Position numbers and translations under genes: made by a program. Below the pieces are notes generated by a model. The model had not been told where the DNA came from, searched no databases, and worked only from the letters and a program-made list of their open reading frames with translations. Positions 1 to 64,000 of a DNA stretch of 64,000 nt are shown piece by piece. The first letter of the stretch is position 1. Every line of letters starts with the position of its first letter. The stretch comes from Terriglobia bacterium (lineage in GTDB: Bacteria; Acidobacteriota; Polarisedimenticolia; Polarisedimenticolales; JAIQFR01). The stretch covers positions 17,071-81,070 of the forward strand of contig JAIQFR010000009.1 in assembly GCA_020073205.1 (NCBI GenBank), in the 5' to 3' direction.

Positions 1-184
1 CGCAGCGCCGGGCTTCTTCGTCTTGGCGGATCTCGTCATCGTGATGTCTCTCGTCGCTCGACGCGGGAAAGTCTAGTTCCTTCAAGGTCTTCCGCGGGGC
101 AAGCCTACTGCCCGGCGGTCGGACCCGTCAAGGCAGAGCCGGCTCGCCTGAACACGGGTTCCGTAAGACCCTGGCGAACCGTAC

Positions 185-213
185 TTGAATATTCACTTGT
201 TCACTTGTACATT
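185..213 (+). promoter_or_regulatory. Candidate sigma70 promoter of hicBA: TTGAAT-N17-TACATT, with a tandem TCACTTGT TCACTTGT repeat in the spacer
   Basis: TTGAAT at 185-190, a 17-nt spacer, then TACATT at 208-213. The 8-mer TCACTTGT occurs twice back to back (193-200 and 201-208). This is a locally AT-rich patch in GC-rich DNA, with GGAG at 221-224 and GTG at 233 downstream. Confidence 0.5.
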
Positions 214-232
214 GAGGTCTGGAGATTCATTC

Positions 233-790
233 GTGCCCATTCACGAAGAGATCCTGCGGGTGGTACGGCGGCTGTGCCGCGAGTCCGGGAGCTGGACCTT
301 CCTCGTCCGCGACGTGGTCCGCGTCCTTCCCCACCTCAACGAAGGAGGGGTGAGGACCCACGTTGCGAGCCGATGCTGCGTCAACGCGCCGGCGCATCAC
401 GCCGATCGGCCCCCCTACTTTCGCCGGGTGCAGCGCGGCGTCTATTCCCTCGAGCCCCCGTACCGGCGGGAGCCTGGTCGCAAGCCGTCGGCGAAGGCCG
501 CGTCGCACGTCGCGGAGCCGTCCCCGGCATACGGTGCCTCCGCGGGTGTCTCGCTCAGCGACACGATCCACGCTGTCGTACGCCGGGACAGGCGAATGTA
601 CACCGCCGAATGTCTCGAGGTCGCGGTGGTCACCCAGGGCAGGACTCTGGACGAGGTGGTGGCCAACCTCGAGGAGGCGATCGGCCTTCACCTCGAGGGC
701 GAGGACCTTCGGGCGTGGGGCCTGTCTCCCTCTCCGCGAGTGACGATCACCTACCCGCTGCCTCGTCCTGCCGATGCCCCCGCGGATTAG
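233..790 (+). CDS. hicB: HicB-family antitoxin with an extra N-terminal domain of about 110 aa (possible winged-helix)
   Basis: The C-terminal part (TIHAVVRRDRRMYTAECLEVAVVTQGRTLDEVVANLEEAIGLHLEGE) looks like the HicB/UPF0150 fold. It overlaps the downstream hicA by 17 nt. The track start (TTG at 185) coincides with the -35 hexamer, so I prefer GTG at 233, which has GGAG 8 nt upstream. Confidence 0.65.
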   Translation: MPIHEEILRVVRRLCRESGSWTFLVRDVVRVLPHLNEGGVRTHVASRCCVNAPAHHADRPPYFRRVQRGVYSLEPPYRREPGRKPSAKAASHVAEPSPAYGASAGVSLSDTIHAVVRRDRRMYTAECLEVAVVTQGRTLDEVVANLEEAIGLHLEGEDLRAWGLSPSPRVTITYPLPRPADAPAD

Positions 791-1022
791 GTCGCTCACC
801 GCCCGCCAGGTCCTCGGCGCGCTGCGATCGTTCGGCTTCGAGGTCGCATCGGTGCGTGGCAGCCACGCCAAGCTCCGCCGGAGCACTCCGGCCGGCGAGA
901 CTCAGGTTCTGACGGTGCCGCTCCACAGGGTCCTGTCCCGTGGAACCGTGCACGCGATCTTCCGGCAAGCGTGCCGGTTCGTCCCGGAGGACGAACTCCG
1001 GACGCACTTCTTCACGGAGTGA
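774..1022 (+). CDS. hicA: HicA-family mRNA interferase toxin
   Basis: 82 aa. LTARQVLGALRSFGFEVASVRGSHAKL matches the HicA/YcfA pattern, including the conserved GSH motif. It is translationally coupled to hicB. Confidence 0.8.
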   Translation: MPPRIRSLTARQVLGALRSFGFEVASVRGSHAKLRRSTPAGETQVLTVPLHRVLSRGTVHAIFRQACRFVPEDELRTHFFTE

Positions 1023-1036
1023 ACGGGGACCAAGGT

Positions 1037-1064
1037 GGGCCCCGGGGTGCTTCCCCCGGGGCCC
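1037..1064. terminator. Bidirectional intrinsic-terminator-like hairpin between convergent hicA and the OmpA-like gene
   Basis: Perfect 11-bp stem GGGCCCCGGGG (1037-1047) / CCCCGGGGCCC (1054-1064) with a 6-nt loop. It lies between the stops at 1022 (+) and 1091 (-). There is no strong U tract. Confidence 0.55.
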
Positions 1065-1090
1065 TTCCCTCGATTCCTAGCGTGCGACGA

Positions 1091-2506
1091 TCAGTTGGTC
1101 CTCGTCAGCTCGACGCGGCGGTTCTTCGCGCGGCCAGCGTCGGTCTTGTTGTCCGCGATCGGCCGGGTCTTGCCGAAGCCCTTGGCCGCGAGCCGGGACG
1201 CGGCAACGCCCTTCGAGACCAGGAAGTCGCGGACGGCCTCTGCGCGCGCTTGCGACAGCTTCAGGTTGTACGCGTCGCCCCCGCGGCCGTCGGTGTGCCC
1301 GTCCACCTCGACGTTCACTTCCTTCCAGTCCACGAGGGACGCGGCGACCTTGTCGAGCACCGCTTCGGACGCCGCGGTCAGCTTCGCGCTGTTGTACTCG
1401 AAGTTGACCCCCTCGAGCACCAGGCTCCGCTTGCCTTCCTCGAAGATCGGCTGGGTGGTGTGGGTCGGCGGCGGCGGAAGCGGACAGCCGCTCGCGTCGA
1501 CCTGCACGCCTCTCGGGGTATCGGGGCACTTGTCGACGTTGTCCGGCACGCCGTCGCCGTCGCTGTCGAGAGGGCAGCCGGTCCGGTCGACCTTCACGCT
1601 TCTCGGCGTGTCGGGGCACTTGTCGAGGTAGTCCGGAACGCCGTCGCCGTCGCTGTCGAGAGGGCACCCGGTACGGTCGACCCTCGCCCCCTTCGGGGTG
1701 CTCGGGCACTTGTCGAGGTAGTCCGGCACGCCGTCGCCGTCGCTGTCGAGAGGGCACCCGGCCGAATCCACCTGGACTCCCTTCGGCGTGTCGGGGCACT
1801 TGTCCAGCCCGTCGAACACGCCGTCGCCGTCGCTGTCCAGCGGGCACCCTCTCGCGTCCACGACGGCGCCCCTCGGGGTATTCGGGCACTTGTCCTTGCG
1901 GTCGATGACCCCGTCGCCGTCGGTGTCCTTGGGCGCCCCGCCGAAGCCCCACGACCATCCGACCAGGGCGTCGTAGATCGTCAGGGAGCTGCCGCCGAAC
2001 CCGGCGTCGGTGACGCTGCGATCCGCCCGGATCTCCCAGCGGAAGTTCCCCCGGTCGCCCGCCGCATGGCGCTGCCCGAAGCCCGCCGAGATGATCCCGC
2101 GGCTCACGCCGTCCTCGTGGTTGGGGTGAACCCCCATCCATCCGGCACCGGCCGTGAATGACCAGCGCCAGTCGTCACGCCACGCGGTGAGCCACTCGGC
2201 CCCGAGCCGGGCCGTGGCGATGCCGGTGTGCGGCTTGGTTGCTCCTCCCCCGAACCCGGTCCACGCCATGTCGACGAAGCTCCCGACATGCTCGGTGAAC
2301 AGGCGGGAGTATCGGATCACGCCCACCGGCCCCAACTCCGGGCTGGCCTGCGGGTCCGTCAGGTGCTTGTCCGCACGCGAGACGCCCACCATGACCGCGA
2401 TGTCGTTCGGATAGTCCTCCGCCGCACGGGCCGGCATCGGCGCCGCCGTCGCCAGCAGCGCCACCGAACACGCAAGGAAAACGAGCGCCCCCTTCGACGA
2501 AAACAT
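1091..2506 (-). CDS. OmpA-family outer membrane protein with thrombospondin type 3 (Ca-binding) repeats
   Basis: Signal peptide MFSSKGALVFLACSVALLATAAPMPARA. There are five DxDxDGVxD...CP repeats and a C-terminal OmpA domain (NVEVDGHTDGRGGDAYNLKLSQARAEAV...GRAKNRRVEL). ATG at 2506 is preceded by GGAAAGGAGG, so I prefer it to the track start at 2584. Confidence 0.9.
   Translation of the reverse strand: MFSSKGALVFLACSVALLATAAPMPARAAEDYPNDIAVMVGVSRADKHLTDPQASPELGPVGVIRYSRLFTEHVGSFVDMAWTGFGGGATKPHTGIATARLGAEWLTAWRDDWRWSFTAGAGWMGVHPNHEDGVSRGIISAGFGQRHAAGDRGNFRWEIRADRSVTDAGFGGSSLTIYDALVGWSWGFGGAPKDTDGDGVIDRKDKCPNTPRGAVVDARGCPLDSDGDGVFDGLDKCPDTPKGVQVDSAGCPLDSDGDGVPDYLDKCPSTPKGARVDRTGCPLDSDGDGVPDYLDKCPDTPRSVKVDRTGCPLDSDGDGVPDNVDKCPDTPRGVQVDASGCPLPPPPTHTTQPIFEEGKRSLVLEGVNFEYNSAKLTAASEAVLDKVAASLVDWKEVNVEVDGHTDGRGGDAYNLKLSQARAEAVRDFLVSKGVAASRLAAKGFGKTRPIADNKTDAGRAKNRRVELTRTN
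1478..1930 (-). repeat. Five tandem coding repeats of about 90 bp (TSP3-like, 30-31 aa each) inside the OmpA-like gene
   Basis: The unit D(S/T)DGDGVxDxxDKCPxTPxGxxVDxxGCPL occurs five times. The nucleotide units are nearly identical (gccgtcgccgtcgctgtcgagagggca...). Confidence 0.9.
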
Positions 2507-2591
2507 TCCGTCCTCCTTTCCTCCACTCATGAGTTGTGTCTCCCGTTGCAGTGCATCATGCACGAAAAGCCGGCGTTCGAGCATCCCCGTC

Positions 2592-4592
2592 TCACCTCAG
2601 CCAGTCGAGCACCCGAGCCGCGACGCTTTCCGCGGTGAACCCGAACTTCTCCGCCAGGATCGGGTAGGGTGCCGAGGCGCCGTACCGGTCGATCCCCAGG
2701 GTCAGGCCGTCCGGTCCCGCCAGCACCCTCCACGGGTCCGTGCGGCCGGCTTCGACGGTCGCGACCGGCACGTCCTTCGGGAAGAGCCGAGCGCGGAAGG
2801 CCGGATCCTGCTCCAGGAACAGATCGAGACAGGGAACCGAGACCACGTCGACTCTCTTCCCCTCCTTGGACAGAAGCTCGCGCGCGCCGACCGCGAGGTG
2901 GAGCTCGGAGCCGGTCGCCGCGATCACTGCGTCCGGGCGGTCGCTGCGGCCGACGAGGTACGCCCCCCTCCTGGGGTCTGCGAGGTCTCCCGCGGCATCG
3001 CGCACGATCGGCGGGAGCTTCTGGCGGCTCAGCAGGAGCGCGGTCGGCCCTTCGGTCCGCTCCAGCGCCATCCCCCACGCCAGTGCCGTCTCGTAGCCGT
3101 CCGCGGGCCGGATCAGCCGCAGGTTCGGGATCAGCCGCAGCGCGGCGGCGTGCTCGATCGGCTGGTGAGTGGGACCATCCTCCCCGACGAAGATCGAGTC
3201 GTGCGTGAACACGTACACGACCGGCAGCCTGGCCAATGCGGCGATACGGATCGACGGGCGCATGTAATCCGAGAACACCAGGAACGTCGAGCCGTACGGC
3301 CGGAACCTCCCGTCATAGGCGATCCCGTTGAGGATCGCGCCCATGCCGTGCTCACGGATCCCGAAGTGGAGGTTCCTTCCGCCGTACTCGCCGGGCGCCA
3401 CCGACTTGGCGCCCTTGATGATCGTCAGTGTGGACGGAGCGAGATCGCCCGATCCCCCGACCAGGGCGGGCATGAGATCCGCCGCTCTCTGGAGCACCGC
3501 GGAGGAGTGCTCGCGGGTCGCCGCGGCTCCCGCCGGCGCCGTCTCGAGCAGCTTGGCGGTGAGATCGGGGGGAACGCGGCGGCCGGCGAGCGCGTCCCAC
3601 AGCGCGGCCCCTTCGGGATGGCTCGAGCGCCACTCGGCGAACCGCGCCTCCCACGCGGTGCGCAGCGCGGCCCCCTCGGCGGCGCGCGCCTTCCAGAAGG
3701 AGCGAACCGATTCCGGCACGAGGAACGGCGGCGAGACGGGCCAGCGCGCCTTCTCCTTCGCGCCGGCCGCCTCGTCGGGGCCGAGGGGCGACCCATGGGA
3801 CGACGCGGAGTCCTGCTTCGTGGGGGCGCCATGCGCGATGTGGGTCCTGCAGACGATCAGGGAGGGGCGCGCGTCCTCCGCGAGTGCGCCATCGAGAGCC
3901 AGCGCTATCGCCTCGTGGTCGTGGCCGTCCACGCGCACCACGTGCCAGCCGTACGCCTCGTAGCGGCGGCCGACGTCCTCGGAGAACGCGAGGTCGGTCT
4001 TGCCCTCGATCGTGATCCGGTTGTCGTCGTAGAGGACCACGAGATGGGAGAGCATGAGGTGGCCCGCGAGCGACGAGGCCTCCCCAGAGATTCCCTCCAT
4101 CATGTCCCCGTCGCTCGCGAGGACGAAGACTCGATGGTTCACCGGCTTGAAGTCGTCGGCGTTGAACCGCGCCGCGAGCATCCGCGCCGCCAGCGCCATC
4201 CCCACCGCGTTCCCGATCCCCTGACCGAGGGGACCGGTCGTCGCCTCGACCCCGACGGTGTGGCCGAACTCGGGGTGCCCCGGCGTGCGGCTTCCCCATT
4301 GCCGGAAGGCCTGGATCTCGGTCATCGGAAGGTCGTAGCCGGCGAGGTGGAGGAGCCCGTAGAGCAACATGCACCCGTGCCCCGCGGACAGCACGAAGCG
4401 GTCGCGGTCCTGCCAGTCGGGGGCCGTGGGGTCGTACCTGAGGAAGCGGCCCCAGAGCACGAAGGCCACATCCGCGGCCCCCATCGGCATTCCAGGATGC
4501 CCCGATTTCGCCTTCTCGACGGCGTCCACCGCCAGGAACTTGAGCGTGTCCACGGCGTCGCGGGCGAGCTCGGGATCAGGAGCGGCGTGCAT
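2592..4592 (-). CDS. tkt: Transketolase
   Basis: [41 protein letters not shown] and the overall length fit transketolase. ATG at 4592 lies 4 nt after the glk stop, so I prefer it to the track start at 4667. Confidence 0.95.
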
Positions 4593-4596
4593 CACG

Positions 4597-5694
4597 TCAC
4601 CTCGGGCGTCCCATCGAGGACGCCAGGAGCGATCCCGGGACTCCCTGGGCGGCGCGCACGGCCGCACCCAGGAGACCCGTGCGCGGCTCCAGGATCACGC
4701 GCACCGGGATCCGCTCGAGGAAGTGGGATAGCCTTCCCTTGGACCGGAAGGAACGAAGGAAGGCCCCCGATCGTAGCCTCGGAAGGATCTTGGGGGCGAT
4801 CCCCCCTCCGACCCAGACGCCCCCGACCGCCCCGGCGACGAGGGCCAGGTCGCCGGCGGCCGAGCCGTAGAGCGATACGAGCCAATCGAGGGCGCGCTCG
4901 GCGGTCGCGTCCTCGCCTCGAAGGCCGGCCGCCGCGATCGCGGCGCTCGGATCGCCGGCCGCCAGCGCGGCGGCGATGACGGGCGAGGCCGCCCCGCGGC
5001 CGGACTCCAGGAGAAAGTCGCAGATCCCCCTGAGGCCGGGACCGGAGACGAGCCGGTCCAGGCTGAGGCGGCCATGGCGCCGCAGGAAGTATCGCAGCAG
5101 CTCGATCTCTTCCTCGTCCCTCGGCGCGAAACCCACGTGGCCCCCCTCGCTCGCCGCCGGCCAGTGGCGACGCCCATCCCAGAACAGGATCGCGGTGCCG
5201 AGGCCGGTCCCGGCCGCGAGGAGCGCTGCGTTCCCTGGACGCGGACGCAACCCAGTCGTGAGGCCGAGGGTTCCTCCCTTCGGCAAGGCGGAGATACCCC
5301 AGGCGGTCGCCTCGAGATCGTTGAGGAGGTGGACCTTTTTCAGGCGGAGCAGCCGGGCGACCTTCCGCGCATCCACGGACCAGCTCAGGTTCACCACTTC
5401 GGTCCGTTCCCCGATCACGGGACCCGCGACGCCGATCGCGCAGGCGGTCACCCGCTCGCTGCCCTCGGCCAGGAACGCCTCGACGATCGCCTCGAGGGAC
5501 GGGTTGGTGGCGCTGGGAAACGTCCCTTGGCGGGACGCGACGAGCCGGCGCCCCCGGCGGGAGAAAAGTCCGAGGATCGTCTTGGTTCCGCCGACGTCGC
5601 CAGCGAGGATCACGGCGCCATTATAGAGGGTCTTTGCAGCGATTTGCGGCTGTCGCCGCATCCCGCCGGGCCTGCCCGGCGCCGCTGCGTCCAC
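4597..5694 (-). CDS. glk: Glucokinase (Glk/ROK-like, PF02685-type)
   Basis: [11 protein letters not shown] is the N-terminal ATP-binding motif, and the rest is Glk-like. The start is uncertain: ATG 5694, ATG 5661 or GTG 5613 (see finding). Confidence 0.8.
5620..5625 (-). promoter_or_regulatory. Perfect TATAAT hexamer (minus strand) 6 nt upstream of a GTG in the glk frame
   Basis: Plus-strand attata at 5620-5625 reads TATAAT on the minus strand, followed by ggcgcc and then GTG (5613), which opens ...[11 protein letters not shown]. Confidence 0.3.
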
Positions 5695-5779
5695 ACAGCG
5701 CGTACGGTCTCAATCCCTTGGAACTTCCTGGCTTGAGTCCTATCCAACTACCAGGAGGTCCGACGAAAGGAGGGCCCGC

Positions 5780-6565
5780 ATGTTCGACACGATGCTCGAG
5801 ACCCGGAGAAGCGGTGCCCGCGCGCGGGCGGTCTGGCCCTACCCCGTGGCAGCTTCGATGCATTTCCTGGTGGTCGGAGGGATCGTAGCGACGTCGCTCC
5901 TGATGCTCCAGAAGGTCCCCGACATCGACAGCCCCTTCTGGAACCAGCAGATCGGCGTGATCATCGGGCCCCGCTCCGATCCGCCGCTCGGGGAGGGAGG
6001 TCCCGGAGGCAGGGCGCCGTTGGTCGTCCCCCGGCGGCAAGCTCCCGTGCCCCACGACATCGTTCAGCCCCGGGAGGCGCCACCCCAGGCGCCATCGCCG
6101 GACCGGCCGGAGGAGACGATGGACGAGGCCGTGCCGGGTCTCGACCTGCACGGCATCGGCGGCGCCGGCGTCGGCGGACCCGGCTGGCCGTGGGGCGTCC
6201 CGAACGGCCGGGGCGACGGTCTGGGCTCCGGAGGAAAGGGCGTCGGCGAGCGCGTCGAGCCGGCTCCGCCGTCGGGGCCGCTCGACGTCACGCCCGACAT
6301 GGTGGCACCGGTGCTCCTCCGCAAGGTGCAGCCCGATTACCCCGCGGCGGCGCGGGCGGCCCGGCTTCCGGGGTTCGTGCTGCTGCAGGCCGTGATCGGC
6401 GAGGACGGGAACGTCGAGGACGTGGCGGTGCTCAGGGCCTCGAGCCCGCTCTTCACCGACGCGGCGAAAGACGCGGTCCGGCAGTGGAAGTACCGGGCGG
6501 CGCTCCAGAACGGGAGGCCGGTCCGCGTGTACTTCAGCGTCCGTGTCGAATTCCAGCTGAAGTGA
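5780..6565 (+). CDS. TonB-family energy transducer
   Basis: It has an N-terminal TM segment, a Pro-rich linker and a C-terminal TonB domain (VQPDYPAAARAARLPGFVLLQAVIGEDGNVEDVAVLRASSPLFTDAAKDAVRQWKYRAA). RBS AAGGAGG lies upstream of the ATG. Confidence 0.85.
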   Translation: MFDTMLETRRSGARARAVWPYPVAASMHFLVVGGIVATSLLMLQKVPDIDSPFWNQQIGVIIGPRSDPPLGEGGPGGRAPLVVPRRQAPVPHDIVQPREAPPQAPSPDRPEETMDEAVPGLDLHGIGGAGVGGPGWPWGVPNGRGDGLGSGGKGVGERVEPAPPSGPLDVTPDMVAPVLLRKVQPDYPAAARAARLPGFVLLQAVIGEDGNVEDVAVLRASSPLFTDAAKDAVRQWKYRAALQNGRPVRVYFSVRVEFQLK

Positions 6566-6649
6566 CGGGCGGCCCCCGACCTGGCAGGGCGCGGGAGCGG
6601 TGCGGTATCCTCACCGGCCCGCCGTCGGCGCTGCCGGCGGCGATACGCC

Positions 6650-8314
6650 ATGGTTCGATTCTACGACCTCCTCGCGACGCAGCCGGTGGTGCTCCTGTTC
6701 ACCGTCGTCGGGCTCGGCTACTTCCTCGGCAACCTCAAGATCGGCGGGTTCAGGCTCGGGATCGCCGCAGTCCTCTTCGTCGGCCTCGGGTTCGGAGCCG
6801 CAGACCCGCGGTTCGCGATCCCGGAGGTGATCTACGTCCTCGGTCTGATCGTGTTCGTCTACACCGTCGGCCTCCAGTCCGGGCCGATATTCTTCAACCT
6901 CTTCCGGCGCCAGTGGCTGAAGATCACCTCCCTGGCCCTGGTCTCGACGGTGATCGCCGCCGCCTTGACCGTCGCCGCCGCCCGGGCGCTTCACGTGCCG
7001 GCGCCGGTCGCTTCCGGCCTGTTCTGCGGCAGCCTCACCAACACCCCGGCGCTCGCCGCCGCGGTCGAGGCGCTGAGGAGCAGCCTCGCCGGCGCACCCC
7101 TCGACGAGACGTCGAGGCGGCTGGCCCTGGACGGGCCGACCGTCGGGTACAGCATCGCCTACCCCCTCGGGGTCGCCGGGCTCATCATCGTCATGCAGCT
7201 CTCGACACGCTTCGCGAGGATCGACCTCAAGTCGGAGCGGAAGAGGGCGGTGCGCTCCAGCGGGATGGGCTCGGAGGAGCTCCTGAGCCGCGAGGTGCGG
7301 GTGACGAACCCGCAGATCGTGGGTAAGACCTACGGCGAATCGCTGGCGACGGAAGTCACCGGGATGGTGTTCACCCGCCTGAAGCGCGGCTCGAGCGTCG
7401 ACCTGGTGGTCCCGGAACGCGTCCTGAACCTCGGGGACGTCCTCGTGGGCGTGGGATCACCGGAGGCGGTGCGCAAGGCGGAGCTCCTGATCGGCCCGCT
7501 GGTTCAGGAGCAGGTCGAACGACTGTCCCCGGGCATCGAGTACCGGGACCTCCTGGTGCTCGACCGGAAGGTCGCGGGAACGGCCGCGGCGAGGCTCTCC
7601 GACGCCGTCGGCCACCCGGTGATCGTCAGCCGGATCCGCCGCGGTGGGGTCCAGATCACGCCGCACCCCGAGACCGTTCTCGAGTTCGGCGACCAGGTCC
7701 GGATCGTGACCGACAAGGATTTCCTGGACCGGGCGACCGAGGTCGTCGGCAACCCGATGACGGACTACTCCGAGGCGGACTTCCTCTCGTTCAGCTTCGG
7801 CATGATTCTCGGTGTCCTCCTCGGCACCGTCCCGATCCCTCTTCCCGGCGGCCAGAGGGTCACGCTGGGCTTCGCCGGGGGACCGCTCGTGGTCGCGCTC
7901 ATCCTGGGGCGGCTCGGGCGGACCGGGCCGATCGTCTGGACCATGCCGCCCAACGCGAACCTCACCATGCGCCAGCTGGGGATCCTGTTCTTCCTGGCCG
8001 GCGTCGGGACCCGGGCCGGCGGGAGCTTCGTGCACACGTTCCAGAGCCAGGGGCTCGTGCTCCTCCTCGTCGGCGCGTCGGTGACGCTGGTCTCGTCGCT
8101 GCTGATCGTGTTCCTCGCCTACCGGGTCTTCGGTTACGACATGATCTCGACGTTCGGGATGCTCTCGGGGATCCACACCCAGCCCGCCGCGCTGGCCTTC
8201 GCCAACGCGCACACGGGGTCCGACCACCCCAACGTCTCGTACGCCGCGGTCTACCCGGTCGCGTTGATCGCGAAGATCGTCCTGGCGCAGGTACTGGTCC
8301 TGATGGCGTTCTAG
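6650..8314 (+). CDS. Aspartate:alanine exchanger family (YidE/YbjL-like) transporter with central TrkA-C/RCK_C domains
   Basis: The N-terminus FLGNLKIGGFRLGIAAVLFVGLGFG is typical of the family. It has two membrane halves flanking soluble RCK_C-like segments, and is 554 aa. Confidence 0.75.
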   Translation: MVRFYDLLATQPVVLLFTVVGLGYFLGNLKIGGFRLGIAAVLFVGLGFGAADPRFAIPEVIYVLGLIVFVYTVGLQSGPIFFNLFRRQWLKITSLALVSTVIAAALTVAAARALHVPAPVASGLFCGSLTNTPALAAAVEALRSSLAGAPLDETSRRLALDGPTVGYSIAYPLGVAGLIIVMQLSTRFARIDLKSERKRAVRSSGMGSEELLSREVRVTNPQIVGKTYGESLATEVTGMVFTRLKRGSSVDLVVPERVLNLGDVLVGVGSPEAVRKAELLIGPLVQEQVERLSPGIEYRDLLVLDRKVAGTAAARLSDAVGHPVIVSRIRRGGVQITPHPETVLEFGDQVRIVTDKDFLDRATEVVGNPMTDYSEADFLSFSFGMILGVLLGTVPIPLPGGQRVTLGFAGGPLVVALILGRLGRTGPIVWTMPPNANLTMRQLGILFFLAGVGTRAGGSFVHTFQSQGLVLLLVGASVTLVSSLLIVFLAYRVFGYDMISTFGMLSGIHTQPAALAFANAHTGSDHPNVSYAAVYPVALIAKIVLAQVLVLMAF

Positions 8315-8330
8315 CGGCCCGGCAATACCG

Positions 8331-8999
8331 CTACCGATGCCGGGCGACGCCGACCCTCGGGCAGTCGAGGGAGACCGGGCACTCGGAGCAGAGCGGCGAG
8401 ACCGGCTTGCAGACCCGCTGCCCGTGCCGGACCAGGATCTCGTTGATCGGGATCCAGTGCCGCCGGGGCAGCACCTCGCGCAGCGCCTCCTCGGTTTCGA
8501 CGGGGTGCCTCGTCTCGACCCACCCCAGCCGGTTCGAGATCCGGTGGACGTGGGTGTCGACGCAGATCCCGGGCTTGCCGAACCCGAGGGTCACCACGAG
8601 GTTCGCGGTCTTCCGTCCGACCCCGGGCAGCTCGAGCAGCTCTTCGATCGTGTCGGGAACGCGGCCGCCGTGCCGCTCGAGCAGCCTCCGGCTGATCCCC
8701 CGGATCTGGACGGCCTTCCTGCGGTAGAAGCCGACCGGATAGATCCGCCTCGCGATGGTCCGGGCGGGGAGCGCGAGCATGGCCGCCGGGCCCTTCGCGC
8801 GGGCGAAGAGCCGCTCCGTCGCGGGGTACGTGACCTCGTCCTTCGTGCGCAGCGAGAGGACGCACCCGATCAGGATCCGGAACGGATCCGGGCCGTTCGC
8901 GTCCTTGAAACGCGTGGTCTCGTACCGGCGCGCGAGCTTCCGCACGACCCAGTTCATCGCGGCGCGATCGGCCGGGGAGCGCGAGGTCAGGGCAGCCAC
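8331..8999 (-). CDS. nth: Endonuclease III family DNA glycosylase/lyase
   Basis: It has the HhH-GPD region [23 protein letters not shown] and a C-terminal 4Fe-4S cluster loop [17 protein letters not shown]. The start is GTG at 8999, with ATG at 8957 as an alternative. Confidence 0.9.
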
Positions 9000-11389
9000 A
9001 ACAGCAGAACCTGCTCGACGATGAGGTCGGACTTCCTGGGACGGACGGCGACCTTCTCGACGGCCGCTCGGTCGCCTCCCGCCGCGAGGGCCGCCACCTC
9101 CCCGTCGAACTCGGACTGGAGATCCAAGAGGCGCTGCCGGAGCGCCTCGACGCTCTCGCTCGCCCGCGCGACGTCCTGCCTCTCGCTCGCGACGCGGCCG
9201 GCGCCTCGGGCGGCGGTGGTCGCGCGACCGAGGGTTCCGGCGCTCAGGACCTTTCTGCCGAACAGGGCACCCAGCACGGTGGCGCCCACCGAGATCGCCG
9301 TCGCGACGGTCTGCTGCTGGACCTGCGCCCGCTCCCGCCTGACCCGCTCCTCGGACCGCCGGATCCGCTCCTCAAGCGCCGCGAGCCGCGGCGAGTAGGT
9401 CTTCCTCAGCCGATCGACGTCGCCGTCCCTCCGCGCGCGGTCCGCCTCCGCGACGCGGACGCGGAAGTCCCCCTCGCTCTCGCCGGGACTCGACACGAGC
9501 GTGAGCGCCGGACAGCGCAGGAGTTCCACCGAGCGACCGCGGTAGAGCGACTCGGCGAGCTTCTTGCTCCAGGCGGCGTAGCTCCTGGGCTTCGCCGCCT
9601 CGGCAGGGATCGACGCGAACGAAGCGCCCGAGGGCGGCTCCTCGAGCACGTCGAGAGATCGTCGGGCCGAAGCCTCCGCGCCCTCCCACGGGTCGGGCGG
9701 GACCTCGCCCCCGAGACGCGCCACCACCGCCACGTCCTCCCAGAGGTCGATCCCGGCCTTCGCGTCCACGTAGTGCACCTTGGCCGTGCCGAGGAGGCCC
9801 GGTCGGTAGACGACCGGCTCCCCACGCGGCGCGAGGAACCTCTCCGGCACGTCGTGGAGAAGCAGCGGGCGCTCGCTGCCGGAGAGCGCCGCGGCCGCGG
9901 GCGCGAGCGAGCGGGACACCTCGGAGACGGCGGTACCGCCGGTGACCGCCGCCGCAGTGACGGGTGCGGCGCTGTCCTTCCGGGGCGCCATCAGCGTCTG
10001 GATCTGCGCCCTCGACAGCGGTCCGGCGAGGTACGAGAGCGTGAATCGGCTCTCGAACAGCACCGGCGCGTCCTCGTGAACGTCGCTCATCAGGAATACG
10101 CGGTTGCCGAGGCCCGAGAGCATCCGGTCGATCCGTGCGCGGTCGAATCCCCTCCCCGACGCCGCGGACGCTCCTTCGAGCCCGTCGAGCACTCGCAATT
10201 TGTCCCGCTCGGTCTGGAGCCGACCCAGGAACCACGTCCCGGCGTTCCCGAGCCCCTTGTAGTCCAAATCGACCGGGTTCTGTGTGGCGAGCACCACCCC
10301 GAGGCCGTACGCGCGGGCCTGCTTCAAGAGCGTGAGCATCGGGGTCTTGCTCGGAGGGTTCGCCGTCGGAGGAAAGTACCCGAACACCTCGTCCATGTAG
10401 AGGATCGCGCGCAGCGACGTGGTTCCCGGGCGGGACCGCATCCACGCGATCACCTCGCCGAGGAGCAGCGTGACGAAGAACATCCGCTCCGTATCCGAGA
10501 GGTGGGCGATGGAGAGGACCGCGAGGCGAGGCTTCCCGCCGGGAGTGTAAAGCAGCCGTCCGACGTCGAGCGGCTCCCCTTCCATCCACGACGCGAACCG
10601 CGGGGACGCCAGAAGGTTGTTGAACGCCATCGCGAGCGCCTGGCGCTCCTTCGCAGGGAAGAACGACTCGAGATCCACGACGCCCACGCGCTCGAGCGGC
10701 GGCGACTGGATCTGCCGCACCAGGTCGCCGATCCCGAGGTCCTTTCCCTCCCGCCAGGCACGGTCGAGGACGTTCGAGACCAGGATGTGCTCGCGGCTCC
10801 TGATCGGGTCCGCCTCGACGCCGACCAGCGAGAGGAGCCCGGACACCGTCGCCGTGATCCGCTCGCTCGCCGCGTCCTCGTCGAGCGCCGCGGGAGGCGG
10901 CGGGGGGCCGAGCGAGCGGAGCACCGAGAGCGGGATCCCCGCCGAGGAGCCGGGCGTGTAGATCGCCGCGTCGACGGCATCGCGGAAGCGCGCGATGCGC
11001 GCGGGGGCCTGGCCCCAGTCCGCGAGCCCCTTCCGCCATCTCTCGGCGGTGCTCGACGCGAGATCTCCGGGGGAGATCCCCTGCCGCGACGCTTCCTCCG
11101 CGTCGATCCATGGCAGGAAGTCGGCGGGGGCGAGGCCGGGGAACGTCAGGAGGAGGTTGCCGAGGTCCCCCTTCGGATCGATGGCGATGGCTGGGATTCC
11201 GTCGATCGCCGCCTCCTCGAGCAGCGCCAGGCCGAGCCCGGTCTTTCCGCTCCCGGTCATGCCGACGCAGACCGCGTGCGTCAGGAGATCGCGCGAGTCG
11301 TAGAGGAGCAAATCGTCCTTGCGCCGCCCCGCGGCGGGGTCGTAGACGCGGCCGAGATAGAAGACGCCGAGCTTCTCGTAATCCTGCAT
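8987..11389 (-). CDS. HerA/FtsK-like (DUF87/DUF853-type) P-loop ATPase, 800 aa, with a C-terminal coiled-coil/hydrophobic tail
   Basis: Walker A is [12 protein letters not shown], followed by IAIDPKGDL. Walker B is [11 protein letters not shown], followed by [35 protein letters not shown] at 11389 ([14 protein letters not shown]) is preferred to the track start at 11509. The 3' end overlaps the nth start by 13 nt. Confidence 0.75.
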
Positions 11390-11459
11390 GGCGCGCTCCG
11401 TTCGCGAGGGCCGACATTCTAACCCCGCACCTGAGGTCCGGCCCCGGCTCGCGCGTAGC

Positions 11460-11489
11460 TTGAACTCCCTCGGGCACCGGGGCGAGAAT
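11460..11489 (+). promoter_or_regulatory. Candidate promoter TTGAAC-N18-GAGAAT immediately upstream of the MgtA-type gene
   Basis: TTGAAC at 11460-11465 and GAGAAT at 11484-11489. The ATG at 11498 is only 8 nt downstream, so the transcript may be leaderless. Confidence 0.3.
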
Positions 11490-11497
11490 GAGCTTGG

Positions 11498-14038
11498 ATG
11501 GAGCCGCAACTTCCACCTTTCTGGAGCGTACCCGCCGCGGAGGTCCTGAGACGGTTCGAGACCGCCCCAGGCGGCCTCTCCGCGGCCGAGGCCGCCGACC
11601 GCGCGAAGCGCTGCGCGGGCCGCCGCTTATCGCCCAAGAAGCGCACGGACGCCTTGACGCTCCTCCTATCGCAGTTCTCGAGCCCCATCGTGCTCATGCT
11701 CCTCGGCGCCACCGTGATCTCGGTCTTCCTGCGCGATAACACCGACGCCGCGATCATCCTCGTCATCGTGGCGGCCAGCGGCCTGTTGGGGTTCTGGCAG
11801 GAGCGGGGGGCGGCGGGAGCCGTGGAGAAGCTCCTCTCGCTCGTCGAAGTCAAGACCCGCGTGCTGCGGGATGGCGCGCCGCACGACGTTCCCCTGACCG
11901 ACGTCGTGCCCGGCGACGTCGTGCTCCTCTCGGCCGGCGCCACGGCCCCGGGCGACTGCCTGCTCCTCGAGGCGCGAGACCTCTTCGCGGACGAGGCCAC
12001 CCTCACCGGCGAGACGTTCCCGGTCGAGAAGTCCGTCTCGGTCCTGGACGCCGGTACGCCGCTCGCCAAGCGGACGAACGCCGTCTTCATGGGCACCCAC
12101 ATGGTTTCCGGCACGGCCACGGCGGTGGTGGTGGCGACCGGAAGGGATACGGAGTTCGGCGCCGTCTCGGAACGCCTCAAGCTGCGCGCTCCCGAGACCG
12201 ACTTCGAGCGCGGGGTGCGGCGCTTCGGCTATCTGCTCCTGGAGGTGACCCTGCTGCTGGTGATCGGCATCTTCGCCTTCAACGTCTACCTCCACCGCCC
12301 CGTTCTCGATTCCTTCCTGTTCTCGATGGCGCTGGCCGTGGGCCTGACCCCGCAGCTCCTTCCGGCGATCGTCAGCATCAACCTCGCTCACGGCGCGCGC
12401 CGCATGGCCGAGCAGAAGGTCATCGTCAAGCGCCTGGCTTCGATCGAGAACTTCGGTAGCATGAACGTGCTGTGCACGGATAAGACCGGCACCATCACTG
12501 AGGGGGCCGTCACGCTCCAGTCCGCCAACGACCTGGACGGACAGGCGAGCGATCGGGCGCTGCTCTACGCCTACCTGAACGCCTCCTTCGAGACGGGCTT
12601 CCCGAGCCCCATCGATGCCGCGATCCGCAATCACGGCAGCATCGACATCTCGGGCTGGAAGAAGCTGGACGAAGTCCCCTACGACTTCCTCCGCAAGCGC
12701 CTCTCCATCCTCGCGGCCGGCCCCGAAGGCCACCTGATGATCACCAAGGGGGCCCTGGCCCAGATACTGGAGGTGTGCACCACCGCCGAGACCGCGGCGG
12801 GAGCCCCGATACCGCTGGAGAGCGTGCGGGAACAGATCGAGGCGCAGTACGTCCGGTACAGCGGCGATGGCCAGCGCACCCTCGGCATCGCCTGCAGGCG
12901 GCCAGGCACTGAAGCCAGGATCGGCAAGGAGAGCGAAGCCGGCATGAGCTTCGTCGGCTTCATCCTGTTCTCCGACCCACCCAAGCCCGGCATCGAGGCG
13001 ACCGTCGGCCGGCTGCGCGAGCTCGGCGTCGATCTCAAGGTCATCACGGGGGACAACGCACTCGTGGCCGCCACCGTGGCGCGCGCGATCGGGCTCGGTG
13101 GCGCCCGGGTGCTTTCGGGACATGGGCTGAGGCGGATGAGTGACGGGGCGCTCCTCGCCCGGGTCGGCCAGGTGGACGTCTTCGCCGAGGTGGAGCCCAA
13201 CCAGAAGGAGCGCATCATCCTGGCCTTGCGCAAGGCGGGCAACGTGGTCGGCTACATCGGCGACGGGATCAACGACGCCTCGGCGCTGCACGCCGCGGAC
13301 GTGGGCCTGTCGGTCGAAAGCGCCGTGGACGTCGCCAAGGAGGTCGCCGACATCGTGCTGCTGGAAAAGGACCTGAACGTGCTGATCGCGGGCGTACGGG
13401 AGGGGCGGACCACCTTCGCCAACACGCTGAAGTACGTGTTGATGGCCACGAGCGCCAACTTCGGCAACATGTTCAGCATGGCCGGCGCCTCGCTGCTGCT
13501 GCCTTTCCTCCCGCTCCTGCCCAAGCAGATCCTGCTCACCAACCTGCTCACCGACATGCCGGAGATGACCATCGCCAGCGATCGCGTCGACGCCGAGATG
13601 CTGGCCAGGCCCCGCCGTTGGGACATCGGCTTCATCCGCTCCTTCATGCTGACCTTCGGCGTGCTGAGCTCGGTCTTCGACTACCTGACCTTCGGCGCGC
13701 TCCTGTATTTTCTCCGCGCCGGCACCGATCAGTTCCGCACCGGCTGGTTCGTCGAGTCGGTGCTCTCCGCATCCCTCATCGTCTTGGTGGTCCGCAGCCG
13801 CCGCCCCTTCTTTCGCAGCCGACCGGGGAGGCGCCTGCTGCTGGCGACCCTGGGCGTGGCGGCGGTCACGCTGGTGCTGCCTTTCCTCCCCTTCGCGCCC
13901 GCCCTGGGGTTGACGCGGCTGCCCGCGTCCTTCCTGGCTCTGCTCGCTCTCATCGTCGCGATGTACATCGTCTCCGGGGAGCTCGCGAAGCGCTTCTTCT
14001 ACCGCCATTTCGAACCGGCGCCTGCCGGCCGCCCGTGA
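11498..14038 (+). CDS. mgtA: P-type ATPase, MgtA-like (Mg2+-importing, type IIIB)
   Basis: It carries the DKTGTITEG phosphorylation motif, TGDN and GDGINDASAL. The N-terminal region and 846-aa length are MgtA-like. Confidence 0.8.
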   Translation: MEPQLPPFWSVPAAEVLRRFETAPGGLSAAEAADRAKRCAGRRLSPKKRTDALTLLLSQFSSPIVLMLLGATVISVFLRDNTDAAIILVIVAASGLLGFWQERGAAGAVEKLLSLVEVKTRVLRDGAPHDVPLTDVVPGDVVLLSAGATAPGDCLLLEARDLFADEATLTGETFPVEKSVSVLDAGTPLAKRTNAVFMGTHMVSGTATAVVVATGRDTEFGAVSERLKLRAPETDFERGVRRFGYLLLEVTLLLVIGIFAFNVYLHRPVLDSFLFSMALAVGLTPQLLPAIVSINLAHGARRMAEQKVIVKRLASIENFGSMNVLCTDKTGTITEGAVTLQSANDLDGQASDRALLYAYLNASFETGFPSPIDAAIRNHGSIDISGWKKLDEVPYDFLRKRLSILAAGPEGHLMITKGALAQILEVCTTAETAAGAPIPLESVREQIEAQYVRYSGDGQRTLGIACRRPGTEARIGKESEAGMSFVGFILFSDPPKPGIEATVGRLRELGVDLKVITGDNALVAATVARAIGLGGARVLSGHGLRRMSDGALLARVGQVDVFAEVEPNQKERIILALRKAGNVVGYIGDGINDASALHAADVGLSVESAVDVAKEVADIVLLEKDLNVLIAGVREGRTTFANTLKYVLMATSANFGNMFSMAGASLLLPFLPLLPKQILLTNLLTDMPEMTIASDRVDAEMLARPRRWDIGFIRSFMLTFGVLSSVFDYLTFGALLYFLRAGTDQFRTGWFVESVLSASLIVLVVRSRRPFFRSRPGRRLLLATLGVAAVTLVLPFLPFAPALGLTRLPASFLALLALIVAMYIVSGELAKRFFYRHFEPAPAGRP

Positions 14039-14074
14039 CGAGGTTTCTCGAGAGCCGGCTCATCGAAGGTCGAC

Positions 14075-15634
14075 ATGTGGGTCGTCGGCGCCGTATGCGC
14101 GCTCGCTGCCATGGGCGCGGGCACGGAGGAGGTGGCGCTCGGAACGCCGATCGTGGCAGTGCGCGTCGAGCGCCACGATGTCTACGATCTCGACGACCCG
14201 GCCACGTCCAGGTGGCCCTACCGCTGGGTCGACGCCTTGCACATCCTGACCCGCGAGAACTTCATTCGCTCCTTGCTGGTCGTCCACGTCGGCGACCCTC
14301 TCGATCCGACGCGCCTCGCCGAGAGCGAGCTGATCCTGAGAAGCACGGGCTTCCTCAACCCGGTGCACATCTCGGCGCACCCGGTCCCCGGTGGAGCCGA
14401 AGTGTTGGTGGAGACCCACGACCAGTGGACGACCGGCGTCGGCATCGACGTCGGCATCTCCGGGAACGGCGGGCATTCCAGCGCGAGCATCTCGGAGGAC
14501 AACCTCTTCGGCCTGGGCAAGAGCATCCTTCTCGAGTTCGGCTCCGACCCCGAGCGCACGACCACGACCTTCCGTTACAGGGACCTCACCTTCCTGAGCA
14601 CCCGCTGGCAGCTCGAGCTCGAGCACAAGAAGTCCTCCGACGGGTCCACGGACTTCTTTCAACTCCAGTATCCGTTCTTCGCCATTCTGACGCCGCGGGC
14701 CGGCGGCGCCGCGTGGCGGCGCGAGGGGCTGCAGGAGTACCTCTGGTCGGGCGGCGAGCGGCGTGTGGTGGGCCAGGTCGACACCCGCAGCTTCGACGTG
14801 TGGGGTGGGCTGCGGCTGCCGGGCGACGGCATCCTCACGGACCGCCTCACCCTCGGAGTGTTCGGCGAGAGAGCCCTCTTCCACGACTGGCAACGCCTCG
14901 ACGGCTCCCCGTATCCCCAGCCGCAAGACCGCGACCTCCGGGGCATCGAGGTGGGCTGGGAGCACCAGATCTTCAACTGGAGAGTGGTGCAGGGGTTCCG
15001 AGCGTGGCTGCGGCAGGAGGACCTGCCGCTGGGGCCCAACTGGCAGGTGACGGCCGGCCCTTCGCTTCCGGCGTTCGGCGCTGACCGGGCCCGCTTGCGC
15101 TATCGAGGCTCGCTCACCGTGGGACAGATGACGGGTCGGACGTATTCCTGGCTGGTGGGCAGCCTCTCGGGTCGGCTGGAGCGGGGCGCCTTCGCCAACG
15201 GCGTCACCCACCTCGAGCTGGGGGGCGCGCTCACCGGAACAGCGGGCTGGCGGATGCGTTTGGCGGCCGATATCGGCCACAAGCTCGATGGCGAGCAGCA
15301 GCTCACGCTGGGGGCCGATTCCGGCCTTCGCGGCTACGACCCCAGGACCTTCGACGGCACGTCGAGGATGGTGACCAATCTGGAGTGGCGTCGCCGCATC
15401 ACCGGCGAGCTCCTCCACGTGGCGGCCCTGGGGTTCACGGTATTCGCCGACGGCGGCAGGACGTGGAAGCCACGGATCGGGCCGCCCACCGACGGGTGGC
15501 GTGGCAACGTGGGCTGCGGGCTTCTCGCGGAGGTCACCCGCGCCTCCGTGGTGCGCATCCTCCGCTTGGAGGTTGCGCTCCCGGATCGCGGCAAGGGCCC
15601 GGTGTTCCAGATCACCACCGAATCGCTGTTCTGA
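14075..15634 (+). CDS. Omp85/BamA-TamA family outer-membrane protein (POTRA plus surface-antigen barrel)
   Basis: The N-terminal segment is POTRA-like (VRVERHDVYDL..ILTRENFIRSLLVVHVGDPLDPTRLAESELILRSTGFLNPV). The C-terminal barrel is D15-like (LGADSGLRGYDPRTFDG...FTVFADGGRTW). Confidence 0.7.
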   Translation: MWVVGAVCALAAMGAGTEEVALGTPIVAVRVERHDVYDLDDPATSRWPYRWVDALHILTRENFIRSLLVVHVGDPLDPTRLAESELILRSTGFLNPVHISAHPVPGGAEVLVETHDQWTTGVGIDVGISGNGGHSSASISEDNLFGLGKSILLEFGSDPERTTTTFRYRDLTFLSTRWQLELEHKKSSDGSTDFFQLQYPFFAILTPRAGGAAWRREGLQEYLWSGGERRVVGQVDTRSFDVWGGLRLPGDGILTDRLTLGVFGERALFHDWQRLDGSPYPQPQDRDLRGIEVGWEHQIFNWRVVQGFRAWLRQEDLPLGPNWQVTAGPSLPAFGADRARLRYRGSLTVGQMTGRTYSWLVGSLSGRLERGAFANGVTHLELGGALTGTAGWRMRLAADIGHKLDGEQQLTLGADSGLRGYDPRTFDGTSRMVTNLEWRRRITGELLHVAALGFTVFADGGRTWKPRIGPPTDGWRGNVGCGLLAEVTRASVVRILRLEVALPDRGKGPVFQITTESLF

Positions 15635-15760
15635 GTTCCGCCTCACCCACACGCTCGAGGGAGCCGGTCCACTCCGAGCTTCCTACCGCCAGGATCGAGC
15701 GGCTTGTCATCTCCCGGGCCACGGGTCGAGAATGAGACCGTGGAACTCGTGAGGCCCGGA

Positions 15761-16093
15761 ATGACGCGAAAAGGCAGATTCCATCGGCGGCTCGCCGCGG
15801 CCACCCTGACCTGCTCGATCGTCGTCCTGCTCCCCGCATCCCGGGGGGCGGACCCGTCGCCCGACCGCGAGCTGATCGAGCTGGATCGCGAGACCGCTCT
15901 CGCCGCCGGCGGCGCCGACGGCTCGCTGGGCGTCACCGTCGGCGAAGCCGAGATCCGTGACAAGGACCCGTCCGGAAAGGAGGTCGTCGATTACACCTCG
16001 TATCTGACGGGGTGGCGCCGGATGGCGGACGGCACGCTCCGCTTCTTCGTGGACGCCGGAGGGCTCCGCCGCGTCCCGCCTCCCGCGAAATGA
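15761..16093 (+). CDS. Hypothetical secreted protein
   Basis: ATG at 15761 is preceded by GAGG. The N-terminus is signal-like (MTRKGRFHRRLAAATLTCSIVVLLPASRGA). Its stop overlaps the next start (ATGA at 16090-16093). Confidence 0.5.
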   Translation: MTRKGRFHRRLAAATLTCSIVVLLPASRGADPSPDRELIELDRETALAAGGADGSLGVTVGEAEIRDKDPSGKEVVDYTSYLTGWRRMADGTLRFFVDAGGLRRVPPPAK

Positions 16094-17952
16094 GGCTCGG
16101 CGGACGGACGAGAACCTTCGCGGATCCCGTCGCCCGGCGGCGCCCATCCGCCGCCGCCCGCGCTGCGATCTCGGCCGCGCTCGTGGCCGTCACGCTCGCC
16201 GCGTTTGAGGGAGTGCTCTCGAGCGGTTTCATCAACTACGACGACAACCTCTACGTCACGGATAACGTGCACGTCCGGGAGGGACTCGACGGACGCTCCG
16301 TCGCCTGGGCCCTCACCGCCACCGACTGCGCCAACTGGCACCCGCTCACCTGGCTCTCCCACCTGCTCGACGTGCGGCTCTTCGGTCTCGACGCCGGAAA
16401 GCACCACCGGACCAGCCTGCTGCTCCACGCGGCGAACGCCGCCTTGCTCTTCCTGCTCCTCTCCCGCATGACGGGCGCGCTCTGGCGGCCCGCATTCGCC
16501 GCCTGCCTCTTCGCCATTCACCCGCTGCACGTGGAATCGGTCGCCTGGATCGCGGAGAGGAAGGACGTCCTGAGCACGCTGTTCTGGCTCCTGACGCTCG
16601 CCGCCTGGCTCTCGTACCTGGAGTCGAGGACCGTCGTCCGGCAGGTCCTCGTGCTCGGGCTCTACGCTTTCGCGCTGATGGCGAAGCCGATGCCGGTGAC
16701 GCTGCCGTTCACGCTGCTGCTGCTCGACGTCTGGCCGCTCTGCCGGATGACGCTTCCGGTCCGGTGGTCGTCCGGCCCGCTCGCCGGCCTGTTGCGGGAG
16801 AAGGCGCCCCTGTTCGCCTTGTCGGCGGCGTCCTGCGTCGTGACCTTCGTCGCCCAACGCGGCGGCGGAGCCGTGAAGACCCTCCTGGACTTTACCTTCG
16901 TCGAGCGTCTCGCGAACGGGGTGGTGGCCTACGCCTCCTACCTCGGGAAAGCGGTTTGGCCGGCGACGCTGGCGATCCTCTACCCCTACCGGCACCTCGG
17001 GCTCCTCACGTGGGAGGTGGCGGGGTCGGCGCTCCTTCTCGCGGGCGTCACGGCGATGGCGCTCCGGTTGGCGTCGCGCGCCCCCTACCTCGCCGTCGGT
17101 TGGCTCTGGTACCTCGGCACGCTGGTCCCCGTCATCGGGCTGGTCCAGGTCGGAGGACAGGCGATGGCGGATCGCTACACCTATGTGCCGTTCGTCGGCC
17201 TCTTCGTCGCGATCGCATGGGGTCTCGGCGAGCTCGCGAGGGGGAGCCGTCTCTCCCGGGGTGCCGCCGCCTGCGCGGCCTTGGCCGCCGTCCTGCCGCT
17301 GGGCCTGGTGACGCGGACCCAGGTCGGGTACTGGGCGGACGCCGTGGCGCTCTACGAGCACGCCCTGGCGGTCACCTCGGACAATTGGCTGGTGCACAAC
17401 AATCTGGGCCTCGTCCTGTTCAAGAGGGGCAGGACCATGGAAGCCATCGCCCACTACGAGGAAGCGTTGCGGATCTGGCCGGATTACGCCGAGGCCCACT
17501 TCAATCTGGGGATCGCGTTGGGAAAGGAAGGGCGTCGCCTCGAGGCGATCGAGGAGTACGAGCAGGCGCTGCGGAAGCGCCCGGACCTCGCGGACGCACA
17601 CTACAACCTGGGCAACGAGCTGCTCGACGCCGGCCGGCCGGCCGAGGCGATCCGGCACTACGGCGACGCGCTACGCCTCAAGCCGGACGACGGCGAAGCC
17701 CGCAACAACCTGGGGAACGCCCTGGCCCGTCTCGGGAGGCTCGAGGAGGCCGTCGAGCAGTATCGCGAGGCGCTCCGGCTGAGCCCGGGACTCGCCAAGG
17801 CCCACGTGAATCTGGGCCTCGCCTTTCTCCGGCTGGGGCGGATCCCTGAGGCGATCGGACGGTTCCAAGAGGCGCTGCGGATCCAGCCGGACTTCGAAGA
17901 GGCTCGCGCCGATCTCCGTCTGGCCCAGGAGCGCGCCCGCCAGCGCCCGTGA
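16090..17952 (+). CDS. TPR-repeat protein with an N-terminal polytopic GT-C (TMTC/PMT_2/DUF1736-like) membrane domain
   Basis: INYDDNLYVTDNVHV..NWHPLTWLSHLLD..HPLHVESVAWIAERKDVLS are hallmark TMTC-type motifs. The C-terminal part contains about 7 TPR units (AHxNLGxAL..GRxxEAIxxYxxALRxxPD). Confidence 0.8.
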   Translation: MRLGGRTRTFADPVARRRPSAAARAAISAALVAVTLAAFEGVLSSGFINYDDNLYVTDNVHVREGLDGRSVAWALTATDCANWHPLTWLSHLLDVRLFGLDAGKHHRTSLLLHAANAALLFLLLSRMTGALWRPAFAACLFAIHPLHVESVAWIAERKDVLSTLFWLLTLAAWLSYLESRTVVRQVLVLGLYAFALMAKPMPVTLPFTLLLLDVWPLCRMTLPVRWSSGPLAGLLREKAPLFALSAASCVVTFVAQRGGGAVKTLLDFTFVERLANGVVAYASYLGKAVWPATLAILYPYRHLGLLTWEVAGSALLLAGVTAMALRLASRAPYLAVGWLWYLGTLVPVIGLVQVGGQAMADRYTYVPFVGLFVAIAWGLGELARGSRLSRGAAACAALAAVLPLGLVTRTQVGYWADAVALYEHALAVTSDNWLVHNNLGLVLFKRGRTMEAIAHYEEALRIWPDYAEAHFNLGIALGKEGRRLEAIEEYEQALRKRPDLADAHYNLGNELLDAGRPAEAIRHYGDALRLKPDDGEARNNLGNALARLGRLEEAVEQYREALRLSPGLAKAHVNLGLAFLRLGRIPEAIGRFQEALRIQPDFEEARADLRLAQERARQRP

Positions 17953-17986
17953 TCTCACGCGGGGCGACGCCGGCGCGCCGCGCGAT

Positions 17987-19738
17987 CTAGCCCGACCCCG
18001 GATGGCGGCCGCTCGCCTGTTCCAGCGCCCGGATGAACGCGGGAGGCGGCTCGCGACCGAGCCGCCGCGACGCCTCGACGTCCGACCACGCGCGATCGTA
18101 ATCGCCGAGCTTCCAGAGCGACACCGCTCGGTTTCCGCGCGCCGCCCCGTAGCTCGGGTCGAGGGCGATGGCCCGGTCGAAGTCCGCGACCGCGGACGCA
18201 TGGTCCCCGAGGTGCGCTCGGATGATCCCCCGGTTGTTGTAAGTCTCGGCTTTCGGCTGGATCGCGACGGCCCGGTCGAGGTCCAGGAGGGCCTCGCGAT
18301 CGCGCCCTTCGCGACCGAGGAGATTGCCGCGGTTGTTGTGCGCGGCGGCATCGTACGGATCGAGTTCGATGGCCCGACCGTATTCTCCGATCGCCTGACC
18401 CTCGCGGCCGTCCGCCGCGAGGGCGAATCCCAGTTTGTAGTGGGCGCGGGCGCTCCGCGGCTGCTTTCGGACCTCGTCCCGCCAGAGCGTCGCCGAATCG
18501 TGCCAGGCGAGCGTTCGAGCCCACGTGGCACCGGCCAGCGCCACCGCGATCAGCAGCGACAGCGCGGCGAGCGCGCGAGTTCCGCTCCTTCCCACCCTAA
18601 CCCGGGCCGCCTGGAGCAAATCGGGAACTCCCCACGCGACGATGACGAAGATCCCCACGAGGGGGACGTACGTGTAGCGGTCCGCCATCCCCTGCTCGCC
18701 GACTTGCACGAGGCCCAGGACGGGCACCAGCGTCCCCAGATACCAGAACCATCCGACGGAAAGATACGGGGCGCGGCGCCTCAGCCGAATCGCGGCGGCG
18801 GTGATCGCGATCAAGAGCAGCGCGGCGCCGGCGACCTTCCACGCCGGGAGCGCCGATCGCGGGTGAGGGTAGAGGACCGCGAGGCCGAAGGGAGCGAAGG
18901 CTTTCACGAGATAGGCGACGTACGCGACCGTGGCGTTCGCCAGGCGCTCGGGGAACGAGATGAGCTCCTGGGGAACGATCGCCCGGCCGGCGTGCTGGGC
19001 CGCGAGGGTGATCAATGAAGAGGCGAGGGCCAGGCCGGCCAACGGCAGCCTCTCCAGGAGGACCCGCGCCGGACGAACGTCCCGCTCGAGCGGCCAGCGG
19101 TCCAGGAGCAGCAGCGTGAAGGGGAGGGTCACCAGCATCGGCTTGGCGGCCAGCCCGGCGGCGAACCAGAGGAGGACCACGGCGTACCGGGCCACCCCGG
19201 GCGCGTCGACGTAGCGCGCGTAGGCCCAGGTGGCGAGGAGCCAGAACAAGGTGCTCAACACGTCCTTGCGCTCCGCCACCCAGGCCACCGACTCCACGTG
19301 CAGCGGATGCAGCCCGAAGAGCAGTGAGACCGCGGCGCTGCGGAGCCTGCACCCGGTCATGCGCTCCAGGAGGAGGAACAGCAGCAGCGTGTTCGCGAGG
19401 TGGAGCAGAAGGCTCACCGCGTGATGCCCCGCCGGCCGCGGCCCGAAGAGCTGCCAGTCGAGCATGTGCGACATCCAGGTGACCGGATGCCAGTTTGCGG
19501 CGTCGAACGAGGTCAACGACCAGCGGAGGCTGTCCGCGGTGAGGCCGCTCTGCACGTGGGGATTCGCGGTGACGTACTGGTCGTCGTCGTAGTCCACGAA
19601 GCCGCTCAGGAGCACGGGAAGGTACGCGACGAGCACCGCCACGGCGAGGACGACGACCACGAGCACGCGAGAGGTCCCGCGTCGCGGCGACGGAGCCACG
19701 ACGGCCTTCGATGCCCGGGGCGCCATGTCGCGAAGCAT
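17987..19738 (-). CDS. Second TPR-repeat protein with a TMTC/PMT_2-like membrane domain (paralogue, convergent)
   Basis: VDYDDDQYVTANPHV..NWHPVTWMSHMLD..HPLHVESVAWVAERKDVLS plus C-terminal TPRs. The start is ATG at 19738 (or 19726) rather than the track start at 19882. Confidence 0.8.
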   Translation of the reverse strand: MLRDMAPRASKAVVAPSPRRGTSRVLVVVVLAVAVLVAYLPVLLSGFVDYDDDQYVTANPHVQSGLTADSLRWSLTSFDAANWHPVTWMSHMLDWQLFGPRPAGHHAVSLLLHLANTLLLFLLLERMTGCRLRSAAVSLLFGLHPLHVESVAWVAERKDVLSTLFWLLATWAYARYVDAPGVARYAVVLLWFAAGLAAKPMLVTLPFTLLLLDRWPLERDVRPARVLLERLPLAGLALASSLITLAAQHAGRAIVPQELISFPERLANATVAYVAYLVKAFAPFGLAVLYPHPRSALPAWKVAGAALLLIAITAAAIRLRRRAPYLSVGWFWYLGTLVPVLGLVQVGEQGMADRYTYVPLVGIFVIVAWGVPDLLQAARVRVGRSGTRALAALSLLIAVALAGATWARTLAWHDSATLWRDEVRKQPRSARAHYKLGFALAADGREGQAIGEYGRAIELDPYDAAAHNNRGNLLGREGRDREALLDLDRAVAIQPKAETYNNRGIIRAHLGDHASAVADFDRAIALDPSYGAARGNRAVSLWKLGDYDRAWSDVEASRRLGREPPPAFIRALEQASGRHPGSG

Positions 19739-19880
19739 AACAACGCGATCTCGGCGGGGCAAAGCCCGCCCGGGGGAGGTCCGGAGCGTCCAAGGCGGAT
19801 CTCCTTTGGCTCGCGCGTTGCACGAAGTTCCTGATGGACCGCCGGAGCGCGACGAGACGTCCGGCGCGGGAGGATGCGCC

Positions 19881-21914
19881 ATGCGCCGTCCCTGGGCTTC
19901 GCTCGGAGCGTCGATCCCGGCTGCTTTCCTCGCCGTGACGCCGCTTTTTGCAACGATGTCGATCTACCTGCCGCCCGAGGGGCTCGCGGAGATCGCGCCG
20001 GTCGTGGTCGAGGGCGACGTGACGCGCGTCGCCTCGGGTTACGATCCTGAAACAGGATCACTGGCAACCTACGTCAGCATCGGGGTCGTCGCGGCGTACC
20101 GGGGACCGAACGACCTGCGCGAGATCGTGCTCCGGCAGCCCGGTGGAAGGTACGGTGGACTCGTTCACGAGGTGGACGCCGTTCCGGTCTACGAGCCGGG
20201 CGAGCGGGTCTTCGTCTTCGTCGAGTTTGCGCGCGACGGAGCGCCGCGAACCGCGGGGATGTTCTTCGGCAAGTTCGCCATTCGGCAGGGCGCCACCCGG
20301 GACGGCGACCGCGCGACGCGGGATCTCTCGGGACAGGGGACGATCCTGCGCCGCCCCGACCCTTCGATCGAAGACCTGCCGGTCCGCGATCTGGTCGCGG
20401 TGGTCGAGAACCACCCGTTCCGTTCCCCGGGGACGTCGAAGCCTGCGGTACGACGCCCTCGCACGCTCTCCCCGCCGGCGGGGATGGCTTTCGCTCCGCC
20501 CGAGCTCGATCGGCTCCTTTGGGACGACGAGCGCGTCGTGCCGGGCAGCGCGCCGGTCGCAGGGGGCGGCGGAAGCCTCGCCGCAGGATACCGCCCTGTC
20601 GACGTCGGAGCGCCGCCGGCCTTCGACTTCACCCCCTTGAGCGCCACGTCGCCGACGCGGTGGGAGGAGACCGACTCGGGAACGGCGATCACGGTCAACA
20701 TCGAGCAGGCGAGGAACCCGCTGAGCAATGGCCCCGCCGCCGTGAACGAGATCAAGCGTGGCATGGCCGCGTGGACCCACGTGCCCGAGGGGCGGGTGAT
20801 GCTTGAGAGCGGCAACGAGAATTACAACTTCTCGGGCACGAATGCGCAGAGCCCGGCGGTCGCCTACCCTCCTGTGAACATCGTCCTGTTCGGCGACCCG
20901 TACGGGGAGATCACGGACCCCTCCGGCTGCTCCGGCGTCCTGGCGCTCGGCGGGTATTGGCGCTCGGGATCCACGGGGAGGACGGTCAACAACGTGACCT
21001 TCTACCCGGCGCTCCGGCTCTACCTGATCTTCAACAACGCCTTCGAGTGCTTTCTCGGAAACACGGACAACCTCGCGGAGGTCGCCGCGCACGAGCTCGG
21101 CCACGGGATCGGTTTCGGGCACTCCACGGTGGCCGACTCGATCATGCGGGCGACCGCTTACGGCAACGGCCGTGGCCCGCGGCTCGGCGACGACGACCGC
21201 GACGCCGCGCACTGCCACTACCCGCACACGCTGGCGGTCACCGCGCCGAACGGGGGGGAGAGCTGGACGGCGGGGACGGTGCACTCGATCAGCTGGACCG
21301 CGACGACGGAGGCCGGAGCGGACCCGGGGACGGTGAGCCTCGAATACTCGACGGACTCCGGCTCGTCGTGGCTTCCGATCGCCACGGGCGAGGCCAACGA
21401 CGGCACGTACTCGTGGACGGTGCCTTCGGCGCCCGGGGCCCACGCACGGGTCCGGGTGATCCGCCCGAACCGCGTGAGCCCGACCCCCTTCCCCTACCCG
21501 TCCGCGTGCAGCTCGGACGCCACGAACGCGGATTTCACGATCGCGGCGGCGAACCCTGCGGCGGGGACCGTCCCGGACGGCGCCCCGGGAGCGCCGGTCC
21601 GCGTCGCGAAGGCGGCGGGAGCGGACCTCACCATGACCTGGGGCGCCTCGTGCGCGGGGACCGCCACCGACTACGCGATCTACGAAGGGACGCTCTCGGC
21701 GCTCCGCGCGGGGAGCTGGGATCACCTGCCCGTCGCGTGCTCCGCGGGAGCCGACCTGACGCAGACGCTCACGCCCGGCGTCGGGAGCCGGTACTACCTC
21801 GTCGCGCCGCGGGCGGGCTCGATCGAGGGAACCCTCGGCGCGCGGTCGTCGGGAACGCCGAGGCCCGCGTCGCAGGGGGCATGCGCGCCAAGGGAGGCGA
21901 GCTCCTGCGAATGA
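19881..21914 (+). CDS. Secreted matrixin-like (M10, metzincin) zinc metalloprotease with C-terminal beta-rich domains
   Basis: ATG at 19881 follows GGGAGGA, and the N-terminus looks like a signal peptide. The zinc motif is AAHELGHGIGFGHSTVADSIM (HExxHxxGxxH plus a Met-turn). Confidence 0.75.
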   Translation: MRRPWASLGASIPAAFLAVTPLFATMSIYLPPEGLAEIAPVVVEGDVTRVASGYDPETGSLATYVSIGVVAAYRGPNDLREIVLRQPGGRYGGLVHEVDAVPVYEPGERVFVFVEFARDGAPRTAGMFFGKFAIRQGATRDGDRATRDLSGQGTILRRPDPSIEDLPVRDLVAVVENHPFRSPGTSKPAVRRPRTLSPPAGMAFAPPELDRLLWDDERVVPGSAPVAGGGGSLAAGYRPVDVGAPPAFDFTPLSATSPTRWEETDSGTAITVNIEQARNPLSNGPAAVNEIKRGMAAWTHVPEGRVMLESGNENYNFSGTNAQSPAVAYPPVNIVLFGDPYGEITDPSGCSGVLALGGYWRSGSTGRTVNNVTFYPALRLYLIFNNAFECFLGNTDNLAEVAAHELGHGIGFGHSTVADSIMRATAYGNGRGPRLGDDDRDAAHCHYPHTLAVTAPNGGESWTAGTVHSISWTATTEAGADPGTVSLEYSTDSGSSWLPIATGEANDGTYSWTVPSAPGAHARVRVIRPNRVSPTPFPYPSACSSDATNADFTIAAANPAAGTVPDGAPGAPVRVAKAAGADLTMTWGASCAGTATDYAIYEGTLSALRAGSWDHLPVACSAGADLTQTLTPGVGSRYYLVAPRAGSIEGTLGARSSGTPRPASQGACAPREASSCE

Positions 21915-21998
21915 GGCGAGCACTTTGGTGCGCGGCGCCGGCCGCCGGGTTAGCATGGCGGGATCCGGCCCCCGGAGATGCCGGAACAGGAGGCCGCC

Positions 21999-22559
21999 AT
22001 GCCGTTCGGGACCTTGTGGCTCCCCGTCGTCGTCTCAACCGTCGCCGTGTTCGTCCTCAGCTCCATCTCGCACATGCTGCTGAAACACCACAAGCACGAT
22101 TACCGAGGGCTGCCGAACGAGGAGGCGTTCCGCGAGGTGGTGCAGAAGGGCGGCGCCGCCCCGGGAGTCTACTTCGTCCCGTACTGCGGCACCCCTTCCC
22201 AGATGAAGGACCCGGCGGTCATGAAGAAGTACACCGAGGGCCCCGTCGCGATGCTCACGCTGATGCGGCACGGCGCGCCGGCCCTCGGGAAGCACCTGCT
22301 GCAGTGGGCCCTGCTGTGTCTTCTCATCAGCTTCACCGCTGCCTACGTCGCCCGGCACAGTCTCTCCCTCTCCACCGACGGGCTCACGGTCATGCGCATC
22401 ACCGGAACCGTGGCGTTCGTGGGGTACGCCTACGGGTACTTCCAGGATTCGATCTGGAAGGGGATCCCGTGGGCGAATTCCTTGAGGGGAATCGCCGACG
22501 CGGTCGTGTACGCGGTCGCGACCGGGCTCGTGTTCCGGCTGCTGTGGCCGGCGGCGTGA
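21999..22559 (+). CDS. Hypothetical integral membrane protein
   Basis: ATG at 21999 is preceded by AGGAGG 6 nt upstream. About 4 hydrophobic segments are visible, and I recognise no family. Confidence 0.6.
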   Translation: MPFGTLWLPVVVSTVAVFVLSSISHMLLKHHKHDYRGLPNEEAFREVVQKGGAAPGVYFVPYCGTPSQMKDPAVMKKYTEGPVAMLTLMRHGAPALGKHLLQWALLCLLISFTAAYVARHSLSLSTDGLTVMRITGTVAFVGYAYGYFQDSIWKGIPWANSLRGIADAVVYAVATGLVFRLLWPAA

Positions 22560-22673
22560 GGAGGAGGCCGGCGGCCGTCGACGTCTTGCCCGACGGGTCG
22601 ATGCTCGTGTCGGACGACCTCGGGGGAGAGATCCACGGGATTCGGCGTCGAGGCAGGTAAGGAAGGAGCTTTT

Positions 22674-22682
22674 TGCTATAGT
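22674..22682 (+). promoter_or_regulatory. Extended -10 element TGcTATAGT upstream of the spermidine-synthase-like gene
   Basis: tgctatagt at 22674-22682 sits in an AT-richer patch, 35 nt upstream of the TTG start at 22717. Confidence 0.4.
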
Positions 22683-22716
22683 CCGGAGCCCGCTCGCATC
22701 CGTCGGGAGACGCCCT

Positions 22717-24936
22717 TTGATCAGGATCCGGTGGTTCTACGGCTTCTTCCTCGTCTCGGGATTCTGCAGCCTCGTCTACGAGGTGGTCTGGATCCGTCTC
22801 GCGATGGCGACGTTCGGCGCCACGACCCCGGCGGTGTCAACGGTCCTGTCGGTGTTCATGGCCGGCCTCGCCGTCGGCAGCGTCGGCGGCGGGCGGCTCG
22901 CCGCGCGGCTCGCGCACCGGGGTCCGTCCCTCCCCCTGAGGCTCTACGCGTCGGCGGAGCTCGGGATCTCGATCTCGGCTCTCGCGGTGCCGCGCCTGTT
23001 CCTGTGGGGGCGCCTTCTTCTTCTGGGGGTGGATCGCGGGGCGGATTGGCGCTCCGCCGCCTACTACCTCGTTTCGGGCTCCTGGGTCGCCCTGGCGCTG
23101 CTCCCGTTCTGCGTCTGCATGGGCGCGACGTTCCCGCTGGCGATGTCGGCGATCCGGCGCGCCGCCGGTTCGGCGCCGGAGCGATCGTTCAGCTACCTCT
23201 ACGTCGCGAACGTCATGGGCGCGACCGCCGGAACCCTGGCCTCCGCGTTCGTGCTCATCGAGCTGTTCGGTTTCAGGGGAACGCTCGCGACCGCGGCGAT
23301 CCTCAACCTGGCGCTGGCGGCGACGGCCCTCGCCCTGAGCCTCGGGAGGCGCGAGGAAGGGAAGGAGGAGAAGCGTAAGGCTCCGCCGGAGCGGCCTGCG
23401 CCGGTCGGCGCGTCGCCGTGGCCCCTTCTCCTCATGCTGTTCTGCACCGGCATGGTCAGCATGGCGATGGAGGTCGTCTGGACCCGCCAGTTCACGCCGT
23501 ACCTCGGGACGTTCGTCTACGCGTTCGCCTGCATCCTCGCCGTTTATCTGGCCGCCACGTTCGTGGGCTCGGGACTCTACCGCCGGTGGGCCGCCTCGTC
23601 GCGCGGCGCCGGACGGTTCGCCGCGCTCGGACTCCACGCCTGGCCCCTGGCGGGGGCGGCGGGCCTGATGCCGCTGCTCGCCGCGGATCCACGGTTACCC
23701 CTCGTGGACAAGCCGTTCCCGGGAACGGTCCGCGTGGGGATCGGGCTCGTCCTGTTCTGCGGCGCCGTCGGGTTCCTGACGCCGATGCTCGTGGATCGGT
23801 GCTCGGGCGGCGATCCCGACCGCGCCGGGCGCGCATACGCGGTCAACGTGCTCGGCTGCATCGCGGGCCCCCTCCTCGCCGGGTTCGTGCTCCTCCCGCA
23901 CATCGGGGAGCGAACCTCCCTGATCCTCCTGGCGCTGCCGCTCTTCGCGCTCTGGCCGCTGGCCCGTGGCCGGATCGCCCCGGGAGAGCCGGGACCCCGC
24001 CGCGGCTTGGCCGTCCTCGTCCCCTGCGCCGCCGTGGCGCTAGTCCTCGGCGGCGCGACGAAGGACTTCGAGACGGTGTACCCCGCGCGCCAGGTCCTTC
24101 GCGACTACGAGGCGACGGTGATCGCGACGGGCGAGGGGATGAAGAAGCAGCTCCTGGTCAACGGGTACGGGATGTCCGCGCTGACCCCGGTCACCAAGAT
24201 GATGGTGCACTTCCCGGCGGCGTTCCGCTCGTCACCGCCGCGGAACGCCCTGGTGATCTGCTTCGGCATGGGAACCAGCTTCCGGTCCGCCCTCTCGTGG
24301 AACATCCCGGTGACCGCGGTGGAGCTGGTGCCCAGCGTTCCCGCCCTGTTCGGCTACTACCACGCCGACGGTCCCGACCTCCTGCGCTCCCCGAACGCCC
24401 GCGTCGTGATCGACGACGGCCGGCGATTCCTCGAGCGAACGTCGGAGCTCTACGACCTCGTGGCCATCGATCCGCCGCCTCCGGCCGAGGCGGCGGGGTC
24501 GAGCCTCCTTTATTCCGAGGAGTTCTACCGGCTGATTCGCCGGCATCTGGCGCCCGGCGGGGTGTTGCAGCAGTGGTTCTACAAGGGGGACGAGGCGACC
24601 GTCTCGTCGGTGGTCCGCGCCCTCCTGGCGTCATTCCCCAACGTGCGCGCGTTCCCGTCGGTGGCGGGGTATGGAATGCACTTCCTGTGCACCGAGGAGC
24701 CACTGCCGCCCGCCGATGCCCTGACCCTCGCCTCGCGACTCCCGCCGACCGCGACGAGGGATCTGATGGAGTGGTGGCCGGGCATCGATCCCAGGGCGCC
24801 GTTCGCTCAGGTCCTCACGAGGGAACTCTCCCTCGATTCCGTGGTCTCGAAAGGCCCGCGGGTTCCCGCCCTGAGCGACGACCATCCGGTGAACGAGTAC
24901 TTCTTCCTGCGGCGGACGTTCGGGGCGGGAGGCTAG
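22717..24936 (+). CDS. Fused polytopic membrane / spermidine synthase-like (aminopropyl- or methyl-transferase fold) protein
   Basis: The N-terminal part of about 430 aa is polytopic (FFLVSGFCSLVYEVVWIRL...). The C-terminal part is SpeE-like (LVICFGMGTSFRSAL..VTAVELVPSV..VIDDGRRFL..YDLVAIDPPPP). Confidence 0.75.
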   Translation: MIRIRWFYGFFLVSGFCSLVYEVVWIRLAMATFGATTPAVSTVLSVFMAGLAVGSVGGGRLAARLAHRGPSLPLRLYASAELGISISALAVPRLFLWGRLLLLGVDRGADWRSAAYYLVSGSWVALALLPFCVCMGATFPLAMSAIRRAAGSAPERSFSYLYVANVMGATAGTLASAFVLIELFGFRGTLATAAILNLALAATALALSLGRREEGKEEKRKAPPERPAPVGASPWPLLLMLFCTGMVSMAMEVVWTRQFTPYLGTFVYAFACILAVYLAATFVGSGLYRRWAASSRGAGRFAALGLHAWPLAGAAGLMPLLAADPRLPLVDKPFPGTVRVGIGLVLFCGAVGFLTPMLVDRCSGGDPDRAGRAYAVNVLGCIAGPLLAGFVLLPHIGERTSLILLALPLFALWPLARGRIAPGEPGPRRGLAVLVPCAAVALVLGGATKDFETVYPARQVLRDYEATVIATGEGMKKQLLVNGYGMSALTPVTKMMVHFPAAFRSSPPRNALVICFGMGTSFRSALSWNIPVTAVELVPSVPALFGYYHADGPDLLRSPNARVVIDDGRRFLERTSELYDLVAIDPPPPAEAAGSSLLYSEEFYRLIRRHLAPGGVLQQWFYKGDEATVSSVVRALLASFPNVRAFPSVAGYGMHFLCTEEPLPPADALTLASRLPPTATRDLMEWWPGIDPRAPFAQVLTRELSLDSVVSKGPRVPALSDDHPVNEYFFLRRTFGAGG

Positions 24937-25505
24937 GCGCGTTCCCTTTCGCCGAGCAGGAACAGCTCGCAGGCGAGGACCAGGACCAGCGACCCCGCGA
25001 GGGCGGCGAGCCAGGCGGCGAGGGCGAACCCGCCGACCCGGGCGATCCGGGTCTCGATCTCGCGCAGCGAGCGCCCCACCACGACGAAGCCGGGCTTCTC
25101 CCCGTCGTAGCCGATCACCACCGTGGCGATCCTCACCCCCGCCTCGGGCTGCCAGGTGACCCGGTGCTCCCCGTGCTGTCGGGCGAACCCGAGCACCCCC
25201 GGGGGGAGGATCGGCACCTTCCCGTGCAGGAGCCCGGACGCTCCCACGACTTCCCCCTTCTCGTCGAGCACCACCATGAACGACGAGGGGCTTCGGGCGA
25301 CGTCGATGCGGCCCGAGGGCAAGACGGACGTGACGGGTTCGCCGCGGGCGAGGGAGTCCGCCGCGTCTTCCGCCAGCTGGATCTGCGGATCGTTCGCCGA
25401 GCTCCGCAACGTCTGCTGAACCGAGAGGTAGACGAGGCCGCAGAGGACGGTCGCCACCGCCGCGATCGGCAACCAGTGTCCGAGAACGCCCTTCGCGACC
25501 CGCAC
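24933..25505 (-). CDS. Hypothetical protein with N- and C-terminal TM anchors
   Basis: 190 aa with hydrophobic ends and no recognised motif. GC3-rich codon use supports it being coding. It overlaps the convergent upstream gene by 4 nt. Confidence 0.55.
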   Translation of the reverse strand: MRVAKGVLGHWLPIAAVATVLCGLVYLSVQQTLRSSANDPQIQLAEDAADSLARGEPVTSVLPSGRIDVARSPSSFMVVLDEKGEVVGASGLLHGKVPILPPGVLGFARQHGEHRVTWQPEAGVRIATVVIGYDGEKPGFVVVGRSLREIETRIARVGGFALAAWLAALAGSLVLVLACELFLLGERERA

Positions 25506-25579
25506 GGCTCACCTCCCCGCCCGCGATCCTTCGCCGCATCGCGGGCTCCTAGGACCCTCGATCCTCGGGAACCCCGTGC

Positions 25580-26326
25580 TCAACCCGTCGCGGCGCGCGC
25601 CAGGCCGCCGAACCGGCGCTCCCTCCGCCGGAACTCGGCGAGCGCCGCCTCGAGGTGCTCGGCCCCGAAGTCGGGCCACATCACCGGGGTGAAGTACAGC
25701 TCCGCGTACGCGCACTCCCACAGAAGGAAATCGGAGAGGCGCTGCTCGCCGCCGGTCCGGATCAGGAGGTCCACGTCGGGCGCCGCCCCCGCCCCCGGGT
25801 GCTGGGGATCGAGGAGCGTCGCGAGGGCCCCCCTCGCGTCCCCCCCGAGGCCGGGCGGGGCCGAGGCGCGCGCGAGGCCCGTTGCCGCCGCGGCGATGGC
25901 GTCGCGCGCGGAGTAGTCGACCGCGAGCCTCAGCACGAGCGCGGTCCCGCCGGCCGTCGACTCCTCCGCGGCGCGCACCGCCGTCAGGACGTCGGGCGGG
26001 AGCCGGTCCCGCCGCCCGATCACGCGGAGGTCGACCCCCTTCTCCACGCAGCGCGCTGTCTGTCCCAGGAGGTAGTCCCGGAACAGGCGCATCAGGGTCG
26101 CGACCTCGTCCGGCGGCCGCTTCCAGTTGTCGGACGAGAAGGCGTAGAGCGTGAGCGTGTCGATTCCGAGTCCGGGGGCAGCCTCCACCGTCCGTCGCAC
26201 CGCCCTGGCGCCGGCCCGGTGCCCCGCCGTCCGCGGGCGGCCGCGCGCCGCGGCCCACCGGCCGTTCCCGTCCATGATGATCGCCACGTGGAGGCCATGG
26301 CGGGCGGTTTTCAAAGTGCTTTGCAT
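25580..26326 (-). CDS. uppS: Isoprenyl transferase (undecaprenyl-diphosphate synthase family)
   Basis: [41 protein letters not shown]. Confidence 0.95.
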
Positions 26327-26342
26327 CGTAGAGTCTCTCCCG

Positions 26343-26369
26343 AAAAAAAACCCGTCAGCGCACGCGGGT
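26343..26369 (-). terminator. Weak hairpin plus U8 tract at the 3' end of the HTH gene
   Basis: On the minus strand, ACCCG-N10-CGGGT is followed by TTTTTTTT (plus-strand A8 at 26343-26350). An 8-nt homopolymer is striking in this GC-rich DNA, but the stem is only 5 bp. Confidence 0.3.
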
Positions 26370-26735
26370 CGCGCGGATGATCGCTTCCATGTGGTCCAGG
26401 TAACGCTCGAGCGCCCTTCGACCGCTCGCCGTGAGCCGGTAGTGGGTCCGCGGGAGCCTTCCCTCGAATCGCTTCGTGCACGCGATGTAGCCGGCCTCCT
26501 CCAGCCTCCGGGCGTGGACGCTCAGGTTGCCGTCGGTGGTCTTGAGCAGCGCCTTCAGCTCCACGAACGTCAGCGCGTCGTTCACCGCCAGGGCGCTGAC
26601 GATCCCGAGGCGCAGCCGCTCGTGGATCAGCCGGTCGAGCGCCGCGGCCTTCCCCGGCGGCTCCGTCGCCGCGCCGCGCGAGGCCGGGCGGCCGGTGATC
26701 TCCTGCGCCCGCGAGGCGGACCTCGTCCTACCCAC
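26355..26735 (-). CDS. Winged-helix transcriptional regulator (HTH_34 / ArsR-like)
   Basis: [74 protein letters not shown]. Confidence 0.8.
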
Positions 26736-27342
26736 CGTGCTCCCTCCAGATCAGGAGGCCGAACAGGAGGTGCAGGCCTCCGAAGCCCGCGGCCATCGCC
26801 GGGCCGCCCCACGACGCGGGGCCGAGCAGGGCGCCCGCTCCCGCCAGCATGAACCCGAGTCCCATCACCGGCACCACCCGGACCGAGAACGCGCCGCCGG
26901 TCACCATCCCGGTCCCGTACAGGAGGAGCCAGGTGCCCGGCAGGAGGTCCGGTCGACCCGCCCGGTACAGCGCCGCCGTGAGAAACGCCCCTGCCAGGAG
27001 CGGCGGGGCGAACGCCAGCGCCGCCTTGCGTCCGGGCGCAGTGAAGAGCGCGACCCCCGCCGCGCGCGCCTTGAGCGCGGCCGTGGCCACACCGATGGCG
27101 AGGGCGGTGATCGCCTCGGCCAGCCAGGTGACGATCCACCCGAGGACGCTCCCCCGCGTCGAGGCGAGCCACGCGGCCGCGAGCGCGGTCAGTCCGATCA
27201 GGACGATCCCCCGCCCCGGCACCGCGGTGAACCGCGAGGCCCCCTCCATCGTGTCGCGGATGAAGTGCAGGTGGTCGAGCGCGCGCTCCTCCAGGGCCGG
27301 AGGGGCCCCGGCGCGCGTTCGAAGCGGTGCGGTGGACCTCAT
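26728..27342 (-). CDS. Hypothetical integral membrane protein, coupled to the HTH regulator
   Basis: 204 aa with about 6 TM segments. It overlaps the regulator gene by 8 nt. Confidence 0.6.
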   Translation of the reverse strand: MRSTAPLRTRAGAPPALEERALDHLHFIRDTMEGASRFTAVPGRGIVLIGLTALAAAWLASTRGSVLGWIVTWLAEAITALAIGVATAALKARAAGVALFTAPGRKAALAFAPPLLAGAFLTAALYRAGRPDLLPGTWLLLYGTGMVTGGAFSVRVVPVMGLGFMLAGAGALLGPASWGGPAMAAGFGGLHLLFGLLIWREHGG

Positions 27343-27424
27343 GCGGAGATCGTAGGGCGACGGAACGGACTTGTCAAGTACTTTGTGATACAGAGTTACG
27401 GACCGATCGGCCCGCGCCCCGGCG

Positions 27425-28723
27425 TCAGGACGCCGCCAGCACCAGCGTCGCGTTGTGCCCGCCGAACGCGAACGAGTTGGTGAGCGCCGCGACGGCCCGG
27501 AGCGGCCGGTTCTCCCTCGGCAGGGCCAGGTCGCACTCGGGGTCGGGATTGTCGAGATTGACGCAACGGTGAACGAGCCCCCGGGCGAGGCTCAGGACGG
27601 TCACGATCGCCTCGATCCCTCCCGCGGCGCCGATGGCGTGCCCGGTCATCGCTTTCGTCGAGTTCACCCAGACGTCGAAGATGCGCGTTCCGAACACCCG
27701 GCGGAGCGCCCGGGCTTCCAGCGGATCGTTGAGCCTCGTCGAGGTTCCGTGGGCGTTGACGTACCCGACCTCGTCCCGGGCGACGCCGGCCGAGGCCAGC
27801 GCGCGCTCCATCACGCGGACCATCTGGTCGCCGCTCGGCTCGATCTGCATCATCGAGTGCGCGTCTGAGGTCGTGGCGTACCCCGCGACGCGGGCGTGAA
27901 TCCTCGCGCGGCGGGCCCGCGCGTGCTCCTCGCGCTCCAGGACCAGAAGCCCCGCCCCCTCGCCCAGCACGAACCCGTCGCGGTCGGTGTCGAAGGGCCG
28001 CGAGGCGCGCTCCGGCTCGTGGTTTCGCGTCGAGAGGGTCCTCAGGAGGTCGAAGCCGAGGAGGCCGTAGCCGTCCACGTCGGACAGCGTCTTCTCCACC
28101 CCCCCCGCGACCGCCACGTCCAGCTCGCCGTCCCGGATCAGCCGGTAGGCGTCGCCGAGGGCCATGGTCCCCGACGCGCAGGCGGTGACCACGGCCTTGC
28201 ACTCGCCGCGGAAGCCGTAGCGGATCGCCACCTGCGCCGGCAGCGCGTTCGGGATCAGCATGGGCAGCGAGTAGCGGAGCGCGCCGGTGATGGGCTCCCC
28301 ACGGACCCAGGCTCGGTGCGATTTCTCGAGCGTGCACAGCCCGCCGATGCCGGTCCCGATGATCACGCCGGTCCGCTCCGGATCGATGCCGTCGACGCTC
28401 AGCTCGCGGCCCTTCTCGTCCACGGGGGTCGTCCTCAGGCCGGCGTCCCGGAGCGCCAGCGCGGCCGCGGCGAGGGCGTAGCGGGAGGTCGGATCCAGGA
28501 GCTGCGCCTCCCGCCCGGTCAGACCGAACGAGGCGGGATCCGGATCGGCCACGGGGGCGCCGACCCTCGACTTGAAGGGGTGCCCGTGGATCCAGTCGTA
28601 GTCCACGGTGCGCGTTCCCGAGCGGCCCAGGACGATCCCTTCCCAGAACGCATCGACCCCGTTGCCGATCGAGGTGACCGGCCCGAGACCCGTGACGACG
28701 ACCCGATGCGGTGGCTGGCCCAA
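27425..28723 (-). CDS. fabF: Beta-ketoacyl-ACP synthase II-like condensing enzyme
   Basis: Active-site Cys in VVTACASGTMALGDA, His motifs NAHGTSTRLND and MTGHAIGAAGGIEA, and C-terminal NSFAFGGHN. Confidence 0.9.
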   Translation of the reverse strand: MGQPPHRVVVTGLGPVTSIGNGVDAFWEGIVLGRSGTRTVDYDWIHGHPFKSRVGAPVADPDPASFGLTGREAQLLDPTSRYALAAAALALRDAGLRTTPVDEKGRELSVDGIDPERTGVIIGTGIGGLCTLEKSHRAWVRGEPITGALRYSLPMLIPNALPAQVAIRYGFRGECKAVVTACASGTMALGDAYRLIRDGELDVAVAGGVEKTLSDVDGYGLLGFDLLRTLSTRNHEPERASRPFDTDRDGFVLGEGAGLLVLEREEHARARRARIHARVAGYATTSDAHSMMQIEPSGDQMVRVMERALASAGVARDEVGYVNAHGTSTRLNDPLEARALRRVFGTRIFDVWVNSTKAMTGHAIGAAGGIEAIVTVLSLARGLVHRCVNLDNPDPECDLALPRENRPLRAVAALTNSFAFGGHNATLVLAAS

Positions 28724-28747
28724 GCGCTCCCCTCCGAAGGCCGCGGA

Positions 28748-29536
28748 CTACAGCAGCTCCGCGCGGAGGACGGTGACCGCCGTGCCTCCGAGAATCACCC
28801 GGTCGCCGTTCAGGCGCACGTTGACCGTGCCGCCGCGGGCGGACGCCTGGTAGCCCACGAGCCGGGGACGGCCGAGCTTCGCGCCCCAGTACGGCCCGAG
28901 GCAGCAGTGGGAGGAGCCGGTGACCGGGTCCTCGTCGATGCCCGCGGCCGGGGCGAAGAACCTCGAAACGAAGTCCCGATCTGGCGACGACGAGCGGCTG
29001 GTCACGATCACCCCGCGCGTCGTGATCGCCCTGAGCCAGGTGAAGTCCGGCGAGACGAGGCGGACCGTCTCCTCCGATTCCACCTCGACCAAGAGGTCAA
29101 GCCGGTTCCTGCCGACGAACGTCGGGCGGACGCCGAGGGCGTGCTCGAGATCGGGCGACTCCTCCGACTCCGTCGCCGGCTCCGCGGGAAAGTCCATCTC
29201 GATCAGCGTCCCGCGCTTCTCGGCGGTCAGGAGCCCGCTCCGGGTGTGGAAGCGCGCCGCCGCGTCCGAGGGCAGCCGGCCCTCCTCCCAGAGGACGTGC
29301 GCGGAGGCCAGGGTCGCGTGCCCGCAGAGGTCCACCTCGACCGTCGGCGTGAACCAGCGCAGGTCGAAATCACCCCCCCGTTGGACCAGGAAGGCCGTCT
29401 CCGACAGGTTCATCTCCCGCGCCACGTCGCGCATGAAGGCGTCGGGCCGGGGCTCGGGGAGGAGGCAGACCGCGGCGGGATTCCCGGCGAACGGCCGGTC
29501 GGTGAAGGCGTCCACCTGGGTGATGCGCACGCTCAT
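28748..29536 (-). CDS. PhzF-family isomerase
   Basis: ITQVDAFTDRPFAGNPAAV..SETAFL..RWFTPTVEVDLCGHATLASAH..GSSHCCLGPYW. Confidence 0.85.
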   Translation of the reverse strand: MSVRITQVDAFTDRPFAGNPAAVCLLPEPRPDAFMRDVAREMNLSETAFLVQRGGDFDLRWFTPTVEVDLCGHATLASAHVLWEEGRLPSDAAARFHTRSGLLTAEKRGTLIEMDFPAEPATESEESPDLEHALGVRPTFVGRNRLDLLVEVESEETVRLVSPDFTWLRAITTRGVIVTSRSSSPDRDFVSRFFAPAAGIDEDPVTGSSHCCLGPYWGAKLGRPRLVGYQASARGGTVNVRLNGDRVILGGTAVTVLRAELL

Positions 29537-29636
29537 CTCGGGGCTCCGCTCCTCGCGTCGGGGACCGCACGTTGAACCTCGGCGCCCGGCGCGAGGGAAT
29601 CGGGCGACCGGGCCGGCGGGTCCGGGACCCCCGCCG

Positions 29637-30725
29637 TCAGACGGGGGGCTTGAGCGCCTGGTAGACGACCTTGTCGTCGACGACCAAGCGGAACCGGTCC
29701 CCTTCCTTCTTCACCTCGGGCTGGGAGAACGGGTCGAACTCGAATCGCTTGATGATCCGCCCCCAGATCGCCTTCAGGGCGCGTGCGCCGATGCGACGGG
29801 ACAGCGCGGCTTCCTCGGCGACCTTGCGGGCGGCGTCGTCGGTCACCTCGAGCTCGATCTTGTAGTTCTTGAAGAAGTTCTTCGAGGCGTTGAAGACGCT
29901 GTCCGGCGGCTCGAGGAAGATGCGCTTGAGGAGCGGTCCGTTCAGGTCCTCGAGGATGATCGCGTTGTCGAACCGGGAGAGGAACTGCGGCACCATTCCG
30001 TAGTCGAACAGGTCCTCCTGCTTGAAGTGATGGCGCAGCGCGAAGACCTCCCGGATCTGGACCTCGCCGTTCTCGTACACGGTCTCCGTGGGGAGCTTCA
30101 CGCGGCTCGTGGCGGACGTGACGCGCCGGAACACTTGGTCGTACAGGGTCTCGAACGCGCCCGCGCAGAGGAACAGCATCTTCCCGGTATTCACGGTCAC
30201 CGAGGCGCGCTCGGGCACCTTGCCCTTGAAGATCGTCAGCTGGTGGAGCATCCGCTCCCCCTCGATCAGGGTGAGGAGGGCCTGCTGGATGTTGATGCCG
30301 GTGACGTACGGCTTCCCGCCCACGACGCTGGAGATCTTGTCGATCTCGTCGAGGCAGACGGTGGCGCGCTCCATGTAGCGGCCGATCTCCTCGCCGGAGG
30401 CCTCGTCGCCCAGGATCTGGCGCGCGCGCTCCTCGAGCCTGAAGAGGAGGCGCGAGGTGTCGATCACGCCCTCCTCGCTCGCCATCGTGTTCGCGTTCAG
30501 GATGACGACGACCCGGTACTCCGCGAACGCCGGCTGCGACTGGTACAGCCGCTCCATGGCCCGCATGACCGTGGTCTTGCCGGTGCCGGAATTCCCGATC
30601 AGCAGGAGGTTCCCGTACTTCTCCCCCTGCAGGTGCTTGAAGATCGCCACCGACACGAATCGAAGGGTCTCTTCCTGCCCGAGGACCGCCGTCTGGAGGT
30701 TCTGGTTGATCTCGACCGGCTGCAT
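29637..30725 (-). CDS. ClpX/HslU-clade AAA+ ATPase lacking the zinc-binding domain, GYVG pore loop and IGF loop
   Basis: Walker A is GNSGTGKT and Walker B is VCLDEIDKIS. ClpX-like blocks are QQALLTLIEGE, FLCAGAF, GMVPQFLSRFD and IGARALK. The translation contains no N-terminal C4 cluster, no GYVG and no IGF. Confidence 0.8.
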   Translation of the reverse strand: MQPVEINQNLQTAVLGQEETLRFVSVAIFKHLQGEKYGNLLLIGNSGTGKTTVMRAMERLYQSQPAFAEYRVVVILNANTMASEEGVIDTSRLLFRLEERARQILGDEASGEEIGRYMERATVCLDEIDKISSVVGGKPYVTGINIQQALLTLIEGERMLHQLTIFKGKVPERASVTVNTGKMLFLCAGAFETLYDQVFRRVTSATSRVKLPTETVYENGEVQIREVFALRHHFKQEDLFDYGMVPQFLSRFDNAIILEDLNGPLLKRIFLEPPDSVFNASKNFFKNYKIELEVTDDAARKVAEEAALSRRIGARALKAIWGRIIKRFEFDPFSQPEVKKEGDRFRLVVDDKVVYQALKPPV

Positions 30726-30796
30726 GGGCTTGGCTCTCCGCCGTCAGGTCGGACCGAGCCGGGCATTATAGACCGCGGGGACGGGCGCCGCCCGGA

Positions 30797-31753
30797 CTAC
30801 GCGACCGGACCGTCCTCCTGGAGCGGCGGTGAAACGGGCTCCGGTGACGGCGGCGGTGGGAACACCGACCAGTCGGCCCCGAACTGCGCGAGGAACTCCG
30901 GCCCGTAGGCGCGGTAGGTCACCGAGACCGGCAGGACGAGCACCGAGCCGACGTAGGGAATCGCCAGGAGGATGAAGCCGCAACAGAGCGTCGCGCAGCC
31001 CGCGACGACGATCGCCACCACGACCCCGAGCGTGAGCACGAAGAGGAACAACCCGTAAAGGAGGAACCGGATGAAGTGGCTCCCGAGGAGCGGGACGAAC
31101 CGCCCCCACGCCGCGGTCGCGGCCAGGTCGTCCCGGTACATCACCGGGACCACGAAGTTGCCGAGGAGCATCTCCACGAAGAGCACGGCGAGCACCAGGG
31201 CCACGATGACGGCGCCCAGTCCGACGAGCGCGAGGACGCGCGCCGCGAGCCAGCCGCCCCGGAACGCGCTGAGGACCACGAGCGCGAGCGGCAGCACGAG
31301 CAGGAGGGCCAGCACGATGCAGATCGCCGCGAAGACGAGCCGCCAGAGGAAGAGCGAGTCCCCGAGCCTCTGGAAGCGCTTCCAGGGCTCCACGATCGCC
31401 GCGCGGTCGTGGATGACGCCGTCGAGGAAGATGAATTTCGCCCGGGAGCTGATCCAGAGGAACAGCACGACCAGGGCGAGCACGATGCAGACCGCGAGGA
31501 CGATCACGACGACCCAGATCGGGTTGCGGAGGAGCTCCAAGACCCGGCCGGTCGCCTCCCCCAGGTCCTCCGATTCCCGCCGCATGATCGAGCGGCGGAG
31601 CACGGCGTTCCAACCGCCTCCACCCTCGCCGAGGGCGGACAGGAACGCCGCGAAGCCCAGTACGATCCAGGTCTCGACCTCGAACGGCCTGAAGAGGATC
31701 CGCTTCATCCGGTCCAGGGCCCGCTCGAGCGGGGCGATGAAGGCGATGTCCAT
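30797..31753 (-). CDS. Hypothetical polytopic membrane protein
   Basis: 318 aa with about 6 long hydrophobic segments and a Pro-rich C-terminal tail. I cannot confidently recognise a family. Confidence 0.6.
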   Translation of the reverse strand: MDIAFIAPLERALDRMKRILFRPFEVETWIVLGFAAFLSALGEGGGGWNAVLRRSIMRRESEDLGEATGRVLELLRNPIWVVVIVLAVCIVLALVVLFLWISSRAKFIFLDGVIHDRAAIVEPWKRFQRLGDSLFLWRLVFAAICIVLALLLVLPLALVVLSAFRGGWLAARVLALVGLGAVIVALVLAVLFVEMLLGNFVVPVMYRDDLAATAAWGRFVPLLGSHFIRFLLYGLFLFVLTLGVVVAIVVAGCATLCCGFILLAIPYVGSVLVLPVSVTYRAYGPEFLAQFGADWSVFPPPPSPEPVSPPLQEDGPVA

Positions 31754-31813
31754 GCTGCTCCGCCCTCCGCCGCCGATTCTGAGGACGCGGGAGGGGAAAA
31801 GTCAATCGGGCGA

Positions 31814-33793
31814 TCAGGGGATCCGGTAGATCAGGATCGAGTCTCCCGCGCGTCCGACGGGGGTCAGCGTGTCCCGGAGCCGGCTCATCCAGGTGGTCAG
31901 CAGGCCTGCCTCGATCTCCGTCCGTTGGCCAGGGGAGATCCCCCCCGACGCCAGAAGCCAGTCGGCGAGCGGCGGGAACCGCTCCCCGCGGGCGACCCGG
32001 CCGTCGCGCAGAGCGATCCAGTCCTCGATCCTGCGCTCGGCGACGAGGCCGCGGCGCAGCGCCTCCTGCGCCACCTCGTGGTCCGCGTCCAGGTACACGC
32101 CCTCGAGGAGCGTGACGCTCACCGCGAAAAGGTCGCCGCGCCCCGGCCGCACCGACGGCTCGGTCGGCTCGAAGTCGTGCACCCGGACCACCTTCCGATA
32201 CCGTATCCCGTAGGCCTTGGGATCGGCGGTGCCGAAGTAGGCGAGGTCCACGGACTCGTGGCCGTGCGCGTCCAGCCAGGCCTCGAGGGCCGGCAGGTCC
32301 TGGCCCCAGTCGATGTTCGAGTCCACGAGGTAGCGGAAGCCGCCCCGGGCCCCGCCCGCGAACGCGTTGAAGTAGGACAGGTAGCGGGGCGTCGCGAGGC
32401 CGAAGGAAAGGGCGCAGCCCGCGAGGAGCGTCGTCGCCGCCGCCCGCCGAACCCGGGTGCCCTCGAGCAAGCCTGCCGTCCCGCCCGCGGCGACGAACAG
32501 GAACGGGACCACGGGCAGGAGGTGGCGATACCCGATGTTCAGGTTGCCCGCCATGGACGCCGCCAAGTACAAGACCGGCGGGATCGCGAGGAGCCACCCG
32601 TCGACGGAGCGGCCCCGCGTCCTCGCGATCCCCGCCAGAAGCACCCAAAGAAGGAGGAGCACGAACGCTGGGGGCGTCTTGAGCAGGAACGCCTCCGGAA
32701 AGTAGTACCACCATCCGGTGACCGACTGCTCCCCGTTCAGGAACGCGAGCCTCGCGGAGGCTCCGCCCCGAGCGTACGCGAGGCCGAAGAGCCAGGCCTC
32801 GGGCAGCACCTCGGCGTCCTTGGCCCACGCGATCGCCGATGCCATCGGCCCGTGGACCTTGTCCAGCATCTCCCACTCGAGCCGGTAGCCGGGATCCGTC
32901 ACCGCCGAGTACCGGAAGCCGTACCCCGCCCACAGGACGACGTACGCCACCAGGAACGCGCCGGCGAGACCCGCCGCGGCGGCACGCCAGCGGCCGGCGG
33001 CGGGTCGGCCGCCGGGAGCGACCCCCGCGACGATCCACACGGCGGCCATCAGCACGAGGATCGGCGCCAGCAGCATCGCCGTGTACTTCGTCAGGAGAGC
33101 GGCCCCGAGGGACGCCCCGGTCGCCACGGCGGGCCTCCACCCCGGACGGCGGGTGAAGCGCAGGAAGCACCACGCGGTCGCCGCGAAGCCGAGCGCCGCG
33201 GGTAGATCGGTGGTCACGAGCCCGGCGTGCGCCAGCGTCGTCGGCGAGAGCGCGCCCAGGGCGAGCGCGACGAGCGCCCCATCCCTCCCCCACAGGTCCC
33301 GGGCCAGCGCGTACACCACGAGCAGCAGGAGCACTCCCGCCGCCAGCATCGCCATCCGGCCGGGCATGAGCACCCGCCTCGGGTCCTTCCTGACCGGATC
33401 GCCGATCCGCCCGTTGAGGAACTCGTACCCGAACTTCCACTGGTCGGCCCGGGATCGGCGCGGGTCGCCGGGCGGGACGTGGGCGCCCAGCCAGTTCGGG
33501 GAATCGTAGTCCGCCGATCCCCGACCGGAGATCCAGAGCGGCAGCGCGGCCCACATCTTCGCCAGCGGCGGATGCTCCGGGTTGTGGCGGAAATCCAGCC
33601 GGTCGAGATAGGTGAAGCCGGCGGGCAGGTGCGTCGTCTCGTCGAAGGTCGCGGACAGTCGGAGCGCCGACGCGGCGCCGCACGCGACGAACAGCGCGAC
33701 GAAGAGGACCACCGCGGACACGTGCGGAAGGCGTCGGATGGGCACGAGGGATTCTAGCCAGAAAGGTCGGAAAACACGACGGGCCGGGAACAT
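31814..33793 (-). CDS. GT39/GT83-type (PMT_2 / ArnT-like) glycosyltransferase
   Basis: FDETTHLPAGFTYL..NPEHPPLAKMWAALPLW, a polytopic N-terminal half and a large soluble C-terminal domain. Confidence 0.8.
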   Translation of the reverse strand: MFPARRVFRPFWLESLVPIRRLPHVSAVVLFVALFVACGAASALRLSATFDETTHLPAGFTYLDRLDFRHNPEHPPLAKMWAALPLWISGRGSADYDSPNWLGAHVPPGDPRRSRADQWKFGYEFLNGRIGDPVRKDPRRVLMPGRMAMLAAGVLLLLVVYALARDLWGRDGALVALALGALSPTTLAHAGLVTTDLPAALGFAATAWCFLRFTRRPGWRPAVATGASLGAALLTKYTAMLLAPILVLMAAVWIVAGVAPGGRPAAGRWRAAAAGLAGAFLVAYVVLWAGYGFRYSAVTDPGYRLEWEMLDKVHGPMASAIAWAKDAEVLPEAWLFGLAYARGGASARLAFLNGEQSVTGWWYYFPEAFLLKTPPAFVLLLLWVLLAGIARTRGRSVDGWLLAIPPVLYLAASMAGNLNIGYRHLLPVVPFLFVAAGGTAGLLEGTRVRRAAATTLLAGCALSFGLATPRYLSYFNAFAGGARGGFRYLVDSNIDWGQDLPALEAWLDAHGHESVDLAYFGTADPKAYGIRYRKVVRVHDFEPTEPSVRPGRGDLFAVSVTLLEGVYLDADHEVAQEALRRGLVAERRIEDWIALRDGRVARGERFPPLADWLLASGGISPGQRTEIEAGLLTTWMSRLRDTLTPVGRAGDSILIYRIP

Positions 33794-33852
33794 CGGGAAA
33801 ACCCGTCGCCCCCGGCCCCCCGTTGCGCTCTTTCTCTCGATCGCGTCGCGGC

Positions 33853-34893
33853 CTACTTGGGCTGGCCCTCGGCGGGAGGCGCCGCCGGCGGCGCGGCGGG
33901 TGCCGCGGGGGCGCCCTCGGCGGGAGCCAGCTCGACGACGGTCTTCAGGTCCTCGCGCGTCGAGATCGTCCCGGGCGTCCCTCCCGCGGCAGCGGGCGCG
34001 GGCGTTTCCGTGGTCATCCCGAACTGGAACGAGTTCTTCGTCACGATTCCCTTCGACTTGCTCAGGTAGAACTCGCCCGATCCCTTCGCGTCGCTCAGTT
34101 TGCCGTTGGACGGCGAGGGAGGAGGCGCAGCGGCGCCGGCAGCCGGTATCTCGACGGTCCTCGACGTGGCGTAGGTGAACTTGAAGCTGTCGTCCCCCTG
34201 GAACGGCTCAGAACCTGCGAGCGTGTAATCCGTTTCGAAGATGAGGGACCCTAGGACCGGATGGGGTTCCCGGACCTTGGCCTTCCGGTAAAGCGTCCCC
34301 GGCTTCACCGGCTTCTCGGGGAGCAGCCGGAACAGCCCTTCCATCTGGCACTCCAGCAGGTCTCCGAGGGAGTCCTGCGCGAACGGGAGGTAGGAAGCTC
34401 CGTTGGGGGCGGCCTTCATCTCGTCAAGGACCTTCTTGGTGAGCGTGTCGAAGCCGGTGACCGCCTGGAGCTTCCCCTTCTTGTTCAGCTTGAAGGTGAT
34501 GGACTCTCCGATGATCGCCGTGTACGGGATCGCAAGGGGACTCGCTTTCCGCTTCTCGTCGTCGGGATTCGCGGGATCGTACGTGAAGTCGACTTTCTGC
34601 GAAGGGATCTGGAGATGATCCCCGGCGGATTCGAATTTGGCTTGAACGGTCGCCGTGCCGTCCGCAGCGACGTCGGTCACCTCCTGGCGCCAGATGTAGA
34701 ACCGATTGTCGGTCGCCTCGCCCTGCTGGGTGCCGGCTACCTTCTGCAGCTTCTCGATCGTCATCTTGTACCGCGCCGTGTCTCCCTTGACCCACTTGTA
34801 CTCGGGTGCCACGGTCTCCTGAGCGAGCGCCAGCGCGGCGGAGATGGCGAGAAGCCCCGCCACGGCCGCGATTCCCAGGACGCGCTTCTGCAT
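33853..34893 (-). CDS. Hypothetical secreted protein with a Pro/Ala-rich C-terminal tail
   Basis: ATG at 34893 gives MQKRVLGIAAVAGLLAISAALALAQE, a Sec signal. The body is Lys-rich and the C-terminus is low-complexity (APAAPAAPPAAPPAEGQPK). The track ORF extends spuriously upstream to 35151. Confidence 0.7.
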   Translation of the reverse strand: MQKRVLGIAAVAGLLAISAALALAQETVAPEYKWVKGDTARYKMTIEKLQKVAGTQQGEATDNRFYIWRQEVTDVAADGTATVQAKFESAGDHLQIPSQKVDFTYDPANPDDEKRKASPLAIPYTAIIGESITFKLNKKGKLQAVTGFDTLTKKVLDEMKAAPNGASYLPFAQDSLGDLLECQMEGLFRLLPEKPVKPGTLYRKAKVREPHPVLGSLIFETDYTLAGSEPFQGDDSFKFTYATSRTVEIPAAGAAAPPPSPSNGKLSDAKGSGEFYLSKSKGIVTKNSFQFGMTTETPAPAAAGGTPGTISTREDLKTVVELAPAEGAPAAPAAPPAAPPAEGQPK

Positions 34894-35037
34894 GGATGGC
34901 CTCCTACCCCTCGCTGCGCCGCCAGGCCCCCGATCCCGAATACCGGTGCGAAGGACCTTGGAGCGTACAGCTCGGAATGTTACACCACGAGTCCCCCCCG
35001 CGCCGGGGATCGGGTGGACGTGGTAGGGTGTCCCGCC

Positions 35038-36282
35038 ATGGCGACCCGCCCGCCGGTGCACCGCGTCGTCTTCAGCGCGAGGATGCTCGCGCAGCTCCTG
35101 GCAGGGTTCTCGTCCGGCCTGCCGCTGCTGCTGACGGGATCCACCCTCCAAGCTTGGCTGAAGGACGAGCGGGTGGACCTCGGCGCGATCGGTCTGTTCG
35201 CGCTGGTCGGCTTGCCCTACACCCTGAAGTTCTTCTGGTCGCCCCTGCTCGACCGGTACGTTCCGCCCTTTCTCGGCCGGCGGCGCGGCTGGATGCTCCT
35301 GACTCAGCTCGCAGTCGCCGCGGCGATCGCCGGCGTCGGCCTCTCGAGCCCGGCCGTCTCCCCGTCCGGCGTGGCCGTTCTCGCCCTCGCTCTCACGTTC
35401 GCAAGCGCCAGCCAGGACATCGTGCTCGACGCCTACCGGCGCGAGGCGCTGGAGGAGGTCGAGCTGGGGTTCGGCACTTCGGTGTTCGTGAGCGGATACC
35501 GGCTGGCCATGCTGGTGTCGGGGGCGCTCGCGCTGGCCCTGGCGGACCGGGTCCCGTGGCGCAGCGTCTACTTCCTCATGGCGGGTCTGATGTCGGTGGG
35601 GGTCGTGACCGCCCTCCTCTGCCGCGAGCCCGTCATCGACGCCCCGCCTCCGCGCTCGCTTCGCGACGCCGTGGTGGAGCCGTTCGTCGATTTCTTCCGC
35701 CGGCGGAGGGCCTGGCTGATCCTGGCGTTCATCGTCCTCTACAAGGTCGGCGACCAGATGGCCTCGGCCATGACCACTCCCTTCGTCCTGGATCTCGGGT
35801 TCAGCAAGACCGAGCTGGCCGCGGTGGTGAAAGTCTTCGGGCTGGTATCCATGATCTGCGGGGGGCTGGTGGGTGGGATCGTCATGCTGAAGCTCGGGAT
35901 CCGCCGGTCGCTCTGGGCGTTCGGCATCCTCCAGGCGCTGTCGGTGCTGGCGTTCGCGGCCCTGGCGCAGGCCGGGAGGATCTACGGGATCCTCGCCGGC
36001 GCGGTCAGCCTGGAAAACTTCAGCTTCGGAATGGGGGCCGCCGCGTACTCCGCGTACATGGCCAGCCAGACGAACAAGCGCTTCACCGCGACGCAGTTCG
36101 CGCTGTTCAGCAGTTTGACCGGGATCCCCCGCGTGCTCGCCGCCGCCCCGACGGGATTCCTGGCGAAGGCGCTCGGCTGGACCGGCTTCTTCACGTTCTG
36201 CGCCGCGGCGGCGATCCCGGGGCTCGTTCTGCTCCTCTGGGTCGCGCCGTGGCGGGAGGCTTCGTCATCGCCCACCGACTGA
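35038..36282 (+). CDS. ampG: AmpG-family MFS muropeptide permease
   Basis: MLAQLLAGFSSGLPLLLTGSTLQAWLKDERVDLGAIGLFALVGLPYTLKFFWSPLLDRY..GRRRGWML. ATG at 35038 lies inside the longer track ORF. Confidence 0.85.
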   Translation: MATRPPVHRVVFSARMLAQLLAGFSSGLPLLLTGSTLQAWLKDERVDLGAIGLFALVGLPYTLKFFWSPLLDRYVPPFLGRRRGWMLLTQLAVAAAIAGVGLSSPAVSPSGVAVLALALTFASASQDIVLDAYRREALEEVELGFGTSVFVSGYRLAMLVSGALALALADRVPWRSVYFLMAGLMSVGVVTALLCREPVIDAPPPRSLRDAVVEPFVDFFRRRRAWLILAFIVLYKVGDQMASAMTTPFVLDLGFSKTELAAVVKVFGLVSMICGGLVGGIVMLKLGIRRSLWAFGILQALSVLAFAALAQAGRIYGILAGAVSLENFSFGMGAAAYSAYMASQTNKRFTATQFALFSSLTGIPRVLAAAPTGFLAKALGWTGFFTFCAAAAIPGLVLLLWVAPWREASSSPTD

Positions 36283-36291
36283 GCCCGAGCC

Positions 36292-37563
36292 TTGCCGCCG
36301 CCGGCGCCTCGCGCTAGATTCGCGGCGGAGCGGGGGTTCGCGTTGGACGTCTTCCTCGCCAGGCAGCCGATCTTCGATCGCGAGCAGAACGTGTTCGCCT
36401 ACGAGCTCCTGTTCCGGTCGGGCCTCGACAACGCCTGCCGGACCGACGACCTCGACGCCGCCGCGTCGAAGGTGATCTCGGACAGCGTGCACCTCCTCGG
36501 ACTCGAGACGATCACCGGCGGGAAGAAGGCGTTCGTGAACGTCACGCGGGAGGTGCTGATGAAGGAGCACGCCGCGCTCCTCCCGCCGGCCCACACCGTC
36601 GTGGAGCTCCTCGAGACCGTCGCCCCCGAGCCCGATGTCCTCGCGGCTTGCGGCCGGCTCAAGAGCGAGGGATACCTCCTCGCCCTCGACGACTTCGTGG
36701 ACCGGCCGGAATACGAGGCGCTCGTCGCGCTCGCCGACTTCGTCAAGGTGGACGTCCTGGCGACGGGGGGCGACGAGCGGGCGGCGATCGTCCGGCGGAT
36801 GGCCCCGCGAGGGATCAGGATGCTCGCGGAAAAGGTCGAGACCCGAGAGATGTTCGAAGAGGCCGTTCGAGCCGGCTACTCCCACTTCCAGGGGTACTTC
36901 TTCGCCCGCCCGGCGATTCTCGCCACCAAGGACATCCCCGGATACAAGCTCCACCTGTTCGGCATCCTGCAGGAGGTCAACCGGGTGGACCTGGATTTTC
37001 CACGGATCGAGCGGATCCTGAAACAGGACGCCGGGCTCTGCTACAAGTTCCTGCGGTACATCAACTCCGCCTGGTTCGGCTGGCGCCAGCGGATCGGCTC
37101 GATCAAGAGAGCGCTGGTGCTACTCGGGGAGAGCGAGGTCCGGCGCTGGGTCACGGTGATCGTCCTCACCGGGATGGCGGAGGACAAGCCGCACGAGCTC
37201 CTGGTCCACGCGGCGACGCGAGCGCGCTTCTGCGAGTTACTGGCTCCTCTGGCGGGGCTGGCGCGTCGATCCGAGGAGCTGTTTCTCGTCGGGATGCTCT
37301 CGCTCATCGACGCGGTGCTCGACCGGCCGCTCCGGTCCCTCCTCAAGGACCTGCCGATCTCGGCCGACTCGATCGCGGCGCTCCTCGGCGAGCCGAGCCC
37401 GATCGGGGCCGTGTTCTCCTGCGCGCTCGCCTACGAGCGGGGGGACTGGGAGGAATTCGCCGTTCGGGCCGAGGCGGCGGGCATCCCCGAGCTCCGCTGC
37501 CCGGACCTCTACCTCGAGGCGCTCCGGTGGGGAGGACGCTGCTTCGAGGTCGAGGCGGCGTGA
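36292..37563 (+). CDS. EAL-domain plus HDOD-domain signalling protein
   Basis: The N-terminal domain is EAL-like (FLARQPIFDREQNVFAYELLFRSG...ALDDF..DFVKVD). The C-terminal domain is HDOD-like (LLGESEVRRWVTVIVL..). The exact start is uncertain. Confidence 0.75.
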   Translation: MPPPAPRARFAAERGFALDVFLARQPIFDREQNVFAYELLFRSGLDNACRTDDLDAAASKVISDSVHLLGLETITGGKKAFVNVTREVLMKEHAALLPPAHTVVELLETVAPEPDVLAACGRLKSEGYLLALDDFVDRPEYEALVALADFVKVDVLATGGDERAAIVRRMAPRGIRMLAEKVETREMFEEAVRAGYSHFQGYFFARPAILATKDIPGYKLHLFGILQEVNRVDLDFPRIERILKQDAGLCYKFLRYINSAWFGWRQRIGSIKRALVLLGESEVRRWVTVIVLTGMAEDKPHELLVHAATRARFCELLAPLAGLARRSEELFLVGMLSLIDAVLDRPLRSLLKDLPISADSIAALLGEPSPIGAVFSCALAYERGDWEEFAVRAEAAGIPELRCPDLYLEALRWGGRCFEVEAA

Positions 37564-37570
37564 GGGCCGC

Positions 37571-38485
37571 CTATCCCTTGTAGATCTCCATGATCGCGTG
37601 GAGCAGCTTGACCGCGTCGTCCTTCGGGCGCTGGAACGAGTTGCGGCCCATGATCGAGCCGAAGCCTCCGCCGTCGCGGATCGCCCTCGCCTGCTCCAGG
37701 AGCTCCGCGTCCCCGGTCTTGGCGCCGCCCGAGAAGATCAGGATCCGCCTACCGCCGAACGCGGCCTCGACGACGTGCCGGACCCTCTCGGTGAGCGTGC
37801 CGATCGGGACCTTCTCCTTCTCGTAGACCTTGCGCGCCGCGTCCTGCTCGACGTAACCCGTCGGGAGCTTCACCTTGATGACGTGGGCGCCGAGCTGCGC
37901 CGCGATCTGCGCCGCGTACGCCGCGACGTCAATGGCGGTCTCCCCCTCCTTCGAGAGGCTCGTGCCGCGCGGGTACGACCAGATCACCACCGCGAGCCCG
38001 GCCGCCTTGGCCTCCTCGGCGAGGTCGCGGATCTGCTCGTACATCTCGCCGGCGAAGTTCGAGCCGGGATAGATCGTGTAGCCGATGGCCGACGCGCCGA
38101 GCCGGAGCGCGTCGCCGACGCTTCCGGTCTGCACCGATATCGGGTCCTTGTCGGACAGCAGAGTCTCGTGGCTGTTGAGCTTCAGGATCAGCGGGACTTC
38201 GCCGGCATAAGAGGACGCGCCGGATTCGATGAATCCCAGCGGCGCCGCGTACGCGTTGCAGCCCGCGTCGATCGCCAGCTGGAAGTGATAGTGCGGGTCG
38301 TAGCCGGGGGGATTCGGCGCGAACGACCGCGCCGGACCGTGCTCGAAGCCCTGGTCGACCGGCAGGATCACCATCCTCCCGGTACCCGCCAGGGTTCCGT
38401 GGTTGAGCATGCGGGCGAGGTTCGCCTTCACGCCCGGGTTGTCGCTCTCGTACCAGGACAGGATCTCTCGAACGCGTGGGGTCAT
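37571..38485 (-). CDS. Class I fructose-bisphosphate aldolase (FbaB/DhnA type)
   Basis: GRMVILPVDQGFEHGP, KLNSHE and HVIKVKLP. It is 304 aa. Confidence 0.85.
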   Translation of the reverse strand: MTPRVREILSWYESDNPGVKANLARMLNHGTLAGTGRMVILPVDQGFEHGPARSFAPNPPGYDPHYHFQLAIDAGCNAYAAPLGFIESGASSYAGEVPLILKLNSHETLLSDKDPISVQTGSVGDALRLGASAIGYTIYPGSNFAGEMYEQIRDLAEEAKAAGLAVVIWSYPRGTSLSKEGETAIDVAAYAAQIAAQLGAHVIKVKLPTGYVEQDAARKVYEKEKVPIGTLTERVRHVVEAAFGGRRILIFSGGAKTGDAELLEQARAIRDGGGFGSIMGRNSFQRPKDDAVKLLHAIMEIYKG

Positions 38486-38586
38486 GATTCGTCCTCTCGA
38501 TAGGGAAGAACTGCGTCCTCCGGGCGTCTATGCTGACCGAAGCGGGGAGTCATTTCAAGCCGGAGCCTCCCGACCGGCCTGGGCGG

Positions 38587-38592
38587 TACAAT
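38587..38592 (+). promoter_or_regulatory. Candidate -10 hexamer TACAAT upstream of the ICMT-family gene
   Basis: ggTACAATcg at 38585-38594, with RBS AAAGGGGA and ATG at 38615 downstream. Confidence 0.4.
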
Positions 38593-38614
38593 CGTGCAAG
38601 AAAAGGGGACAACG

Positions 38615-39184
38615 ATGATGCTCTACTTCACGCTGTGGGCCGTCGTCGCGCTCTTCCCGGCCTCGGAGATCGTGCTCGCCGTCGTCAAGCGCGCGAATCC
38701 GAGCCTCGCCGACGTCCAGGATCGGGGCTCGATGCGCCTTCTCTGGGCGGCCATCTCCCTGGGCGTGGCCCTGGCCATCGTGACTCGAGGCGTTCCCGAG
38801 GCGCGCCTGCCCGGCTCGCCGGGACTTCTTGGCGTGATCGCCTTGGTTCTCATGGTCCTCGGGCTCGGCATCCGCTGGACGGCCATTATCACGCTCGGGC
38901 GCCTGTTCACCGTGGACGTGGCGATCCAGCGCGAGCACACCGTCGTCGAGACCGGGCTCTACCACTACGTACGCCACCCCTCGTATGCGGGTCTGCTGAT
39001 CGCCTTCGTCGGGCTCGGCGTCTCTTTCGGCAACTGGCTCGGCATGCTGCTTCTGCTCCTCCCCATCACACTGGCCGTGGGTAACCGCATCTTGAAGGAG
39101 GAGAGGGCGCTCACCGCATCGCTCGGAGCCGCTTACGCGTCCTACTGCGCCCGAACCAAGCGGCTCGTCCCCGGCGTGTTCTGA
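38615..39184 (+). CDS. Isoprenylcysteine carboxyl methyltransferase (ICMT/PEMT) family membrane methyltransferase
   Basis: TGLYHYVRHPSYAGLLIAFVGLG..EERAL. The start at 38615 (MMLYFTLW) is placed after the candidate -10. Confidence 0.8.
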   Translation: MMLYFTLWAVVALFPASEIVLAVVKRANPSLADVQDRGSMRLLWAAISLGVALAIVTRGVPEARLPGSPGLLGVIALVLMVLGLGIRWTAIITLGRLFTVDVAIQREHTVVETGLYHYVRHPSYAGLLIAFVGLGVSFGNWLGMLLLLLPITLAVGNRILKEERALTASLGAAYASYCARTKRLVPGVF

Positions 39185-39322
39185 TCCCCCCGCTCCGATC
39201 ACGCATCGAGCCCGTCGTGCCATCCCTCACCCGATGACGACGTCGAGCTCCTCACGCGAGCCCGAGCAGATCCGTGTCGAGGAGGAGCAACGGGGGTGTG
39301 CCGAGTCCGGATGGAGCCGGGG

Positions 39323-39331
39323 TGATATAAT
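39323..39331 (+). promoter_or_regulatory. Extended -10 element TGaTATAAT upstream of the FAD oxidoreductase gene
   Basis: tgatataat at 39323-39331 lies inside the most AT-rich patch of the window (ggtgatataatggatattttttagg). RBS GGGAGGAG and ATG at 39398 follow. Confidence 0.55.
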
Positions 39332-39397
39332 GGATATTTTTTAGGCGATATTCGGGAAGAGCATCTCGCACTTGCCGGTCGCCGAAGGGAGGAGCGC

Positions 39398-40819
39398 ATG
39401 TCCGCTGTCGAAATCATGACCCTCGAGCGCACGGCGACGTCTCTGGACGCGGCCGCCGTCGATTCGCTGCGTGGATCGTTGCGTGGCCAGCTCGTGCTGA
39501 AAGGAGACCCCGGCTACGACGAGGCGCGCGCGATCTGGAACGCCATGATCGACCACCGCCCTGCGCTCATCGTTCGTTGCCGCGGGACCTCGGACGTCAT
39601 GCGCGCCGTCAAATTCGCCGCCGATCGTTCCCTGCTGCTGTCCGTCCGAGGGGGCGGGCACAACATCGCGGGCAGCGCGATCTGCGAGGGCGGGATGGTC
39701 GTCGATCTCTCGCTCATGAGGTCGGTACGGGTGGACGCGAAGGCCCGCCGCGCCTGGGTCGAAGGAGGCGCAACCCTGGCCGACTTCGACCACGAGGCGC
39801 AGGCCTTCGGGCTGGCCACGCCGCTCGGTATCAACTCGACGACGGGCGTCGCGGGACTCACCCTCGGCGGTGGGTTCGGTTGGTTCTCGCGCAAGGCCGG
39901 CATGACCTGCGACAACCTCCTCTCCGTCGACATCGTCACCGCCGACGGCGGTCTCCTTCGCGCGAGCGCCGGCGAGAACCCCGACCTCTTCTGGGCGCTG
40001 TGCGGAGGCAGCGGCAACTTCGGTGTCGTGACCGGCTTCGAGTTCCAGCTCCACCCGCTCGGGCCTCAGGTGTACTCGGGCCTGGTCGTGTACCCGATCG
40101 ACCAAGCGAAGAAGGTGCTCACCGCCTACCGCGAGTGGCTGCCGAGCCTGCCTGACGAGGCGACCGTGTGGGTGGTGGCGCGCAAGGCGCCCCCGCTGCC
40201 GTTCCTGCCCCCCGCCGTGCATGGCAGGGAGATCGTCGCGTTCGCCGTCTTCTACGCCGGTGATCCGGCCAAGGGCGAGAAGATCCTGTCGAAGGCCCAA
40301 TCCCTGGGGACACCGGTCGGGGCCCACCTCGGCGCCCAGCCTTACACGTCGTGGCAGCAGGCGTTCGATCCCCTGCTCACGCCGGGCGCCCGCAACTACT
40401 GGAAGTCGCACAACTTCGCCTCCCTCGCCGACGGCGCGATCGACGCCCTGATCGACTCGGTGCACCGCCTGCCGTCGCCCCACTGCGAGATCTTCTTCGG
40501 GTGCATCGGGGGGCAGACGATGCGGGTCAAGCCGGACGCCACGGCGTACCCGCACCGGGATACGCTGTTTGCCGTGAACGTTCATGGCCGCTGGGAAACG
40601 GCGGAAGAGGACGGCAAGGGGATCGCCTGGGCGCGCGACTTCTTCGAGAAGACGAAGCCGTTCGCGACGGGGGGCGTCTACGTGAACTTCATGACCGCGG
40701 ACGAGACGGCGCGCGTGCACTCGGCGTACGGGACCAATTACGAGCGGCTGGCGACGATCAAGAGGAAGTACGATCCCCGCAACCTGTTCCGCACGAACCA
40801 GAATATCGCGCCGGCGTAG
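39398..40819 (+). CDS. FAD-linked oxidase (FAD_binding_4 plus BBE-like C-terminus)
   Basis: RGGGHNIAGSA, GLTLGGGFGWFSRKAGMTCDNLL and DLFWALCGGSGNFGVVT, with C-terminal NYERLATIKRKYDPRNLFR. Confidence 0.9.
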   Translation: MSAVEIMTLERTATSLDAAAVDSLRGSLRGQLVLKGDPGYDEARAIWNAMIDHRPALIVRCRGTSDVMRAVKFAADRSLLLSVRGGGHNIAGSAICEGGMVVDLSLMRSVRVDAKARRAWVEGGATLADFDHEAQAFGLATPLGINSTTGVAGLTLGGGFGWFSRKAGMTCDNLLSVDIVTADGGLLRASAGENPDLFWALCGGSGNFGVVTGFEFQLHPLGPQVYSGLVVYPIDQAKKVLTAYREWLPSLPDEATVWVVARKAPPLPFLPPAVHGREIVAFAVFYAGDPAKGEKILSKAQSLGTPVGAHLGAQPYTSWQQAFDPLLTPGARNYWKSHNFASLADGAIDALIDSVHRLPSPHCEIFFGCIGGQTMRVKPDATAYPHRDTLFAVNVHGRWETAEEDGKGIAWARDFFEKTKPFATGGVYVNFMTADETARVHSAYGTNYERLATIKRKYDPRNLFRTNQNIAPA

Positions 40820-40955
40820 TCTTCGAAGCCAGGACCGTCGTGATCGGCGCCCTCGCGCGGCACGACCTCATCGTCGTGTGAGGGCTGCGATCGCGCCGGA
40901 TTGACGATCCCGGCGAAGCGGAGGAGCGGGGAGAAAGGTAGGACGAACCTAGCGG

Positions 40956-41245
40956 ATGCTCGCCAAGACGAGGAACGTCGGTCTGCTGCTGATCGCCGAG
41001 CTCCTCGCGATGGGACTCTGGTTCTCGGCCTCGGCGGTTGTCCCGCAGCTGACGCGGCAGTGGCGGCTCGACGGCGGCCAGCAGTCGTGGCTGACGATGA
41101 GCGTCCAGACGGGATTCGTGGCGGGCGCGCTGGTGAGCGCGTGGCTCAACCTGTCGGACCGCATCGAGGCGAACCGACTGCACGCCGCGAGCGCGTTTCT
41201 CGGCGCGGTCGCGAACGCCGGGATCGCGGCTGGCGGTGGTTTCCG
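40956..41245 (+). pseudogene. N-terminal fragment (about 95 aa) of an MFS-type transporter
   Basis: GLLLIAELLAMGLWFSASAVVPQL..SWLTMSVQTGFVAGALVSAWLNLSDR..AFLGAVANAGIA looks like the first three TM helices of an MFS transporter. After about 41245 the frame reads hydrophilic nonsense to the stop at 41447. Confidence 0.45.
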
Positions 41246-41476
41246 CGAGGCCTCCCGGATGCATCGCGGATGGCCTCGGACAGGAAGTAGATCCTACGCC
41301 GCCGCCGAGGCCGGTAAGGCCATCCTCCACCGGTCGCGTCAGGACGACCTGGCGATCATGAACCGAACGCCGGAGATTCGCGCCTCTTCGTTCAGTCGGA
41401 CGGGTAGACTCGTGCATGGAACGGAAGCGTCGCGACCACGTGGATGACCTTGGTTCCCTCGGGCCGCGTGGTCGCC

Positions 41477-41857
41477 CTAAAGCCCGACGCTGGCCTGATT
41501 CTTGGCGACCGGGCGGCCTTGACTGAGCAGCTTCGCCTCGAACTCTGCCTTGTGACCGTCGGCGCTCACGACGGCCGACGCCGTGAGATCGAAACCTTCG
41601 CCCTTCGCCGTCACTTCAGCTCGTTCGCCCCACCTGGACAACAGCATCGGCTGCGTGATGATCATGCCGGTATCCAGATCGCGAACCTCCAGCGTGCACC
41701 TGAACGCCTTCTCGGATCCCGGTTCTTGCGTGATGGACCAGTCGAATCCATAGTGCGTGGGTTGATGGCCCGGTACTTTCGCCGCGGTCGCACCGACGAC
41801 CGCGAGGGCGACGAGACCGAGGAACCCGATCGACGTCAACGTCTTGATCGTTCGCAT
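41477..41857 (-). CDS. Hypothetical small secreted protein
   Basis: It has a signal peptide (MRTIKTLTSIGFLGLVALAVVGATAA). It is 126 aa with visibly lower GC than its neighbours, and I recognise no family. Confidence 0.55.
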   Translation of the reverse strand: MRTIKTLTSIGFLGLVALAVVGATAAKVPGHQPTHYGFDWSITQEPGSEKAFRCTLEVRDLDTGMIITQPMLLSRWGERAEVTAKGEGFDLTASAVVSADGHKAEFEAKLLSQGRPVAKNQASVGL

Positions 41858-42086
41858 GCTACCTCCTCATGCCCTCAACTTGGCCTTTCGCGGATGTGAA
41901 GTCAAACACCACGTCTCGATAGGACGACCCACGGTCTGGGTGATCGTGCCCATTCTGGCGGGTCGTGCTTTGGCTCGTATGCCGGCACCGTCCAATCAGC
42001 CGCCGAACCGCTCGCATCGAAGTCGCGTTCGTCGGACCCAAGTGGTAGACTCCGCCGGTAGTTGCAGCGGCCCGCCGTTCCGGAGA

Positions 42087-42421
42087 ATGTGCGGTGGGCC
42101 GAGGTCACGAGTGACCGTCGCGCAGCCGGAAGAGGTCATCGCCAGGCTTCAAGGACAAGAAGCGTCTCTCCGGTCGTTCGGCGTCCATCGGCTCGGACTC
42201 TTCGGCTCGTTCCGGCGTGGGGAGGCTCACGCCGAGAGCGATGTCGACCTCATCGTGGAGTTAAGGCCGGGCAAGAGAACTTCGACAGTTTCATGAACCT
42301 CGGGTTCTTCCTGGAATCCCTCCTCGGCAGACGCGTGGAATTCGTCACACCTGAGTCTCTGAGCCCCCACATCGGCCCCCGCATTCTTCGCGAGGTTCAG
42401 TATGTCGCCCTCCGGGGTTGA
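42087..42421 (+). pseudogene. MNT-type nucleotidyltransferase antitoxin, frameshifted
   Basis: Frame 1 reads LGLFGSFRRGEAHAESDVDLIVELRPGKR, then stops. Frame 2 continues NFDSFMNLGFFLESLLGRRVEFVTPESL. A 1-nt loss near 42274-42281 (aagagaacttcgac) would join the two. Confidence 0.7.
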
Positions 42422-42464
42422 GTACCCTCGCCACATCCTGGACGTAAGTCGAAGTCCCGCGTAG
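42402..42464 (+). pseudogene. 20-codon stub of a HEPN/DUF86-type toxin gene
   Basis: ATG at 42402 overlaps the MNT 3' end and reads MSPSGVEYPRHILDVSRSPA*. YxxHILD is the typical DUF86 N-terminal motif. The rest of the gene is absent and the leuS stop follows at 42486. Confidence 0.4.
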
Positions 42465-42485
42465 CCTGAGTCTCGACGCCCGCGG

Positions 42486-45077
42486 TCACCTCACCACGAA
42501 GTTGACGAGCCGCCCCGGCACCACGATCGCCTTGACGATCGTCTTCCCCTCGAGCCACTTCTCGACGGCGCCGCGCGCGAGGAACTTCAGGTCGTCCTCC
42601 CCCGCCCCGCGCCGCGCCACGACCTTGCCGCGCACCTTGCCGAGCACTTGGACCACCAGCTCGAACGTCTCGTCCTCGAGGTAGGCGGGATCGGGCAGGG
42701 GCCAATCGGCTCGGGCGATCGACTCGGCGTGGCCCAAGCGGCGCCACAGCTCCTCGGCGACGTGCGGCGCGAACGGGGAGAGCGCCCGCACGAAGCGCTC
42801 GGCCTGGCTCCGGGTCAAGGCGCCCGGTCGTTCCGAGGCGTCGTTCACGAACGTCATCATCCCGGCGACGGCGGTGTTGAAGTTGAACTCGACGAACGAC
42901 TCGTCCACGCGCTTCAGCATGCGGTTGAGCGAACGCTCCAGCTCGAGCGCGGGCCCCTCGAGCGGCCCGTCCGGCGAGCGCAGGCCCGGCCGAATCGGAT
43001 CGGTGCTCTCCGGGTCCACCAGGAGCCTCCACGACCGGTCGAGGAACCTGCGGCAGCCGAGGATCCCGCGGGAGCTCCAGGAACGCTGATCGGCCAGCGG
43101 CGCCATGAACATCTCGTAGAGCCGGAACGCGTCGGTGCCGTTCTCCGCGATCACGTCGTCCGGGTTGACGACGTTGCGCAGCGACTTCGACATGGTCGCG
43201 ACGATCTGCCGGACCTCCTGCCCCGTGGACCGGCGGACGAACTTCCCCTCCACCTCGTCCACCTCGTCCACGGGAACGAGCCGGTCGGTGGCGTCCATGT
43301 AGGCCGGCGCCACGAGGAGCCCCTGGTTGAACAGCCGCTTGAAGGGCTCGGGGGTCGAGACGACGCCGAGGTCGTAGAGGACCTTGTGCCAGAACCGGGC
43401 GTAGAGGAGGTGCAGCACCGCGTGGGTCACGCCGCCGATGTAGAGGTCCACCGGCCCCCAATATTTCTCCGCCTCGGGTGCGAACGGGGCCGCGTCGTTC
43501 CCGGGGTCCATGAACCTGAGCCAGTACCAGCAGGAGCCCGCCCAGCCGGGCATGGTGTCGGTGTCGCGGCGCGCCGGCCGACCGGACGCGGGGTCCGTGG
43601 TCAGAAGCCACTCCCTCGCCCTCGCGAGCGGCGGCGAGCCGTCCGCCGAGGGGGTGAAGTCGGTCATCTCGGGCAGCTCCACCGGCAGCCGGTCGTCCGG
43701 CACCCGCACCACCGTGCCGTCCTCGAGGTGGAGCAGGGGAAAGGGCTCCCCCCAGTAGCGCTGGCGGCTGAACAGCCAGTCCCGGAGCCGGTACTGGGTC
43801 CTCGGGCTCCCGGCTCGCCGCTCCTCGAGGACGCGGATCGTCTCCGCCTTCGCCTCCGGGGTGGGGAGGCCTTCGATCGGGCCGGAGTTCACCGCGGTCC
43901 CGTCGCCCGTGAAGCAGACCCCGTCGGCGAGTCCCGGCGTCCCCGCCGGCGGGCGGACCACCTCCACGATCGGAAGGCCGTGCTCGGTGGCGAACTCGAA
44001 GTCCCGCTGATCGTGTCCCGGGACCGCCATGATCGCTCCGGTGCCGTAGCTGATCAGGACGTAGTCCGCGACGAACACCGGGATCTTCGCCCGCGGGTCG
44101 GCGGGGTCGAGCAGCGGGTTCAGCGCGTATCCCCCGGTGAACACGCCGGTCTTCTCCTTGGCGAGGTCGGTGCGCTCCAGGTCGGACTTCGACGCGGCCG
44201 CCGCGACGTACGCTTCCACCTCCGCGCGGCGGTCGTCGGTCGCGATCCGCGGGAGCAAGGGGTGCTCCGGCGCGACCGCCATGAACGTCGCGCCGAACAG
44301 CGTGTCGGGGCGCGTCGTGAACACGGTGAGGGCCTGGCCCGACGCTCCCGCCAGGGGGAACACGATGTCGGCGCCCCGCGACCGCCCGATCCACTCCCGC
44401 TGCATCGCCTTGACCGACTCGGGCCACTCGAGGAGGTCGAGATCATCGACGAGCCGGTCGGCGTACGCCGTGATCCGGAACATCCACTGCTTGAGCGGAC
44501 GCCTGACGCAGGGGTAGTTCCCGCGCTCTGAGCGGCCGTTGATCACCTCTTCGTTGGCGAGGACGGTCTTCAGCTCCTCGCACCACCAGACGGGGACGTC
44601 GGCCCGGTAAACGAGCCCCTGGTCGAAAAGGCGCGTGAAGATCCACTGGGTCCACCGGTAGTAGGCCGGATCGCTGGTGTTGACCTCGCGGTCCCAGTCG
44701 TAGGAGAGTCCGATGAGCCGGAGCTGGCGGCGGAAATTCGCCACGTTCGCCCTGGTGGTCTCCTTCGGGTGCTTGCCGGTCTGGATCGCGTATTGCTCCG
44801 CCGGAAGACCGAAGGCGTCCCAGCCCATCGGGTGGAGGACGTTGCACCCCTCCATCCGCTTCCGGCGCGCGACGATGTCGCTGCCGATGTAGCCGATCGG
44901 GTGACCGACGTGCAGCCCCGCCCCGGAGGGGTACGGGAACATGTCGAGCACGTAGTGCTTCGGCCGCGAGGGATCGAAGCCGGCCTGCCCCGGGTTCGGG
45001 ACCGCGAAGGTGCGGTGCTCGAGCCAGTGAGCCTGCCAGCGGGGCTCGATCTCGCGTGGGTCGTAGACGTTCGACAC
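42486..45077 (-). CDS. leuS: Leucyl-tRNA synthetase
   Basis: YDPREIEPRWQAHW, PYPSGAGLHVGHPIGY (HIGH region) and VATMSKSLRNVV (KMSKS region). GTG at 45077 has GAGGAG 6 nt upstream. The ATG at 45119 lies inside a predicted -10 element. Confidence 0.95.
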   Translation of the reverse strand: MSNVYDPREIEPRWQAHWLEHRTFAVPNPGQAGFDPSRPKHYVLDMFPYPSGAGLHVGHPIGYIGSDIVARRKRMEGCNVLHPMGWDAFGLPAEQYAIQTGKHPKETTRANVANFRRQLRLIGLSYDWDREVNTSDPAYYRWTQWIFTRLFDQGLVYRADVPVWWCEELKTVLANEEVINGRSERGNYPCVRRPLKQWMFRITAYADRLVDDLDLLEWPESVKAMQREWIGRSRGADIVFPLAGASGQALTVFTTRPDTLFGATFMAVAPEHPLLPRIATDDRRAEVEAYVAAAASKSDLERTDLAKEKTGVFTGGYALNPLLDPADPRAKIPVFVADYVLISYGTGAIMAVPGHDQRDFEFATEHGLPIVEVVRPPAGTPGLADGVCFTGDGTAVNSGPIEGLPTPEAKAETIRVLEERRAGSPRTQYRLRDWLFSRQRYWGEPFPLLHLEDGTVVRVPDDRLPVELPEMTDFTPSADGSPPLARAREWLLTTDPASGRPARRDTDTMPGWAGSCWYWLRFMDPGNDAAPFAPEAEKYWGPVDLYIGGVTHAVLHLLYARFWHKVLYDLGVVSTPEPFKRLFNQGLLVAPAYMDATDRLVPVDEVDEVEGKFVRRSTGQEVRQIVATMSKSLRNVVNPDDVIAENGTDAFRLYEMFMAPLADQRSWSSRGILGCRRFLDRSWRLLVDPESTDPIRPGLRSPDGPLEGPALELERSLNRMLKRVDESFVEFNFNTAVAGMMTFVNDASERPGALTRSQAERFVRALSPFAPHVAEELWRRLGHAESIARADWPLPDPAYLEDETFELVVQVLGKVRGKVVARRGAGEDDLKFLARGAVEKWLEGKTIVKAIVVPGRLVNFVVR

Positions 45078-45117
45078 GGGGAACTCCTCGCTCTGGGCCG
45101 CCCGCGCGGGAGGCGGC

Positions 45118-45126
45118 ATTGTAGCA
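45118..45126 (-). promoter_or_regulatory. Extended -10 element TGcTACAAT (minus strand) for leuS
   Basis: Plus-strand attgtagca at 45118-45126 reads TGCTACAAT on the minus strand. It is about 40 nt upstream of GTG 45077. The same GCTACAATGCC 11-mer recurs upstream of pepF. Confidence 0.45.
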
Positions 45127-45229
45127 AGACGGATCGTATCGCCGGGCGGCCCGCCCGCATCTATGTCTTCCCGGGCCGGTTGAACGGCCCAAGGCGCAGT
45201 GCGATGCTGGGGGTCGGGACGAGGTTCGC

Positions 45230-47527
45230 TTGGTCGAGACGACGGTTCCCGGTGCGGTCGCTGCGGCGGGCAAGGTGCTGAAGTTGGACTTGCCGGTCCT
45301 CGGCATGAACTGCGCCGCGTGCGTGCGCCACGTGGAAAAAGCGCTCGCGGCGACACCTGGCGTCCGCTCCGCCAGCGTCAACCTCGCCACGAACCGGGCC
45401 ACCGTCACCTTCGACCCGATGGCGGTCGGTGTCGCGGACCTCGCGGCTTCGGTCAAGACCGCGGGGTACGAGCTCGTGCTCCCGGCGCCCGCGCCGCCGG
45501 AAGGCACGGCGAGGGATCCGGAAGCCGCGGCGCGGGAGCGGGAGACCGCGGAGGCCAGGCGTCGCTTCGCGGTGGCCGCCGCCCTCGGCCTCCCGGTCCT
45601 CGTCCTGGGCATGGCCCACGGCGCGCTCCGCGTCCGGGGAGCGAGCTTCATCGAGCTTGCTCTCACCTTGCCGATCGTCCTGTACAGCGGCCGGTCGTAC
45701 TACACCCGGGCGTGGGCCGCCCTCCGGCACCGCACCGTCGACATGAACACGCTGATCGCCCTGGGCACCGGCGCGGCGCTCCTGTACTCGCTGGCCGCCA
45801 CGGTCGCCCCGGGACTCGTCGCTCCCGGGCGCGGCGCATCGCCGCACGCCGCCCCGCCGGTCTATTTCGAGGCCGTCGCGGGGATCATCGCGCTCGTCCT
45901 CCTCGGCAAGCTCCTCGAGACCCGCGCCCGGGCCCGCACGTCCTCCGCGATCCGGAAGCTCGCTCGCCTCCAGGCGAAGAGCGCGCGGGTGATCCGCGGC
46001 GGCGAGGAAATCGAGATCTCGCTGGACGCGGTCGCCGTCGGCGACGTGGTCGTGGTGCGCCCCGGCGAGAGGATTCCCGTGGACGGCGAGGTCCAGGAAG
46101 GGGATTCGCGGGTGGACGAGTCCATGCTCACCGGCGAGAGCTCCCCGGTGCCGAAGGGCCCCGGTGCCTCGGTCTCCGGCGGCACGATGAACCGCACCGG
46201 GTCGTTTCGATTCCGCGTGACGCGGATCGGAAAGGACACGGTTCTCCAGCAGATCCTCCGGATGGTCGAGGAGGCCCAGGGCTCGAGGGCGCCGATCCAG
46301 CGTCTCGCGGACCGGGTCGCCGCGGTCTTCGTGCCGGCGGTGCTCCTGGCGGCGGCCCTGACCTTTCTCGCGTGGTTCCTCGCGGCGCCTCCCGAGACCC
46401 GCCTCGCCGCCGCGCTGGTCAACGCGGTCGCGGTGCTGATCATCGCGTGTCCCTGCGCCATGGGCCTCGCGACCCCCACCGCGATCCTGGTCGCCACCGG
46501 TCGGGGGGCCGAGGCAGGGATCCTGGTCAAGGGGGGCGGGGCGCTCGAGTCGGCGGGCACGATCGACACCGTCGTCCTCGACAAAACGGGCACGGTGACC
46601 CTCGGCTCTCCCGCGGTGACCGACGCGATCCCCACGGAGGGCGGGGGCTCCGAGGACGAGCTGTTGCGCCTCGCCGCGTCGGCGGAGGCGGGCTCGGAGC
46701 ACCCGGTGGGCGAGGCGATCGTGGCCGAGGCGCGGCGGCGAGGTCTCGTGCTCTCGCCGTTCTCCGGCTTCGACGCGAGGCCGGGCCGAGGGATCGTGGC
46801 GTACGTCGAGGGACGGCGGCTCGTCCTCGGCAGCCGGCGCCTCCTGGACGAGGAGGGCGTCGCGGACGGTGGCCTCCTCGCGGGCGCCGAGGACCTCGCG
46901 GCGCGCGGAAGGACGCCGGTTTGGGTCGCGGTCGACGGGAAGCCGCTGGGGCTCATCGGGGTCGCGGATCCGGTGCGCGAAGGGGCGCGCGAGGCGATCG
47001 CCCGGATGAAGGCGCTGGGGCTCGACGTCGTGCTGCTCACCGGTGACCATCGGGCGACGGCGCAGGCGGTGGCCCGGGAGGTCGGCATCTCCACGGTGAT
47101 CTCGGAGGTCCTGCCCGACCGGAAGGCCGCGGAGATCGCGCGGCTCAAGGCAGAGGGGCGCAAGGTCGCCATGGTCGGGGACGGCATCAACGACGCGCCC
47201 GCGCTCGCGACCGCCGACCTCGGGATCGCGATCGGCACCGGGACCGACGTGGCGATCGCCGCGTCGGACGTGACGCTGGTGGGCGCGGACCTTGGCGGCG
47301 TCGTCCGCGCGATCCGCCTCGCCCGCCGCGCCATCGCGACGATCCGGCAGAACCTCTTCTGGGCGTTCGGCTACAACACCCTGGGAATCCCCATCGCCGC
47401 CGGGGTCCTGTACCCCTGGACCGGCTGGCTGCTCTCCCCGGTGCTCGCCTCGGCCGCGATGGCGCTGTCGAGCGTCTCGGTGGTGAGCAACAGCCTGAGA
47501 TTGCGCAAGGCCGACCTCGGGGACTAG
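45230..47527 (+). CDS. copA: Copper-translocating P1B-type ATPase
   Basis: N-terminal HMA domain [15 protein letters not shown], the CPC motif ([13 protein letters not shown]), DKTGTVT and [10 protein letters not shown]. Confidence 0.95.
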
Positions 47528-47853
47528 GTGCTCTTCGAGGCGCCGAGCGCGGCCACCGCTAGGAGGCCGGCCGCGACGAGGCTGAGCGCCAGGAGGGCCC
47601 CCGAAGGCATGACCTTCCCCGTGCGAGCGAGCCTCACGACGAACATCCCGGACAGCACGAGCGCCAGGGCGGTCCCGGCCCAGTATCCCATCGGAGGGTT
47701 CGTGGTGGAGAGCCGCCAAGCCACCAGGAGCAGGATCGCGCTCGCCGTGCCGGCGATAAGCGACGGCCTGGAGCCCGCCTTCGCGTACCCGGCGATCCCG
47801 CCCAGCAGCATGAGCGCCGCGTAGACCAGGAGAACCACTCGTCCGAGCGCCAT
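47524..47853 (-). CDS. Small 4-TM membrane protein (TMEM14/UPF0136-like)
   Basis: 109 aa with four hydrophobic helices and [11 protein letters not shown] near the N-terminus. Its stop codon overlaps the copA stop. Confidence 0.6.
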
Positions 47854-47879
47854 ACCTCTCCCCTACCTCGGCCGCAGAA

Positions 47880-48317
47880 CTACGCGGCCTTGAGATCCGA
47901 CGTGCAATGCGGGCAGCGAGTCGCCTTCAGCGGGATCATCGACAGGCAGCGGCTGCACTCCTTCGTGCTGGGCGCCGCCGGGGGAGCTTCCTTCTTGAGG
48001 CGATTCATCTGCCGGATGAGCAGGAAGATCACGAAGGCGACGATCAGGAAGTCGATCACGGTGTTGATGAACGCGCCGTAGTTGATCGTCGCCGCGCCGG
48101 CCGCCTTCGCCGCCGCGAGGGAGGGGTGCCCTTGACCCGACAGGTCGACGAACAGGTTCGAGAAGTCCACCTTGCCCAGCAGGAGCCCGATCGGGGGCAT
48201 CAGGATGTCGTTGACCACGGACGATATGATCTTCCCGAACGCGGCGCCGATGATGATGCCCACGGCCATGTCGACCACGTTCCCCTTCATCGCGAATTCC
48301 TTGAACTCCTTCAGCAT
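47880..48317 (-). CDS. mscL: Large-conductance mechanosensitive channel MscL with a C-terminal CxxC...CxxC tail
   Basis: [33 protein letters not shown] at 48317 follows AAAGGAGGAA. The tail is [22 protein letters not shown]. Confidence 0.9.
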
Positions 48318-48406
48318 GGGTTCCTCCTTTTCTCTCGTTGGCTCGCCATCGCTGCTCGTCCGGGGGCCGCCGAGCCGGCCTGTCGCGCCGCTCAACCGTT
48401 TCATCC

Positions 48407-48412
48407 TACAAT
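48407..48412 (+). promoter_or_regulatory. Candidate -10 hexamer TACAAT upstream of dsrC
   Basis: ccTACAATgg lies 43 nt upstream of ATG 48455, in the divergent mscL/dsrC intergenic region. Confidence 0.35.
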
Positions 48413-48454
48413 GGCGCCTTCGCGCAACGGACCTTTTTTTCCGAGGCGGAGATC

Positions 48455-48763
48455 ATGAAAGTCGGCGACGACGAATACCCCATCGACGGCAATGGCTTCC
48501 TCCAGCACCCGGAGACGTGGGGACCCGCGGTGGCGGAGGCGATCGCCCGCGAAGAGGGGATACCCGAGATGACCGGGCCGCACTGGGCGGTGGTGAATTT
48601 CATCCGGACGTACTGGATGGAGCACGATCTCGCGCCGCCCGTGCGCGTCCTCTGCAAGGAGGCGAACCTCGGGGTCCGCGACGTGTTCAGACTGTTCCGG
48701 TCGGGCCCGGCCAAGGGCGCGTGCCGAATCGCCGGCCTCCCGAAGCCCGACGGCTGCGTCTAG
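48455..48763 (+). CDS. dsrC: DsrC/TusE-family sulfur-relay protein with both C-terminal cysteines (DsrC-type)
   Basis: 102 aa. The C-terminus is GPAKGACRIAGLPKPDGCV, a Cys-x10-Cys-Val terminus. ATG at 48455 follows GAGGCGGAG. Confidence 0.85.
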   Translation: MKVGDDEYPIDGNGFLQHPETWGPAVAEAIAREEGIPEMTGPHWAVVNFIRTYWMEHDLAPPVRVLCKEANLGVRDVFRLFRSGPAKGACRIAGLPKPDGCV

Positions 48764-48773
48764 GCCGGCTCCC

Positions 48774-49417
48774 ATGGCGTCCCTGTCCCTCGTGCTGCTC
48801 GTGACGTCCGCCGTGTGGGCGGCGGCGGCGCTCGCGGTCCAGGCGAGCGCGGCGCGCCGCGGGATCCGCGCGCCCCGGGCGCCGGCGGCGGGGCGGGCGG
48901 CGCGCGGCATCCTCTACGGTTTCACGACCGCCATGCTGCCGACGAGGAAGGAATCGGCGGGACGGCACCCCGTCGCCTTCACCGCGGGCCTGCTGCTCCA
49001 TCTCGGCGTCGCGGCGTCGCTCCTCACCGTGCTGCTCTCCGCGCGCTCGCCCCGCCTCTCGCTCTCTCCTCGTGGCGCCTCCTCCTGGCGCCGCTCGCCG
49101 GGGCGGGGGTCGCGGCGGGCCTGCTCCTCCTGGTGAAGCGGCTCGCGACCGCGGAGCTCCGGAGGATCAGCCCTCCCGACGACTACCTCGCGAGCCTGAT
49201 GATCGCGGCGCTCCTTTCGGGTGCTGTGGCCTTCTGGGCCGGCGTCCTGTCCGCCGTCGCGCTCAGGATCGTCGCGACGATCCTGCTCGTCTATCTTCCC
49301 GTCGGGAAGCTCCGCCACGCGGTCTTCTTCTACCTCGCTCGAGCCGACCTGAGCGGGAGGCTGGGGTTCCGCGGAGTCTATCCCCCCGGCGGAGGCGGCG
49401 ATGGCGGACGCGGCTGA
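48774..49417 (+). pseudogene. NarI/DsrM-like membrane (cytochrome b-type) subunit, apparently frameshifted near 49040-49050
   Basis: Frame A (from 48774) reads TM1 plus PTRKESAGRHPVAFTAGLLLHLGVAASLLTVLLSA. Frame B continues LALSSWRLLLAPLAGAGVAAGLLLLVKRL..PPDDYLASLMIAALLSG..YLPVGKLRHAVFFYLAR, a NarI-like xKLxH motif. Neither frame alone gives a sensible membrane protein. Confidence 0.6.
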
Positions 49418-50759
49418 TCGCGCGGGCCGCGTCGATCTCGTCGCGGCGCTCCGCGCCCTCGACGGGGTCGCGGGAAGCCGCGCGGAGCTGCACGCGAAGG
49501 CGTGCGTCCGCTGCGGGCTGTGCGGCCAGAGCTGCCACTTCTACCTGGCCGACCCGGTGCCGGAGAACCTCCCGGCGGCGAAGGTCGAGAAGCTCGCGTC
49601 GCTGCTCCGCGGACGCCGCTCGCTCCTCGGCCGAAACGCCCCCTGGCTCTCCCGCGCTCGAGACCTCACGCCGGACGCGCTCGAGGAGCTGGCGGACGCG
49701 GTCTTCGGGCGGTGCACCGGGTGCGGCCGCTGCTCGCTCCACTGCTCGGTCGGCCTCGACGTCTCGGCCGTGATGCAGGCGGCCCGGCGGGTGCTGGGGG
49801 CGGCGGGGCTCACCCCCTCCGGGTTGAGGCAGACCCTCGACAACCAGATCCGCGACGGAAACCAGATGTCCATCCCCCGGGAGGAGCTGGTCGAGACCGC
49901 GTCATGGCTCTCGGAGGAGCTGGCGCGGGAGACGGGGGACAAGGAGGCCCGCGTCCGCGTGGACGAGACCGGGAGCCGCGTGCTCTACCTCGTCAACCCC
50001 CGCGAGGTGAAGTTCTTCCCTCTCTCGCTCCAGGCGGCGGCCGGGGTGTTCCACGCGGCGGGAGAGAGCTGGACGCTGTCGAGCCGCGTGTTCGACGTGA
50101 CGAACTACGGCTTCTTCGCGGCGGACGACGCTTCCGCGGCGGAGCTGACGCGCCGTGCCGTGGAAGAGGCGAAGCGCCTCGGCGCCTCCGAGATCGTGGT
50201 GTCGGAGTGCGGCCACGGTTTCCGGTCCTTCCGCTGGGAAGGTCCCGAGTGGCTCGACGGCGCGTACCCCGTCCGGGTCAGGAGCGTTCTCGAGCTGCTC
50301 GACGAGTACCTCGCGGGGGACCGGCTGCTCGTCGACCCTTCGAGGAACGCGCTGCCTCTGACCCTCCACGACCCGTGCAACCTGGTCCGCTGGGGCGGGA
50401 TCGTCGACCCGCAGCGGCGGGTGCTCGCGCGCGTGGCGGAGAAGCTCGTCGAGATGACGCCGAACCGCGAGCAGAACTACTGCTGCGGCGGCGGCGGCGG
50501 GCTCCTGGCCATGGAGGAGTACGGCGAGCGGAGGATCTCGAGCGGCGCGATCAAGGCGGCCCAGATTCGCGACACGGGGGCGCGGATCGTGGCCTGCCCC
50601 TGCCACAACTGCGCCGACCAGCTCCTCGAGCTCGCGCGGGTCCACGCCCTCGAGGTCGAGATCCGCTCGGTGGTCGAGATCGTCTACGACGCCATTGACT
50701 GGAGCGGCATCGCCTCCCGCTCGCGGCCCGTGGCCGAGGACGCCGGCCGAGATGCTTAG
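49401..50759 (+). CDS. HdrD/DsrK-like Fe-S protein (two ferredoxin-type 4Fe-4S motifs plus two CCG domains)
   Basis: CVRCGLCGQSCHFY and CTGCGRCSLHCSVG are the ferredoxin-type motifs. The CCG-type motifs are ECGHGFRSF..DPCNLVR and NYCCGGGGG..ACPCHNCADQL. It overlaps the upstream membrane gene by 17 nt. Confidence 0.8.
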   Translation: MADAADRAGRVDLVAALRALDGVAGSRAELHAKACVRCGLCGQSCHFYLADPVPENLPAAKVEKLASLLRGRRSLLGRNAPWLSRARDLTPDALEELADAVFGRCTGCGRCSLHCSVGLDVSAVMQAARRVLGAAGLTPSGLRQTLDNQIRDGNQMSIPREELVETASWLSEELARETGDKEARVRVDETGSRVLYLVNPREVKFFPLSLQAAAGVFHAAGESWTLSSRVFDVTNYGFFAADDASAAELTRRAVEEAKRLGASEIVVSECGHGFRSFRWEGPEWLDGAYPVRVRSVLELLDEYLAGDRLLVDPSRNALPLTLHDPCNLVRWGGIVDPQRRVLARVAEKLVEMTPNREQNYCCGGGGGLLAMEEYGERRISSGAIKAAQIRDTGARIVACPCHNCADQLLELARVHALEVEIRSVVEIVYDAIDWSGIASRSRPVAEDAGRDA

Positions 50760-51558
50760 CCGGTTCCTGATCCTGCCGCTCGTGATCGGGGCGTCGGCCC
50801 TCGGCGCCGCCGAGGCCGGCGCGTTCCGGGTCGGACCCTGGGGGCTCACCTACGCCCGCTACGATGCCGCGCTCTTCGGCCCCGAGCAGCCGCTCCCCCT
50901 CGTCCTCGATGCGGAAGGCATCGCGCTCGGCCCGGGCCGCAAGCTCGAGGGAGCCCGCCTGCTCGTGATCAAGGCGGAGCGGCGGTGCGAGCTGTGGGTG
51001 GGCGACCGCATGGTCAAGGCGTATCGGATCCAGCTCAGCCAGCAATCGAGGGGAGCCAAGAGCCGGCGCTACGACCAGCGCACGCCCGAGGGGAACTACG
51101 CGATCTGCGCCCATCGGCCGTCGAAGTATCACCGCAGCCTGTGGATCAGCTACCCCGGCCTCGAGGACGCCGATCGGGGCGTGAAGGAGAAGCGGATCGG
51201 CGAGGCTCAGCGCCGGAAGATCGCCGAGGCGCTCGATCGCGGCGAATGCCCGCCCCAGAACACGCGCCTCGGCGGGCTTATCATGCTCCACGGCCAGCAG
51301 CGGTCGCTCACGCGCTCGCTCCGCCGCGCTCACCGCCGGGAGCGCGCCGCGGCGCGCACGGATTTCGGAGAGGGGGACGCGGACCCCGGCGCGATGGGCG
51401 AGTACCACGATTGGACCGCGGGGTGCATCGCCTTGTTCAATCCGGACATTCGCGAGCTGTACGACCTGCTCGCCGACGGTACGCCGGTGTCGATCGTCGC
51501 CTTAGGCCCCGTGACGCGCCCGGCCCTCCCGACCCCGGCGGGTGGAGCGGGGCGATGA
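50752..51558 (+). CDS. YkuD-fold L,D-transpeptidase family protein (YafK/COG3034-like) with an insertion before the catalytic Cys
   Basis: It has a signal-like N-terminus. Family motifs are RTPEGNYAICAHRPSKYHRSLWISYP..D and GGLIMLHGQ...DWTAGCIALFNPDIRELYDLLADGTPVSIV. The start overlaps the upstream stop by 8 nt. Confidence 0.7.
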   Translation: MLSRFLILPLVIGASALGAAEAGAFRVGPWGLTYARYDAALFGPEQPLPLVLDAEGIALGPGRKLEGARLLVIKAERRCELWVGDRMVKAYRIQLSQQSRGAKSRRYDQRTPEGNYAICAHRPSKYHRSLWISYPGLEDADRGVKEKRIGEAQRRKIAEALDRGECPPQNTRLGGLIMLHGQQRSLTRSLRRAHRRERAAARTDFGEGDADPGAMGEYHDWTAGCIALFNPDIRELYDLLADGTPVSIVALGPVTRPALPTPAGGAGR

Positions 51559-53801
51559 ACGAAGCCATCCTCGGGATCTCCGCCTACTACCACGACAGCG
51601 CCGCGTGCCTCGTGGTGGGCGGGCGCATCGTGGCGGCGGCCCAGGAGGAGCGCTTCACCCGCCTCAAGCACGACTCCGGGTTCCCGAGCCATGCGGTCGC
51701 CTACTGTCTCGAGCAGGGGGGCCTCCGGTCCGCCTACGAGCTCGATTACGTCGTCTTCTACGACAAGCCCGTCCTCAAGTTCGAGAGGCTGCTCGAGACC
51801 TACCTGCGGTACGCGCCGCGAGGGATCCGCTCGTTCGTCAAGGCCATGCCTCTCTGGCTCAAGAAGAAGCTCTGGATGCGGGAGAACATCGGCGAGGAGC
51901 TGGACTACGACGGGAAGATCCTCTTCACCGAGCATCACCAGGCCCACGCCGCGAGCGCGTTCTTCCCCTCGCCGTTCCCGGCGGCCGCGATTCTGACCCT
52001 CGACGGGGTCGGCGAATGGGCGACGGCAAGCCTCGGACTGGGCGAGGGGAACACGATCCGGATCCTCAAGGAGATCCACTTCCCGCACTCGCTGGGGCTC
52101 TTCTACTCCGCCTTCACGTATTTCACCGGATTCAAGGTCAACAGCGGCGAGTACAAACTCATGGGTCTCGCGCCTTACGGTGAGCCGACGTACGCGGACC
52201 TGATCCTGGACGAGCTGATCGACCTCAGGGAGGACGGCTCGTTCAAGTTGAACCTCCGGTACTTCGATTACTGCGCCGGGCTCCGGATGACGAACCGGCG
52301 GTTCGATCGCCTGTTCGGCGGGCCGCCGCGGCCGCCGGAGGGCAGGCTCACGCAGCGCGAAATGGACATGGCGGCGTCGATCCAGGTCGTGACCGAGAAG
52401 GTCATGCTCAACATGGCCCGGTTCGCCCGTGAGCAGACCGGCTCCCCCAACCTCGTGATGGCGGGCGGCGTGGCCCTGAACTGCGTGGGGAACGGCAAGA
52501 TCCTCCGCGAGGGGCTCTTCCGGCGGATCTGGATCCAGCCCGCCGCCGGAGACGCCGGTGGAGCGTTGGGGGCGGCGCTCTTCGTCCATCACCAGGTGCT
52601 CGGCCACGGCCGCGTGGTGGACGGATCGAAGGACCTCCAGCAAGCCACGCTGCTCGGCCCCTCCTATGGCGACGTCGAGATCGGCCGATTCGTCGCCGAA
52701 CGCGGGATCCGTGCGGCACGTTTCGACGACTTCGACGCTCTCCTGGATCGCGTGACCGACCTGATGCAGCAGGAGAACGTGATCGGCTGGTTCCAGGGAC
52801 GGATGGAATTCGGACCCCGTGCGCTCGGATCCCGCTCCATCCTCGGCGACGCGCGAAGTCGCGAGATGCAGAGCAAGATGAATCTCAAGATCAAGTTCCG
52901 GGAGTCGTTCCGTCCCTTCGCCCCGTCCGTCATGAAGGAGCACGCCCGCGACTACTTCGAGCTGGACGTCGAGAGCCCCTACATGCTCCTCACCGCGCCG
53001 GTCCACCCGCAACGACGCCTGCCGGTTCAGGGTGACCGTCACCGTGGCCTGGACAAGCTCAAGACGATCCGTTCCACCGTGCCGGCGATCACGCACGTGG
53101 ACTACTCGGCGCGCATCCAGACCGTTTCGCGCGAGGACCATCCGCGCTACCACCGCCTTCTGGAGAAGTTCTACGAGAAGACGGGGTGCCCGGTGATCGT
53201 GAATACTTCGTTCAACGTCCGGGGCGAGCCGATCGTGGCCACACCGGAGGACGCCTACCGTTGCTTCGCCCGCACGAACATGGACTACCTCGTCCTGGGG
53301 AGTTACCTCGTCGATCGGCGGGATCAGAGCCTCCCGGCCCGGGACGCCGCGCGGACGAAGGAACTCGAACTGGATTGTAGGAGGGCGAAAGCCGTGCGCA
53401 GGAAGAAGCCGGGGGAAGCAACGCAGGCGCGTCGGTTCGCCCTGATCCTCGTCGTCTTCTTCCTCGCCCTGGCCGCGTTCTCGGCGTGGCGGAGAAGCGG
53501 GGACCGCGCCGTCGCGTGGTCGTCCGCGGCCGCCGCCGTTTCTCTCTCGGCGCTCCTGTTCTTCCCCCTGTGGCTGCGCCTCTTCCGCGTGTGGATGAAG
53601 TTCGCGGAAGCGCTGTCGTGGGTCATGACCCGGGTCATCCTCGGCGTCTTCTACTACGTGGTGCTCGCTCCCTTCGCGCTCCTGTCGCGCGGCTTCCGCG
53701 AGGACCCCCTCGACCTGGCCTGGAAGGACGGGAAGCCGACGTACTGGGTCGAGAGGGAGGAGCGGGAAGCCACGCTTACGTCCTGCGAGAAGATGTTCTA
53801 G
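51555..53801 (+). CDS. NodU/CmcH-family carbamoyltransferase fused to a C-terminal SxtJ-like membrane domain
   Basis: MNEAILGISAYYHDSAACLV..EERFTRLKHDSGFP..VNTSFNVRGEPIV. The frame continues without a stop into FALILVVFFLALAAF...LFRVWMKFAEALSWVMTRVILGVFYYVVLAPFALLSRGFREDPL..KPTYWV. Its start forms an ATGA overlap with the upstream gene. Confidence 0.8.
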   Translation: MNEAILGISAYYHDSAACLVVGGRIVAAAQEERFTRLKHDSGFPSHAVAYCLEQGGLRSAYELDYVVFYDKPVLKFERLLETYLRYAPRGIRSFVKAMPLWLKKKLWMRENIGEELDYDGKILFTEHHQAHAASAFFPSPFPAAAILTLDGVGEWATASLGLGEGNTIRILKEIHFPHSLGLFYSAFTYFTGFKVNSGEYKLMGLAPYGEPTYADLILDELIDLREDGSFKLNLRYFDYCAGLRMTNRRFDRLFGGPPRPPEGRLTQREMDMAASIQVVTEKVMLNMARFAREQTGSPNLVMAGGVALNCVGNGKILREGLFRRIWIQPAAGDAGGALGAALFVHHQVLGHGRVVDGSKDLQQATLLGPSYGDVEIGRFVAERGIRAARFDDFDALLDRVTDLMQQENVIGWFQGRMEFGPRALGSRSILGDARSREMQSKMNLKIKFRESFRPFAPSVMKEHARDYFELDVESPYMLLTAPVHPQRRLPVQGDRHRGLDKLKTIRSTVPAITHVDYSARIQTVSREDHPRYHRLLEKFYEKTGCPVIVNTSFNVRGEPIVATPEDAYRCFARTNMDYLVLGSYLVDRRDQSLPARDAARTKELELDCRRAKAVRRKKPGEATQARRFALILVVFFLALAAFSAWRRSGDRAVAWSSAAAAVSLSALLFFPLWLRLFRVWMKFAEALSWVMTRVILGVFYYVVLAPFALLSRGFREDPLDLAWKDGKPTYWVEREEREATLTSCEKMF

Positions 53802-54979
53802 CCGTTCCGATCGGCGGCGATCTCCCCGACCGCGCGAACCGCCGTCTCCACGTGCTCGCGCGTGTTGAACGGTCCGATGGAGAAGCGGACGGTGCCGCGC
53901 GGCGCCGTGCCGAGGTGCTCGTGGACGAGCGGCGAGCACTGGAGGCCGGTGCGGGTCTGGATGCCGTACTCCACGTCGAGGATCGTGCCGATGTCGGAGG
54001 GGTCGTAGCCGTCCACGGTGATCGACGAGACCGCGACGCGACGGTCGAGCCGCTTCGTGCCGTGGAGCCGCACCCCCTTGATCTGGGAGAAGCCGTCCTC
54101 GAGCCTCCCCAGGAGCTCCAGCTCGTGCCGCAGGATCGCGTCCATCCCCCGCCCCTCGATCCAGTCGTGTCCCGCCCTGAGCCCGGCGATCCCGAGGAGG
54201 TTGAGCGTCCCGGCCTCGAGACGGTACGGGTACTCCTCCAGGTGGTACAGCTCCGCGGACCGCACGCCCGTCCCTCCCCAGACGGTCGCCGTGACGGAGG
54301 CGTCGTCGGCCACGCACACCCCTCCCGTCCCCGTCGGGCCGAACAGACCCTTGTGCCCGGTGAAGCAGACGAAGTCGATCAGGCTCACGGCCATGTCGAT
54401 CGCGACGACGCCCGCGGTCTGCGCCGCGTCCACCGCGAACAGGACACCCGCCTCCCGGCAGACCTTTCCGATGGCCGAGACGTCTTGCACGGTGCCGATC
54501 ACGTTCGACGCGTGGATCACGATCACGAGCTTCGTGTTCTTCCGGATGGCCTTCCGGATCTCCCCGGGGTCCACGTACCCCTCGCCGTCGGGCCTCACGA
54601 AGGTGGCCTCGGCTCCCAGCCTGACCATGTGGTTCACGGGCCGGATCACCGAGTTGTGCTCGAGGGTGGTCGTGACGATGTGGTCCCCGGGAACGATCGT
54701 CCCCTTGATCACCACGTTCAGCGCGTGGGTGGCGTTGGCGGTGAACACCAGCCGGTTCGGGTCCTTCGCCTTCCCCGCCCGCACGAGGCTCCCGTTGAAC
54801 ATCGCGGTGAGCTTCCGGCGGGTGCCGTGGACCACCTCCTCCGCCTCGAGGGCCAGGTCGCACCCTGTCCGGCCGGGGTTGACGCCGCACTGCCGGTAGA
54901 ACCGGCTCATCGCGTCGTGCATCTCGTCCGGCTTGGGGAACGTCGTCGCCGCGTTGTCGAGGTAGATCACCTTCTGCAT
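53798..54979 (-). CDS. Class V aminotransferase-fold PLP enzyme (cysteine desulfurase family)
   Basis: IYLDNAATTFPKP, ASNVIGT and FTGHKGLFGPTGTGG (PLP-binding Lys). It is 393 aa. Confidence 0.85.
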   Translation of the reverse strand: MQKVIYLDNAATTFPKPDEMHDAMSRFYRQCGVNPGRTGCDLALEAEEVVHGTRRKLTAMFNGSLVRAGKAKDPNRLVFTANATHALNVVIKGTIVPGDHIVTTTLEHNSVIRPVNHMVRLGAEATFVRPDGEGYVDPGEIRKAIRKNTKLVIVIHASNVIGTVQDVSAIGKVCREAGVLFAVDAAQTAGVVAIDMAVSLIDFVCFTGHKGLFGPTGTGGVCVADDASVTATVWGGTGVRSAELYHLEEYPYRLEAGTLNLLGIAGLRAGHDWIEGRGMDAILRHELELLGRLEDGFSQIKGVRLHGTKRLDRRVAVSSITVDGYDPSDIGTILDVEYGIQTRTGLQCSPLVHEHLGTAPRGTVRFSIGPFNTREHVETAVRAVGEIAADRNG

Positions 54980-55010
54980 GGAGCCCCCCGGGGCGCCCCG
55001 GCGGGGCGGG

Positions 55011-56844
55011 TCACTTGCCGCCCGCCCGGCCCAGGATCGCCTCCATCTCGTCCATCGTCTGGTTCATCTCCTTCATGGCCGCGGCGAACGGCGCCGACGT
55101 GGTCATGTCCACCCCGGCCTCCCGCAGGAGATCGATGGGGTACTCGGAGGAGCCGGACTCGAGCATGTGGAGATAGGCGTCGCGCCGCGACGTCGGCGCC
55201 AAGGCGGCTCTAGCCTCCTCCAGGATCCCGCGGGAGAGCGAGATCGAGGCGACCAGGCTCGTGGCGTACTGGTAGACGTAGAAATTCCAGTAGAAGTGCG
55301 GGATGTAGGCCCACTCGATCCCGTACAGGTCCTTGACCTCCGTGACCCCCTGGTCGTGCCCGTAGTACTGGCGGAGGAGCTTCAGGTAGAGCTTCGAGAG
55401 GCCCTCGCCGGTGAGCGTCTCCCCGCGCTCCGCGGTCTCGTGGATCGTGAGCTCGAACTCCGCGAACAGCGTCTGCCGGAACAGGGTGCTCCGCAGGAGG
55501 TCCAGGTGGCTCCCCAGCAGGAACAGGCGGGTCGAGTCGTCCTTGGCGTCGCGGAGCATCTTCCGGAAGAGCAGGTTCTCGTTGAGCGTCGACGCCACCT
55601 CCCCGACGAAGGTCGAGTAGTCGTGGCTGACGTACGGCTGGGTCGTGTCCGAGAGGTACGAGTGCATCGAGTGCCCCGATTCGTGCGCCAGCGTCGAGAC
55701 GTCGTCGTAGTTCCCCATGAAGTTCAGGAGCTCGTACGGGTGGACGCCGTACACGGTCTCGCTGTACGCGCCCGAGCGCTTTCCCTTGGAGGGGAGGAAG
55801 TCCACCCAGCGCGCGGCGTACCCCTTGCGGAGCGTCGCGACGTACTCCTTTCCGAGGGGGGCGAACGCCTCGAGGGTCAGGTCCATCGCCTGCTCCGGCG
55901 TGAACGTCGCGTTGGCCTCCTTCACGATCGGGGCGTACAGGTCCTCGTAGCCGAGCTTGTCGAGCCCCATCATGCGCTTCCTCAGACCGAGGTACCGGTG
56001 GAGCGTCGGCAGGTTCGCGTGCACGTCGGAGATCAGCTGGCGGTAGACCGCGGTGGGAATGGCGTACTCGAAGAGCGCGTCGTCCAGCGAGCCCTTGAAC
56101 TTGTGGACGTCCCGGTCGAACACGTGCGCCTTCACCTGGGCGTAGAGCGACGTGCCCATCGTGCGCTCGAACTCGCGGTAGCGCGTCCAGAAGGCGTCGA
56201 ACACCTTCCCGCGATCCCCGCGATCCGGCGCCGCCCGGTACTTGGTGTACGCCGACGCGTCGAGTCGGATCTTCTCGCCGGTGGACAGCGTGACCTCGGG
56301 ATAGGGGAAGTCCGCGTTGGTGAGGACCGAGTAGATGGCCTCCCCCGCGTTCTCGAGGTTCCCCGCGCGCGCCACGATCCCCTCTTCCTCGGGGCTCAGC
56401 GTGTGCGGCTTGCGCCGGAGGATGTCCTCCAGGAAGAACGCGTACGGCTTGAGGCGGGGCTCCAAGGCCACGAACCCCCTCACCCTCGCAGGGTCCAGCG
56501 AGAGGATCTCGGGCCTCAGGTACGCGGTGGCCGTGCGGTACTCCACGAAGGCGTGGTCGGCCTCCTGCAGCATCTCCTGGCTCCGGCCCACCCTCGTGTC
56601 CTGATCGCGCAGCCAGCTGGCGTACGAGCGGACCCTCGCGAAAGCGGGCGACCTCGGGGATCCGCTTCAAGGCGCGCTCGCGGGTCGACCTCCACGCCGC
56701 CTCGTCGGCGAACACGTCCTTCAGGTTCCAGGTGTACTTCTCCGGGATCTCCGAGCGCTCGACGGCGCCCGCGTGGGGAACGAGAGGCGTCACGAGCGCC
56801 GCCGCGGCCAGGAGGCCGATGGCGCGGGAAAGCACGCTTCGCAT
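55011..56844 (-). pseudogene. pepF: Oligoendopeptidase F (M3B), with the frame disrupted near 56630-56645
   Basis: The main body (55011-56591) carries TLAHESGHSMHSY. The signal peptide and N-terminus (MRSVLSRAIGLLAAAALV..ERSEIPEKYTWNLKDVFADEAAWRS..IPEVARFR, ATG 56844 after GAGGAG) are in a different frame. The main frame already reads RVRSYASWLRDQDT upstream of its first Met. Confidence 0.8.
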
Positions 56845-56922
56845 GATAGGGGCTCCTCGGGTTTCGTCCGAACGCGCGGCCGCGCCGCGTCGGTATGGGG
56901 TGCGACGCTCATGAGACCGGGC

Positions 56923-56928
56923 ATTGTA
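56923..56928 (-). promoter_or_regulatory. Candidate -10 hexamer TACAAT (minus strand) for pepF
   Basis: Plus-strand gcattgtagcc at 56921-56931 reads GGCTACAATGC on the minus strand, 79 nt upstream of ATG 56844. It shares an 11-mer with the leuS -10 region. Confidence 0.35.
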
Positions 56929-57100
56929 GCCGAGGCGGGGCGGGGCGTCAGCCGTCGCGGAAGGTCGCGCAGGCCTTTGCCCGCCGTCCGCTTGGGACGT
57001 ATCCTGAAGGGTTCGTTCAACAGGCCAGACAGGTCGATCTCGTCCGACGGCGCCGCGCCGTGGCGAGACCCGACTTGACTCACGAGGGAGACGGAGCGAC

Positions 57101-58156
57101 ATGAAAGCAGCCGTGATGAAGGAGTTCGGAAAGCCGCTTGCCGTCGTCAACGACTGGAAGGACCCGGAGTGCGGGCCGGCGGACGCCGTGCTGCGGGTGG
57201 AGGCCAACGGCATCTGCCGCTCGGACTGGCACCTGTGGCAGGGCGGGTGGGAGTGGGTCGGGTTCGTTCCGCCGCTGCCCACGGTTCTGGGGCACGAGTA
57301 CTGCGGCGTCGTCGAGGAGGTCGGCTCCGAGGTGAGGAAGTTCAAGAAGGGGCAGAGGGTGGTGGTGCCGTTCCACCACTCGTGCGGGGTCTGCGAGTCC
57401 TGCCAGGCCGGACACCAGAACGTCTGCAGCGACCTCCGGATCCCGGCGTTCCACTACTCCGGGGGCTTCGGGCGGTACGCGCAGGTGGCCCGCGCGGACG
57501 TCAACCTCGTGCCGCTGCCCGAGCCGATCTCCTTCGAAGCGGCCGCCAGCCTCGGCTGCCGTTTCATGACCGCCTTCCATGGCGTGGCGCACCAGGCGGG
57601 CGTCAAGCCCGGGGAGTGGGTGGCGGTCTTCGGGTGCGGTGGCGTCGGCCTCGCCGCGGTCGAGATCGCGACCGCCCTCGGTGCCAACGTGATCGCGGTG
57701 AGCCGCGGCGCGAAGAAGCTCGCGCTGGCCCGGGAGCTGGGCGCGGTGCACACGGTGAGGGCGGACGGGGCGGCCGTGGCGGAGGAGATCGTCGAGCTGA
57801 CCGGGGGAGGTGTCCACGTGTCCGTCGACGCCCTCGGGACCAGCGCCACGACCCTGCCCGCCATCGCGGCCCTGCGCACCCGAGGCCGGCACGTCCGTAT
57901 CGGGATGAGTGGCAAGGAGGACCGGGGGCAGATCTCCCTCCCTGTGGACGTCTTCGTCGCGCGCGAGCTCACCTTCGTCGGCTCCTTCGGCATGCAGGCG
58001 CAGCGCTACCCCGAGATGCTCCGCATGGTCGTAGCCGGGCAGCTGCATCCCGAGAAGCTGGTCGAGCGGCGGATCCCCATCGAGCAAGCCAGTGACGTGC
58101 TGCAAGCGATGAGCGGGTTCGGCACGGTGGGCGTGGCCGTCATCAACCAGTACTGA
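57101..58156 (+). CDS. Zinc-dependent alcohol dehydrogenase family oxidoreductase
   Basis: MKAAVMKEFGKPL..VEANGICRSDWH..GHEYCGVVEEVG..CGVCESCQAG..VFGCGGVGL. Confidence 0.9.
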   Translation: MKAAVMKEFGKPLAVVNDWKDPECGPADAVLRVEANGICRSDWHLWQGGWEWVGFVPPLPTVLGHEYCGVVEEVGSEVRKFKKGQRVVVPFHHSCGVCESCQAGHQNVCSDLRIPAFHYSGGFGRYAQVARADVNLVPLPEPISFEAAASLGCRFMTAFHGVAHQAGVKPGEWVAVFGCGGVGLAAVEIATALGANVIAVSRGAKKLALARELGAVHTVRADGAAVAEEIVELTGGGVHVSVDALGTSATTLPAIAALRTRGRHVRIGMSGKEDRGQISLPVDVFVARELTFVGSFGMQAQRYPEMLRMVVAGQLHPEKLVERRIPIEQASDVLQAMSGFGTVGVAVINQY

Positions 58157-58170
58157 TCGCTCCCGAGTCA

Positions 58171-58190
58171 CCGGCGGACGAGAGCGCCGG
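58171..58190 (+). terminator. Short GC hairpin after the ADH gene
   Basis: CCGGCG-N8-CGCCGG lies 15 nt after the stop. The downstream sequence is only modestly T-rich. Confidence 0.3.
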
Positions 58191-58461
58191 CGCCTCTCGC
58201 AATTTCTTAACCCCGGCCGTTGATCCAAATCACGAGTCGTCGCGGGGCGTTGGCGGACCGTCGGAACGGGGCGCACCGTATCGTGGCGAGAAGTCGTCGG
58301 CCACGGCACCCGCCGACTCGCGAGCGAGCGAGAGCAGTGATGCACGTTTGGCGAAATCAGAAGTCGCTCCTAGCGGCTTCGCGAGAGAAAGGCCGGCGCG
58401 TATTCCTCCATCTCGAGACGTCAAGACGGATATCCCGACCATGATCGAAAGGAGATTACCG

Positions 58462-59109
58462 ATGAATCGATTCTCCTCGAGCTTGAAGGCGAGGTTGTTC
58501 GCTCCCGCGGCCATCGCATTCCTTGCGGTTTTGACGCCCGTGACCGTCGCCGACACGCTGCCCTCAGGGGAAAGACAGATCGGCCAGAGCATCTTGGAGC
58601 CGGCGTACAACGACCTGGATGGGAGCCTCACGTATCTGCTGACCCCGATCAAGGCGCCCGAGAAGGCCAACGGTCACGCCGTGGCGCCGCTGTACGTCAT
58701 CATGTACCCCACGGCCGTGGCGGCCCAGATCGGCACCGTGAGCTGCCAGCACCAGCCGGGCGACAACTGTCCCGACCACGGTCCCGCGTTGGCGGGTCTC
58801 GCGGAGGCCATGGTTCCCGGCGTGTACGGGGCCGGTGTGTGGGGACATGACCACATTCTCACGGCGCCGCCTGGCGCTCCCCATGCCGGTGGAGACTTCA
58901 ATGTCGCCTGGCTTCCGGTGGCCGTTCTCTTCACTAGCCCTGAGGCGGCTTCCAACCACATCACGACGCTGAGCCAGCTCAACGCGGCAATCGCTGCCGG
59001 CCAGGTCATGACGATTCCGCTGCCGGCCGCCACGTTCCATTGCAGCGCGGTCGCGTCGGCCCCGTACGACAACGCTACCCCGGTCCCCTTGGCTCCTCCT
59101 CTGCCGTAG
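58462..59109 (+). CDS. Hypothetical secreted protein
   Basis: ATG at 58462 follows AAGGAG by 7 nt. It has a signal peptide (MNRFSSSLKARLFAPAAIAFLAVLTPVTVA). The mature part is His/Cys-containing and I recognise no family. Confidence 0.6.
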   Translation: MNRFSSSLKARLFAPAAIAFLAVLTPVTVADTLPSGERQIGQSILEPAYNDLDGSLTYLLTPIKAPEKANGHAVAPLYVIMYPTAVAAQIGTVSCQHQPGDNCPDHGPALAGLAEAMVPGVYGAGVWGHDHILTAPPGAPHAGGDFNVAWLPVAVLFTSPEAASNHITTLSQLNAAIAAGQVMTIPLPAATFHCSAVASAPYDNATPVPLAPPLP

Positions 59110-59204
59110 CTCGGCTTCCCCTGTTTCGCGGGAGCTATTCAAAAGGCGGTGAGGACACGTGTCCCGCCCCGAACGCACAGCTTCGGAATAAGGAGGAAGC
59201 GCCC

Positions 59205-59654
59205 ATGGCCGTGAAGCCCATCCCCGATGGTTTCCACACCGTGACCCCGTACCTCGTCGTCCAGGGCGTGCCCAAGGTGATGGAGTTCCTGAGGAGGGCA
59301 TTCGACGCCGAGGAGGTCCACCGCTCGACGACGCCCGACGGGACGATCATGCACGCCCAGATGAAGATCGGCGACTCGATGATCATGATGGGCGAGGCGA
59401 CGAGCGAGCACGCGCCGCAGCCCTGCTCGATCTATCTCTACGTCAAGGACACCGACGCCGTTTACAGGAAGGCGCTCGCGGCCGGCGGCACGTCGATCAT
59501 GGAGCCCGCCGACATGTTCTACGGCGACCGCAACGCCGGGGTGAAGGACGCCTCGGGGATGCAGTGGTGGATCGGCACGCACATCGAGGACGTCGGTCCC
59601 GAGGAGATGGCGAAGCGAACCGAGGCGGCCGTCAAGGAGCGGAAGCGGGGCTGA
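59205..59654 (+). CDS. VOC/glyoxalase-fold protein (PhnB-like)
   Basis: ATG at 59205 follows AAGGAGGAA. VTPYLVVQGVPKVMEFLRRAF..MHAQMKIGDSMIMMGE..FYGDRNAGVKDASGMQWWI. Confidence 0.8.
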   Translation: MAVKPIPDGFHTVTPYLVVQGVPKVMEFLRRAFDAEEVHRSTTPDGTIMHAQMKIGDSMIMMGEATSEHAPQPCSIYLYVKDTDAVYRKALAAGGTSIMEPADMFYGDRNAGVKDASGMQWWIGTHIEDVGPEEMAKRTEAAVKERKRG

Positions 59655-59663
59655 GCGAAAGAG

Positions 59664-59694
59664 GGCGGCGGCCGAGTCGTTCGAACCCGCCGCC
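59664..59694. terminator. Hairpin between convergent VOC and lipoprotein genes
   Basis: An 8-bp GC stem, GGCGGCGG (59664-59671) / CCGCCGCC (59687-59694), with a 15-nt loop. There is no U tract. Confidence 0.35.
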
Positions 59695-60263
59695 TATCGG
59701 ACGATCTCGAAGCTCAACTCCTGCGACGGACGGAGCCCGAGCGATGCCACCACCACGTACGTCCCCGGCTCGCCGGGCAATCCGAAGAACAGCCTCAGAT
59801 CGACCTTGAACTGGCCTCCCACGCGATACCCTTCGCCGTAGACGGGCGGCGTTCCGCCACCGCGCGGCGCGATCTTCGACTTCGGAGAATAGAGAGGAAC
59901 CGATTCGACGCCGGGCTTGTCCTTCCGGGTGAGGGTGAGCTTGATCGCGGCCGCGGGGTTCTGCTCGTACTCCTGGAAGAGCTTGCCGTCCACGCGATAC
60001 GATCCGGCGAGGACGATCGGACGGTCCACATGGTAAGCGGTGCCGGAGCCCTGGCTCTCGGGCACGAGCGCGATCGCGATTCCGATGTCCGGCGGCTCGG
60101 GCGCGTCGGGGTTGGCGCCGAAATCGACGAGTTGGTTCCTTTCGTGGACGCTTGGCTTCATAACGACCGGTCCTTTGTCCGCGGGCTGTTCGGTGGCGAG
60201 CCTGGTTTCGACGCCGCCGCATGCCGCGAGCGACAGCAGCGCCCAAAGACCAAGCGAACGCAT
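59694..60263 (-). CDS. Hypothetical lipoprotein
   Basis: MRSLGLWALLSLAACGG is a lipobox (LAAC). ATG at 60263 lies 2 nt after the stop of the upstream 596-aa gene. Confidence 0.7.
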   Translation of the reverse strand: MRSLGLWALLSLAACGGVETRLATEQPADKGPVVMKPSVHERNQLVDFGANPDAPEPPDIGIAIALVPESQGSGTAYHVDRPIVLAGSYRVDGKLFQEYEQNPAAAIKLTLTRKDKPGVESVPLYSPKSKIAPRGGGTPPVYGEGYRVGGQFKVDLRLFFGLPGEPGTYVVVASLGLRPSQELSFEIVR

Positions 60264-60265
60264 CG

Positions 60266-62056
60266 TCAATCCCTCCAGCGGTCCTTCATCACGGACCTGG
60301 AGAAATCCTGCCCTCGCAGGTAGTCATGGCAGCCTTTCCCGCCCTCGAGGTGGAACGTCGTCAGACGCGTCGTCGAGGACTGCCAGAACATGGCACAAAC
60401 CGTCCCGGGCTTCTTGCAGTGTCCGGTGTGGCCCGTGTCCTCCCAGGCGTCGTGCGCGTTGGCGGGCGCCGGAGGCATGTTGACGAGCCCCAGCGAGTGG
60501 CCGATCTCGTGCACGCTGTCGCTCTTCTGCGTCGGGTCTCGATCCGCCGCGACGTTCGAATCCCTGAGGGCCCCCGTGCACAGGAAGAGGTGATGGCTCC
60601 CGCCGCCCCATCCGAGAGCGAGACCGGGGCCGGCCACCTTGATCTGGAGCTTGATCTTGAGCGGACGGGCCGGCGCGGGAGAGACCGAGGACAGGTCGAC
60701 CTTCACCTGCTTGAATCCGGGCTGCGTCGCGAGGGTCGACGTGCTGAGCGCGGCGTCCGGGATGTCCGTGAAGCTCCCGTTCTTGGGCTGGTATTGCGCG
60801 GCGACCTTCCACGGATGCGCCCCTCCACCGAACTTCCACAGGAAGAACCAGTCCGGCGAGGTCCACGTAAGGCCGGCAAGCGTGTCCTCGACGGTCTTGG
60901 TCTCGTTGTCCGTCTGAGCGTAGTCGATGGTCATGATGTGGCACTTGAACGGGGCCTCGCTGCCCGCGACGAAGTAGTTCTTCGCCTCGTCGCTCCGGTT
61001 CGTTCCGGTGGGCAGGTTGTCGACGTGGGTTGCCTCCGTGCGTGGGGTCTTCTCGATGAATTCCGCGAATACGGTATTGTACCCCGCTTCGAACGCCGAA
61101 GTGACCCCCGCGGGCAAGTCGAACTTCCCTCCCGAGCCGTCCTTCATCTCGGTGACGTGGTACCAGAACATCCTCCAGACCTTGTACGGGCCAGCGGTCA
61201 TGCCCCCTTTGTACCCGCCGTCCTTGGTGACCGACACCTTGAACTCGTCGCCGCCGTAAAGGGACGGGTAGAAGCTGACGACGGGCGTCCATCCCTTCGC
61301 GTCGAGCGACACCGTCGTCTTCTTGGCCCCGCCCGCCGAATCGAATCCCTCCGCGTCCGATCCGGTCAACCCCGTCTTGTTGCCTCCCCCGGGGGTCGAG
61401 TACCAGTACAGCGGCTGCCCGGCCAGCGACTTCGACTTGTCGCCACTCACCCACTCTGCCCTCGCCTTGAACTGGACGACGCGGCCGTACTCCCGGTGAG
61501 CCTTGGCGGCGTCCACTTTCTCGTCGAGGTTGATGTACTGCTTCCGTCCGGCCGGAGCGGCCGTCTTCTCCGCACCCGACTCCGTCCAGACCTCGACGAG
61601 CTCCACGAGCTTGATGTCGTCCGGCGGCGGAGGCGCAGGCGACGCGAGGGTCGGAGGCTTGCTCGGAGCCGGCGCGGGCGCCGCCGACGTCGCGGCGGCC
61701 GCTTCGCCGCCCTCCCACCGGGTCTGGACCGTGCGCAGGTAATCCTCGGCGAAGAGGATGGTCGCGACGGCGTCCCCGACGTCGCGACCCGAGCTCCCGA
61801 GGCGACTCGACGCCGATTCGGCCGAGGACGAGGCGCGCGGCCGAGTCAGGAACCCCGCCGCCAGCGCCGCGCCGGCGTCGCTCGCCAGGAGGTCGGCGAT
61901 CTGGTCCTCCGTGAGACGGCCGACGTCCACCCCCGGCCTCGCTCTGAGGAGCGCGCGGCGGAGCTTCCGGCCCGCGGAGGGGTCGCGTAGGGCTCTGATG
62001 AGGGCCGAACGGAGCTGGGAGTCCGCCAACAATACCCCCTTTCGGACCGGAGCCAT
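60266..62056 (-). CDS. Large hypothetical protein with a C-terminal HExxH zinc-protease-like domain (metzincin/archaemetzincin-like Cys pattern)
   Basis: HEIGHSLGL is encoded at 60497-60511, followed by GHTGHCKKPGTVCAM-x19-C. The N-terminus has no signal peptide, and a Pro/Ala-rich linker (APAPAPSKPPTLASPAPPPP) follows. I chose ATG at 62056 as the start; the track ORF extends to 62200. Confidence 0.65.
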   Translation of the reverse strand: MAPVRKGVLLADSQLRSALIRALRDPSAGRKLRRALLRARPGVDVGRLTEDQIADLLASDAGAALAAGFLTRPRASSSAESASSRLGSSGRDVGDAVATILFAEDYLRTVQTRWEGGEAAAATSAAPAPAPSKPPTLASPAPPPPDDIKLVELVEVWTESGAEKTAAPAGRKQYINLDEKVDAAKAHREYGRVVQFKARAEWVSGDKSKSLAGQPLYWYSTPGGGNKTGLTGSDAEGFDSAGGAKKTTVSLDAKGWTPVVSFYPSLYGGDEFKVSVTKDGGYKGGMTAGPYKVWRMFWYHVTEMKDGSGGKFDLPAGVTSAFEAGYNTVFAEFIEKTPRTEATHVDNLPTGTNRSDEAKNYFVAGSEAPFKCHIMTIDYAQTDNETKTVEDTLAGLTWTSPDWFFLWKFGGGAHPWKVAAQYQPKNGSFTDIPDAALSTSTLATQPGFKQVKVDLSSVSPAPARPLKIKLQIKVAGPGLALGWGGGSHHLFLCTGALRDSNVAADRDPTQKSDSVHEIGHSLGLVNMPPAPANAHDAWEDTGHTGHCKKPGTVCAMFWQSSTTRLTTFHLEGGKGCHDYLRGQDFSRSVMKDRWRD

Positions 62057-62226
62057 GACCTGGGGTAGTCGACCGCGGAGAGCATACACCCGAGCGCCGC
62101 TCCGACATGCACGAATCCGCTTGCCGGCGGCGCCGTGCCGCCGCCCCGGCCACGCGGTCGACCGCGAGTGGGGCGAGATCGCCATCTGCGATACGATCAC
62201 ACCCCCCGAGACGGAGGCCGGCTGCG

Positions 62227-62646
62227 ATGGCGGATGAACTTCAGTTCAGGATCGTCGCGCGCAGGGATCTGCAACCCGCGGACTGCCCGTGGTTCGACCC
62301 CGCACACCACGAGAGCGACGCGAGACGGGATCAGGTCCTTCTCGCGTACGCCGGCGACGAGTGCGTATCCTACGCGGTGTTCGAAGGACCGGGCGGGTAT
62401 GGCGGCGGCGACATCGAGCTCAAGTTCGTCGAGAATGCGCCCCGGCATCATCGCCGGGGCTTCGCGTTCAGAACCATCGAGGAGCTGATCCGTCGGTTTC
62501 CCGATCGGCTCGTCTGGGCGGTCGACGCTCATCCCCGAGCACCGATCCTGCTCCGTAGGGCGGGCTTTCTCTCACCGGACGATGTGAGGCACGATCGTGG
62601 CGGTTTCCGCATCGGAGATGCCTGGGTGCGGTTTCCGGCGGAGTGA
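62227..62646 (+). CDS. Hypothetical protein, possibly GNAT-like acetyltransferase
   Basis: 139 aa, divergent from the protease-like gene. VENAPRHHRRGFAFRTIEELI loosely resembles GNAT motif A, so the assignment is weak. Confidence 0.45.
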   Translation: MADELQFRIVARRDLQPADCPWFDPAHHESDARRDQVLLAYAGDECVSYAVFEGPGGYGGGDIELKFVENAPRHHRRGFAFRTIEELIRRFPDRLVWAVDAHPRAPILLRRAGFLSPDDVRHDRGGFRIGDAWVRFPAE

Positions 62647-62722
62647 TTCGGCGACTCGAGATTCCTTTACAGGCTGGCTCCGACCGCACCCGTGTCCGGT
62701 GAACCGGGGCACTGGATCGCCA

Positions 62723-62848
62723 TCAGGCGGCGCCAAGGCTCCCGCGAACGGATCCCCGCACGCGCGATCCCATCAGCTGCGCCGACACTGAGGTCGCGAA
62801 GATGACCAGCAGCAATGCGAACGCCATGACGATCGAGCGTAGGCGCAT
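62723..62848 (-). CDS. Possible 41-aa secreted peptide (not in the ORF track, under 60 aa)
   Basis: ATG at 62848 follows GGAGAG. It reads MRLRSIVMAFALLLVIFATSVSA/QLMGSRVRGSVRGSLGAA*, and third codon positions are mostly G/C. Confidence 0.3.
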   Translation of the reverse strand: MRLRSIVMAFALLLVIFATSVSAQLMGSRVRGSVRGSLGAA

Positions 62849-62969
62849 ACTCTCTCCGGGGTGTCTCAATGAGGCGCGGCGAGCGCGCGCCCCTATTACC
62901 GATGTCCCCGGACTGAAGTGTTACCTATCTCCCCGACCGTTCACTCGCGGCCGTGAGTAACGAGCCCGC

Positions 62970-63356
62970 TCATTGGCCTTGAGGCGGCTGCCATAGCTCG
63001 ACCTTGTTTCCCTCTGGATCAATGACCCAGGCAAACTTCCCATACTCGGATTCGTCAATCTTCTCGAGCACATTGCAGCCTTCTTCCTTCAAGACCTTGA
63101 CCAAGGCGTGGAGGTCTTCCACTCGGTAGTTGACCATGAAGGGAGCAGAGCTCGGAGCAAAGTGATCGCCTTCTTGCGGACCGATGGACCAGACAGTTGT
63201 GCCTGCAACCGGCTTGCCCTCGGCGTCGGTCCAAGTGAAGGCAGCTCCGCCCCAGACTTGGACATCGATTCCCAAGTGCCGCTTGTACCAAGCCTGCAGT
63301 GATGGAGCGTCTTTGGCCTTGAAGAAGATGCCGCCGATGCCAGTGACTCGTTTCAT
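62970..63356 (-). CDS. VOC/glyoxalase-fold protein
   Basis: ATG at 63356 follows GGAGG. MKRVTGIGGIFFKAKDAPSLQAWYKRHLG..YGKFAWVIDPEGNKVELWQP. GC is visibly lower than the window average. Confidence 0.8.
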   Translation of the reverse strand: MKRVTGIGGIFFKAKDAPSLQAWYKRHLGIDVQVWGGAAFTWTDAEGKPVAGTTVWSIGPQEGDHFAPSSAPFMVNYRVEDLHALVKVLKEEGCNVLEKIDESEYGKFAWVIDPEGNKVELWQPPQGQ

Positions 63357-63775
63357 GTGACCTCCGATGCGCGGTGGTGGTGAGAGGGAGGTTTCTTCTG
63401 CGGCCTCAACGTCGCGCCTGACGCGCGCGCCCGCCGGCGCGGCGCTTGCGGCTTTGTGCAAGCGCCGTGACTGGACGGACTGGCGGGTCCACGCAGCAGC
63501 CTATGAGGCCTCCACCGCAGTTTCTGCCACACTTCACTTGCATCTACCAGCCTGATTCCCACGGTATTCGGGTTCGCCTCCAACTGCATTTCCGTGAACG
63601 GCCCGGAAATAGCGTGCGTCTTGACGTCCACGACCACCACGCCGTCGGGATTCCCCGGCGAGTCACCGACGCGGTCGGCCAGGATGAACCCGGCATTCCA
63701 GCCGACTCGGCAAACACGGAACTGAACTTCCTCCCTTCCCGTGACGGACTGCTGGCCATCTACCAGATAGGAATT
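63353..63775 (-). pseudogene. Open frame without a canonical start; possible gene remnant
   Basis: The frame is open from the TGA at 63776-63778. It reads SYLVDGQQSVTGREEVQFRVCRVGWNAGFILADRVGDSPGNPDGVVVVDVKTHAISGPFTEMQLEANPNTVGIRLVDASEVWQKL, then runs as basic low-complexity sequence into the VOC gene. There is no ATG; only an internal GTG at 63640. Confidence 0.25.
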
Positions 63776-63837
63776 TCAAGCTTCGTCGCGCGGCTCGTGC
63801 TGTGCGAATGCGCCGCGTGAGAATGGCGCGGCGCCGC

Positions 63838-64000
63838 CTACGACCCCACCGTCTTCCCGCAGTACCTGCACACCTTCGCCGCCGCCTTGATCGTCTCCGC
63901 GCAGTAGGGGCAGGCGCGCGTCGCTCCCGTCGCGACCGACGGGGCGTTCGAGTCGCGCGCCTGGGCGCTTTCGATCAGCTGCTTGATCCTTACGGCGTCG
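63838..64000 (-). CDS. 3' end of a gene encoding a C-terminal zinc-ribbon (partial; continues beyond the window)
   Basis: Minus-strand translation reads ...DAVRIKQLIESAQARDSNAPSVATGATRACPYCAETIKAAAKVCRYCGKTVGS*, which carries a CPYC...CRYC pair. Confidence 0.5.
   Translation of the reverse strand, partial: DAVRIKQLIESAQARDSNAPSVATGATRACPYCAETIKAAAKVCRYCGKTVGS

Follow-up and report, generated by a model that had tools for sequence, protein, structure and literature searches.

ClpX is characterized by a C4 zinc-binding N-domain, a GYVG pore-1 loop whose tyrosine is its main translocation paddle, an RKH motif borne on a β-hairpin, and a loop bearing IGF, which docks ClpP. HslU (ClpY), which shares an AAA+ clade with ClpX as its sister branch, has no zinc-binding domain, carries a large I-domain insertion and GYVG, and uses its C-terminal tail to dock HslV. 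Torsin-type AAA+ proteins, Clp/Hsp100-related ATPases of the eukaryotic ER lumen, have lost the aromatic pore-1 residue, have no arginine finger of their own, and need activator proteins; they are thought to remodel or switch in a partner-dependent manner rather than to thread. The orphan ClpX3 of Myxococcus xanthus (MXAN_2743), encoded by an isolated gene away from clpP, has neither the N-terminal Cys domain nor the RKH motif, is reported to be 43.5% identical to E. coli ClpX, and is non-essential, although deletion mutants grow poorly under heat stress (PMC11423568).

The window, by which we mean the whole 64-kb stretch of acidobacterial DNA analyzed here, encodes an AAA+ ATPase that can be set against each of these systems. 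It has the same architecture of large and small AAA+ subdomains as ClpX, shares with it the Walker A and B motifs, QQALLxLIEG, the arginine finger and the sensor-2 GAR motif, and retains structurally the RKH-bearing β-hairpin and the IGF-bearing loop. It differs from ClpX in having no C4 zinc-binding N-domain, GYVG, RKH, or IGF, in insertions of ~8 and ~12 residues around the pore-1 region, and in a pore-2 loop with a 3-residue deletion and a Tyr-Val pair. As in HslU there is no zinc-binding domain, and HslU is among the PDB matches of the protein, the NCBIfam hslU model matching residues 244-331 in the C-terminal small-domain region (E 7e-15); however, the I-domain, GYVG, and C-terminal-tail docking of HslU are all missing, and there is no hslV near the gene. 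The aromatic pore-1 residue is lost as in Torsins, whereas the arginine finger and sensor-2 are kept. ClpX3 resembles the AAA+ family in lying away from clpP and in having neither N-domain nor RKH, but at a reported 43.5% identity, as against 25-30% for the family, it is far closer to E. coli ClpX and therefore belongs to a different lineage. Three further ClpX-like proteins without an N-domain (P0243, P0252, and P0253) keep GYVG and are likewise distinct from the family.

Results

The AAA+ gene lies among four minus-strand genes that the earlier note had described as separated by 59-71 nt. The ORF list of the window bore this out at every coordinate, with spacers of 59, 60, and 71 nt; a further 100 nt separates the AAA+ gene from a downstream PhzF gene.

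33853..34893, minus strand: DUF6263 secreted protein, 346 aa (Pfam PF19777)
31814..33793, minus strand: GT-C glycosyltransferase of PMT_2/PMT type, 659 aa (Pfam PMT_2 and PMT)
30797..31753, minus strand: DUF7544 polytopic membrane protein, 318 aa (Pfam PF24400)
29637..30725, minus strand: ClpX-derived AAA+ ATPase, 362 aa, AAA+ module alone with large and small subdomains (Pfam AAA_2)
28748..29536, minus strand: PhzF-family gene, downstream of the AAA+ gene (Pfam and synteny)

Such an arrangement would suit an envelope/glycosylation module in which the AAA+ drives or controls the membrane protein and the glycosyltransferase, at least in a narrow lineage; short spacers and a shared strand are unremarkable in themselves. 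Each of the four products passes its Pfam gathering threshold. The protein proposed to be secreted and Pro/Ala-tailed is indeed so: it matches DUF6263 (47.5 bits against a threshold of 26.7) and has a signal-peptide-like N-terminus and a C-terminal tail rich in Pro, Ala, and Thr. The glycosyltransferase matches PMT_2 (48.7 bits against 26.1) and PMT (42.1 against 22.7), carries an acidic FDE motif (residues 50-52) that immediately follows TM1 and falls in the first extracytoplasmic loop, and ends in ~200 aa without hydrophobic segments; a PDB sequence search found no solved structure matching it. Its description as GT39/ArnT-like stands only at the level of the PMT/PMT_2 match and the FDE motif, with GT39 a candidate CAZy family beside GT83 and others. 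The membrane protein, with at least four long hydrophobic stretches, matches DUF7544 (114.3 bits against 27), and the ATPase matches AAA_2 (PF07724, Clp/Hsp100-type AAA+; 51.7 bits against 27).

The AAA+ is 100% identical to an NCBI metagenome-assembled genome protein named "AAA family ATPase," and ClpX is both its best sequence match in the PDB (phmmer, E 2e-24) and the identity of all top 50 Foldseek hits (TM 0.66-0.73) to its AF2 monomer model (pLDDT 88.8). Nevertheless, identity to ClpX is only 25-30%, and the protein falls far below the cutoffs of the NCBIfam ClpX equivalogs TIGR00382 (113.9 bits vs. 370.75) and NF003745 (142.3 vs. 359). Scores also set the family apart: full-length members reach at least 229 bits, canonical ClpX at most 126 bits. 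No clpP gene was found within 10 kb in any of 50 family locus records, nor anywhere in the 64-kb window, whereas 38 of 43 canonical clpX loci in a control set have clpP directly upstream. Neither flanking-ORF clustering nor the clpP control revealed clpP, hslV, or any other compartmental peptidase as a conserved neighbor of the family. The AAA+ is a member of a distinct, uncharacterized ClpX-derived family, apparently undescribed so far, and the proposal that it is no conventional ClpXP component holds, given its scores below the ClpX cutoffs, the missing GYVG and zinc-binding domain, and the distance from clpP. The family occurs in Acidobacteriota and some Desulfobacterota, with more than 120 clusters (90% clustering) at least 69% identical to the window AAA+, mostly from soil and sediment metagenomes. 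Canonical ClpX is also present in Acidobacteria (L080).

Alignment with E. coli ClpX and with 163 family members located the retained and replaced elements as follows.

30573..30596, minus strand: Walker A, GNSGTGKT (K50 invariant, 163/163)
30456..30476, minus strand: pore-1-loop equivalent, EEGVIDT, without an aromatic residue, aligning with ClpX AGYVGED
30336..30353, minus strand: Walker B, LDEIDK (E127 invariant, 163/163)
30297..30320, minus strand: pore-2 loop, GGKPYVTG, with a family-specific Tyr-Val pair, aligning with ClpX residues 198-204
30078..30107, minus strand: IGF-position loop, SRVKLPTETV, replacing GIGFGATV
29973..29975, minus strand: arginine finger R251, in FLSRFD (162/163)
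29781..29783, minus strand: sensor-2 arginine R315, in GARALK (162/163)

The ClpX-type motifs quoted earlier are thus present. Conservation and likeness to ClpX are both highest at the arginine finger, at sensor-2, and in the box around EDLFxYGMxPQFLSRFD. Relative to E. coli ClpX, E-G-V-I-D stands in for GYVG, G-K-V for RKH, and R-V-K for I-G-F; the N-terminus falls just 5 residues ahead of the site equivalent to ClpX residue 65, and the alignment shows no zinc-binding domain. The losses of all four elements hold across the 163 family members, which answers whether the loss of GYVG and IGF is conserved. Among 10 full-length representatives of the family clustered at 50%, none has a CxxC...CxxC pattern, in agreement with the claimed lack of a zinc-binding domain, and none has G-[YFW]-[VIL]-G, which occurs in ~55 of 64 canonical representatives. 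The column of ClpX Y153 holds a gap, R, Q, or E in the family; 17 of the 163 members, all divergent, have a noncanonical F or Y nearby, and proper alignment shows no canonical pore-1 loop, as had been claimed. The RKH position is variable.

The earlier account of the loops needs two corrections. Although there is no canonical pore-1 aromatic residue, the pore-2 loop does carry Tyr-Val (KPYVTG): G143 is invariant (163/163) and Y140 is found in 125 of the 163 members, with Asn in its place in 33, and this region has the lowest confidence of the model (mean pLDDT 57, residues 131-140). Similarly, the IGF tripeptide is absent, but its loop is not deleted; it is of similar length and bears a strongly conserved motif of its own, SRVKLPTETV, preceding a β-hairpin predicted by the AF2 model at residues 213-226. 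L211 is kept in 153 of the 163 members and replaced by another hydrophobic residue (F, I, M, or W) in 8 more, and P212 is kept in 124. The family as a whole lacks the Gly of [LIV]-G-[FL], with Lys or Arg in its position, and divergent members do not conserve the tripeptide's first hydrophobic residue.

Neighborhoods were compared across 46 non-redundant family loci among the 600 GTDB stretches listed. Of these 46, 4 have DUF7544 no more than 10 kb from the AAA+ and 2 have it directly adjacent; an intact PMT_2 gene lies nearby in 4, and DUF6263 is present in 6. All loci with these neighbors belong to one lineage, in which the AAA+ has 79% or more identity with that of the window, so that the supposed association of the AAA+ with the membrane protein and the glycosyltransferase is limited to that narrow lineage. 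Profile searches detected DUF7544, DUF6263, and this PMT subfamily close to the AAA+ gene of the window and of loci L095, L094, and L091; L010, without DUF7544, and L009, without DUF7544 and PMT_2, have some of the set; and the other 40 family loci listed have none. Unbiased all-against-all clustering of flanking ORFs found no neighbor family in more than 9 of 43 loci. The idea of a conserved cluster fails on this scatter of the AAA+ clade through unrelated neighborhoods.

Within the narrow lineage, the window, L091, and L094 retain DUF6263, PMT_2, and DUF7544 as a trio, and DUF6263 is 4-8 kb from the AAA+, or closer, in all six genomes. The direct DUF7544-AAA+ junction of the window, which like the trio speaks for a module, is common only to its closest relative, L095, among the loci listed. 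Against a module, in L091 and L094 DUF7544 and the AAA+ are parted by an S9 peptidase gene on the opposite strand, to which L094 adds a GT2 gene; in L095 PMT_2 is a 287-aa remnant, with residues 13-94 fused to 442-659 and the catalytic core lost, while the AAA+ is intact; and the AAA+ is kept where DUF7544 or all three genes are missing. Orthologs of 70-76% identity have a thioredoxin-like, Fic, or zinc-ribbon gene as their upstream neighbor, and distant DUF7544 genes sit in unrelated contexts with no AAA+ nearby. The AAA+ is the slowest-evolving gene of the region: identities to the window in L095, L094, and L091 are 92.5%, 88%, and 85% for the AAA+, 81%, 68%, and 54% for DUF7544, and 66%, 63%, and 46% for DUF6263. 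The downstream PhzF gene is part of this lineage-restricted block of synteny, together with KAS, a 204-aa protein, HTH_34, and UppS. A paralogous AAA+ subclade lies near FabH and DedA and the window lineage near KAS and UppS; these fatty-acid/envelope genes near both could hint at an envelope link.

Transcription and translation signals in the spacers were as follows.

31776..31805, minus strand: promoter-like TTGACT-18-CAGAAT in the PMT_2/DUF7544 spacer (consensus match only)
30765..30770, minus strand: TATAAT, a perfect -10 element in the DUF7544/AAA+ spacer, beginning 45 nt upstream of the AAA+ ATG
30734..30739, minus strand: GGAGAG, Shine-Dalgarno-like, 8 nt upstream of the AAA+ ATG

Only three TATAAT hexamers occur in the 64-kb window, both strands counted together. 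The one before the AAA+ is kept at -36 to -47 from the start in seven loci behind five different upstream genes and is the sole invariant block of the upstream alignment, most sequences of which also have GGAGAG or GGAAAGG. The TTGACT-18-CAGAAT match was found once, against 0.1 expected from shuffles. On whether separate promoters and terminators lie between the genes, the answer is divided: a conserved predicted promoter precedes the AAA+, but no spacer contains a terminator-like hairpin, so transcripts of the upstream genes may read through in the window genome, which accords with a module. Because the clade is scattered and the AAA+ has its own conserved promoter element, the reading of the four genes as a module, with the AAA+ serving the adjacent envelope genes, is contradicted. 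The suggestion that the AAA+ is membrane-associated also finds no footing: it has no hydrophobic segment, and nothing else points to the membrane.

Discussion

The four genes probably do not form a functional unit, and the AAA+ is probably a free-standing, ClpP-independent remodeling or regulatory ATPase of a ClpX-derived family, transcribed from its own promoter. The genes would be neighbors in a fluid block of local synteny of one narrow acidobacterial lineage, with those upstream of the AAA+ repeatedly gained, lost, or broken and the AAA+ expressed from the putative TATAAT promoter. From its sequence and monomer model, we infer that the protein would assemble as a soluble, cytoplasmic ClpX-like hexamer that hydrolyzes ATP independently of ClpP. 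The conserved pore-2 KPYVTG loop may take hold of a client inside or close to the axial channel, and the SRVKLPTETV loop, at the place where IGF docks ClpP, may dock a partner. Its role would be of a housekeeping type, unrelated to the glycosyltransferase, DUF7544, and DUF6263. A bolder proposal, which we regard as unlikely, is that the AAA+ founds an undescribed offshoot of ClpX that is core to Acidobacteriota and present in some Desulfobacterota, in which the gripping aromatic-hydrophobic pair moved from pore-1 to pore-2 and the IGF loop became a near-invariant docking loop for a partner other than ClpP; if true, both faces of the ring would be rewired, giving a ClpX-type machine that works independently of ClpP and has acquired a new partner and client.

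It is improbable that the AAA+ is instead the unfoldase of a protease, threading through the pore-2 Tyr-Val and docking ClpP or another self-compartmentalized peptidase through L211, with V-K-L standing in for I-G-F. The ClpX fold, the intact ATPase residues, the kept length of the docking loop, the hydrophobic character of position 211, and the conservation of Y140-V141 in the main clade would all fit, but the [LIV]-G-[FL] tripeptide and the pore-1 Tyr are gone, Y140 gives way to Asn in a sizeable minority of members, and no compartmental peptidase accompanies the family. Nor do we give much credence to a non-translocating regulatory subunit, whether in mixed rings with canonical ClpX or as an ATP-dependent switch or scaffold, broadly Torsin-like. 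The divergence of the substrate-contacting loops, set beside inter-subunit elements that are the best conserved and most ClpX-like, is what such a subunit might display, and canonical ClpX does occur in Acidobacteria; however, identity of only 26-30% makes mixed rings with ClpX unlikely, and the intact Walker B and arginine finger exclude a pseudo-ATPase. The envelope/glycosylation module, already largely refuted by the comparative data, is very improbable, and the link between an AAA+ and glycosylation that would have been new envelope machinery has that evidence against it.

The preferred reading, a free-standing ATPase, leaves a family that has shed every ClpXP-defining element yet keeps a fully competent predicted ATPase core and two conserved loops of its own. 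Study of the family would correct the routine "ClpX" label given to its members by JGI, and the partner and client of the AAA+ would reveal how a protease-coupled unfoldase is repurposed.

Gene arrangement in the window

The window has a G+C content of about 70%, and in it four ORFs on the minus strand, separated by spacers of 59, 60, and 71 nt, each match a Pfam family above the gathering score. They are exactly as an earlier note had described them:

33853-34893, minus strand, DUF6263 secreted protein, 346 aa counted from the ATG that opens the signal peptide
31814-33793, minus strand, PMT_2/PMT glycosyltransferase, 659 aa
30797-31753, minus strand, DUF7544 polytopic membrane protein, 318 aa
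29637-30725, minus strand, AAA_2 match, ClpX-like ATPase (hereafter AAA+), 362 aa

By hydropathy, DUF6263 has a signal-like N terminus, DUF7544 carries four or more long hydrophobic stretches, the glycosyltransferase has several, and the AAA+ lacks any. The AAA+ shares 100% identity with a protein from an NCBI MAG that bears the label Acidobacteriia/Terriglobia. A link of the four proteins to defence systems was discarded because a PADLOC scan gave only weak, P-loop-level matches.

Downstream on the same strand are genes for PhzF, a KAS-II-like synthase, a 204-aa protein, an HTH_34 regulator, and UppS. The HTH_34 regulator (126 aa) and the 204-aa membrane protein overlap by 8 nt (26355-27342, minus strand), adjoin UppS, and are kept together in three relatives' loci (L009, L091, and L095); they look like a small conserved regulator-membrane protein unit. 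Upstream, an AmpG-like MFS transporter and an EAL-HDOD protein are encoded on the plus strand (35020-37563), a pairing divergent from DUF6263 that is kept in loci L094 and L010.

The AAA+ is a ClpX variant

The NCBIfam ClpX equivalog models match the AAA+ across the whole AAA+ module, but the scores of 142 and 114 bits fall short of the respective cutoffs, 359 and 371. Every one of its best solved relatives is a ClpX (E ~2e-24). An AlphaFold2 model built with 61 homologues was confident (pLDDT 88.8, pTM 0.82), and the top 50 PDB matches from Foldseek were ClpX chains without exception (TM 0.66-0.73, 25-27% identity). When 163 family members, the ClpX-derived relatives of the AAA+, were aligned with E. 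coli ClpX, the Walker A lysine and Walker B glutamate were invariant, and the arginine finger and the sensor-2 arginine were each present in 162 of 163. The AAA+ is a soluble protein of ClpX fold with its ATPase and inter-subunit residues intact.

The same alignment showed that the zinc-binding domain and RKH are absent from the family, that the position of the ClpX GYVG motif is occupied by E-G-V/A/I-V/I-D, and that the position of I-G-F is occupied by R-V-K. A phenylalanine or tyrosine is found in the pore-1-equivalent loop of 17 of the 163, all divergent members, and never in a G-aromatic-hydrophobic-G context. The motif observations of the earlier note were thus right, and the losses are shared across the family. 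Its statement that the AAA+ has no IGF loop holds for the motif but not for the loop itself: a loop of similar length, with SRVKLPTETV, stands in its place (L211 in 153/163 and P212 in 124/163, window numbering). The pore-2 loop is KPYVTG, with tyrosine in 125/163 and asparagine in 33/163, and its Tyr-Val puts an aromatic-hydrophobic pair into this second loop of the channel lining. In the AAA+, each element that defines how ClpXP recognises substrates and docks is either gone or replaced.

Extent of the family

An exhaustive HMMER scan over 1.84 billion 50%-identity cluster representatives separated full-length family members, which score 229 bits or more, from canonical ClpX, which does not exceed 126 bits, by a clear gap. 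The pore motif G-[YFW]-[VIL]-G and a CxxC...CxxC N-domain were both missing from all 10 full-length family representatives, whereas ~55 of the 64 canonical ones had the pore motif. The AAA+ family is distinct from representatives without the N-domain that retain GYVG. In a 90%-clustered collection, over 120 clusters reached at least 69% identity to the window AAA+, nearly all of 362-366 aa. Among the matches listed for GTDB species representatives, from which counts are lower bounds, the family is carried by Thermoanaerobaculia, Holophagae, Vicinamibacteria, unclassified Acidobacteriota, and a few Desulfobacterota-type MAGs. Neither NCBIfam nor Pfam has a family-specific model, and the proteins are labelled "ClpX" by JGI and "AAA family ATPase" by NCBI.

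Some MAGs encode two family paralogues (L012 with L031; L018 with L038). A paralogous subclade, 41-47% identical and present as the second copy in some of the same MAGs (L026, L028, L029, L031, L037, L038, L042, and L043; at about position 10000 of the locus), has a conserved neighbourhood of its own: GTP cyclohydrolase I and FabH lie upstream, and downstream come a DedA/VTT membrane protein and then sugar epimerases, UDP-glucose dehydrogenase, and MlaD. In three of the loci the gap from the end of FabH to the AAA+ is 18-48 nt. One 50%-identity cluster representative, P0121 (716 aa), joins a family member to a C-terminal xylose-isomerase-like TIM barrel (PF01261), either as a fusion or as a merged gene call; as a single case, possibly of the latter kind, it was dropped as a hint to function.

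The family has no link to ClpP

As a positive control for functional linkage, 43 canonical clpX loci were taken from the same scan as the family loci. In 38 of these 43, clpP is directly upstream of clpX; no clpP was found within 10 kb of a family AAA+ in any of the 50 locus records searched (46 non-redundant loci), and neither clpP nor a second clpX is present in the 64-kb window. The AAA+ is without a ClpP link, and the analysis supports the proposal that it cannot work as a conventional part of ClpXP. ClpX is the closest family, but the AAA+ falls outside it on five defining features: the zinc-binding domain, GYVG, RKH, IGF, and clpP linkage.

Among characterised proteins, the nearest analogue is Myxococcus xanthus ClpX3, an isolated ClpX without N-domain or RKH that is needed for growth at elevated temperature and is reported to be 43.5% identical to E. 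coli ClpX (PMC11423568), an identity that places it in a different lineage from the AAA+ family. Our literature search on ClpX paralogues without pore loops or IGF returned nothing specific other than ClpX3, and searches on the AAA+ family, DUF7544, and DUF6263 found no paper.

Neighbourhood of the AAA+ in related genomes

The earlier note had suggested that the ATPase may serve the glycosylation or envelope genes next to it. We assembled 46 non-redundant loci around family members, each extending as far as 10 kb to either side, and searched them with profile HMMs built from 118 DUF7544, 13 DUF6263, and 4 PMT sequences. Outside the window genome, these neighbours were found near the AAA+ only in five loci whose AAA+ is 79-92.5% identical to that of the window. 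In the other 40 loci none of the three was detected, in agreement with tblastn, and unbiased all-against-all clustering of flanking ORFs found no neighbour family shared by more than 9 of 43 loci. Distant DUF7544 genes (L092 and L093) have no AAA+, PMT, or DUF6263 nearby.

Gene order in the five closest loci, with AAA+ identity to the window (>, AAA+ strand; <, opposite strand)
L095, 92.5%: DUF6263 > <M10 peptidase, <unknown; PMT_2 remnant > DUF7544 > AAA+
L094, 88%: DUF6263 > PMT_2 > DUF7544 > <S9 peptidase; GT2 > AAA+
L091, 85%: DUF6263 > PMT_2 > DUF7544 > <S9 peptidase; AAA+
L010, 80%: DUF6263 > <M10, <unknown; PMT_2 > AAA+ > 194-aa membrane protein > PhzF
L009, 79%: DUF6263 > <M10, <unknown, <S9; AAA+

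Gene order is unstable even inside this narrow lineage. In L095, the closest relative, the PMT_2 orthologue is a 287-aa ORF (7466-8329) in which residues 13-94 of the window protein are joined to 442-659, so that an internal deletion has removed the transmembrane catalytic core; DUF7544 and the AAA+ are intact beside this remnant. Across L095, L094, and L091, identity to the window is 81, 68, and 54% for DUF7544 and 66, 63, and 46% for DUF6263, and of the genes in the block the AAA+ (92.5, 88, and 85%) has evolved most slowly. Purifying selection on it is strong, and it is without a conserved neighbour.

Orthologues at 70-76% identity come after thioredoxin-like (L002), Fic (L004), or zinc-ribbon (L001) genes. 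In two Thermoanaerobaculia-type loci, the AAA+ start overlaps the end of the thioredoxin-like AhpC/TSA gene by 4 nt, with a flavoprotein gene next (L002:9468-11705), or lies 10 nt past the Fic gene (L004:8629-11089); these are different tight junctions in different genomes.

Three candidate partners were rejected. A hydrophobic protein of 191-194 aa with no Pfam match is encoded 5-21 nt (stop to start) past the AAA+ in L001:11107-11682, L009:11109-11693, and L010:11111-11695, and was set aside because it occurs in these three loci only and is missing from the window. UvrD, upstream in eight loci, and a protein of 670-820 aa without Pfam matches, downstream in five, were judged to be local synteny among Thermoanaerobaculia-type orthologues.

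Transcription signals

A perfect TATAAT, one of only three such hexamers on both strands of the window, lies at 30765-30770 in the 71-nt DUF7544/AAA+ spacer and starts 45 nt upstream of the ATG. All seven loci examined from the lineage with an AAA+ identity of at least 75% retain it between -36 and -47; the upstream gene in them is DUF7544, S9 peptidase, GT2, PMT_2, or zinc-ribbon, and in the upstream-region alignment it is the sole invariant block besides the start codon. The AAA+ has its own predicted promoter element. A TTGACT-18-CAGAAT site sits in the PMT_2/DUF7544 spacer. In the four spacers no intrinsic terminator or terminator-like hairpin was detected, and RNA folding gave no structure better than shuffled sequence (z -0.02 to +0.67), so transcription may still read through.

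Interpretation of the four-gene arrangement

Given the neighbour scans of the 46 loci and the unstable gene order, functional coupling of the AAA+ to the adjacent envelope genes is unsupported. The arrangement is best explained as lineage-restricted synteny in which the genes upstream of the AAA+ come and go, and the four-gene cluster as such is ordinary.

Three genomes weakly suggest that DUF6263, PMT_2, and DUF7544 are themselves related in function, such as by O-glycosylation of the DUF6263 tail; L095, L010, and L009 contradict this. Metagenome contigs searched with a single protein and with a four-sequence alignment gave no confirmed DUF6263 loci, so the DUF6263-PMT_2 link was examined over six genomes only. 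The C-terminal tail (33853-34020) is Pro/Ala/Thr-rich (TETPAPAAAGGTPGT...APAAPAAPPAAPPA), and in an alignment of four orthologues its composition is kept and its sequence is not. This tail is a possible target for O-glycosylation by the PMT-type enzyme encoded next to it.

From the sequence and model of the AAA+, we infer that it would act as a homohexameric, ClpP-independent remodelling or regulatory ATPase, in which the pore-2 KPYVTG loop and the SRVKLPTETV loop may mediate contacts with clients and partners. Independently of the four-gene cluster, the family is of moderate interest as a real and apparently undescribed ClpX variant.

Follow-up and report, generated by a model that had tools for sequence, protein, structure and literature searches.

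A conserved DsrC, membrane protein, DsrK-like protein and cysteine desulfurase gene set with local passenger genes in a Terriglobia genome

Gene content of the locus

The window, a 64-kb stretch from a metagenome-assembled genome of the Terriglobia (Acidobacteriota), contains a tightly packed series of genes on one strand encoding, in order, a DsrC-family protein, a small membrane protein, a DsrK-like Fe-S protein, a YkuD-fold protein, a carbamoyltransferase and an SxtJ-family protein (Table 1). The membrane-protein gene starts 10 nt past the DsrC stop, and the junctions that follow are overlaps of 17, 8 and 4 nt (the last of these, between the YkuD-fold and carbamoyltransferase genes, reads ATGA). 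An earlier note on this DNA had described a coupled five-gene operon, and its identification of the DsrC-type, HdrD/DsrK-like, YkuD-fold and carbamoyltransferase genes holds up in profile searches, and the junctions are as it gave them. The tight packing of the five genes is real; wide conservation is confined to the DsrC/membrane/Fe-S trio. Co-transcription of genes packed in this way on one strand is plausible. (Scans for signals are uninformative at 70% GC: no promoter-like site was found in the region by consensus, and the one terminator-like site, at 53526-53539 inside sxtJ, compares with 2.2 expected from shuffles.) The gene of a cysteine desulfurase family protein lies just past the end of the segment that the earlier note singled out.

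Table 1. Genes at the locus (positions in the 64-kb window)
Feature	Position	Strand	Evidence
Two-cysteine DsrC-family protein, 102 aa	48455..48763	+	PF04358 E=3e-30; TIGR03342 104.7 bits (cutoff 53.5)
HmcE/TmcC/DsrM-like membrane subunit, frameshifted	48774..49417	+	Two ORF halves in different frames; HmcE E=5e-8
DsrK/HmcF/TmcB-like cytoplasmic Fe-S protein (CCG/Fer4), 452 aa	49401..50759	+	PF02754, PF13183
Secreted YkuD-fold (L,D-transpeptidase family) protein, 268 aa	50752..51558	+	PF03734 51.5 bits
NodU/CmcH-family carbamoyltransferase, 607 aa	51555..53378	+	PF02543 339 bits, PF16861 247 bits
SxtJ-family membrane protein, 135 aa from its own GTG	53394..53801	+	PF19588 32.2 bits
TIGR01977-type cysteine desulfurase family protein, 393 aa, convergent	53798..54979	-	TIGR01977 411.8 bits (cutoff 377); PF00266

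The C-terminus of the DsrC-family protein reads CRIAGLPKPDGCV, and its C-terminal arm (...GACRIAGLPKPDGCV) is near-canonical, AGLPKPxGCV with both cysteines present, and lies within the DiSCo motif tolerance (PMC8477390). The length of the protein is the same in every close relative, and the C-x10-C-x ending is kept in all 66 complete DsrC homologues that adjoin DsrK-like genes. Cysteines of the DsrK-like protein form two CxxCxxCxxxC motifs and a single complete CCG motif (C326...C361C362...C401xxC404), while C270 stands by itself; residues C35/38/41/45, C105/108/111/115, C270, C326, C361/362, C401/404 and D406 are invariant in an alignment of 15 sequences. On alignment, this predicted cysteine set agrees with what has been published for DsrK, namely a single non-cubane cluster and a conserved Cys that is not a ligand (preprint 10.64898/2026.08.25.746951).

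The membrane protein, reconstructed across a frameshift that is taken up below, is 213 aa long with ~5 hydrophobic helices; the intact gene of relatives encodes 201-215 aa. The earlier description of this protein as NarI/DsrM-like survives only as weak NCBIfam matches, all far below their cutoffs (HmcE, 32.8 bits; TmcC, E=1e-6; DsrM, E=0.0035): a Pfam search returned no match, and hhalign against E. coli NarI gave a probability of 5%. Residues H76, H181, K59, E60, R122, S132, D136, K178 and R199 are invariant in the family. Among histidines only H76 and H181 are so, H65 being present in 59 of 69 sequences, whereas a di-haem b protein of the NarI type is expected to have four.

A conserved four-gene set

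Homologues of the DsrK-like protein number more than 2483, and at least 576 species-level genome loci encode one. The arrangement of neighboring genes was compared in a broad sample of 80 species-level loci from many phyla (Acidobacteriota, Planctomycetota, Gemmatimonadota, Bacteroidota, Zixibacteriota, Eisenbacteria, Aminicenantes, Coatesbacteria and others) and in 11 loci, the window included, whose DsrK-like proteins are 71-100% identical. When all ORFs within 7 kb on either side of 81 DsrK-like loci are strictly clustered, four families turn out to be widely common: the DsrK-like protein itself (81 loci), the membrane protein (74), DsrC (60) and the desulfurase (59); no fifth family exceeds 11 loci. 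By this comparison the conserved set is a two-Cys DsrC, a ~210-aa HmcE/TmcC-like membrane protein, a DsrK-like CCG protein and a TIGR01977 desulfurase, and the distribution of these predicted genes shows the four-gene module to be old and widespread. We found no published description of this set.

The desulfurase gene adjoins the DsrK-like gene in 41 of the 52 loci with enough flanking sequence, in varied orientation: at 20 of them the two genes converge, and at the others they share a strand, with the desulfurase gene downstream (14) or upstream (7). In the lineage of the window it is convergent to the dsrCMK-like genes and is therefore not co-transcribed with them. Neither its PLP lysine (K210) nor its active-site cysteine (C348) varies among the 56 sequences compared.

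Putative function of the core

We infer that the core functions as a cysteine-fed, quinol-linked DsrC persulfide reductase, in which DsrC is loaded by the cysteine desulfurase instead of by DsrAB. The desulfurase would convert L-cysteine to alanine, hold the sulfur as a persulfide and hand it to the penultimate Cys on the flexible C-terminal arm of DsrC. The DsrK-like subunit would then accept either the DsrC-bound sulfane sulfur or, after attack by the second Cys, a DsrC disulfide, and reduction would take place at its single non-cubane [4Fe-4S] site with electrons drawn from menaquinol by way of the membrane subunit, releasing H2S and regenerating DsrC. The invariant residues of DsrC, the DsrK-like protein and the desulfurase suggest competence for this chemistry. 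Coupling to quinol through the membrane subunit is uncertain, because that protein lacks the four His of a NarI-type di-haem b. A conserved four-gene core of this function, to which local passengers have been added, is the best explanation of the locus and in our judgement a fairly probable one.

DsrC might alternatively serve in its conventional role, with dsrAB or asrABC encoded elsewhere in the genome and the DsrMK-like pair recycling the DsrC-trisulfide of dissimilatory sulfite reduction or oxidation, as happens in peatland Acidobacteria that have dsrAB. The likeness to the DsrC/DsrMK(JOP) systems of Desulfovibrio, Archaeoglobus and Allochromatium extends from the near-canonical arm of a small DsrC, with its two cysteines 10 residues apart, to the succession of a membrane gene and an HdrD-like CCG Fe-S gene and to the two ferredoxin-type motifs, one complete CCG and lone conserved Cys of DsrK (10.64898/2026.08.25.746951). 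Some Acidobacteria have dsrAB (PMC6018796), and a few of the DsrK-like loci come from Desulfobacterota-like genomes. However, the window proteins fall far below the NCBIfam equivalog cutoffs for DsrK (218 bits against 400) and DsrM (16.6 bits against 300), and the membrane protein, at ~210 aa with only 2-3 conserved His, compares poorly with a DsrM model of 320 positions. No DsrJOP or DsrAB genes lie nearby: as the earlier note had stated for the window, dsrAB, apr and sat are absent from the 20 ORFs of >=300 aa surveyed there outside the cluster and its immediate neighbors, and dsrAB is likewise missing from the families common within 7 kb at the 81 loci. The constant neighbor of the module is a cysteine desulfurase in place of a sulfite reductase. 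Many carriers belong to the Phycisphaerae, Bacteroidales, Holophagaceae and similar lineages, and to our knowledge the three named groups are not known for Dsr metabolism. We consider the conventional role distinctly unlikely for this locus.

The DsrK-like protein in fact scores higher on TmcB (268 bits) and HmcF (267 bits) than on DsrK, and the transmembrane redox complexes HmcEF and TmcBC of Desulfovibrio provide the best NCBIfam matches for the membrane/Fe-S pair, share the order of membrane gene and CCG gene, and have subunits of similar size (models of ~220 and ~430-460 positions). These scores too are well below cutoffs, no HmcA/TmcA periplasmic cytochrome c or other Hmc or Tmc gene accompanies the pair, and the pair, unlike HmcEF and TmcBC, invariably comes with a DsrC gene and in most cases also with one for a desulfurase.

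A desulfurase upstream of a persulfide carrier of the DsrC/TusE family is also what characterizes the IscS-TusA-TusBCD-TusE relay of E. coli 2-thiouridine synthesis. It can accordingly be asked whether desulfurase and DsrC act here like IscS and TusE, feeding thiolated tRNA, cofactor or Fe-S assembly, while the DsrK-like/membrane pair only repairs oxidised DsrC. (The element handled by such a relay could even be selenium, given the relationship of the desulfurase to selenocysteine lyase SclA, the characterised member of its family.) The sulfur-relay protein TusE does belong to the DsrC family, and its model matches the window protein (NF008562, E=6e-20), but at 71 bits against a cutoff of 191; the SclA model (NF040779) likewise gives 294.9 bits against 525. 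Both cysteines of DsrC are invariant, whereas one suffices in TusE. No TusA, TusBCD, MnmA or SelD-like gene figures among the conserved neighbors within 7 kb on either side, and a dedicated membrane-anchored reductase would be unusual for such a relay, which we consider unlikely.

Passenger genes

Genes for the YkuD-fold protein and for the carbamoyltransferase with SxtJ (CarbT-SxtJ) have a far narrower association with the core. Among the 80 species-level loci, L001 and L002 alone have a YkuD gene after the DsrK-like gene, and none has a carbamoyltransferase gene beside it. In the set of 11 close relatives YkuD occurs directly behind the dsrK-like gene at 8 loci, across a range of 72-100% DsrK identity and commonly with the stop/start overlap (often 4-8 nt), and CarbT-SxtJ occurs at 3. 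The window and P0004, which has the same six genes, carry both; P0005, L001, L002, P0008 and P0011 have YkuD only and P0002 CarbT-SxtJ only; P0003 combines YkuD with an unrelated 164-aa gene in the passenger slot; and P0007 and P0009 have neither. This pattern of predicted genes shows YkuD and CarbT-SxtJ to have been gained or lost independently within a narrow Terriglobia clade, and it is in that one clade that the passengers, the 164-aa gene among them, entered the gap between the DsrK-like and desulfurase genes.

Elsewhere, YkuD homologues of 54-57% identity are solitary genes in unrelated contexts. None of 80 loci with carbamoyltransferase relatives has a DsrC, membrane, DsrK-like, YkuD or desulfurase gene within 6 kb, while at 48 of these 80 unrelated loci, all from metagenomes, the carbamoyltransferase has SxtJ beside it. 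The CarbT-SxtJ pair has the layout of SxtI-SxtJ(-SxtK) and NodU/CmcH cassettes, in which both carbamoyltransferase domains, the N- and the C-terminal one, precede an SxtJ-family membrane protein. It differs from them in standing outside any toxin, Nod-factor or antibiotic cluster and in missing the cutoff of the NodU equivalog (128.8 bits against 1000). The YkuD-fold protein resembles YkuD L,D-transpeptidases and YafK (DpaA) in having a YkuD domain above the Pfam threshold and, on reading its sequence, a hydrophobic signal-like N-terminus and a TAGC motif (T-x-G-C) like that of the active site. The term YafK-like, which the earlier note had applied to it, is justified by the fold alone: model NF040599 gives 21 bits against 365, and a ~45-residue insertion separates the HG and GC motifs of this predicted enzyme.

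These distributions bear on the proposal, made in the earlier note, that the DsrC/DsrMK-like proteins could act as a thiol/disulfide relay at the membrane, serving or controlling the periplasmic YkuD-fold enzyme (which has a catalytic Cys), the CarbT-SxtJ envelope modification, or both. Genes that lie on one strand, that overlap at their stops and starts and that have no promoter or terminator consensus between them (a scan of little meaning at this GC content), the recurrence of YkuD at most of the close relatives, and the second instance of all six genes speak for such a relay. Against it, the link is missing from 78 of the 80 species-level loci, its two components are present or absent independently of one another, and their homologues do without Dsr neighbors elsewhere. 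Moreover, DsrC and the DsrK-like protein have no export signal and, by what is established for DsrK and HdrD, act in the cytoplasm, in contrast to the YkuD-fold protein with its signal-like N-terminus. We know of no route by which DsrC thiol chemistry might cross the membrane. Comparative genomics does not support a DsrCMK-to-envelope system, and we hold the relay to be highly improbable. A fortuitous supra-operon, which had been the fallback, is the better reading. The strictest sign of coincidence that had been proposed, an arrangement confined to a single genome, is lacking: P0004 has the same gene set. Judged by its distribution the YkuD gene is a clade-specific passenger, the position of which may have been retained for some selective benefit of co-expression; the passengers are probably co-transcribed with the dsrCMK-like genes and yet share no machine with them.

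Interrupted and fused reading frames

The membrane-protein gene of the window, 644 nt long, is not the single ORF that had been assumed, although its flanking 10-nt gap and 17-nt overlap are correct. Frame A ends at a stop at 49136, and the overlap with the dsrK-like gene belongs to a part in another frame. Alignment with L001 and L002 places ~2 additional nt in the window near 49050-49056, and when the intact L081 homologue serves as tblastn query, its match is split across two frames. If the frameshift were real, the module would be broken in this organism.

The carbamoyltransferase::SxtJ fusion that had been reported has a comparably simple origin. The SxtJ domain is there, but in relatives the two proteins, of 607 and 135 aa, are encoded separately (the 135-aa sxtJ is found in L081 and P0004). 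Codon 608 of the carbamoyltransferase gene (53376-53378) is TGT in the window against a TGA stop in relatives, and the read-through is thus due to a single-base stop loss; comparison of the junction with L081 shows that the in-frame 15-nt spacer is retained and that sxtJ still has its Shine-Dalgarno sequence (AGGAGG) and GTG start.

Since two frameshifts (the second is in a neighboring peptidase gene) and one stop loss cluster within ~8 kb relative to an 89%-identical relative, all three are most likely assembly errors in an indel-prone metagenome-assembled genome. The frameshift in the membrane-protein gene, the trivial origin of the fusion and the convergent desulfurase as constant partner had all been overlooked earlier.

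A conserved four-gene neighbourhood

The unit that is conserved around the DsrK-like gene, as judged by comparing gene neighbourhoods, consists of a cysteine desulfurase, a two-cysteine DsrC, an HmcE-like membrane protein and the DsrK-like CCG protein itself. The survey used an alignment of 15 diverse DsrK-like proteins and a scan of one genome per species (GTDB), and located DsrK-like relatives at no fewer than 576 species-level loci; the best 80 of these were taken with 10-kb flanks and compared, by tblastn, with all proteins of the window. (These 80 loci are spread over about ten bacterial phyla, most of which are, to our knowledge, not regarded as sulfur respirers.) Almost everywhere among them, the DsrK-like gene is preceded by DsrC and the membrane gene. 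The desulfurase gene adjoins it, across phyla, in 41 of the 52 loci with flanks of 2.6 kb or more on each side, and is placed convergently downstream in 20, downstream on the same strand in 14 and, on that strand again, directly ahead of dsrC in 7; a DsrC gene is found in 46 of the 52, a YkuD gene in 2 and a carbamoyltransferase gene in 1.

Clustering of ORFs by strict coverage and identity, 7 kb to either side of 81 loci, yields four widely shared families: DsrK-like (81 loci), membrane protein (74), DsrC (60) and desulfurase (59), all four counts being lowered by the many loci that are incomplete. All other ORF families near these loci are shadow ORFs or occur at 11 loci or fewer.

The earlier note had proposed a different unit, a five-gene operon coupling the DsrC/DsrMK-like genes to a YafK-like protein and a carbamoyltransferase::SxtJ fusion. 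Its genes and their packing stand (a 10-nt gap after dsrC, then overlaps of 17, 8 and 4 nt); its five-gene system linking DsrCMK to the envelope is not supported, and the gene order is not conserved across relatives. Within the best 80 of at least 576 loci, YkuD lies downstream of the DsrK-like gene in two, both from the closest Terriglobia (L001 and L002), and a carbamoyltransferase gene is adjacent in none (in a single Eisenbacteria locus there is one some 5 kb off, on the opposite strand). The reverse comparison, of 80 metagenome loci of carbamoyltransferase relatives (56-67% identity), found DsrC, membrane, DsrK-like, YkuD or aminotransferase genes within 6 kb at 0 of 80.

Table. Genes of the 47.5-56.8 kb stretch, in order
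Gene	Position	Strand	Families and remarks
Tmemb_14 gene		minus	first listed
MscL	47880-48404	minus	next to the DsrC gene
DsrC	48455-48763	plus	PF04358, TIGR03342
Membrane gene	48774..49417	plus	644 nt, two reading frames
CCG/ferredoxin protein (DsrK-like)	49401-50759	plus	PF02754, PF13183
YkuD-domain protein	50752-51558	plus	PF03734
Carbamoyltransferase with SxtJ tail	51555-53801	plus	Carbam_trans_N, Carbam_trans_C, PF19588
Class-V aminotransferase (desulfurase)	53798-54979	minus, convergent	TIGR01977
M3-family oligoendopeptidase	55020-56844	minus	split over two frames, change near 56640

Components of the four-gene set

On sequence criteria the DsrC assignment is solid. The protein passes the DsrC-fold thresholds (PF04358, 105.1 bits against 24.9, E=3e-30; TIGR03342, 104.7 against 53.5), and its C-terminal arm, CRIAGLPKPDGCV, carries the C-x10-C spacing given in the earlier note. 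The arm differs from the AGLPKPTGC-type motif by a single T-to-D change, and so satisfies the DiSCo definition of DsrC, in which two arm cysteines (C-x10-C-x) are combined with such a motif at no more than one mismatch (PMC8477390). Both cysteines of the C-x10-C-x arm are kept in 66 of 66 DsrC homologues.

In current understanding DsrC works with DsrAB. A conventional, DsrAB-linked role of the present DsrC/DsrMK set is quite unlikely: dsrAB, apr and sat are, as had been stated before, missing from the 20 surveyed ORFs of at least 300 aa in the window, neither the 64-kb window nor the conserved neighbours at the 81 loci (7 kb to either side) include dsrAB, and the proteins here are paralogues of the canonical DsrMK.

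The CCG protein resembles DsrK in motif pattern but not by family cutoff. [quoted passage not shown] The window protein has this pattern, a likeness judged at the level of motifs. Alignment of the 15 diverse homologues gives as invariant cysteines C35/38/41/45, C105/108/111/115, C270, C326, C361/362 and C401/404; C270 stands alone among them, and the others make up the full cluster-binding set. By NCBIfam cutoffs the protein is not an orthologue of DsrK (NF045796, 217.6 bits against 400), TmcB (268 against 735) or HmcF (267 against 750). A PDB sequence search with the protein and its profile returned only 9ojn_A ('iron-sulfur-binding reductase') and MvhB, and no DsrK or HdrD chain.

The membrane gene had been called NarI/DsrM-like and overlapping with dsrK; the overlap is real, and the family label is weak. 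The DsrM threshold is failed (NF038037, 16.6 bits against 300, E=0.0035), Pfam (PF02665 included) gives no match, and hhalign of the protein family with E. coli NarI aligns no more than a 27-residue loop, at 5% probability. HmcE (32.8 bits against 275, E=5e-8) and TmcC (E=1e-6) likewise stay far under their NCBIfam cutoffs. The gene is moreover split: frame A ends at 49136, the portion overlapping the dsrK-like gene is read in a different frame, the window has two bases more than the two closest species-level genomes near 49050-49056, and the intact 211-aa homologue of an 89%-identical relative matches it in two frames. The gene is intact, at 201-215 aa, in every relative examined.

A dihaem cytochrome b of the DsrM/NarI type is expected to have four conserved transmembrane histidines holding two haems b. 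The residues kept in the membrane-protein family are H76, H181, K59, E60, R122, S132, D136, K178 and R199; H76 and H181 are the only invariant histidines, with H65 found in 59 of 69 sequences, and an invariant arginine lies 18 residues past H181. Because this histidine set is incomplete, quinol and haem coupling by the membrane subunit is uncertain. (Residues 112-138, window ~49110-49190, LLLLVKRL..ELRRISPPDDY, resemble residues 102-128 of E. coli NarI, LLLKRRLFSPRVRATTTGADIL, and are the sole segment of the protein that matches the DsrM model; this loop may be a shared signature of the membrane-subunit superfamily.)

The desulfurase passes the cutoff of TIGR01977, 'cysteine desulfurase family protein' (411.8 bits against 377), and all 56 of 56 sequences have both the PLP lysine, K210, and the active-site cysteine, C348. 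It misses the SclA exception model (294.9 bits against 525). A biosynthetic relay, Tus-like or handling selenium in the manner of SclA, is an unlikely use for such a set, since its conserved neighbours include no Tus, MnmA or SelD partner and both DsrC cysteines are invariant.

Passenger genes

The YkuD gene and the carbamoyltransferase-SxtJ pair, which lie between the dsrK-like and desulfurase genes of the window, vary in presence independently of each other. The close relatives, 11 with the window included (DsrK identity 71-100%), show every combination of these passengers, which makes the gap between the dsrK-like and aminotransferase genes a variable slot. (In P0003 a 164-aa gene lies between the YkuD and desulfurase genes; it has no Pfam match, and its location in the carbamoyltransferase-SxtJ position shows that the slot accepts different cargo.)

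Table. Contents of the slot between the dsrK-like and desulfurase genes in the close relatives
Locus (DsrK identity)	Slot
Window (100%), P0004 (82%)	YkuD, carbamoyltransferase and SxtJ
P0002 (89%)	carbamoyltransferase and SxtJ only; ATGA overlap onto dsrK
P0005 (81%), L001 (81%), L002 (80%), P0011 (72%)	YkuD only
P0008 (73%)	YkuD only, then a TamB-like gene; no adjacent desulfurase gene
P0003 (82%)	YkuD and an unrelated 164-aa gene
P0007 (75%), P0009 (71%)	neither YkuD nor carbamoyltransferase-SxtJ

On this gene-order evidence the link of the passengers to dsrCMK is a clade-specific feature, not the joining of parts of one conserved machine, and the five-gene arrangement is best read as accretion of genes to an operon within a single Terriglobia clade. 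The passengers are probably co-transcribed with dsrCMK, as there is neither room nor signal for their separate expression (the scan evidence for this being weak). A thiol relay serving the envelope, as the earlier note envisaged, is very unlikely, the local co-directional packing and the retention of YkuD being all that is left in its favour; as a local accident of gene order, the DsrCMK-envelope link is not worth pursuing as a new system.

The YkuD protein is an ordinary secreted envelope enzyme of Acidobacteriota. It passes PF03734 (51.5 bits against 23.4), so that the LDT fold is upheld, but its YafK likeness is not (21.3 bits against 365 for NF040599, the YafK/DpaA (LdtF) amidase equivalog); elsewhere its homologues (54-57% identity) occur as single genes in unrelated contexts.

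The carbamoyltransferase passes Carbam_trans_N and Carbam_trans_C (339.5 and 247.3 bits) and misses the NodU equivalog (128.8 bits against 1000); the SxtJ part passes PF19588 (32.2 bits against a gathering threshold of 24.4). Both domain families of the proposed fusion are thus present, but the fusion is a one-base change of TGA to TGT. The carbamoyltransferase gene of L081, the 89%-identical relative, ends in ...CTGGAT TGA AGGAGACCCCGGGAC GTG..., and that of the window reads ...CTGGAT TGT AGGAGGGCGAAAGCC GTG..., with TGT (Cys) at 53376-53378; loss of the stop gives an apparent protein of 748 aa. The 15-nt spacer to sxtJ is in frame and keeps its AGGAGG ribosome-binding site and GTG start, and in relatives the two proteins (607 and 135 aa) are encoded by separate genes. 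An evolved domain fusion was rejected, since a single base separates the window from the two-gene state and sxtJ keeps its own ribosome-binding site and start codon. Of 80 diverse metagenome loci, 48 have SxtJ beside the carbamoyltransferase gene, mostly downstream and sometimes upstream. Since carbamoyltransferase loci elsewhere lack Dsr-like genes and often have SxtJ, the pair is, from its genomic distribution, a widespread and self-contained cassette; we know of no substrate for it outside saxitoxin clusters.

A possible route to sulfide

Cysteine desulfurases convert L-cysteine to a protein persulfide. The conserved neighbourhood is most simply read as follows: the desulfurase would hand this sulfur to DsrC, and the DsrC-bound sulfur would be reduced by the CCG protein together with the membrane subunit, so that H2S leaves, DsrC is regenerated and quinol is spent. 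On such a scheme the loading of DsrC would fall to the desulfurase in place of DsrAB. (That electrons in DsrC/DsrK chemistry come from the quinol pool is stated in PMC10861901 and in preprint 10.64898/2026.08.25.746951.) We tentatively propose, as a possibility that falls well short of probable, that the four genes constitute a DsrAB-independent sulfide pathway in which the desulfurase loads DsrC and a minimal DsrMK-type complex carries out the reduction with menaquinol, the sum being cysteine + quinol to alanine + H2S + quinone.

What deserves notice in place of the five-gene idea is the occurrence, at most of the 80 inspected loci (the best of at least 576), of a desulfurase beside a bona fide two-cysteine DsrC and a minimal DsrMK-like pair. 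If the proposal is correct, cysteine or persulfide sulfur would serve as a respiratory electron sink, loading of DsrC from organic sulfur would widen the range of organisms and substrates that make sulfide through DsrC/DsrK chemistry, and a simple system of two to four proteins would be available for studying that chemistry. A literature search found no description of a module combining DsrC, DsrMK-like proteins and a cysteine desulfurase, a result that is provisional because coverage of subscription journals was thin, with the main DsrC review among the gaps. The large Dsr synteny study of Neukirchen et al. (2023) is limited to genomes containing DsrABCMK, and DiSCo regards DsrC matches as false positives when the genome lacks dsrAB (PMC8477390).

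Integrity and surroundings of the cluster

The M3 peptidase, compared with its intact 635-aa homologue in L081, has residues 1-69 in one frame and 93-633 in another, so that this frameshift and that of the membrane gene are no more than 8 kb apart. With the lost stop there are three lesions over some 8 kb, which suggests an indel-prone assembly and not a biological cause.

GC content is about 70% over the whole length of the window, at which the signal scans are uninformative: the promoter consensus scan of the region gave no promoter-like site, and one terminator-like site (53526-53539, inside sxtJ) was found against 2.2 expected from shuffles. An Rfam search of the entire window returned zero RNA elements. 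Genes for LeuRS and a copper P-type ATPase lie upstream of the cluster, in a backbone common to the close relatives. Three ORFs with coding-like GC3 have no Pfam family at E<=1e-5: 8987-11626 (minus strand, 879 aa), 14039-15634 (plus, 531 aa) and 60266-62245 (minus, 659 aa). At its C-terminus the MscL homologue has a CxxC...CxxC stretch that resembles an appended zinc-ribbon.
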